In this document: piece after piece, positions 1-21,164 of the stretch
How positions within the stretch are numbered: position 1 is the first letter of the stretch
Layout: each line of letters opens with the position of its first letter
Assembly: GCA_001724265.1 (NCBI GenBank)
Contig: MEDY01000191.1
Coordinates: 62,001-83,164 of the forward strand
From: Rhizaria sp. SCN 62-66
Taxonomy: Eukaryota
Reading direction: 5' to 3'
DNA: 21,164 nt
Translations under genes and position numbers: made by a program
The notes under the pieces: model-generated
Databases searched by the model: none
Told to the model about the DNA's origin: nothing
What the model saw: the letters and a program-made list of their open reading frames with translations, nothing else

Positions 1-127
1 CAATCACAATATGATAAAAGGAAGGACTTGAAAAAAAGAAATCTGAGCACAATAGCAGTTGTAATCCAACAGCTAAAGCAAAAAGTTGCGATTGAGCTAT
101 TAGTACTATACTGTTCTTGCATTGCAC

Positions 128-163
128 TCGTAAATTGAACAAAAGTCGTAAATTGAACAAAAG
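128..163. repeat. 18-bp perfect tandem duplication (TCGTAAATTGAACAAAAG x2)
   Basis: Identical units at 128-145 and 146-163, downstream of gene 1. Confidence 0.9.
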
Positions 164-324
164 ACTGACTTGTTGTACAGGGAGACAGGAACGATTCGAT
201 ACATGAATGGCGACAACAAGATGTTGTGAAAGGGTTGCGATTAAGCAACATACGCAGATGAGAGGCTGTTTTGAATCCCTGTGCCACAATCACGTCTTGC
301 TATGGAGCTATGATGTCCTCGCAC

Positions 325-2679
325 TCAGGCGCGCTTGCGTCCGCGCCCGCGGCCATTACCGACGCGCGCCATGATGGCGAGCACAAGGGTCGCGGCGGCG
401 TTGGCTGCGGCGACCAGGACGGTGCCGGCGACGGACACCACGGTCGCCGCCACGCCCCACAGATGAGCCAGCGTCGCGTCGGATGCGGCATCGCTCTCGG
501 AGACGGCACCGGTCGCACTGCCATCTCTGGCGGCGGCGACGGCGGTGTCCGCGGACGCTCTCGGGCTGGTGGTGCTGCTGCTGCTGTCATTCATGTTGGC
601 GCCCGCGACGGGGGTGCCGGGGAAGGCAAAGGAGCTGGCGCGGGTCAGCAGGCTCAGCGCGAGGCTGGGGGCGCTACTCTCGCTGCTCGCAGGCTGCTGC
701 TGAGCCGCCTGCTGCTGCTGCTGCTGCTGGCGCAGCAGGGCCTTGCGCGCCTTGCCGCTGCTGGCGCCCTTACCCGCGCGCTTCTTGCCGGGGGACTGCA
801 ACGCGAGCTGGCCGCCCGCGGCGACGGCCTTGCGCGCGGCCGCGGCCGCGTCGCGGTGCTCGTCGGCCCCGTCGTCGTCGCTATCCTCCTCGTTGTCCGT
901 CGCCCAGCCGGAGTCGTCGCCACGCGCCTCTTCCGCGTCCGCGCCGCCCTTGCTGCGCACCATAGTGACCGCCGCGCCGCTGGCGGGCGCTACTGGGGTC
1001 GCAGACGAGAAGGACGACGACGGCGACAGGGAGCCGTCACGATCCTTGCTGTCGCCGCCAGCGTTGCTGCTGAGGTTGCTGCGGTGGCCCTTGCCGGGCG
1101 TCCGCGACGCCTTGGTGCTCGCACTTGCGTTGTCGTTCATCTAATCACTCTAGCGGCGCAGACGGCGGAGCGCGGCGGCCTCGGCCTCAGCCTCAGCGGC
1201 AGCCTCAACGGCGTTGGCGGCAGCCGTGGCGGCAGCGGCGCGGGTGGCCTCGGGCCCCTGGTAGGAGAGGTAGACCTCGAGCACGGTGACCATGATGCCC
1301 GAGAGGAGCGGGCCGAGGATAACGCCGATGGTGCCGAAGACGTAGAGACCCATGGCGAGCGAGGTGCCGACGAGGAAGGTGTTGCCAGGGATGATGCCGT
1401 AGATGAGCGAGTCGCCGGCCGAGAGCAGGAGCTGGACGGTGACGACGAGCACGGCTTTGACGGGCGCGCCGGTGATGGCGAGCCCCGCGGCGACGGGGAC
1501 CCAGACGACCCAGGACGAGAGCACGGGCAGCATGGCGGTGAAGCCGGCGATGAAGGACAGGATCAGCGAGATGTCGATGCCGACGAAGAGGAACACGAGG
1601 TACGTGCCGAGCATGTGCGAGAGGCCGACAGCGGTGGAGGACACGAAGACGGACACGACGGACTTGTTGAGCGAGCGCATGAGTTTGCCCGAGTCCTCCT
1701 GCGAGAAGGGCGAGAGGTCGGTGAGCAGCCCGCCCCACGACAGCTGCGTCTGCAGGAAGTAGAAGAGGCACGACGCAAAGGTCACGAACGAAACAAGCAG
1801 CGAGACCGAGTCAGCGAGCACGCCCAGGACGCCGCCCAGCGCGCCCGTGAGGTGGTTGCTAAACTGCATCGCAGTGTCGACGATCGTGGTCTTCACCACC
1901 GCGGCGTCCCAGGGCGGCAGCTCCCAACCCCACGTCTTGGCGTAGCGCTCGAACCAGAGGTAGTAGGGCGAGGAGCCGAAGTCGTCAAGCAGCGTCTGGA
2001 ACTGCGGGTTCTCGTCAACGAAGGCCTGGATCTTGGCGACCAGTGCCTGGGACTCAGAGATACACGACTTGACGAAGAGGAAGAGCGGGAAACAGACGAG
2101 GAAGGCGACGACGGCGAGGCACAGTGTGGCCGCCACAGTCGAGCGATTCGCCCAGATGAGGAAGGACCAGGCGGAAAAGACGACGGTGGCAACGAGCACG
2201 TTGAGCAACGCCTCGGAGCTGGTGAGCAGGATGAGGACGTAGACGGCGAGCGAGCACAGGTACACGGGGACGCGGTAGGCAGAGATGGCGACGTCGAGCC
2301 GGTCCAGCGCGCGCGTCGTCACCAGCAGCGGCTTGTGCAGGAACACGGACCAAAGCAGCGCCCAGAGGATCGGAGTGAGGTGCGGCAGCAACATGAGGCC
2401 GTTGTAGTAGACGAGCAGCACGATGAAGAGCAGCACGAGCACCTGCGACAGAAAGTCGAACGTGCGCTGGATGCGCGCCTTCTTCAGCTGGTTGTGGATC
2501 TTCATCAGATCAGAGTCGCTGGGGGCAAACAGAGAGGACGATGAGCACTGCTGCATACCACCCGCACTCGCGTCAGCGGAGCCAGAGGCATCAGAGGTTG
2601 TTGCAGACTTGTTCTGCCTGTCGCTGCTGGCGGCGTTAGGGGCTCCAGAGCCCTGTGCGCCGCGGTTCTTAGCGGACAT
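325..2679 (-). CDS. TMEM245-like / AI-2E transporter superfamily multi-pass membrane protein; 784 aa if TAGs at 1150-1152 and 1141-1143 are read as sense (509 aa if TAG is a stop)
   Basis: ATG at 2679. Many hydrophobic helices. Motifs HLTPILWALLWSVFLHKP, LSFIAGFTAMLPVLSSWVVWVP and GLYVFGTIGVILGPLLSGIMVTVLEVY resemble TMEM245/AI-2E proteins. ORF 1150..2688 and ORF 325..1140 are in the same frame, separated only by TAG AGT GAT TAG. Terminal TGA at 325-327. Confidence 0.8.
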
Positions 2680-3776
2680 TATGCCCACAAAAGATGTCGC
2701 TGCGCAGGTCAGGCATGTAGGTCCGGTTGCATTGCAAGATCAGTTCAATGACAAACGAATGGGTGCGGGAGAAGGTAAGTGAGTGAGCATGTGGATTTAG
2801 GCGTGAGGGTTGATTTTGGCGAGTCAATTTGTCAACAGGGTGATCGTCAAAGACAAGTGTTTTCACAGAAAATGACTGCATTTATAAAAATAAACGCAAT
2901 GTTCATAAAACATAACGGTGCCTTATGGATTCGACTCAGGACGCATCAATCTACGTCGGGGCCAGCTGTGCGCCAACTCCATACTGGCGCTCGCGCGGAT
3001 AATGTGATGCGCAGCCCAACGAAAATACGTATCTCCCTCAGCTACGCTCGCCTGAAAGATATTTTTCTGCATACTTTCACTAGATATCATAAGATGTTCG
3101 TGTGACAGACAGTATGCGTACATTTTGAGTTCATTCATGAACGTATGTACCCCCAAATCCATGTTGATAGTTTAAAACGAGTGACATTTGAATGAGCATG
3201 CATTTGTATTGCTTTCTCAGTTGCGAGCACAGAACGCATCATTTTGTGCACGTATAAAAGGTTTTGGATATTGAACAGTAGACTATAGAATGGAGGGTCT
3301 GCGCAGACAGAGAGGCGCAGCCACACTTGTTGAGACTAACTAAGCGATTGGCAGACACGAGGCAGAATCAGACAACAAGCCACTTCGCACAGACATTAAG
3401 TACGGAGAAAAAACTGGAACTGAAAGCGAAACACGACAGCGCAACGAAACTAAGAGATACAATAGATTGAGATGATACACTGAACATAAGCACATGATTT
3501 GGGAAAACATTTAAAAATATGCACTAAAAATGCTACTATCGTCAATTTTTGGCATGGTGTGAGAACTGATGCAGCAAAGCTCAAGACCCGAACTAGTCGC
3601 CGCGCGCGCTCAACGCCGCATACATGGTACTTAGACAGTGAAGACACTTAGAGAGCAAAAAAGGAAACAAAAGAAGAGATAAAATAGATACTGAGCTGTT
3701 TGGGAGCAGGCTTAAATTCATCCGTTGCCACTCCCCGCTCGCAGCAGCCAGCGGCACCGGCAGCAGACAGCACACC

Positions 3777-4046
3777 TTACTGCTACTGGTGCTGCTGCTG
3801 CTGCTGGAGCTGGCGCTACTGGTGGTCCGCGACGACCTGCGCGACGAAGATCTGCAGCAGCTGGTCGGGGCCGACGTGCTCGAACTGGCCCTGCAGCCCA
3901 GCCAGCTGCTGCAGCCACGCCGCCAGCACCGCCTCGCGCTCCGTGGGGACGGGCTCGACCAGCTCCGCCAGCTGCCGCAGCTGCTGCACATGCGACTCCT
4001 GCAGCTGCAGCAGCTGTTGCTGCTGCGGCTGCTGCGGCTGTTGCTG

Positions 4047-4089
<43 letters not shown>

Positions 4090-5025
4090 AGCTGCTGCTG
4101 GTAGTGCAGCTGTTGATGCTGTTGAAAGTACTGCTGCTGCTGCTGCTGCTGCTGCTGTTGTTGTTGCTGTGCCTGCGCCATTGCCTGAGCCTGAACCTGT
4201 GCCTGTGCCAGCGCTTGGGCCTGCGCCTGCGCCTGCGCCTGCGCCTGTTGCGCGAGGAGGAGCGCCTGGAGGTTGTCGAGCGCCTGCTGGTTCCCCTGCG
4301 CGATCTGCAGCGCGACCGCGTCGCCGAAGCCCGCCGACTCGCGCAGCGCCTGCAGCCCCGCGGGGCCGAGCGCGGCCAGGTCGCTGGCGCTCAGGCCCAT
4401 GCCGGCTACCTGCGCGGCGAGCTGAGCGGCGACCGGAGCCTGCGGCGCGGCGGGCGGCACCCCCAGGCCGCCGCCTACCGGGGCGCCCGCGAGGACCAGC
4501 GCCTGCAGCAGGAGCTGCTGCTGCTGCTGTTGCTGCTGGAGCTGTTGCTGCTGCTGCTGCTGCTGCTGGATTTCGACCTGGAACTGGTGCTGCTGCTGCA
4601 CCTGCTTGAGCTGCCGCTGCATTTGCTGCTGCTGCTGCTTCTTCTGCTGCTTCTTGTCCAGCGGCCCGGGAGACAGCTGAGGCGCGGCGCCAGTGAGCAT
4701 GTACCCGTTCGCTGCGGCTGCAGCTGCCGCGGCGGCGGCGCGGGCCTCCTCGAGCGCGCGCTTGCGCTCGCGCCCGTCGCGGTCGCGCTCCTCGCGGGCC
4801 CGCGCAGCCGCCGCGACCTCGGTTGCAGCCACGGCCGGGGGCGCCCATTCGGCCCACTTGTCGGCCACCAGCGCGCGCGCCTCGGCCAGCACGGCGCTGA
4901 CCACGGGCAGGATCGCCTCGATGTCGCGCTCCAGCTCCGCGGCCGGCCGCGGGACGGAGGCGTCCAGCTCGGCCAACGCCGCGGCGTCGGCCGCGGCCTC
5001 GGCGGCCTCCGGGTCCTGCTCAGCC

Positions 5026-5057
<32 letters not shown>

Positions 5058-8000
5058 ACCGTCGCTGCCCGCACCACCAGCACCAGAGCGAGCGGCAGCG
5101 TTGTCGTCATCGTCGTCGTCTTCCTCGTCGTCGGTGGCGGCTGCGGCTGCGGGGCTGGGGGAGGCCAGCGGGGGCAGCCCGGAGCTGCGGCGCGTGCTCG
5201 TTTGCATCGGCACCCCCGTCTTGTTCCACCACGGCAGTCCGCCGTTCGCACCCCCACTCGCACTCGAGCCGGAGCCGGACTCGGCGGCAGCTTTCGAGCT
5301 AGCAGCAGCCGTCTTGCCGCTGGCCTCACCCTGTCCCTGGCTCTGGCTCTGGCTCGCCCGCGGCTTAGGGGCGAACGCGGGCCCGCCCTCGGCCGCGCGC
5401 CTGCGGCGCTCGTCGCTGTGGAGGTAGCCCGCGACGAGGCGCTTGGGCAGGCGCAGGCGCAGCGACGCCGCAGGCGGGTCCCAGTCGCTGGCGTCAGCCA
5501 GCTCGACGGCGCCCGCGAGTGGGTGCGACGGATCCAGCAGCTCGGGCGCGAACGCGGACCCGTCAGCCGCGATCACCACGATGCCGCGCGCGTTGGCCGC
5601 CGCCGCCCAGGCCGCCGCGTCGTCGGCCGCACCGGCGCCGGCGCCGTCGCCGCCCGCTGCTGCTCCCGATCCAGCTGCTACGCCTGCTGCTGCGCCTGCT
5701 GCTGCTGCTGCTGCGGCGGCGGCGGCGGCGGCACCGGGGGCCTTGGTGTTCCCGCCGAAGAGCTCCGCGGCGCGGCGCGTGATGGGCGGCGCCTTGAAGT
5801 TGGGCCGCGTGTCGGCCTCGTCGTCGGTGTGCTACTCGTCGCTCTCGCCGCAGTAGACGCCGGGCTGCAAGTCGGGGTCCGTCTGCGCCTGCGCCTGGAG
5901 CGCGGCCACCGAGGGCGGCGGCGGGCGCGCGGTCGCGAAGCGCGCGCGCACTGAGGGCAGCACCAGGGCCGCGATGCGGTCGGCTACGTTCGACGGCGAG
6001 TCGACGTCGGCGAAGTAGCGTGACTGGAAGCAAACAAACAATCGAAATTGGAATAGGACAACGCGATATGTGAGAATTATGAAGTGAAAACAAAATAATC
6101 AAGGTTAAAACAAAGTAAACAATATTATATGAAGTAGTTATACGTGCAAGAATAAGATATCATTTCGTTTTCTCTTCATAGTGTTGCGTTTTAGCATACC
6201 TGCAGGTCCATCTCATCGAGCGCGGGCAGCGGGATGATCCGCAGGTCCTCCCCGCTGGCGACGATCGCCTCCACAGTGGGCGCCTCCTCTGGCCCCTGGC
6301 CCTGCAGCCGCTGCTCGGCGTGCTTGGCGAGCGCGCCGGGGAGCCAGTTGCGCTGGAGCCAGTCTGCGCGCAGGTCCCGGAGCCGCGCCTCGAGCACGTG
6401 GCCCGCGACGCGGTACTCGACCAGCTGTTCGTGCTCCAGCGCCACGCGCTCGTAGTCGCGCGCGCGCCGCAGCCGCCGCTGGTGCAGGCGCCGCAACAGG
6501 CGCAGCCGCTTCCAGCCGCGCTGCAGCGTGCGAAGTTCGCGCTCGCGGTCGCGGCGCGCGGCGTCGAGCGCCGCCAAGCGCTGCGCTTCGCGCGCCGCCT
6601 TGTCGTCCTCGCGCTTGCGCCGCTGCTGCTCGGCGTGGGCGCGCCGCTCCGCCTCGATGCCGCGCAGCCGCTCCAGCTCCGCCTCCTTGCGGTCCGCCAC
6701 CGTCACGCGCGAGCGCTCCGAGCGCTTGCGCGGCAGCAGCTGCAGCCGCATGCGCCGCTCGGCGGCGCGCGCCTTGGTCGCGAACGACGCCCACAGAGGC
6801 GGCAGCACCGCAGTCAGCAGCGCCGTGTGCAGCGCGGCGGCAGCGCGCACGGCGCCCGCGGCGCGCGGGAAGGGCGACGGAAGCGCGAGACGCGCGGCAA
6901 CGCGCGCGCGGGCGGCCGCCTTGCTGTCACCGTCCTCGTCTTCGTCGTCCTCGTCGCTCTCCTCGTCGTCGTCGCCGCCGTGGCGGGGATGCGCCGTGGC
7001 AGCAGCCTTGCCGTGGCCGCCGCCGTCCGCGCCGTTGTCGTCGCCGTCCTCGTCGTCTGCGGCGGCCGCGGCGGCGGTCTGCGCGTTGCGCAGCGCGCGC
7101 GCGGCGCGGGCCTCCTTCTCCGCGGCGGCGGCGGCGGTTGGCGCGACTGCAAGCGCGCCGCGCAGCGCGTGGGCCAGAGCCTCGAGCTCGGGCAGCGAGG
7201 TTGCCACCACAGTCCACACCGGGGTCGGGGCGGGGGGCACGAACAGCCAGCCGGGACACTCTTCCAGCAGGTCGATCGCGCTCGCACTCGCGCTGGCGCT
7301 GGCGTTGGCAGCAGAGGCAGCGTTGTGGCCGTCGTCGTCGTCGGCGTCAGAGGCGAGGTCGGAGTCGTCGCTGACGTCGCTGTAATTGTTGGCCCCGTCG
7401 CTCTCGCTGGCGTCACCGTCGCTGTCAGCCTCGGACGCAGCCTCGGAATCGGACGCATCAGCCGCAGACTCGGCCTCGGCCTCAGTCTCAGAGGACTCCG
7501 ACTCTGTTTCTGACTCAGTCTCGGAACTCTGCTCATGCGCACGTTTGCGCCCGCCGCGGGCCGCGCCGCCCCGGACGGTCGTGGCCTTGGCCGCCGCGGC
7601 CTTAGCAGGCGTCTTCTGCCCCCGCGCACTGGCGCCCTTGGTCGATGCGCCCTTGACGGGGGTGGCCCTGGCGGAGCGGGATCCGCGGGGACTGGCGAGC
7701 TCGACCTCGCTCTCACTGCCACTCTCGCTGCCACTGCCACTCTCGCTGCCGCTGGCGTCGTCGCTGCCGCTAGAGCCGCGCCTAGCGCGCTTGGACGTAT
7801 TGCTGCCGCCACGGCCGCCGCGGCCGCCGCGACCACCGCGACCGCCGCGGCCGCCGCGGCTCGTCGGGGTCTTAGCCGGGGTCTCCTTGGCCGGAGTCTT
7901 ACCGCCCTTGCCGCCCCTGCCGCCGCTGCCCTTGCTGGGCGTCTGGTTCTTCGCCCGCTCGGCCTTAGCCGCGGCCTTGGCCTCGGCCGCCGCGGCCTTG

Positions 8001-9990
8001 GCCTCGGCCCTGGCCCTGGCCCGCGCCTTGTCGCGCCGCCGGTCGCGCCGCGCCTTCTCGCGCGCGTTCTTGGCGGCCACCGCGCTGTCACGGCCGCCGG
8101 TGAGCTGCGGCGCGACGGGCGTCTCGCGCCACACCCACGTGTCGTCGGGAGCGAAGCGCCAGTAGAGCCCGCCGCAGCCGTCGGCGCCGATGGGGCGCGG
8201 CCGCAGCCACTCGAGGTCCGCGCCGGGCGCCGCCGCCGCCGTCTCGTGCTCGGTCAGCGCGGCGCCGTGCGGGTGCGGCGCGAGGAGCGCGGCGACGGCG
8301 GCCGTGCCGGCGGGCGGGACGGCCAGCTCGGGCGGCGGGAGCGGCGGGCAGCCCGCGTGAGCCTCCTTGAAGAGCGTGTCGGCAGTGTCGAGCTGGTGTT
8401 GGCACAGCAGCAGCAGCACGTGCAGCCGCTCCTCCACGCTCAGCGCGGAGAACGACCGCAGCGCCGGCGCGGGCGCGGGGGCGGACGCCGGCGCGGGCGC
8501 AGCACTGGTAGTCGTGACGGGGTCCGTGTCCGTGTCCGCGGCGGCAGCGGCAGAGGCGGCGGTGGCGGAGGGCGGGGGCGCGGGGCCGTGCACTGCGGCA
8601 GCGGCAGCGCCGTCGCCGTCGGTCATAGCTGTAATTGCAGTCTCACCGGCGATCGCAGTAAGGGATGTGTCCGCAGAGTCTGTAGTCTTGCTCTTGCCGG
8701 CCTCGGTCTCGGACTCTGAGCCGGAGTGCTCATGCTCGTTGTCGTGGTCGTGGTCAGAGTGATCGTGGTCGTCATGATCGTCCTCGTCGTCGTCCTCCTC
8801 ATGGTCATGGTCATGTTCGTGGTCATCGGCGTCGGCGTCGGCGTCGGCAGCGGCGCCACTGCTGCTGCTGCTGCCGCTGCCGCCGCTGCTCTTGGCCGCG
8901 TTGGCGGCGCGCGCGGCGGCGCGGGCGGCGTTGCTCCTGTTACGGCTGCGGCTGCTGCCGCCGAGCCAGAGCCGGCTGCGGTTGCGCGAGCCGCTGCGCG
9001 CGCCGTTGGCGAGGGCCCTCTCAGCGGCGCGCTCGGCGGCGGCCGCGGCGGCCTGCGCCTTGGCCTCTGCGCGGGCCTTGTCGACGGCGGCCTGCTCGGC
9101 ATTGGTGAGCCGCGGCGCCGTCATGGGCGTCCCGCGCAGGTCGTAGGCGACGGCGACGTCGGCCAGCACGGCGCGCAGCACCTCGGGCCAGCGGTGGAAG
9201 TGGGACTCGCGCAGGCGCTTGAGCGACAGGCCGGCCGCGGGCACGCCCGGGATGTCGCGGCCCTTGTCGAAGATGAGCCGCCAGATGAGGTGGCCGAAAA
9301 GCGGGGAGGAGTCGGGGAAGATAATCGCCTGCTCCAGCTCGTCCAGCGTGTAAGGGCCCAGCGCGAACCAGGGCTTGAAGGCGACGACGAACGACACCAG
9401 GGCGGCGAAGCGCCACGAGGGGCGCAGCTCGGCTGGGTGGGCGCGGGGTGGGGAGCAAAAAAGAGAGAGGGACGCAGAAAAAGCCGTTGTAAAATATAGA
9501 GCGAGTGTTCAAGTGAGCGGTGCAGATGTGGGGCGCAATGCGAGCGAGATGAAAAGAGACACTGTGCGCGTTTTGGCGCTCTCGACCAGATACTCCGATG
9601 ACAGCAGATTCGGGGCGAAAGAGTGGTTTGGGCGCGCAGAAGCGTTACAGCGCGCAACAAGCAGGTGCCAAGCAGCTGAGTATCTGGTACATCGGCGGCG
9701 CCGGCGTTGGGCAGAGCGTGGCACGGTGCCAGCGCAGGCGAAGGGCAGAACAGGCGTGTGCGCGGGCTGCCGTCAGAGTGATGTGTGGTGGCGGGACGCG
9801 TCGGGGCGTGCGAAGAAGCGAAACAGGGATATAAATAGCATGGCAAGATAAGAAACGTACCCCGAAGACGGTCCGCCTCTGCGGACGTGTTGCGCTGGAA
9901 GATTTCGTGCTGCGTGAGCTCGTGGTCGTCCTCATCGGGCGCCTGCGAGGGGGAGCCGAGGGGCTGTCCGGCGCCATGTGAGCCGCTCAT
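3777..9990 (-). CDS. DDT-WHIM domain chromatin-remodelling accessory protein (RSF1/CECR2/plant DDT-like), about 1869 aa; join complement(9861..9990, 6200..9432, 3777..6023) with three internal TAG codons
   Basis: Splicing exon 1 to exon 2 rebuilds a DDT-like segment (RLRAELRPSWRFAALVSFVVAFKPWFALGPYTLDELEQAII...LIWRLI). WHIM1-like FSALSVEERLHVLLLLCQHQL; WHIM2-like LRPRPIGADGCGGLYWRF...WVWRE; WHIM3-like WTVVATSLPELEALAHAL. Both introns are GT-AG and phase-compatible. Exon 3 stays in one frame through TAGs at 5832, 3816 and 3783 to TAA at 3777-3779. The 3' end depends on the genetic code. Confidence 0.8.
3780..4650 (-). repeat. CAG/CAA-rich polyglutamine and (QA)n coding region at the C-terminus of the DDT-WHIM protein
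   Basis: Long (CTG)n/(TTG)n runs on the + strand at about 3790-3806, 4000-4170 and 4510-4650, plus GCCTGC hexamer repeats at about 4170-4245. Confidence 0.9.
6024..6199 (-). other. Spliceosomal intron 2 of the DDT-WHIM gene (176 nt, phase 0)
   Basis: Donor CAG|GTATGC, acceptor TGTTTGTTTGCTTCCAG|TCA, AT-rich; joins DEMDLQ to SRYFADVD in frame. Confidence 0.88.
9433..9860 (-). other. Spliceosomal intron 1 of the DDT-WHIM gene (428 nt, phase 1)
   Basis: Donor G|GTACGT; pyrimidine tract ending CCCACCCAG|CC; the splice restores the N-terminal helix of the DDT domain. Confidence 0.78.
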
Positions 9991-10509
9991 TTACCAACGC
10001 AATTACTCACCAAACAAAGCTGTGGGTGTTCACACAACAATCAGAAATGTAAAAAATTGAGTGTCAATCTCCAAAATGCTTGGAAAATTTCACCTCTCAA
10101 TCGTCTACACACGTCAGTTCGAAATTCATCTTCGCGCCGACACGCCTCATCAGCAATCGCTCTCGGCGCGGGACCGACTGACCGACCGCCGAGGAGGTTC
10201 CCAAAAATCCCAGCCCTCGTTTCGCTCTGAGAGCGAAGGAGCACTTTGGTGAACGTATCTTCTGCGTTCTATCACGACCGTTGCTGTCCGTCTGCGTCAT
10301 TGTTTAGCGCTGACCACAAACATTGAGCATTTTTCTTACGTTTTCTTTTGCAAAACCTCTCACTTTCGTTTCTACCCTTCCTGCGCCTTATTCTTCTGGG
10401 TGCTTCCCAGACTAGGTTCGTTTCTCTTCCTTCGACCTACGACCGCGCTCCGTTGCTCTTCCTCAAAGTCTCTTCTACTTCTGTCTGACGGACACGTTGT
10501 GCGATTGTC

Positions 10510-10783
10510 ATGAGCAGCCCCTCCCCAGCTGCAGTGAAGCCCTTCGCGCTGGGCGCAGCACTGGGCGTCGCCTCGGCTGCGGTCGCCTTCTGGCTCTTCT
10601 CTCGTCTCGCCCCCTCGCCCTCAAAGAACAGTAATGTGGGTGTGAACGCCTCCGCGTTGAGTCTGGCCGAGGATGGCGATACGCCGCCGCCGCTCTCCCC
10701 GCTCCCGCTGCCGACTGCCACATCTGTCACTGTTTCCGTACCGCCCCAGCGCGCTCCGCTGCACGTATCCGTCGCCGACGCAG

Positions 10784-10828
<45 letters not shown>

Positions 10829-13221
10829 GCAACAGCACTACAAGCAGCAGTGGCCTTAATGGCAGCCTGAGCGACAAGGCGCCCCGCACCCTTGGCCTTG
10901 GCCTCAACACGAGCGCCAACAGCAGCAGCGCAAGCAGCAACGGCAACGGCAACAGCTCCCGGCGCAGCTACGGCGGCCTCGTCTCCCCGCGTTCCGCCGG
11001 TGTCCTCTCCCCCACCGCCGCGCACCGCGCTGCTCACGGTTACCCGGCCGCCACCCCCAGCGGCGGCGGCAGCGGCAGCGGCGGCCGCGCCGCGCGTTCC
11101 CCCTGGGCTCCCTCGCCCTCCTGCAGTAGCAGCAACAACGGCGGCAGCGGCAGCGGCAGCGGCAGCGTGACTCCTGCCGAGCGGGCGCGCGCGCGGCGGC
11201 AGTACGTGCGCTCGCACCTGGCGGCGCTGTCCTCCGAGCGCGCCTTGGCAGACGCTGTCGTCGCCGTATTCGACACCATCGTCCAGCAACGACCCGCCAA
11301 CAGCAACAACAGCAGCAACACATCCACTCCCTGCGAGACCGCGTCCTCATTCTCCGGCCCATTGTCGCTCAGCTCGCCGCCGCAGTCGCACGCGCGCGCC
11401 GCCGCGGTGTGCGCGGCGCTGACGACACGCGAGCCCCTGCAGGCGGCGCTCTCGTTGGCCGAGGTCGAGGCCTTCCTGGCCGCGCTGGGGCTGACCCAGA
11501 GCGCCAAGGCCGCCGTGCTCGTGGCCCTCCGCGGCACGGCCGCCGCCACCGCCGTTGCCGGCAGCAGCGTGAGCGCCGCGCCGCGCGTGGGCGACGGCGG
11601 CCGCGCCAGCTCGCCTGCCAGTGCCGACGCCGACAGCGCCGCCGACGCCGACGCGGGCTGCGAGGGACTGCTGTTCACCCGCGCGGCGTTTGAGGCCGCG
11701 TTCCGCGTGTGGGACAGCGAGCCCGCGGCGCGCGCCAAGCTCGACGCCTTTGAGCAGTACTACGTCGAGCAGTACCTGCCCACGGTCACTGACGGCGCCA
11801 GCAGCAGCAGCAACGCTGACGGCATCGGCGAGGGCGCTGCGGACGAGGCTGGTGCTGCTACTGCTGCTGCTGCTGCTGCTGCTGCTGTAACTGCCACTGT
11901 GCCGAGTGCGCGCCCCGCTGCCGCCCCTCGAGGCTCCCGCAGCAACGCCTCTGGCGCTGGCGCTGGCTCTGGCTCCGGGGCCGGCTCTACCACAGGTTCC
12001 GGGGCTGCGACGCCCGCGGGCGCCACCACTCCCGCCGGCGGCTCCCCCAGCGGCGTCGTCCGCCGCGTCCTCGTCTCCAGCGCCAACAACAACGGCAGTG
12101 GCGCTCATGCGGTCAGTGGCAGTGCAGGCGTAGTGCCGGCCACTCCTGCTAGCAACAACAACAGCGCGCCTGTGTCCCCGAAGCCTGCCAGCAGCTGCAG
12201 CGGTGCCTCTAGCGCGCCTGTTCCCAACGCCAGCGCCAGCGCCAGCGCCAGTGCTAGTGGTGGCCGTGTCGGCGGCTCGACTACCCGCGCCCGCCCGCTG
12301 CCGGCGCTCATTTTCCCCGAAACTCCCCGCACCGGCCCGAGCTCGAACAATAACATCAGCGCGAGCAGCAGCAGCAGCAGCAGTAAGGGCGCATTCACAT
12401 TCGCTTCTGTGCCCGAAGACTCCCCTCTCCCTAACTCGAACACTCCCGGCGACGACGCTCGCAGCAAGCTCACTGGCGGCGCCACCGCGCGCAGCGGCAG
12501 CGCGCGCAGCAGCAGCGGCGTGGACGTGTTCCTGGGCGGCGTGTGCGGCAGCTCCACGTGGCGGCTCGACACGGCCATCCCGGCGCTGGAGCGCCACGGG
12601 CTCTCCTACTACAACCCGCAGGTCGCGGACTGGAAGCCCCAGGTGATGTGCCTGGAGAACCTCATGAAGGCGTGGGCTCGGTGGCAGCTCTTCGTGGTCG
12701 ACGCCTCGACGCGCGCGACCGCGAGCATGGTCGAGGCCGCGGCGCTCATCGCCGAGGGCCGCAAGGTCGTGTTGGTCCTGGCCGCTGTCGCCGCGGGCGC
12801 GCAGGTCGACGGCGGGCCCGCGCTGGGTGAGCTGGAGGCCAAGGACCTCAACCGCGGACGCGCTTACCTGCGCGAGGTCGCCGCGGCGCACGGCGTCGCG
12901 GTGGCAGAGACCGTCGCGCAGGGTTGCGAGCTGCTCGTGGCCGCCATCGAGACTGAGGCCGAGGCAGAGGCCGCCGCGGAGGCGGAGGCAGAGGCGGAGG
13001 CGGAGGCGCGCGCTGCCGAAGCCGCCGACGCGCTGGCGCTCGGCGTGGACGAGGCGGGGGATTACTATGGGGACGACGACGACTGCGACGGTGACGGCGA
13101 CGGCAAAGGCGGCTGCAACAGCGGTGGCCGGCTGGCTCGGGGCGGGGGGCCCGACTTTGAGAGCGAGGTGCGCATGATTCACTCCAGCGACGACGACGAT
13201 GACGGAAACGATAGCGATTGA
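10510..13221 (+). CDS. 903-aa protein with an N-terminal transmembrane anchor, long low-complexity linkers and a C-terminal Raw-like / nucleoside 2-deoxyribosyltransferase-like domain
   Basis: Single ORF from ATG to TGA. Hydrophobic FALGAALGVASAAVAFWLF near the N-terminus. Domain at about 12520-12950: DVFLGGVCGSSTWRLDTAIPALERHGLSYYNPQVADW...LFVVDASTRATASMVEAA...DLNRGRAYL, matching my recollection of the Drosophila Raw repeat (VFLGGSC..TTWR..AIP....YNPQV..W; DLNRGR.YL). Confidence 0.85.
10786..10827 (+). repeat. (AAC)14 microsatellite encoding poly-Asn
   Basis: Perfect trinucleotide run, in frame within the Raw-like gene. Confidence 0.95.
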
Positions 13222-13607
13222 GAGCGACAAAGCGCAACCGACTCGCGCGTCGCGTTGGCGTCCTATGATTGGAGTTCTCCGGAACCTAGAGAACTTCACA
13301 ATGTGATACCATTTCTAAATTAAGTACATTGACGGCGGTTCTTCCTATCATATAATGTTTGGTTTTTGACGAGTTCTATGTTTCAGATCGATAGCGAACG
13401 ATTAATTGCTGTCTGTACATATCTACTGTGTGTCTGTTGAATGTGATACTATCTTGACCCTTGTTATTAGCTGTTTTGGCATACTTAGCTTTATTATTCT
13501 ATTTTATTCTGTATATCACCACAAAATAATACACTGATATCCATGTACATGTCCATTTAACATCAACCAGTACTGCACACAGTGTTACTGGACAGTCACA
13601 CCTGCGC

Positions 13608-14243
13608 TTACTCCTGCTTCTTCTTGAGCGTGATGACGACGTTGTCGTGCGCGCCCTGCAGCAGCAGCGGCGAGTCGTACGTCAGCAGCCCGCGCGTCTT
13701 GGAGTTCTTCAGCGTCGCGGCGAGCGCCTCGAACGTGTTGGACACCTTGTCGTCCTGCGCGCAGCACGCACGAACACAAATGCGAGTGGAGCATACAAAA
13801 GTGGGGATATGACACGGAAAATAAGCATTAATAAAAAAAATCGAAGTTATAATATGGGCCTCAAAATAAAACCGTTTAGGAGTAGTGAATTCAGTCAAAT
13901 ATCGAAATTAGTGCGCTGAAGTGAGTTCTGTGACGGACCTTGAATAGCTTGCCGAAGGTGATGGAGTAGGAGCCGTCGGCGTTCTCGGTGCCGAGGGCGC
14001 GGATAAACTCCTGCAGCAGCACAATCTCCTCCTCGTTCTTGCGCTTAATCTGCGGTGGAGGGAAGCCGGGAACAACAAATATATATGGGTAGACAGCAGT
14101 GAGATAAAAGGGCGACAGAGGGGAAGATCCGAAACGACGACGTAGCGAGAAGGATACGCAGAGCGAAAAAGAGGATCGAGCGGAAAGTATGTGTGTAGTG
14201 GGCATAAGCGTACCTCGTCGACAATGGCCTGGGACTGGGACAT
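13608..14243 (-). CDS. ABRACL: Costars family protein (ABRACL-like), 95 aa; join complement(14214..14243, 13939..14049, 13608..13754)
   Basis: Spliced product MSQSQAIVDEIKRKNEEEIVLLQEFIRALGTENADGSYSITFGKLFKDDKVSNTFEALAATLKNSKTRGLLTYDSPLLLQGAHDNVVITLKKKQE has the Costars signature (EEI..L...I..LG..N.DG...FG.LF.DD...N.FEAL..TLK..K......Y...LLLQG.HD.V.I.L). Two phase-0 GT-AG introns. An upstream in-frame ATG lies at 14279. If TAA is sense, the end moves to TGA at 13596-13598. Confidence 0.93.
13755..13938 (-). other. Intron 2 of the Costars gene (184 nt)
   Basis: AAG|GTCCGT ... GCGCGCAG|GAC; joins LFK to DDK of the conserved motif. Confidence 0.9.
14050..14213 (-). other. Intron 1 of the Costars gene (164 nt)
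   Basis: GAG|GTACGC ... CCTCCACCGCAG|ATT; pyrimidine-rich, phase 0. Confidence 0.82.
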
Positions 14244-14678
14244 GGGGTTGTTGCTGCGGGGTTCGGGGCGCGAGAGCATGGGACGAGTGGAGGCAGCAAC
14301 GGACACGCGTGCGGCGCGAGGAAACGGGGTCGGAAGATGGAGTGAGACACAATTGAGCGCGTACAACGCATCAGCAAAAGGGGCAATTAATAAAGTAGTA
14401 GTAGCAGTCAAAATGTGTGCGCTGCAGAGTCAGGTAGTGCATTTATCGTGTGGTATAAAGAAAAGTTTCGATGCACGGTCGAGTGACAGGAGTTGGCCCG
14501 CGTTAAGACATGAAGTTTATTACCAGTGCCCTGAACCGTATCATCCGTTAACGCCACTGTCCATCGATGAGGGATTATTATTTGTAAATTTAAATACATT
14601 CTCAAAATTATACTCCTTGAAATTTTGTTCTCGTTTCTCTATAGGCTCGGCGCATCGCGAGACTACCATCACATCAAC

Positions 14679-17600
14679 ATGAGCGAGCCGACGTACACGG
14701 TCGAGAAGATTCTGTCGCATCGTGGGCGCGACGCCGATCTTCAGTACCTGGTCAAGTGGGTCGGCTACGATGAGGAAGGCGACAACTCCTGGGAGCCCGC
14801 CGAGAACTTCCTCGACCTCAGCGTGCTGGCGCAGTACAAGCAGCAGGCGCACCTGCCGCTCTCGGACGCGGAGCGTTACTCGCTTCTCACCGCCACACCC
14901 GTGCCAGCCCCCGCACCTGCGCCTGCGCCGGCCAAGGCATCGACGACTCCGAAGGCCTTGATCTCGAATAAGGCTAAGGCAGTGCCTGCGCCCGCACCTA
15001 CTACACCGAGTAGCGGTAACAGCTCTAGCAAGAGCAGCAGAGCGCCTGCGTCTGAGGCCGTGGCCGCTGCTGCTGCGACCGGCCCCACATCATCGCCATC
15101 AGCATCCTCGTCGTCATCATTGTCATTACTGGCGGCAGCGACTGCGTCTGCGCCTGTTAAGCCGCCGCCGGCGACTGCATATGTGAAGCCGGCGGCTGAT
15201 ACCGAGGTATCAGCCTTCAAACCCAGCATCAGCGCCAGTGCCAGCCCCAACTCGAGCAAGAGTTCGAGCTTTAAGTCAAGCTCTGGATCTAGTAAGACAG
15301 ACAAGGCCGATAAGAAGGACAAGAAAGATAAGAAGGACAAGAAAGATTACAAGGAACGCTCTTCTTCTAGCAGCAGCAGCAGCAGCAGCAGTAGTAGCAG
15401 CAGTAAGGACAAGAAAGAAAAGAAGAACAAAAAGGACAAAGACGACAAAAAGGACAAGAAGGATAGCAGCAGCAGTAGCTCCAAGGACAAGGACAAGAGC
15501 CGCAGCTCCACCTTCGTCTCCAGCATCGCCCCATCCTCTGCTCTCGCCCACGGGCCCAGCCCCATGCCAGTAGTACCTCTCTACACCGCGGCCCCCGCCG
15601 CCGCCGCCTCGGTCCCTGTCTCGTTCCTGGCGCTGACGGCTCCCTCCAAGCTCGCAAGCGCCATCTCCGCCCCCGCTCCCGCAAGCAAGGTCGCGGCCCA
15701 CTCTCCGAGCGCCCACCTGACCCTGTCACTGCCGCCGCCGGCCATGGCCATGGCCGCGGTGCCCGTCGTCGGGCCCGAGGAGCCGCCCCTGGTGACGCCC
15801 GCGGTCCACGCTTGGGTGCAGGCGCAGCTCGTGGCCGAGCCCGCCGCGCGGCGCGTGTGCGCGGGGCTCACCGCCGTGCTCGACGCCGCCACCGGGGCCC
15901 GCAGCCCGCTGACCGAGGCCACCCGGGGCGCCGACGCGGCGCTGTGGCGGGACCGCGTCGCGCCGCTGCCGCCGCCCGCCGCGCGCGCCTTGCTCACGTA
16001 CGAGATGCCGCCCGAAGAGGAGCTGCTGCCCGGCGCGTCTTTTGTGCCGAAACTCACACTCGTTAGCGCGGAACAAGGTACGCGACTGGCTCACCGCTGC
16101 TTGGTTTGACTTAAATTTTGCTTAAAACGTATTGATCATGGTTTTAATGTGATGTTTTGGAATTAAATCTTACCTAAAACATGAATCTCTCACGATATTT
16201 CTCCCTAATTTTGTGTGTTTGTTTCGATTTTCTTTGTTCGTGCGGTACAACAGTGCGCAAGAATGACATCGCGTTCGCGTCGAAGTACGAGGTGCCGATG
16301 ATGGTCCATGCTGCCATGTGTACCGTCGTCGGGCTCACCGCGAAGCAGTCGATGCACAAGACGCTTAGTGACGCGCTGCCGCAGATGCGTCTGAGTCCCG
16401 AGACGCGGGCCGCGACGCTCAACGTGCTCGACGACGCCGCCGAGTGCATCGCCACCAAACTGGTACGCAGCTTATCCTCAGTTCAAGTCGCCAAACCATC
16501 ATATCTCCAAATCCAAAGAACTACTCAAGGAATATACTCGAATTTGTATGACTAATTTATCTGTCTCTTTCACAATATATTTTGCTTTTATCTCTGTATT
16601 CTCTGATGTGCGCCATATACTTCTTGTTTTTCTCTCTTCACTCTCGCTTCCCACTTCCCCAGTCCACCAAGCGGCTCACAGTCGCCGAAGCCCGCCAGCG
16701 CCTCAAAGTCGCCAAGGAGGCCCTTGTAGCCGCCCAGAAGGACTCCGACGACAAGGCGAAACGCGCGCACACGGCCGAGAAACTCTCCGCGCGCGCCGCT
16801 GAGCGTGCGCGCGTGGCCAACACCGTGGGGACGCGCACCGACGCCGCAGCGCAGGCGGCTACCGCGGCCGCGGCCGCGCGCACCGCTAAGGAGGCCGCGG
16901 CCGCCGTGGAGGACCGGCGGAAGGGCATCGCGGATGCCGAGGCCGACCTCAAGCTTGCGATAGACACGAAGCTCCGGTCGGGCGTATCGAGGACGGGGGC
17001 GGCGGTGGCCGCGGGGATCGCGGCGGTGGCCGCGATCAGTGGTGGCACTGCCGCTGCCGCAGCTGCGGCTGCCGCTGCTGTTGATGGGAAGAGTAATGCT
17101 GGCAAGTATGACGACAAGAAGGACCGCAGCAGCAGCGGCAGCGGCAGTGCAAGTAGTCATGATGCCGGCGACAGCAAGAGCAAGCCTATTAGCGACAAGA
17201 GCGGCTCACACAGCAGCAGCAGCAGCAGCAGCAAGAGCAGTGACGCCAAGCCTGCGAAATATGACGATAAGTCTAAGGGTCTGTCGAAGGAGTCCAAGTA
17301 CAGCTCCAAGCCGTCGAAATCTTCTGATAGCTCCAAGTCCAAGAGCTCTAAAGACTGGTCCTCGAAGAAGGCGTCCAAGAGCACGAGCAAGAGCAGGAGC
17401 AGGAGCCGGTACAGTGACGACTCGAGCTCCAGCTCTCTCTCGGACTCAGACTCGTTCTCGGACTCCAGCTACGGCTCCGACTCGAGCTTTGACTCGGACT
17501 CAGACTCGGACTCGAGCTCCTACTCCGACACAGCCTCAGACTTCAGCTCGAGCTCGAGCCCCAACTCCAGTTCCGACTCCTCGGACTCTGAGCTCGACTC

Positions 17601-17859
17601 CGACTCCGAGTCAGAGCGCCGCCGCCGCAAGTCAAGCAGCAGCACCACCAGCAGCTCGAAGACGAGCTCCCAGTCAAGCAAGGCCAAGTCCAGGACTCCG
17701 TCGCAGCACAAGCGCGCTCTGTCGGACGACTATAGCGACCCCGACAGCGACGCTGACCGCACGGGCAAGGGCAAGCAGAGCTCGAGCTCGAGGTCCAGCG
17801 GGGCTGTCGGTGCTGTTGGCTCTGGCAGCGGCGATAAGCGCGCGCGAGGTGGGCAGTGA
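14679..17859 (+). CDS. Chromodomain protein, 934 aa; join(14679..16077, 16254..16462, 16663..17859)
   Basis: N-terminal chromodomain YTVEKILSHRGRDADLQYLVKWVGYDEEGDNSWEPAENF with aromatic cage residues Y, W and Y. It is followed by P/A/S-rich and KDK-rich segments, a higher-complexity central region, a predicted coiled coil and an S/D/K-rich tail. Both introns are phase-compatible. Ends in TGA. Confidence 0.87.
15295..15500 (+). repeat. (KDK/KKD)n charged repeats interleaved with poly-Ser (AGC)n
   Basis: AAGGACAAG/AAAGATAAG 9-mer variants encoding DKKDKKDKKDKKD and KDKKEKKNKKDKDDKKDKKD. Confidence 0.85.
16078..16253 (+). other. Intron 1 of the chromodomain gene (176 nt, phase 1)
   Basis: CAAG|GTACGC ... 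T-rich ... ACAACAG|TG CGC AAG. Confidence 0.85.
16463..16662 (+). other. Intron 2 of the chromodomain gene (200 nt, phase 0)
   Basis: CTG|GTACGC ... pyrimidine tract ... CTTCCCCAG|TCC ACC AAG. Confidence 0.85.
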
Positions 17860-18365
17860 GCCTTTCTGCGCGTGACAACAACAAGCGCAACGATTACATA
17901 GAATTACTTAGATAAATAGAATAACAATACATACATCAATCCTATTTAAAATCACAAGACATAGTTACGTATGAGTTATCTGTATTGGAATACAATCACA
18001 ACAAAGATTAATAGTGTCTCGCCTCGCGATGGCTCTCGCAGTGCTCGCGCGGGTAGCAAGTGCACCGCACGCGAGCGTTGTAACAACTCTCTCCTTCTCC
18101 CGCCCGTGTTGCTGTGGCTGCATGCAAAAGTAGATCAAAAGTAGTTCCAAGTCTATAAGTTACTCGCATCTCTGACTGGCATGGCCTAACACGGCTCAGT
18201 TCAGACACAACTAACTCACTCACTTCGTCATTCGCAGCGCTTAAATTCATACAAGCTGCTCTCACTCCTTTCTAACTTAGCCACGTGTTCAAACACAATA
18301 CTCTCGACTTAACTCAACTCGACCCAATTTCACCTCTCTCGGCTCGGCTCCCTCGCGGCCCACGC

Positions 18366-19505
18366 TCACATCTCCTCCTGCGAGCGGCGCACGATCTGCC
18401 TGATCTTGCGCTTGTAGCCCTCGGGGTCGGTCTTGAACTGCACGCACGCGTCGACGTTGGCCGGCGAGTCGCAGTTGGGATCCGTGAGCATGGACACAAC
18501 CGAGAGCAGCACCTGCTCGACGCCCAGAATGGGCCGCCACTTTTCGCTCACGGGCTCGTTCGAGTTGTACTGGTCCTCGGCCGGCTCGTGCAGGATCGAG
18601 ATGCACACGCGGCCGTCAGGGAACACGTTCGGGTGCCAGAAGCCCTTGGTCTGGAACGTCATCTGCGGCGGATGCTCGGGGAAGTTGCGCGGGAAACGCA
18701 GCGTGGCCGGGAAAAGCCCGCCCTCGAAGGCCGTGTCCTCGGGGCCCTGGATCAGCACGCGCCAGTGGTAGATGTCGTCGCCAATCAGCCCCACGTTGAG
18801 CCCGTCGGGCGGGTCGCGGGACATCTGCTTGAACTGGCTGCGCAGGATCGCCATGCCGTAACCCGCGCCTTGCGCCGCCGAGCGGGACCGCTTGTTGCTG
18901 TTGCTGTTGCTGCTGTCTGCAGCGCTGCTGCTGCCCGACTGCTGCTGCGACGCCACCGCGGCCGCGGCCGCGGCCGCGGCTGCGGCGGCAGCGCCAGCAG
19001 CGGCGGCCGAGGAGGTAGCCGTCGCGCCGTTGCTCCCGATGATGTGGTTGCTGAAGGACGGCGCGGCGACTGCGGCGTTCGCGATGGCGGCGGCAGAGCT
19101 CCACGAAGACCGTACCAGACCGCCGTCGCTGCCGCTGCCACTGCTGCCGCTGTCATTGCTGCTGCTGCTGCTAGTGTTGGCGCTGACGCTGGCGGTGGCG
19201 TTGTCGCTGGCGACGACGTCGTTGTAGGTGCGGCGCGGGCGCGGCGGCACCGGGACGGGGGCCTCGGTGTTGCTGTCACGCTCGCGGTCGCGGGAGGAGG
19301 AGGAAGAGAACTGAGGGGCGGAGCGGGCGACGGCGGCGTCGATCGCGGCAAGAGTGTTGCTGCTAATGCTCGAAAGTGCGGACGCGGGGGCCGCCGGAGA
19401 CGCGGATGAGGATGCCGAGGAGGACGACGACGAGGCGGATGAGGTCGCCGTGACCTCATCGGTCGAGTTGTCGCTCTGGGCTTGAACAGGAGACATCGAC
19501 GACAT
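18366..19505 (-). CDS. UBC7: Ubiquitin-conjugating enzyme E2 of the Ubc7/UBE2G (Cdc34-related) class, 379 aa, with about 210 aa of S/A-rich N-terminal extension
   Basis: UBC fold: WRVLIQGPEDTAFEGGLFPATLRFPRNFPEHPPQMTF...WHPNVFPDGRVCISILH (catalytic Cys), acidic loop insertion EPAEDQYNSNEPVSEKW and PNCDSPANVDA. First ATG at 19505 in CAACATG context. Ends in TGA. Confidence 0.92.
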   Translation of the reverse strand: MSSMSPVQAQSDNSTDEVTATSSASSSSSSASSSASPAAPASALSSISSNTLAAIDAAVARSAPQFSSSSSRDRERDSNTEAPVPVPPRPRRTYNDVVASDNATASVSANTSSSSSNDSGSSGSGSDGGLVRSSWSSAAAIANAAVAAPSFSNHIIGSNGATATSSAAAAGAAAAAAAAAAAAVASQQQSGSSSAADSSNSNSNKRSRSAAQGAGYGMAILRSQFKQMSRDPPDGLNVGLIGDDIYHWRVLIQGPEDTAFEGGLFPATLRFPRNFPEHPPQMTFQTKGFWHPNVFPDGRVCISILHEPAEDQYNSNEPVSEKWRPILGVEQVLLSVVSMLTDPNCDSPANVDACVQFKTDPEGYKRKIRQIVRRSQEEM

Positions 19506-20699
19506 GTTGGGATAAATACGACGTGTACCTTTGTAAAAAGTGCTGCGGTAAAAGAGTTGAAAGACGTTCAAGTCCAAAAAGTGGGTGCCTTGGTGGCGAG
19601 CGCGGGGTCTGAAGACAAAACGAGGGGGACAAGGTGTCATTAGCAGGAAGCAGGTAATGATGGTTTTGACAAGAAAGATCATAGGGAAATCTGTAACGCG
19701 CAAGGCACAGGTTAACAGTCGTCATTTAATACACAGCTATAAGGTGCCACCTAAAGAAGACATCATTTGACTTCACAAAGTGAGTGGGAGTGTTGTTTCT
19801 ACGTGGTGTTTCACTGCATTCGAGAGCACCTTTCGGTAGATTGCCGCTATGAGATGAAATCAACGCAACAAGATGCACCGCTAATAAAACAGACACAATG
19901 CTCATGTGGTTATCATATATTGTACGCCGATCACAGTATTGACGACGGAATACGCCGCTGACGATCCATTTCGAAGACCCCTCACAGGCGTCGCCTCAAC
20001 GGGTCGCTCTCTGCCCCGCTGTCTTGGATTGCCCTCGCAAAGGTGCTCACAGTCACTGTAGAGCAGGGTCTTGATGCGCTGACTTCAAATCAGTATGGCT
20101 ACATGAAATCATTGTCAAGTGAGCCTTGGTTTTGATATGCTATTGGTCAAATACTCACATATATGAAATAATGACTTATTAATGCATAAAAACTGACCCT
20201 GTCCCACTATCCCCTAGACCTCCGTCGTGGACTTTGAGAGCGATCCGAGACTCACATCATCCCCAACAAACGCGGGTCAGAGCCCTGGGCCTTGATGGGA
20301 GGACGGTGAGGACTTGAAGTGGTGTAAACATAAACTTGAACAATTTGCCAATGATCCACTCGCAGCGATATGCTTCTATGTTTACCGCGTACAACACGCT
20401 TCGAAAACAAGGCTCTTGTTTTTCGCATTGCGCTTGCGTTGAGTTTTGTGCCTCATCTCGCATGTCTCTGCGTGACCGCACTTCAGACTCAGCCGAGCCC
20501 CTCATCCTGCCTTTTATTTATTCTTCAACTTGAATTCCTTCTTTATATCTCTCTTGTCTCACTTCTGCCTCTTCTGCTTTGCCTTCCATTGCTCCTATGG
20601 TGTGCTCTGTTCCCATCTCCTCTCTTCTTCGTGTCCTTTGCTCTCTTACTTCTTCTTGCCCTCGCCCTGCCTAACCCTCCCAGCTCACCCCACCGCACC

Positions 20700-21164
20700 A
20701 TGCGCTTCTCTACCCTCTTCATCGCCGCCACCGCTGTCGCGACCGCCGCCCTGGCCCCCGCCGCGGCCCAGGCCCACTCCACGGCCCTCGGCGCGCTGTG
20801 CTCCATCGCGCCGGGTCACGTGCTCTGCCTCGAGGCCGCGGCCATCGCCGAGCGCGACGCGGGCCTTAACATCGACCACGACGACGACGACTCGGGCTCG
20901 TGCTCCTGCTCTGTCGGCCACCGCCACGACGGCGTCAGCCGCGAGATCGGCTTCGGCAACGGCGGCCGCACCGCCAGTACGCTCCAGTACAAGGGCAGCA
21001 AGGGCATGCAGGGCTCCTACAAGGGCATGCAGGACTCCTTCAAGGGCGGCAAGGGTATGCAGGGTTCCTTCAAGGGCGGCAAGGGCATGCAGGGCTCCTT
21101 CAAGGGCGGCAAGGGCATGCAGGGCTCCTTCAAGGGCGGCGTCAAGGGCGTGAAGGGCCAGTTC
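20700..21164 (+). CDS. Secreted Gly/Lys-rich repeat protein (3' partial; absent from the ORF track because it runs off the window)
   Basis: ACCATG at 20700, open for 155 codons with strong C/G-ending codon bias: MRFSTLFIAATAVATAALAPAAAQAHST... (signal peptide, probable AQA cleavage site), four Cys, a DHDDDD patch, then KGGKGMQGSF repeats. Confidence 0.85.
   Translation, partial: MRFSTLFIAATAVATAALAPAAAQAHSTALGALCSIAPGHVLCLEAAAIAERDAGLNIDHDDDDSGSCSCSVGHRHDGVSREIGFGNGGRTASTLQYKGSKGMQGSYKGMQDSFKGGKGMQGSFKGGKGMQGSFKGGKGMQGSFKGGVKGVKGQF
20991..21140 (+). repeat. 30-bp coding tandem repeat (AAGGGCGGCAAGGGCATGCAGGGCTCCTTC, KGGKGMQGSF), about 5 imperfect units
   Basis: Directly visible; units differ by synonymous changes, a few replacements and one 9-nt shorter unit. 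Confidence 0.92.

Follow-up and report, generated by a model that had tools for sequence, protein, structure and literature searches.

In-frame UAG codons followed by coding-type sequence in two neighbouring genes of a probable rhizarian protist

Two neighbouring genes of an uncultured, GC-rich and probably rhizarian protist from wastewater carry TAG codons inside reading frames that run on to a TGA or a TAA. The question raised by this locus is whether UAG stands for an amino acid in this organism or ends translation as in the standard code. We analyzed a stretch of 21,164 nucleotides, here called the window, whose genes have a GC3 of 0.89. The E2 gene groups with Rhizaria in database matches and in a tree, which probably puts the organism near that group. 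The TAGs are genuine, and sequence of coding type extends in frame past them. The explanation that fits best, which we put forward tentatively, is that UAG is decoded as sense and that UGA and UAA are the working terminators. We infer that UAG is translated, which residue it specifies and that the rule is genome-wide; a genome-wide reassignment is only partly supported.

Under the sense reading, the ribosome would insert an amino acid at UAG and terminate at UGA and UAA, presumably by means of a tRNA with a CUA anticodon and an eRF1 that recognizes UAG poorly. Gene A would then encode one AI-2E transporter of 784 residues that ends in a disordered tail and a hydrophobic anchor at the C-terminus, and gene B one chromatin-type protein of 1869 residues with a Q-rich C-terminal part. 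UAG would be a rare codon. The window itself contains neither a tRNA gene nor an eRF1 gene.

The in-frame TAG codons and their setting

Five TAG codons lie in frame on the minus strand (Table 1), in two of the six gene models of this 21 kb sample. Together the models comprise 4765 codons and contain no internal TAA and no internal TGA. A previous sequence-only reading of this DNA had located the same five TAGs, had found neither an internal TGA nor a frameshift, and had listed the ends of the two TAG-bearing frames together with those of the other genes (TGA at 13219-21, 17857-59 and 18366-68, TAA at about 13608, all undisputed). Each of these observations was reproduced, including the absence of frame changes in the tails.

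Table 1. Coordinates of gene A, gene B and their TAG codons in the window
Feature	Positions	Strand	Remarks
Gene A core, AI-2E family transporter	1153..2679	-	509 codons from ATG 2679
First in-frame TAG, gene A (TAG 1150)	1150..1152	-	36 codons past AI-2E core end
Second in-frame TAG, gene A (TAG 1141)	1141..1143	-	AGT GAT between the TAGs; ATG directly after
Gene A tail	325..1140	-	271 codons, same frame as core; ends at TGA 327-325
Gene B exon 1	9861..9990	-	start ATG 9990
Gene B intron 1	9433..9860	-	GT..AG, 428 nt; spliced contig in run X8
Gene B exon 2	6200..9432	-	low-complexity chromatin-type protein; frame from coding signal
Gene B putative intron 2	6024..6199	-	GT..AG, 176 nt, AT-rich, phase 0; inferred from sequence, GC dip and frame change
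Gene B exon 3, upstream of TAG	5835..6023	-	63 codons; GC3 0.95, codon score +0.37
In-frame TAG, gene B exon 3 (TAG 5832)	5832..5834	-	ordinary GC3-rich context GAC GAG TAG CAC ACC
Gene B tail	3780..5831	-	684 codons, two of them TAG; long polyQ next to stretches free of repeats
In-frame TAG, gene B (TAG 3816)	3816..3818	-	13 codons before TAA 3777; CAC CAG TAG CGC
In-frame TAG, gene B (TAG 3783)	3783..3785	-	two codons before TAA 3777; CAC CAG TAG CAG TAA
TAA closing gene B frame (TAA 3777)	3777..3779	-	GC down to 0.42 at 101-300 nt past the stop
Strong hairpin	3737..3810	-	CAG-rich frame end pairs with CTG-rich stretch after the TAA

That the TAGs are an assembly or sequencing artefact can practically be dismissed, since the window and three further independent data sets (L001, X3 and X4) agree base for base at the TAGs, and nothing was found in favour of such an error. 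DNA contigs from another study (X3; records 2, 3 and 5) cover all five TAGs with no differences, and X4 records 10 and 11 span four of them, differing solely at 1417, 3418, 3614 and 3664. TAG 1150 is unchanged in X3 record 2, X4 record 10 and the separate JGI contig L001, which is identical over TAG AGT GAT TAG ATG; TAG 5832 is unchanged in X3 record 5, and the last two TAGs of gene B in X3 record 3 and X4 record 11. This identity across independent DNA assemblies from other samples speaks for the sense reading, and the standard-code explanation considered below is weakened by the presence of the TAGs in strains with 4 differences over 2624 positions.

The setting of the TAGs is less favourable. 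None of the five falls in a conserved domain column, the four Pfam domains above the cutoff contain none, and no homologue spans any TAG, all of which argues against the sense reading; the sequence-only reading had rightly cautioned that all five lie in low-complexity or unalignable segments. Four of them also make two tight pairs, at codons 509/512 of gene A and 1812/1823 of gene B. The chance of such pairing is P = 0.0006 when TAGs are placed randomly on all codons, 0.0014 when they are confined to Leu codons and 0.031 when they are confined to Gln codons. Clusters of this kind, one where a domain ends and one where a gene ends, are rare for a plain sense codon and count against one.

The core of gene A matches Pfam PF01594 (E=7.6e-21) over positions 6-326 of the 327 in the profile. 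Its tail is of low complexity and predicted to be disordered, with a hydrophobic C-terminal segment; it belongs to no Pfam family, and a homologue search returned only the tail itself. The only relative of gene A, P0002, is 45% identical and runs on for about 155 residues past the core in one ORF, compared with 36 residues between core end and first TAG in gene A. This long uninterrupted tail favours the sense reading; the alignment of the two proteins around the TAGs is not significant. For gene B, exon 2 has a weak WHIM1 match (E=0.0042) below Pfam's cutoff, and a HMMER search against 1.84 billion representative sequences recovered nothing but the 69-residue fragment of the window itself, with no match spanning a TAG. 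One database fragment, P0009, stops exactly where the part of exon 3 upstream of TAG 5832 ends.

Coding signal past the TAGs and the standard code

Since non-coding frames in the window hold ORFs of up to 760 residues, an open frame by itself is no evidence. Codon log-likelihood was scored with a model for which six stretches of the window that are confidently coding served as training set. The gene A tail scored +0.49 in the continuing frame and -0.85 and -0.90 in the other two frames of the strand. The gene B tail scored +0.28 as a whole and +0.29 over 5831-5207, the 208 codons before its first ATG, and the other two frames ranged from -0.72 to -0.90 at both tails. In steps of 240 nt the best frame was constant, except in four steps within 3601-4560, which take in the gene end and CAG repeats; there a different frame scored equal or higher. 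GC3 was 0.88 in the gene A tail and 0.89 in its core, and 0.86 in the gene B tail.

Coding sequence thus runs on in frame over 271 codons past TAG 1150 and TAG 1141, and over 684 codons past TAG 5832. The GC content of the 100 nt after TAG 1150 and TAG 5832 (0.64 and 0.74) shows no drop. By contrast, it is 0.28-0.53 past the five undisputed gene-end stops and past the TGA at the end of the chromodomain ORF, and 0.56 past TAA 3777. The other intergenic gaps of the window are AT-rich and 0.5-1.1 kb long, and no such spacer follows TAG 1150 or TAG 5832. In the 625 nt after TAG 5832 (5831 to 5207) there is no ATG in any frame, so the gene B tail lacks a start of its own. The sequence-only reading had claimed same-frame continuation with coding composition, and codon statistics, GC3 and GC all agree with it. 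Considering that both continuations are long and codon-biased, with neither start codon nor spacer, translation through UAG, or a very recent loss of it, is their simplest account.

The standard code, with every TAG terminating, is the most serious competitor, and we consider it somewhat less likely than the sense reading. Here gene A would stop at TAG 1150 with TAG 1141 as backup, and in gene B TAG 5832 would be a young nonsense change upstream of the ancestral stop TAG 3816, itself possibly a younger CAG-to-TAG change, so that TAG 3783 and TAA 3777 would lie in the 3' UTR. The tails would be recently severed, undecayed remnants, or, for gene A, a separate ORF from ATG 1140 (a second cistron or reinitiation). 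The gene A junction fits this explanation and argues against the sense reading: the transporter domain is already complete where the AT-rich patch with the TAG pair begins, the rare codons AGT and GAT stand between the two TAGs, and an ATG comes at once. Over these 15 nt at most five bases are G or C, as in 48 of 4730 in-frame coding windows, and the junction has the look of tandem stops with a new ORF behind them. The last two TAGs of gene B are within 13 codons of the frame end, so that TAG 3816 could simply be the gene B stop, and the hairpin of Table 1 accounts for the CAG-rich sequence past it. The clustering at ends suits termination too, and low-complexity or unconserved sequence is where truncation may be tolerated.

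If both tails are read through, all six gene ends are TGA or TAA, which favours the sense reading but is circular for those two genes; with TAG at 25% of ends, four non-TAG ends would arise by chance about one time in three. Under the standard code the usage would be two TAG, three TGA and one TAA, which is ordinary for a GC-rich genome. Nonsense mutations arising from the window's GC3-rich codon usage would yield TAG in 75-76% of cases, as the standard code would have it, so the observation that only TAG occurs in frame says little. The in-frame coding continuation behind the proposal that UAG is a sense codon holds up; the empty conserved columns, the clustered TAGs and the expected excess of TAG weaken the case for a genome-wide reassignment.

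A difficulty of the standard code is that it needs at least two independent, very recent truncations within two of six genes, or one truncation and one spacer-less in-frame second cistron. We found no sign of decay past the TAGs, whether further stops, frame changes or lost codon bias, and scores equal those of the cores, although a very young truncation would look alike. No further stops occur in 268 codons of the gene A tail and about 670 of the gene B tail. We estimate that a dispensable tail of 684 codons, with about 250 of them one step from a stop, would acquire a stop within about 1% of neutral divergence. A second neutral TAG three codons after the first in gene A, with none in the next 268 codons, is also unlikely. 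The missing start codon of the gene B tail and the long single-ORF tail of P0002 add to these objections.

Transcript contigs, splicing and readthrough

The RNA evidence consists of contigs rather than reads. In run X8, cDNA contig record 31 joins 9861 to 9432, with intron 1 of gene B removed. Contigs of the polyA run X5 extend over an intron and intergenic sequence as well, so that this run may contain DNA; its contig 6009-6329 crosses the putative intron 2 of gene B unspliced. RNA-run contigs lie on the gene B tail at 5213-5448 and 3749-3960 (X8) and at 5200-5498 (X5), and record 25 of X8, the run with the spliced contig, bears TAG 3816 and TAG 3783 unchanged. The contigs on the tail speak for the sense reading; the restriction to contigs and the possible DNA in X5 weigh against it. 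As to whether UAG persists unspliced and unedited in RNA, which the sequence-only reading had put forward as a check, it may do so at these two codons, and TAG 5832, TAG 1150 and TAG 1141 are spanned by no RNA contig among those listed.

It is very unlikely that the TAGs never reach the ribosome because of small or unconventional introns or RNA editing. TAG 5832 does lie within a possible donor (GA/GTAGCA; the known gene B donors are GTACGT and GTATGC), a GT..AG pair 66 nt apart (5858-5793) would preserve the frame, and X8 record 28 fits 5834-5930 only, with both ends unfitting. However, same-frame coding sequence follows each TAG immediately, a donor at 5835 combined with nearby AG sites would give introns of 43, 73 or 94 nt that all shift the frame, and X8 record 28 is unspliced through 5858. 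In gene A, just one GT..AG pair lies between the TAGs; it spans 8 nt, and its removal would not eliminate TAG 1150. Among the joints listed, none falls around a TAG, and splicing or editing at TAG 3816 and TAG 3783 conflicts with X8 record 25.

We also consider it unlikely, although less so than hidden introns, that UAG is a leaky or context-dependent terminator, with local readthrough that yields short and long isoforms or with a UAG that is ambiguous. An ambiguous UAG could be sense within the message and a stop near its 3' end, at an early intermediate stage of reassignment. The TAGs occupy sites where stopping or continuing matters little (after a complete domain, before disordered tails, at the extreme C-terminus), the double TAG of gene A would set a low level, and coding signal is kept downstream. 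C, the leakiest +4 base in eukaryotes, follows three of the five TAGs, which favours the sense reading as well. Long readthrough extensions and double readthrough have been described in Drosophila, and the locus resembles Drosophila-type and viral UAG readthrough in having an in-frame stop, passed twice in gene A, ahead of sequence under coding constraint. In contrast, we detected neither a structure nor a motif that would stimulate readthrough: shuffled sequences fold at least as well as the 120 nt downstream of TAG 5832 (z +0.52) and of TAG 1150 (z +1.30), and the readthrough motif CARYYA is absent from all five contexts. For two adjacent genes, extensions as long as 271 and 684 codons would be extreme and far exceed what is usual for cellular readthrough. 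Readthrough and full reassignment are indistinguishable on present data.

Context-dependent codes, as described for Condylostoma, karyorelict ciliates and Blastocrithidia, offer a further precedent. Under such a code a codon could be read as sense within the message yet terminate close to its 3' end, and TAG 5832 could differ in this way from the two TAGs at the gene B end; those codes belong to other lineages and involve other codon sets.

Residue assignment and related codes

Returning to UAG as a sense codon, its most likely meaning is glutamine. A single C-to-T transition separates every TAG from the abundant CAG, and two TAGs stand in CAC CAG TAG contexts at the end of the polyQ region, both of which lead us to prefer Gln. 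The proportions of TAG, CAA and CAG in the gene B tail (2:16:109, with TAG 5832 extra) resemble those of a rare synonymous Gln codon. Gln, toward which the sequence-only reading leaned, fits best, with leucine, as in the known rhizarian case, as second choice.

According to PMC5304391 and PMC11687900, UAG encodes Gln, and UAA and UGA are stops, in Iotanema spirale (Fornicata), Protocruzia tuzeti and some phyllopharyngean ciliates. The window resembles these codes in that UAG alone would be reassigned, TAA and TGA close the frames, and Gln fits the CAG-neighbour contexts. In those organisms, however, UAG is frequent and stands at conserved Gln columns of many genes, whereas only five of the 4765 codons of the window are UAG and no conserved column holds one. 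Further differences are the lineage, which is probably Rhizaria here, and the base composition, with a GC3 of 0.89.

The leucine precedent is Rhizaria sp. exLh (Sainouroidea), in which, according to PMC5304391, UAG encodes Leu and UAA and UGA are kept as stops. Most of its 384 in-frame UAGs, counted over 71 genes, occupy conserved Leu columns, and 56 of the 71 genes end with UAA. Its relatives are faeces-associated amoebae, to judge by the title of a reference in PMC5304391, which suits the wastewater source here. The organism of the window probably shares its supergroup, by the E2 matches and tree, and would likewise have UAG alone reassigned; the grouping with Rhizaria, where a UAG=Leu case has been published, counts in favour of the sense reading. 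A Leu reading would give LRRLRR-L-SD-L in gene A. Unlike in exLh, UAG is rare in the window, TGA is the commoner stop, and UAG is found at none of about 360 Leu positions, including the Leu-rich transporter core.

The CAG-rich stretch after TAG 3816 forms one arm of the strong hairpin, which has a predicted folding energy of -64.5 kcal/mol (z = -3.9), matched by none of 200 shuffled sequences, and holds TAG 3783 and TAA 3777 in its tip region.

In-frame TAG codons and the sequence beyond them

Five TAG codons interrupt two minus-strand reading frames, at 1150 and 1141 in gene A and at 5832, 3816 and 3783 in gene B. The sequence-only reading had located them exactly, and the frames close at TGA 325 and TAA 3777, as it described. 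All five TAGs are matched without any difference by contigs of the DNA run X3, which comes from a different study, contigs of the DNA run X4 cover four of the five with the differences in that stretch falling elsewhere, and L001, a separate JGI contig, is identical to the window over the gene A junction. Since these assemblies agree, the TAGs are not errors, and the probability of a sequencing or assembly artefact is negligible; the anomaly is real and reproducible. Standard-code annotation cuts genes A and B into pieces, which are found in the protein database as the fragments P0001, P0130 and P0009. None of the five TAGs lies inside a Pfam domain (four domains scored above the cutoff in the window), and protein database searches returned no homologue spanning any TAG; both results weigh against a plain sense codon.

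An open frame is uninformative in DNA this GC-rich, because non-coding and opposite-strand frames hold very long ORFs of up to 760 aa (e.g. 262-2544 and 4092-5954, both on the plus strand), which arise as a side effect of GC-rich coding DNA. Coding potential was therefore scored directly, using a codon log-likelihood for which six stretches of the window that are confidently coding served as the training set. In the gene A tail (325-1140), the continuing frame scored +0.49, whereas the remaining same-strand frames scored -0.85 and -0.90, and the 208 codons from TAG 5832 to the first in-frame ATG scored +0.29 compared with -0.72 and -0.80 for the other frames; the top-scoring frame was unchanged across the gene A TAGs and across TAG 5832. 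GC3 was 0.88 over the 271 codons past the gene A TAGs and 0.86 over the 684 codons past TAG 5832, while the GC content of the next 100 nt was 0.64 past TAG 1150 and 0.74 past TAG 5832, in comparison to 0.28-0.53 past the undisputed stops. The continuation in the same frame with coding composition, as originally proposed, is thus confirmed by GC3, the codon scores and the absence of a GC fall, and is not due to chance. Both continuations keep the upstream frame without a spacer, whereas the other genes in the window are separated by 0.5-1.1 kb. The gene B tail (3780-5831) lacks a separate start codon, and no ATG occurs in any frame within 625 nt after TAG 5832. If both tails were translated, every one of the six genes would end in TGA or TAA.

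Under the standard code, the tails would be truncated remnants or a second cistron, an explanation that we regard as plausible without being probable. It needs long tails to have been truncated very recently in two separate events, or one such truncation and a spacer-less in-frame second ORF, in two of six genes. Neither tail shows any decay at all, whereas a dispensable tail of 684 codons, about 250 of which are one step from a stop, would by our estimate acquire a further stop before neutral divergence exceeded about 1%. Across 1242-3865, X4 and the window disagree at 4 of 2624 positions and thus represent slightly different strains; the TAGs are common to strains diverged to this extent, which also argues against truncation. 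Considering that 75-76% of single-base nonsense changes give TAG under the codon usage of the window, interruption by TAG only is weak evidence.

The gene A junction and the end of gene B

The TAG pair of gene A is located directly beyond a complete transporter domain and is immediately followed by an ATG. It lies in a 15-nt patch with a GC count of at most 5 of 15, which is matched by 48 of 4730 in-frame coding windows. The junction looks like tandem stops and a new ORF, and the complete domain, AT-rich patch, paired TAGs and ATG all favor the standard code here. Alternatively, the four unusual codons TAG AGT GAT TAG could each be derived by a C-to-T change from a preferred codon (CAG, AGC, GAC and CAG, respectively), and none of these changes would alter the protein if TAG encodes Gln. 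The sole relative of gene A among 5.8 billion proteins, P0002 (45% identity), continues for about 155 residues in one ORF after the transporter core, compared with 36 residues before the first TAG in gene A. A metagenome scan with the gene A core gave a single 1927-nt contig from the same organism and no DNA of a relative. The homologue search with the gene A tail returned one match, which was the tail itself, and the atlas look-up gave no usable look-alike, its own model having a pLDDT of 0.46.

In gene B, TAG 3816 and TAG 3783 are at most 13 codons from the frame end, so that TAG 3816 may simply be the stop. Two gene B TAGs are in a CAC CAG TAG context, closing a polyQ region. A hairpin at 3737-3810 on the minus strand (-64.5 kcal/mol, z = -3.9, with 0 of 200 shuffles as good) uses the CAG-rich end of gene B as its 5' arm, which pairs with a CTG-rich stretch past the TAA, and TAG 3783 and TAA 3777 are near its tip. 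The hairpin provides a non-coding reason for the CAG-rich composition past TAG 3816, and both this and the position of that codon fit ordinary termination. Small GC-rich hairpins were also observed at or near the stops of gene A (TGA 325; 228-347), the Ser-rich ORF (TGA 17857; 17837-17956), the E2 gene (TGA 18366; 18269-18388) and the Costars gene (TAA 13608; 13511-13630); they follow no clear rule and may be due to chance, since their z values are only +0.9 to -1.7. A HMMER search with 444 residues of gene B exon 3, in which TAG was read as Q, gave one match among 1.84 billion representatives, the window's own fragment. Long ORFs in other frames may be the reason that the database representatives include no gene B tail protein.

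Possible meanings of UAG

All four runs compared with the window are sets of contigs. TAG 5832, TAG 1150 and TAG 1141 are outside the RNA-contig cover, and uncovered stretches carry no weight either way. The RNA run X8 contains mRNA of this organism, because one of its contigs is spliced from 9861 to 9432. RNA-run contigs are present on the gene B tail, and one X8 contig has both TAG 3816 and TAG 3783 unchanged. Another X8 contig (record 28) fits 5834-5930 only, ends at the T of the TAG and has unfitting letters at both ends; the dinucleotide 5932-5931 is not AG, and nothing was concluded from this record. Contigs of the polyA run X5 at 6009-6329, 2762-3107 and 3367-3619 cover intergenic DNA and the putative intron 2 of gene B (6024-6199) in unspliced form. 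X5 probably carries DNA or unprocessed RNA and, because this intron and intergenic DNA are covered, was not used as proof of expression. Removal of the TAGs by splicing or editing is highly unlikely, as coding sequence resumes at the first codon past each TAG, every candidate intron would disrupt the frame or remove sequence of coding type, and one RNA contig carries two of the TAGs. Leaky or context-dependent termination at UAG best accounts for the positions of the TAGs, but no readthrough structure or motif follows TAG 5832 or TAG 1150, and we consider it improbable.

Decoding of UAG as an amino acid falls just short of an even chance in our assessment. A single C-to-T step separates each of the five TAGs from CAG, and the gene B tail has 2 TAG, 16 CAA and 109 CAG codons, in addition to TAG 5832; by these counts and contexts, TAG would look like a rare extra Gln codon. 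The TAG contexts allow Gln and Leu alike. The five TAGs include two tight pairs, which speaks against a plain sense codon, and the simulated probability of at least two such pairs was 0.0006 for any codon, 0.0014 for Leu codons and 0.031 for Gln codons. Reassignment needs the clustering and the ATG to be a coincidence, or one local burst of C-to-T changes. Of the earlier proposal that UAG is a sense codon, the anomaly and the coding signal past the TAGs stand, but some of the pattern is consistent with termination, ordinary or leaky, and the window does not prove the code. As a pointer to another variant code in which UAG alone is reassigned, the anomaly is a promising one.

Reassignment of UAG with UAA and UGA still acting as stops is described for only a handful of eukaryotic lineages, namely an uncultured sainouroid rhizarian (Leu), Iotanema spirale (Gln), Scotinosphaera (Ser), Protocruzia and several phyllopharyngean ciliates (PMC5304391; PMC11687900). 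In the sainouroid, Rhizaria sp. exLh, UAG is abundant: 384 UAG codons are spread over 71 genes, most of them aligned with conserved Leu columns, and UAA serves as the main stop (PMC5304391). In contrast, UAG in the window is rare, about 360 Leu positions contain none, and stops are more often TGA. If reassignment occurred, the organism is not simply exLh, and the event would possibly be a separate one. No rhizarian UAG reassignment besides exLh was found in the literature searched, supplementary tables aside. Tentatively, and on balance doubtfully, a GC-rich free-living rhizarian common in wastewater reactors may have captured UAG independently of the sainouroid, probably to Gln, and be at an early stage in which UAG is rare and tolerated only where failed decoding harms little, as in linkers, disordered tails and C-termini.

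If reassignment is true, a GC-rich, probably rhizarian case recurring in reactors from 2015 to 2025 would be an independent data point on the uncoupling of UAG and UAA. Rarity of UAG and its limitation to dispensable segments would show an early stage of codon capture, and the early-stage reading, if true, would provide a natural example of the ambiguous intermediate in stop-codon capture. If the standard code holds, the window has a pair of truncations of unusually recent origin, or else a second ORF without a spacer, and the interest is only local.

Gene content and host

The window is a 21-kb segment of a eukaryotic nuclear genome, with 65-80% GC and a GC3 of about 0.89 in the coding parts and 35-55% GC in introns and intergenic DNA. 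Scans of the window found no tRNA genes and no Rfam matches.

Features of the window
Feature	Position	Strand	Description
Gene A	2679-325	minus	AI-2E family transporter
Gene B	9990-3777	minus	3 exons; low-complexity chromatin-type protein, weak WHIM1 match
Gene B intron 1	9433-9860	minus	Spliced X8 contig (record 31), 9861 joined to 9432; donor G/GTACGT, acceptor CAG/
Gene C	10510-13221	plus	Nucleoside 2-deoxyribosyltransferase-like domain
Costars-family gene (PF14705)	13608-14370	minus	Small; closes at TAA ~13608
Chromodomain ORF	14676-16109	plus	Closes at TGA 16107-16109
Ser/Lys-rich ORF	16552-17859	plus	Closes at TGA 17857
G-type E2 ubiquitin-conjugating enzyme	18366-19721	minus	Closes at TGA 18366
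Right-end ORF, start of a further gene	20355-21164	plus	Runs past window edge

In gene C, the domain is preceded by 14 consecutive Asn residues and by long stretches rich in Ser, Ala and Gly. The Costars gene has two exons, with profile positions 3-43 in ORF 13891-14370 and 34-75 in ORF 13608-13907. The TGA of the chromodomain ORF is followed by 100 nt at 28% GC, and this ORF and the Ser/Lys-rich ORF may be exons of one gene (14571-17859) with an AT-rich intron at about 16090-16650. The E2 enzyme has an N-terminal low-complexity extension of about 200 residues before the UBC core (Pfam match at ORF residues 293-443). The right-end ORF matched no Pfam family and ends in repeats of a KGGKGMQGSF-like unit.

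All the top named matches of the E2 domain come from rhizarians (Lotharella, 62%; Plasmodiophora, 61%; Norrisiella, Chlorarachnion, Spongospora and Cercozoa sp. M6MM), with oomycetes and alveolates next at 55-56%. In a single-gene tree of 176 columns, built from 30 of 121 sequences (the query, 14 named matches and the 16 best matches), the window sequence grouped with three environmental sequences beside the rhizarians and apart from stramenopiles and alveolates (SH-aLRT 83). By this placement the host is probably a member of Rhizaria, which we use as a working label only. Scanning genome contigs for the E2 domain gave 20 pattern matches, none of which was confirmed. The window occurs in public metagenomes from bioreactors, wastewater and activated sludge, with dates from 2015 to 2025; it is present in part in 10 of the 12 listed runs, and at least half of its sampled words are present in four. 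Run X4, dated 2025, lacks 18 bases at window position 128, within the AT-rich sequence that flanks gene A on its 3' side.

Follow-up and report, generated by a model that had tools for sequence, protein, structure and literature searches.

In-frame TAG codons in the GC-rich nuclear DNA of a probable rhizarian: a candidate reassignment of UAG to glutamine with UAA and UGA kept as stops

Introduction

It is rare for a nuclear genetic code to separate UAG from UAA. Between them, PMC11687900 and PMC10553269 name eight lineages in which UAG has been decoupled, four of which read it as Gln and one of which, the single rhizarian among them, reads it as Leu. Among the former type, Iotanema spirale (Fornicata) is described as having occasional in-frame UAG codons that specify Gln in its nuclear genes, with UAA and UGA as stops, and a substitution in its eRF1, T32G, has been proposed to remove the contact with the third-position G (PMC5304391; PMC9161772). 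Three ciliates, Hartmannula sinica, Trochilia petrani and Protocruzia tuzeti, are given in PMC11687900 as reading UAG alone as Gln, which corresponds to the assignments of NCBI table 15, and PMC5304391 and PMC11687900 cite the demonstration that a tRNA(CUA) of Tetrahymena decodes UAG but leaves UAA unread. Decoupled UAG may also take other meanings: Leu in Rhizaria sp. exLh (Sainouroidea), where UAA and UGA are reported as stops (PMC5304391), and, in the accounts of PMC11687900 and PMC10553269, Leu in a clade of TARA ciliates, Ser in Scotinosphaera and Glu in ciliate PL0344, the last in combination with UAA as Lys. Both UAR codons encode Gln (table 6) in many ciliates, Ulvophyceae, Hexamita, Streblomastix and Amoeboaphelidium, as tabulated in PMC11687900.

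The window described here, by which is meant the whole analysed stretch of 21,164 nucleotides, holds TAG codons that are real, in frame and inside long unbroken coding sequence. A preliminary description of its minus strand between 3830 and 3777 had taken two of these codons, embedded in a polyglutamine run, as synonymous variants of CAG, and had inferred that UAG encodes Gln, with Leu and Glu considered less parsimonious.

The window and its organism

The window is nuclear DNA of a GC-rich eukaryote with introns: coding stretches have a GC content of 70% against 46% in non-coding DNA, GC3 is 0.86, and seven gene models could be built without a frameshift. These models contain six GT-AG introns, each of 164–428 nt and with pyrimidine-rich ends, whose splicing we infer from their sequence; their donors read GTAYG in five cases and GTCCG in one, the usual donors being GTAAG and GTGAG. 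Pfam matches were obtained in six of the ten ORFs scanned (AI-2E, nucleoside 2-deoxyribosyltransferase-like, Costars, chromodomain, ubiquitin-conjugating and a sub-threshold WHIM1), and an exact look-up of eight window ORFs in a protein collection returned none of them. The genes that served as controls have no internal stops. On the plus strand, these are a gene with a nucleoside 2-deoxyribosyltransferase-like domain (10510–13221, ending in TGA), which encodes 903 aa with an N-terminal hydrophobic segment and PF15891 near the C-terminus, and a chromodomain protein gene with two introns (14679–17859, ending in TGA). On the minus strand lie a Costars/ABRACL gene with two GT-AG introns (13608–14243, ending in TAA) and a gene for a Ube2G-type ubiquitin-conjugating enzyme (18366–19505, ending in TGA), which doubled as a taxonomic marker. 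Among 40 listed of the 122 differences from the window in other sequencing runs, 33 are coding and 26 of those 33 are synonymous third-position changes, a pattern that supports the reading frames assigned to the control genes; none of the same 40 creates or removes a TAG. At the far end of the window (20700–21164, plus strand), an ORF with a signal-peptide-like N-terminus continues into 10-residue KGGKGMQGSF repeats (30-nt period) and runs off the window end; it has no Pfam match, and its product is possibly a secreted wall or scale protein.

The runs that hold at least half of the sampled words from the window comprise two from bioreactors, one wastewater metagenome and one without a label, and the RNA run X5 comes from activated sludge. 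The best named matches of the Ube2G product are all rhizarian (Lotharella, Plasmodiophora, Norrisiella, Chlorarachnion, Spongospora and Cercozoa sp. M6MM). In a Ube2G tree of 62 rows, made up of the window, the top 60 of 120 listed matches and one further named match, the window sits inside a 100/96 group with named rhizarians, with oomycetes and alveolates outside it; within this group it occupies its own branch among six environmental proteins without names, where branches are long and the order is unresolved. The motif EKWRP, combined with the absence of a PPG/APG/SPG loop, is found in the window Ube2G and in all ten of the printed named rhizarians, and in none of five named non-rhizarians. 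Placed by Ube2G alone, the organism is probably an uncultured rhizarian of bioreactors and wastewater, and the placement can be no firmer than 'probably Rhizaria' because it draws on a single gene. Rosculus vilicus does not fit, with a genome GC of 37.7%, and exLh itself is rejected on a GC3 of 86% in the window against 24–54% in five exLh genes.

Contigs of a related organism, or of a paralog, appear in runs X4 and X5 at window positions 18581–18729, 13650–14014 and 11214–11262, and differ from the window densely (by roughly 10%, judged by eye) and almost always synonymously in the Ube2G, Costars and deoxyribosyltransferase-like genes; a sister lineage in these runs could decide between Gln and Leu as the meaning of UAG. 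Half of the six environmental Ube2G proteins that group with the window (P0041, P0019 and P0029) are without the N-terminal helix, an absence that an intron, the end of a contig or a TAG in the reading frame could each explain. No DNA of the organism was found in the viral contigs scanned; by the account given in PMC13524828, a giant virus has yet to be isolated on a host with a non-standard code. Stray eukaryotic contigs of the organism were likewise absent from the prokaryote genomes scanned. Small GTPase genes of eukaryote type were observed in prokaryote genome records (L042, L037, L055 and L048): L042 is plainly a eukaryotic contig in a gammaproteobacterial MAG, with genes that, judged by eye, are Rab, coronin-like and Cdc45-like; L037 and L055 appear to be contamination as well; and at L048 a Rac-like gene sits on a Zetaproteobacteria contig of 145 kb.

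In-frame TAG codons in two neighbouring genes

Across the seven gene models, which amount to 5,119 codons, TAG occurs internally five times, in two of the seven genes, and TAA and TGA do not occur internally at all. Six of the genes are complete, and of these four end in TGA, two in TAA and none in TAG; the use of TAA as a stop is firm for the Costars gene, within what is a small sample.

Three of the five TAGs belong to a large, low-complexity gene on the minus strand (3777–9990), whose modelled exons (9990–9861, 9432–6200 and 6023–3777) join in frame and which ends in TAA. Its product is probably chromatin-associated, with a weak match to WHIM1 (E 0.0042, under the Pfam cut-off); an atlas look-up yielded a score of 0.77 and nothing more. 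A GT-AG intron of 176 nt (6024–6199, minus strand; GC 0.31), with a pyrimidine-rich acceptor at 6024, joins the ORF at 6191–9508 to the TAG-bearing exon. An X5 contig (6009–6329) reads through this intron, from 6199 to 6024, unspliced, and represents DNA, or pre-mRNA, or an error of the gene model at this point. Codon 1185 of the gene is a TAG (5832–5834, minus strand), after which 684 codons follow without TAA or TGA; it is unchanged in an X3 contig (5743–6984), and GC3 is 0.97 in the 40 codons before it and 0.95 in the 40 after. No homolog of the stretch around it was found among 460 candidates (proteins of 162–2000 aa).

The other two TAGs of this gene are those first noticed. Between 3830 and 3777 the minus strand agrees exactly with the preliminary description, with a TAG at 3818–3816, a second at 3785–3783 and a TAA at 3779–3777, all in frame with the upstream polyglutamine ORF. 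The first is codon 1857 of a gene of 1,869 codons (3816–3818, minus strand) and lies in the terminal Q-rich tract; the second is codon 1868 (3783–3785, minus strand), two codons before the terminal TAA (3777–3779, minus strand), which would be the true stop of the gene, given that the codon score falls from +0.99 over the 100 codons before it to −1.09 over the 100 after. Contigs from X3 (2989–3971) and X7 (3749–3960) cover both TAGs without a single other letter, and one from X4 (1242–3865) covers both with four other letters, none of them at any TAG. As both codons are unchanged in these contigs, which come from three further studies, they are not sequencing errors. Taken alone, the quoted 54 bases are nevertheless a weak case for a sense TAG: a run of twelve triplets without a stop has a probability of 66% in the organism's non-coding DNA, the ten codons after the TAA score +1.01 against +1.15 for the ten after TAG 3818, and the two TAGs on their own could lie in a 3' UTR. 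The pattern goes beyond chance because there are three further in-frame TAGs, one at 5834–5832 in the same gene and two, at 1152–1150 and 1143–1141, in the next.

That next gene (325–2679, minus strand) is intronless, has 784 codons, ends in TGA and encodes an AI-2E-family membrane protein (PF01594, E 2.4e-20), which we take to be TMEM245-like. Its codon 510 is a TAG (1150–1152, minus strand) with 274 codons still to run to the TGA, and so is codon 513 (1141–1143, minus strand), which is followed directly by an ATG; both are unchanged in an X3 contig (1031–2908) and in L030. That this ATG is the start of a separate gene is unlikely, the spacing being 12 nt in a genome whose intergenic DNA spans several hundred bases at a time. 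The end of the AI-2E domain precedes codon 510. A protein relative, P0122, has 45% identity to the gene product, diverges before codon 510 and offers no alignment across codons 510 and 513. When metagenome contigs were scanned with the AI-2E alignment, two loci only were recovered: L030, which is the organism's own DNA and lies inside the window, and L031, an AT-richer relative whose AI-2E gene carries no informative TAG. The L031 sequence (809–1641) is far AT-richer than the window, in a neighbourhood unlike the window's; a multi-intron gene upstream ends in TAA and, judged by eye, may encode a V-ATPase subunit G-like protein. In a public protein collection, the membrane protein is represented by a version of 509 aa that stops at the first TAG (P0121), on five contigs, the longest of 55,268 bases, an example of gene callers in practice truncating this organism's proteins.

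Coding signal continues past the TAGs. Averaged over the 100 codons that follow, the codon log-odds is +1.02 after TAG 1152, +1.09 after TAG 1143 and +1.11 after TAG 5834, against −0.78 to −1.65 in the 100 codons after all six TAA or TGA ends, and in the two TAG-bearing genes GC3 is 0.88 and 0.87 after the first TAG against 0.89 before. Runs of non-coding triplets free of TAA and TGA would reach 274 by chance with P 8e-5 and 684 with P 7e-11. None of the RNA contigs listed (from one RNA run, contigs only) lies over a TAG. TAG is, as far as the sequence allows one to judge, very probably a sense codon in this organism, and the case is carried by TAGs 5834, 1152 and 1143 rather than the quoted pair, because it is after these three that the coding signal is undiminished. 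In this respect the preliminary description is borne out, mainly by TAGs outside the segment that it quoted; its assignment to Gln stands as the best single guess.

Which amino acid does UAG encode?

If UAG is a sense codon, Gln is its likely meaning; with every other explanation of the TAGs also weighed, Gln is still moderately favoured, the case for both statements being one of sequence context and codon usage, together with the precedent of the four lineages among the eight named above that read Gln. Two of the five TAGs lie in a Q-rich context. The same kind of context takes in 95 of the 244 Gln residues in the window proteins, against 15 of 387 for Leu and 2 of 241 for Glu. The resulting Q:L ratio of about 24 is crude because two TAGs of one tract are treated as independent. 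A logistic context model, trained on the window's own proteins and run at two settings, ranks Gln first of the 20 amino acids at both, gives it 0.51–0.61 among Q, L, E, K, S, W and Y, and sets Q:L at 2.9–5.8 (about 3–6). These context figures for Gln are inflated, because the finding was picked for its polyQ sites, and at the three TAGs outside polyQ the model returns P(Q) of 0.01–0.03, places Gln below the top six and favours Asp, Glu, Arg or Asn. Among one-step routes to TAG, CAG is the largest source (25–53%) and TTG contributes 1–2%. Read as Gln, the five TAGs would stand beside 223 CAG and 21 CAA codons, or 5 of 249 (2%). The split of TAGs among genes does not discriminate (0.040 for Gln, 0.034 for Leu), all five TAGs are in poorly conserved sequence and none is at a conserved column, and neither Rfam nor ARAGORN found a tRNA gene in the window, where other Rfam families were likewise absent. 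The CAG-TAG-CAG repeat was useless as a probe, since its 29 viral matches were, by eye, mostly poly-Ala or poly-Ser in other frames.

Some residue other than Gln or Leu (His, Tyr, Glu, Ser or Lys), or ambiguous decoding, is unlikely. Under a flat prior, the probabilities from the context model are His 0.14–0.26, Tyr 0.09–0.12 and Glu 0.07, and the preference of the three non-polyQ sites for Asp, Glu, Arg or Asn points the same way. Against this, we know of no nuclear code in which UAG is His, and the polyQ sites are a poor fit for Glu, Ser, Lys and Trp (P 0.0003–0.003). The low standing that the preliminary description gave to Glu relative to Gln agrees with the scarcity of Glu in Q-rich context (2 of 241), a polyQ context being one that disfavours it; UAG as Glu and UAG as Ser are both on record elsewhere (PMC11687900, PMC10553269).

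Leu is also unlikely, whether by a code shared with the sainouroid exLh or by an independent change, in either case through a tRNA-Leu with a CUA anticodon. The organism looks rhizarian, and the sole published rhizarian reassignment is to Leu (PMC5304391). At codon 1857 a Leu would be natural (HQ-L-RQLQ, compare QQLRQL upstream), with a likelihood ratio of 2.4–3.3, and in a calibration some 1–5% of five-site sets of true Leu reach the observed Q:L score of 1.1–1.8 (95th and 99th percentiles 0.85 and 2.42). Context nonetheless favours Gln 3- to 24-fold, the one-step source TTG is rare (15 of 387 Leu codons), and the organism, on the GC3 values above, is not exLh itself. Nor is the Leu code known to be widespread, Guttulinopsis and a Rosculus gene being apparently standard according to PMC5304391. 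Gln keeps the lead over Leu that the preliminary description had claimed for it, and Leu deserves more weight than it was given there, because only two residues are more frequent than Leu in the organism's Q-rich tracts (15 of 164 for Leu), because QQLRQL occurs upstream and because UAG is Leu in a rhizarian (PMC5304391).

Less likely readings: TAG as a stop codon or as a removed triplet

Retention of the standard code, which we consider unlikely, would make the TAGs either recent nonsense changes (from CAG, GAG or AAG) in two genes whose tails are decaying or leaky stops backed up in tandem, and would make the quoted segment a formerly coding 3' UTR. At the codon usage of the window, TAG would result from 76% of random nonsense changes, and from five out of five with P 0.25–0.27; the absence of TAG from all six gene ends has P 0.05–0.26 under the standard code. 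The TAGs are paired, 3 and 11 codons apart, in a manner that resembles tandem stops (a concept treated in PMC10553269), and conservation is poor around all five sites. The truncated protein of 509 aa would keep its AI-2E domain, because the domain ends upstream of the first TAG, and the absence of a frameshift in the tails has P 0.32 if indels arise at 2% of the rate of substitutions. However, two neighbouring genes of the seven would both have to be truncated, one of them losing 37% of its length, and the alleles do not differ from study to study. For another three nonsense changes to have arisen, the 2,874 nt of tails should have taken up about 85 substitutions, alongside which 2.8–5.7 frameshifts would be expected at indel rates of 5–10% and none was seen (P 0.06–0.003), and codon bias after the TAGs is undiminished.

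Removal of the TAGs from the mRNA, as 3' splice sites or by editing of UAG to UGG or CAG, is very improbable. In its favour, the frame would survive if the donor at 6199 were spliced to the TAG at 5832, across 368 nt, and the spliced form of the large gene was unseen among the listed RNA contigs. Against it, the 192 nt lost in this way look like coding sequence (GC3 0.97) and the acceptor at 6024 is of the typical pyrimidine-rich kind, the 500 nt upstream of TAGs 3818 and 3785 contain nothing that resembles a donor, the in-frame candidates for 1152 and 1143 would delete transmembrane sequence conserved with P0122, Trp fits the TAG contexts badly, and the tracts upstream of the five TAGs are not acceptor-like, with a T share of 0.05–0.17 against 0.28–0.53 at the ends of the six modelled introns.

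The proposed code and its significance

Under the proposed code, UAG would be a rare third Gln codon in the nuclear code, with UAA and UGA still terminating translation. By analogy with described systems, a tRNA-Gln whose anticodon had changed from CUG to CUA might read UAG without wobble to UAA, and eRF1 might have lost its hold on the third-position G. The abundant CAG would be the source of TAG codons, one C-to-T transition sufficing, chiefly at places where codon choice is under weak selection, and the genome's strong preference for CAG would keep TAG rare. Whether this amounts to a second, independent change of the nuclear code in Rhizaria, and the first to Gln, in a GC-rich protist where TAG is still marginal, is a tentative matter, to which we would give slightly less than an even chance. 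If true, the reassignment would have been caught at an early stage, or would be kept at low frequency, with none of the AT pressure to which such changes are usually ascribed, and UAG would have come to mean Gln in an independent origin outside the ciliates. It would also provide a test of how eRF1 can drop one purine-ending stop whilst keeping the other, and of the need for AT pressure. Since the organism turns up repeatedly in runs from bioreactors and wastewater, across several studies, deep sequencing, culture and proteomics are feasible.

Comparison with known codes

In the literature outside subscription papers, no rhizarian with UAG as Gln was found. The code described for exLh comes from a rhizarian, as the organism probably is, and has UAG decoupled from UAA; it differs in reading UAG as Leu and in its frequency, with 384 UAG in 71 genes (PMC5304391) against five in seven here. 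The table 6 code shares with the proposal the reading of UAG as Gln, but there UAA is Gln as well, whereas here no in-frame TAA occurs in 5,119 codons and TAA ends two of six genes; table 6 is rejected for this organism, as TAA ends the Costars gene and the large gene and is never internal. Hartmannula, Trochilia and Protocruzia retain UAA and read UAG as Gln, as is proposed here. In those ciliates, however, UAG is widespread and UAA is the preferred stop, whereas in this organism TAG makes up 0.1% of codons, TGA is the commoner stop (four of six) and coding GC is 70%. Iotanema, like the organism, uses UAG as a sense codon and keeps UAA as a stop, although it belongs to an unrelated supergroup and is an endobiotic anaerobe rather than a protist of wastewater and bioreactors. 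Its Gln assignment is reported to draw on hyperconserved columns (Gln at 22 of 28) and on eRF1 T32G (PMC5304391; PMC9161772), whereas that of the organism draws on context. In its combination of in-frame UAG with a UAA stop, the code proposed here would match, and so appears to resemble, the type represented by Iotanema and table 15.

Follow-up and report, generated by a model that had tools for sequence, protein, structure and literature searches.

In-frame TAG codons within continuous coding sequence of two adjacent genes suggest that UAG is read as an amino acid in a GC-rich protist

Gene organization at the locus

The window, by which we denote the whole stretch of 21,164 nucleotides that was analyzed, contains seven genes, six of which end inside it; tRNA genes were not detected in the window. 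Exons are GC-rich, with GC3 values of about 0.86–0.89. All features of the two adjoining genes considered here, designated gene A and gene B, are located on the minus strand, and TAG is the only stop codon that interrupts their frames.

Gene B is predicted to consist of three exons. Exon 1 (9861..9990), as deduced from the sequence, starts with the ATG at 9990 and would contribute 43 codons plus one base. It is followed by intron 1 (9433..9860; GTACGT...CCCAG), which has a length of 428 nt and a GC content of 0.59 and which is absent from record 31 of the RNA library X6; this contig splices 9861–9995 straight onto 9366–9432. Exon 2 (6200..9432) is an open frame with GC contents of 0.76, 0.59 and 0.89 at codon positions 1, 2 and 3, respectively. 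Near the N-terminus of its product, sub-threshold matches to DDT (PF02791; residues 13–49, E = 0.014, 15.9 bits, Pfam cut-off 22) and WHIM1 (PF15612; E = 0.0013, 18.7 bits, Pfam cut-off 19.1) follow each other in the order expected. The putative gene B product may thus resemble DDT/WHIM chromatin proteins, both matches being below the Pfam cut-offs; the order and N-terminal position of these DDT-like and WHIM1-like matches are those of accessory proteins of the Itc1/ACF1/BAZ type. In contrast to the latter, WHIM2, PHD and bromodomain matches were not detected by Pfam searches, the rest of the product being a long low-complexity protein of acidic and basic character. Relatives of the gene B product in the PDB were not found at E < 0.1, and none of 8000 candidates scored from a word index was a homologue of exon 2 at E = 0.001.

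A putative intron 2 of 176 nt (6024..6199; GTATGC...TTCCAG; phase 0), with a GC content of 0.31, was delimited by sequence and composition. Its donor GTATGC begins at 6199 and interrupts the exon 2 frame (...DEMDLQ) in phase 0, and its acceptor ...TTGTTTGCTTCCAG ends at 6024, so that exon 3 would open at 6023 (SRYFADVD...). The clean acceptor that the original prediction had placed at 6023 has its motif in place and the appropriate phase, but the splice itself rests on sequence, and the single contig listed here from the polyA RNA library X5 (6009..6329) and an X4 contig (5903..6488) are both unspliced. The junction of exons 2 and 3 is regarded as putative. Exon 3 comprises 63 codons (5835..6023) upstream of an in-frame TAG (5832..5834) that is followed by C (GAG TAG CAC). 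Beyond this TAG, the same frame continues over 3819..5831, proceeding from an Ala/Asp/Glu-rich part via a polyQ-rich part to about 60 C-terminal residues that are non-repetitive. The frame end (3777..3818) consists of TAG 3818–3816, ten Q-rich codons, TAG 3785–3783, CAG, and TAA 3779–3777, the last followed by G. This TAA lies in the loop of a CAG/CUG hairpin (3699..3815; –64.5 kcal/mol, z –4.47), and none of 200 shuffled sequences was equally stable. The length of the gene B product would be 1184 aa if the TAG at 5834 is a stop, 1856 aa if translation proceeds to TAG 3818, and 1869 aa if it proceeds to TAA 3779.

Coding continuity across the TAG of gene B

The TAG at 5834–5832 is real, and the coding signal is continuous on its two sides. 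The window is represented in the DNA runs X1–X3, and a contig from run X3 of another study covers 5743..6984, including this TAG, with no differences and no gaps. The TAG had been described as the single interruption between the start of exon 3 and a long open frame extending to 3819, and it is indeed followed by 671 codons without any stop, while the other two sense frames of the same region contain five and eight stops. Likewise as described, an acidic stretch crosses the TAG in one frame, reading ...GVYCGESDE, then TAG, then HTDDEADTRPNFK.... A chance open frame in GC-rich DNA was ruled out, since the 2013 nt were stop-free in only one of 2000 dinucleotide shuffles and one of 2000 codon-position shuffles. 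In terms of codon-usage likelihood, frame 0 was best in all 11 scoring windows from 6023 to 4823, a region which includes either side of the TAG. Overall, it was best in 13 of 18 scoring windows, the remaining five being located in CAG repeats. The score per codon was –3.53 in exon 3 upstream of the TAG, where frame 0 was again best, –3.54 in the first 240 nt past the TAG, and –3.59 in the continuation as a whole. For comparison, four confident ORFs scored –3.47 to –3.77, and the 240 nt past five TGA or TAA gene ends –4.68 to –5.27.

The absence of an AT-rich spacer, also part of the original prediction, was borne out by GC contents of 0.70–0.82 past TAG 5834 versus 0.22–0.44 past the TGA and TAA ends. 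The first methionine past the TAG is residue 209 of the tail (at 5207), so that 208 codons lack Met, which agrees with the statement that no in-frame ATG occurs for more than 150 codons. With the same frame favoured, exon-like scores, and this long stretch without Met, the region past the TAG is best regarded as part of the same coding sequence and not as a separate gene. An antisense ORF (4104..5954) spans the site, as had been noted, but its translation is not protein-like: it is rich in R, L and G (R 16.6%, L 20%), contains 0.2% K, and almost lacks K, N and D. It was rejected as a protein, and a convergent gene on the plus strand was rejected because the antisense frames scored below frame 0 in 11 of 11 scoring windows between 6023 and 4823.

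RNA contigs show intron 1 in its spliced form, and the tail region is represented in RNA libraries, namely by X5 contigs at 3861–3995, 4801–4953 and 5200–5498, and X6 contigs at 3749–3960 and 5213–5448. Among the contigs listed, none bridges TAG 5834 or shows intron 2 spliced, parts not covered being uninformative. An exhaustive HMMER search of 1.84 billion representatives with exon 3 and the tail retrieved only their own 69-aa database call and one polyQ match; the continuation did not match any Pfam family, and the tail gave no usable match in the ESM Atlas. Within 120 nt past TAG 5834, no unusually stable, stimulatory RNA fold was predicted (z +0.83).

In-frame TAG codons in the neighbouring transporter gene

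The core of gene A (1153..2679; 509 codons) codes for a transporter of the AI-2E family (PF01594, E = 7.6e-21) with the relatives P0004 to P0007, the identities of P0004 and P0007 being 52–67%. It is followed in frame by TAG AGT GAT TAG (1141..1152) with an ATG directly after the second TAG; the same sequence occurs in the metagenome contig L001. A tail of 271 coding-like codons with a hydrophobic C-terminal stretch (325..1140) then ends at TGA 327–325, followed by G. Frame 0 was best in five of five scoring windows of this tail, which has a score of –3.49 per codon and a GC3 of 0.88. As 76 of 2000 and 257 of 2000 shuffled versions of the tail were likewise stop-free, the open frame by itself lacks significance, and the support for its coding nature comes from codon usage.

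The TAGs of gene A lie 39 residues past the AI-2E domain, near the C-termini of the tail-less relatives P0005 and P0006, in a low-complexity stretch which cannot be aligned to relatives. In P0007, which shows 67% identity in the transporter domain, the open frame goes on without interruption for about 210 aa of low complexity with a hydrophobic stretch at the end, like the tail of gene A, albeit without significant similarity between the two tails (BLASTP E = 1.7). The only homologue retrieved for the gene A tail was the tail itself (P0008). No stimulatory RNA structure was predicted past the TAG (z –0.42). A metagenome scan yielded one identical contig of 1927 bp and three distant loci with 25–31% identity; a scan of a prokaryote genome collection gave a single, unrelated archaeal locus, and viral contigs did not match. 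Apart from the identical contig, these scans did not bring up further contigs from the organism. The nearest AI-2E cluster in the Atlas is eukaryotic, with Haptophyta as the commonest label among eight members with a phylum, which is a weak indication.

Stop codons and gene ends in the window

If TAGs are read through, 4000 codons in the window contain five in-frame TAGs, but neither TAA nor TGA. These TAGs are confined to two of the seven genes; all five are located in low-complexity tails and none in a conserved domain, and two sit within CAG runs. TAG was found neither in the 2934 training codons nor in the ORFs of the other genes. The gene ends that border non-coding DNA are TGA in four cases and TAA in two, a number (n = 6) too small to give weight to the lack of TAG ends. 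Two of the ends are anchored by homology, a TAA at position 75/76 of the Costars profile and a TGA right after position 139/140 of UQ_con. The base following the stop (+4) is G at all six TGA and TAA ends, the frequency of G at codon position 1 being 0.44, whereas the five TAGs have A, A, C, C and C at this position, i.e. never G. The GC content drops to 0.22–0.44 at 51–100 nt and 0.28–0.46 at 101–150 nt past the six TGA and TAA ends, but remains at 0.66–0.82 past the TAGs at 5834, 1152 and 1143.

Proposed decoding of UAG and alternative explanations

These data are best explained if UAG is decoded here, be it through organism-wide reassignment or ambiguity of the codon or via efficient readthrough. 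For the more specific proposal that UAG is no effective terminator in this organism, but an organism-wide reassigned or ambiguous codon read as an amino acid by a tRNA, we put the probability somewhat below even. The decoder would be a dedicated tRNA with a CUA anticodon or an abundant near-cognate tRNA-Gln(CUG), and UGA and UAA, each with G after it, would be the working stops. We infer that ribosomes would pass the TAG, that the residue inserted may be glutamine, which is a guess prompted by the two of five TAGs that lie in CAG runs, and that the rule would hold genome-wide. Decoding of UAG would be a trait of the organism rather than of gene B alone, because the adjoining gene A contains two in-frame TAGs followed by a coding-like tail; this suggests that the organism reads TAG as an amino acid often or always. 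Two TAGs three codons apart with an intact tail behind them fit better with efficient decoding than with rare readthrough. The position of these TAGs near the ends of P0005 and P0006, as would be expected for a genuine stop behind which an extension is optional, counts against decoding, and gene B could simply end at TAG 3818.

Under the standard code, gene-specific programmed readthrough could yield a main gene B product of 1184 aa and, by insertion of a near-cognate amino acid, a minor isoform of 1856 aa ending at TAG 3818, together with a short form and a rarer tailed form of the transporter. The TAGs do occur at plausible natural ends, as described above for gene A, the conserved cores are free of TAGs, and the C after TAG 5834 represents a potentially leaky context for stop codons. 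Long readthrough extensions are reported from Drosophila (Dunn 2013, PMC3840789), among them ORF1/ORF2 of kelch (10.1101/2020.06.22.165522). However, tandem TAGs would square a low efficiency, yet the tail of gene A is intact and fully coding-like in its codon usage; stimulatory RNA structures past either TAG were lacking, and two such genes among seven in 21 kb would be very many if recoding were gene-specific. We consider this explanation rather unlikely. If TAG were an effective stop instead, the tails would be untranslated remnants, recently cut off by fixed nonsense mutations and still to decay. This would be compatible with their low complexity, which may render them dispensable, and with the gene B tail having no relative among the 1.84 billion representatives, hence no sign of conservation. 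It is improbable, since two neighbouring genes would have had to acquire nonsense mutations independently, all of them to TAG and two of those in gene A only three codons apart, with the 271 and 671 downstream codons remaining free of stops and undiminished in codon bias; moreover, the DNA run of the other study contains the same TAG 5834.

Recoding would be unnecessary if TAG 5834 were absent from the mature mRNA owing to an intron that has escaped recognition or to the use of another acceptor. An X6 contig (record 28) matches the window exactly over 5834..5930 only and differs from it past both ends; the divergence sets in with the T of this TAG, a GT being located at 5835–5834. The TAG itself ends in AG and, if used as an acceptor, would connect exon 2 with CAC... 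while keeping the frame; moreover, intron 1 with its GC content of 0.59 illustrates that introns here can be other than AT-rich. Yet exon 3 contains eight GT sites upstream of the TAG, none of which agrees in all six positions with the six donors known from the window; the +5 G common to these six donors is missing from GTAGCA, the stretch preceding the TAG is purine-rich and without a pyrimidine tract, and codon usage is coding-like in frame on either side. Record 28 also departs from the window at 5930 without an AG and hence does not look like an exon, and, as judged from the sequence, the two TAGs of gene A are not removable in frame by a comparable intron; we regard this explanation as quite improbable. 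Separate cistrons, with the gene A tail starting from the ATG after the second TAG (by stop-start or from its own transcript) and the gene B tail from an internal start, appear highly improbable. The second TAG of gene A does abut an ATG directly, the 271-aa product, disordered and with a hydrophobic C-terminus, is plausible as a tail-anchored protein, and the database entry P0008 lists it as a protein of its own. This is opposed by the 208 coding-like codons without Met in gene B, by the absence of the AT-rich spacer or promoter-like gap that is present at every other gene boundary of the window, and by P0007, which combines domain and tail in a single frame.

Comparison with known systems

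Nuclear codes in which only UAG is changed from stop to sense have been described for the rhizarian exLh (UAG = Leu) and for Iotanema spirale (UAG = Gln) (Panek et al. 2017, PMC5304391), and further ones for phyllopharyngean ciliates (PMC11687900). The situation in the window is similar in that UAG is the sole in-frame interruption and UAA and UGA are retained as gene ends. In Iotanema, the first downstream UAG is reported to have proved sense, with the real UAA or UGA beyond it (PMC5304391), and the end of gene B (TAG...TAG, CAG, TAA) looks much alike. In exLh, 71 genes contained a total of 384 in-frame UAGs, many of which coincided with conserved Leu residues (PMC5304391), whereas here five TAGs occur in two of seven genes with GC-rich exons, none in a conserved domain and none in an alignment that would reveal the residue. 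A literature search for GC-rich protists with reassigned UAG retrieved only the known cases.

Ambiguous stop/sense codes with context-dependent termination are reported for Condylostoma, Parduczia, karyorelicts and Blastocrithidia (PMC4967479, 10.1101/2022.04.12.488043, PMC12153298). An ambiguous code would fit TAG 5834 inside gene B as sense and TAG 3818 or 3785 near its end as stop; however, the codes described in these reports use all three stops, or UAA, and not TAG alone as here. The readthrough genes described from Drosophila, e.g. kelch, resemble genes A and B in that a long in-frame ORF, largely disordered and with coding signature, comes after a stop, and in that short and long isoforms are possible (PMC3840789, 10.1101/2020.06.22.165522). 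Genes A and B differ from them in that one of the two contains TAGs in tandem, that no RNA structure was predicted downstream, and that both cases lie side by side. The stop codon read through in kelch is UGA.

Implications

Deviant nuclear codes in which UAG and UAA differ in meaning are very rare and bear directly on stop codon discrimination by eRF1 and on the evolution of the genetic code. Tentatively, and with less than even confidence, we propose that an uncultured, GC-rich eukaryote of wastewater and bioreactor samples, present in several studies, uses UAG as a rare sense codon, probably for Gln, that only UGA and UAA terminate, and that this represents a further independent UAG-only reassignment. 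If true, it would lie outside the known lineages (a sainouroid rhizarian, a fornicate and some ciliates) and would have arisen in a high-GC genome, where few TAG codons are expected. If readthrough operates instead, the occurrence of long extensions in both of two neighbouring genes would indicate unusually widespread recoding in a protist. Database calls split both genes at TAG, resulting in a 69-aa piece for gene B and, for gene A, in a transporter of 509 aa plus a tail of 271 aa as an entry of its own; since standard gene callers cut at TAG, predicted proteomes of this organism would be systematically truncated. Theory predicts an early or low-usage stage of code change, which has seldom been observed. 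A GC-rich lineage with few TAGs could represent such a stage.

Coding sequence across the in-frame TAG of gene B

Gene B (9990-3777, minus strand) starts with an ATG at 9990. Its first intron (9860-9433) is confirmed by a contig of the cDNA run X6 (record 31), which connects 9995-9861 straight to 9432-9366. Exon 2 (9432-6200) encodes DDT (E 0.014) and WHIM1 (E 0.0013) matches in the expected order, both under the Pfam thresholds, and its frame reaches GTATGC at 6199 in phase 0. A putative second intron of 176 AT-rich bases (6199-6024, GTATGC...TTCCAG), assigned from sequence, is followed by exon 3, in which the frame resumes at 6023. After 63 codons this frame meets the TAG at 5834-5832, beyond which 671 codons remain open until a TAG at 3818-3816; a further TAG (3785-3783) and a TAA (3779-3777) come next. 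On re-reading the sequence, the exon 3 start, the TAG position and the open frame of the original prediction were all correct in coordinates and description. The prediction had also stated, as an argument against a separate downstream gene, that no in-frame ATG occurs for more than 150 codons after the TAG, and the first Met indeed lies 208 codons further on. A contig from the DNA run X3, which belongs to a different study, covers 5743..6984 without a single difference to the window, so a misassembly confined to one sample does not account for the TAG.

Because the GC-rich DNA of the window often has long open frames, the role of chance was tested in three ways. Of 2000 dinucleotide shuffles of the 2013 nt following the TAG, only one was stop-free in frame, and the same held for 2000 codon-position shuffles; the remaining two sense frames contain 5 and 8 stops over this length. 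In a codon-usage model trained on 2934 codons from four confident ORFs of the window, none of which is TAG, the frame of exon 3 continued past the TAG (frame 0) outscored the other five in 11/11 windows between 6023 and 4823, including those spanning or following the TAG. Over the whole gene B test it was best in 13 of 18 windows; the five windows lost lie in CAG repeats, in which the frames are indistinguishable. The 240 nt after the TAG scored -3.54 per codon, as compared to -3.47 to -3.77 for confident exons and -4.68 to -5.27 for the 240 nt past five TGA or TAA gene ends. Continuous coding across the TAG is thus well supported: the 671 codons extend the exon 3 frame as coding sequence. As such, this tail is presumably translated together with exon 3, or was so until very recently. 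Family and homologue searches with the tail returned no match. The antisense ORF 4104..5954, adduced in the original prediction as a further sign of continuity, does exist; on account of its Arg/Leu/Gly-rich translation and a codon-usage score worse than that of frame 0, a convergent gene at this position was rejected.

Some local features of gene B are recorded here as observations. At 5911, in a CCG repeat upstream of the TAG, four bases are missing from one X3 contig (depth 5.9 of 57); this gap would shift the frame without opening the long one, because in the other frames the next stops come at 5680 and 5565. Two copies of the 10-base string CACCAGTAGC, spaced by 33 bases, are present at the gene end (3782-3824, minus strand). 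Each includes one of the last two TAGs, an arrangement suggestive of a small duplication inside the CAG-rich end. A very stable hairpin predicted at 3699-3815 (minus strand; -64.5 kcal/mol, z -4.47, 0/200 shuffles folding as well) pairs a CAG run with a CUG run and holds the gene B TAA in its loop. It may be an element of the 3' end or of the UTR, or a mere by-product of the repeats.

Gene content and stop codons of the window

The window comes from the nuclear genome of a eukaryote, as assembled from metagenomes, and the stretch was found in wastewater, bioreactor and activated-sludge runs of several studies. Exons are very GC-rich (GC3 0.8-0.9), and the intergenic DNA and five of six introns are AT-rich, the exception being intron 1 of gene B (GC 0.59). 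Seven genes can be drawn. Besides gene B, these are gene A, coding for an AI-2E family transporter (2679-325, minus strand; Pfam E 7.6e-21), a gene for a 903-aa protein with a nucleoside deoxyribosyltransferase-like domain (10510-13221), a small Costars-family gene of three exons (13608-14243, minus strand) identified by profile match, a three-exon chromodomain gene, a ubiquitin-conjugating enzyme gene on the minus strand (UQ_con E 5.7e-40), and a partial secreted-repeat gene at the right end (20700-21164, plus strand). The last begins like a signal peptide (MRFSTLFIAATAVATAALAPAAAQA), contains tandem KGMQGSFKGG repeats and yielded no Pfam match. The exons of the Costars gene correspond to profile positions 3-33 and 34-75 of 76, with the junction exactly between 33 and 34; this fit verifies both its splicing and the TAA at which it stops. 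Within the window the gene is useful as an internal control, both of splice sites and of TAA being a true stop.

Gene A provides a second case. Its transporter domain extends to residue 470 of 509, and the frame continues past the core as ...RRLRR TAG AGT GAT TAG ATG..., with the TAGs (1152-1150 and 1143-1141) three codons apart and an ATG directly after the second. The tail adds 271 codons before a TGA (327-325), has a hydrophobic C-terminus and is followed by AT-rich DNA. Its openness alone is not significant (stop-free in 76/2000 and 257/2000 shuffles); its GC3 is 0.88, and frame 0 is best in 5/5 windows at -3.49 per codon. The TAG pair and this coding-like tail are the same phenomenon as the TAG of gene B. 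Another metagenome contig (L001) contains the gene A region including the TAGs, identical in 1927 of 1927 bases. Among five database relatives compared, the closest (P0007; 67% identity in the domain) reads on in one open frame through a tail of about 210 low-complexity residues with a hydrophobic end, a layout like that of gene A, the similarity between the two tail sequences not being significant (BLASTP E 1.7). The tail-less relatives P0005 and P0006 have their C-termini near the gene A TAG positions.

If the tails are read through, 5 TAG, 0 TAA and 0 TGA occur in the 4000 codons counted. The six gene ends followed by non-coding DNA use TGA (four) or TAA (two), and the next base is G in all six, the share of G at first codon positions being 0.44; after the TAGs, five in number, this base is A in two cases and C in three. 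Past the six TGA or TAA ends, GC falls to 0.22-0.44 at 51-100 nt and is 0.28-0.46 at 101-150 nt. Past the TAGs at 5834, 1152 and 1143 it is still 0.66-0.82; as the original prediction noted, no AT-rich spacer follows the gene B TAG. All five TAGs are situated in low-complexity tails, with the gene A pair closely clustered at the tail start and the last two of gene B likewise clustered at the very end of its tail.

RNA evidence

RNA evidence consisted of the assembled contigs of sequencing runs. Contigs of the polyA metatranscriptome X5 cover 3861-3995, 4801-4953 and 5200-5498, and X6 contigs cover 3749-3960 and 5213-5448, so the region beyond the TAG is present in RNA libraries. The depth of X5 is almost nil in intron 1 and in the spacer upstream, both of which do have depth in run X4, a run of unrecorded type from the same study; this argues that X5 is mostly RNA. 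Among the contigs listed, no RNA contig spans the TAG, and at intron 2 the sole X5 contig (6009..6329) runs through unspliced, with no spliced counterpart; it could be due to intron retention, pre-mRNA or DNA carry-over. A 147-nt X6 contig matches 97 bases exactly (5834..5930) and is unlike the window past both ends; it breaks at the T of the TAG (GT at 5835-5834) and again at 5930, a site that lacks an AG.

Possible mechanisms

Since the adjacent gene A shows the same TAG-only interruption in tandem, an organism-level cause is favoured. We tentatively propose, as a possibility somewhat short of even, that UAG is decoded throughout the organism, UGA and UAA followed by G being the working stops. 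UAG would then stand for an amino acid, its meaning having been reassigned or being ambiguous. The inserted residue might be Gln; this guess comes from two TAGs lying in CAG runs (HQ-TAG-RQLQQQQQHQ-TAG-Q-TAA) and from the near-cognate tRNA-Gln(CUG), which should be abundant in a CAG-rich genome. The window contains no tRNA gene. TAGs are absent from conserved domains and from the other five genes of the window; this, together with their confinement to tails, counts against TAG as an ordinary sense codon. The main rival, which we consider rather unlikely, combines the standard code with programmed readthrough to give short and long isoforms; it fits the TAG positions, at which the proteins could plausibly have their natural ends, and the lack of TAG in conserved cores. 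No stable RNA fold follows the TAG in gene B (z +0.83) or gene A (z -0.42).

The other explanations are rated below both organism-level decoding and readthrough. That the tails have recently been truncated seems improbable, and a hidden splice removing the TAG slightly more so. Of the eight GT sites in exon 3 upstream of the TAG, none agrees over its full six bases with any of the six donors of the window (GTACGT, GTATGC, GTCCGT and three instances of GTACGC); the one at 5835, GTAGCA, has no G at +5, a base common to these donors. A pyrimidine tract is absent before TAG|. An excised stretch would moreover be unlikely to retain in-frame coding statistics, and no in-frame intron could remove the TAG pair of gene A. 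Separate cistrons are the least probable of all. A scan of three collections (metagenome, prokaryote genome and viral) revealed no more contigs of the source organism.

UAG-only reassignment with UAA and UGA still acting as stops is documented for the rhizarian exLh (Leu) and for Iotanema spirale (Gln) (PMC5304391), and is reported for phyllopharyngean ciliates (PMC11687900). In these documented codes hundreds of UAGs occupy conserved positions, whereas the window has five TAGs, none in a conserved domain. A literature search for GC-rich protists in which UAG is reassigned returned known cases only. In Drosophila, long extensions made by readthrough are documented (PMC3840789; 10.1101/2020.06.22.165522). 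Either reading, decoding of UAG or programmed readthrough, would add a further example of an already known phenomenon; of the two, reassignment would be the more remarkable if it proved true.
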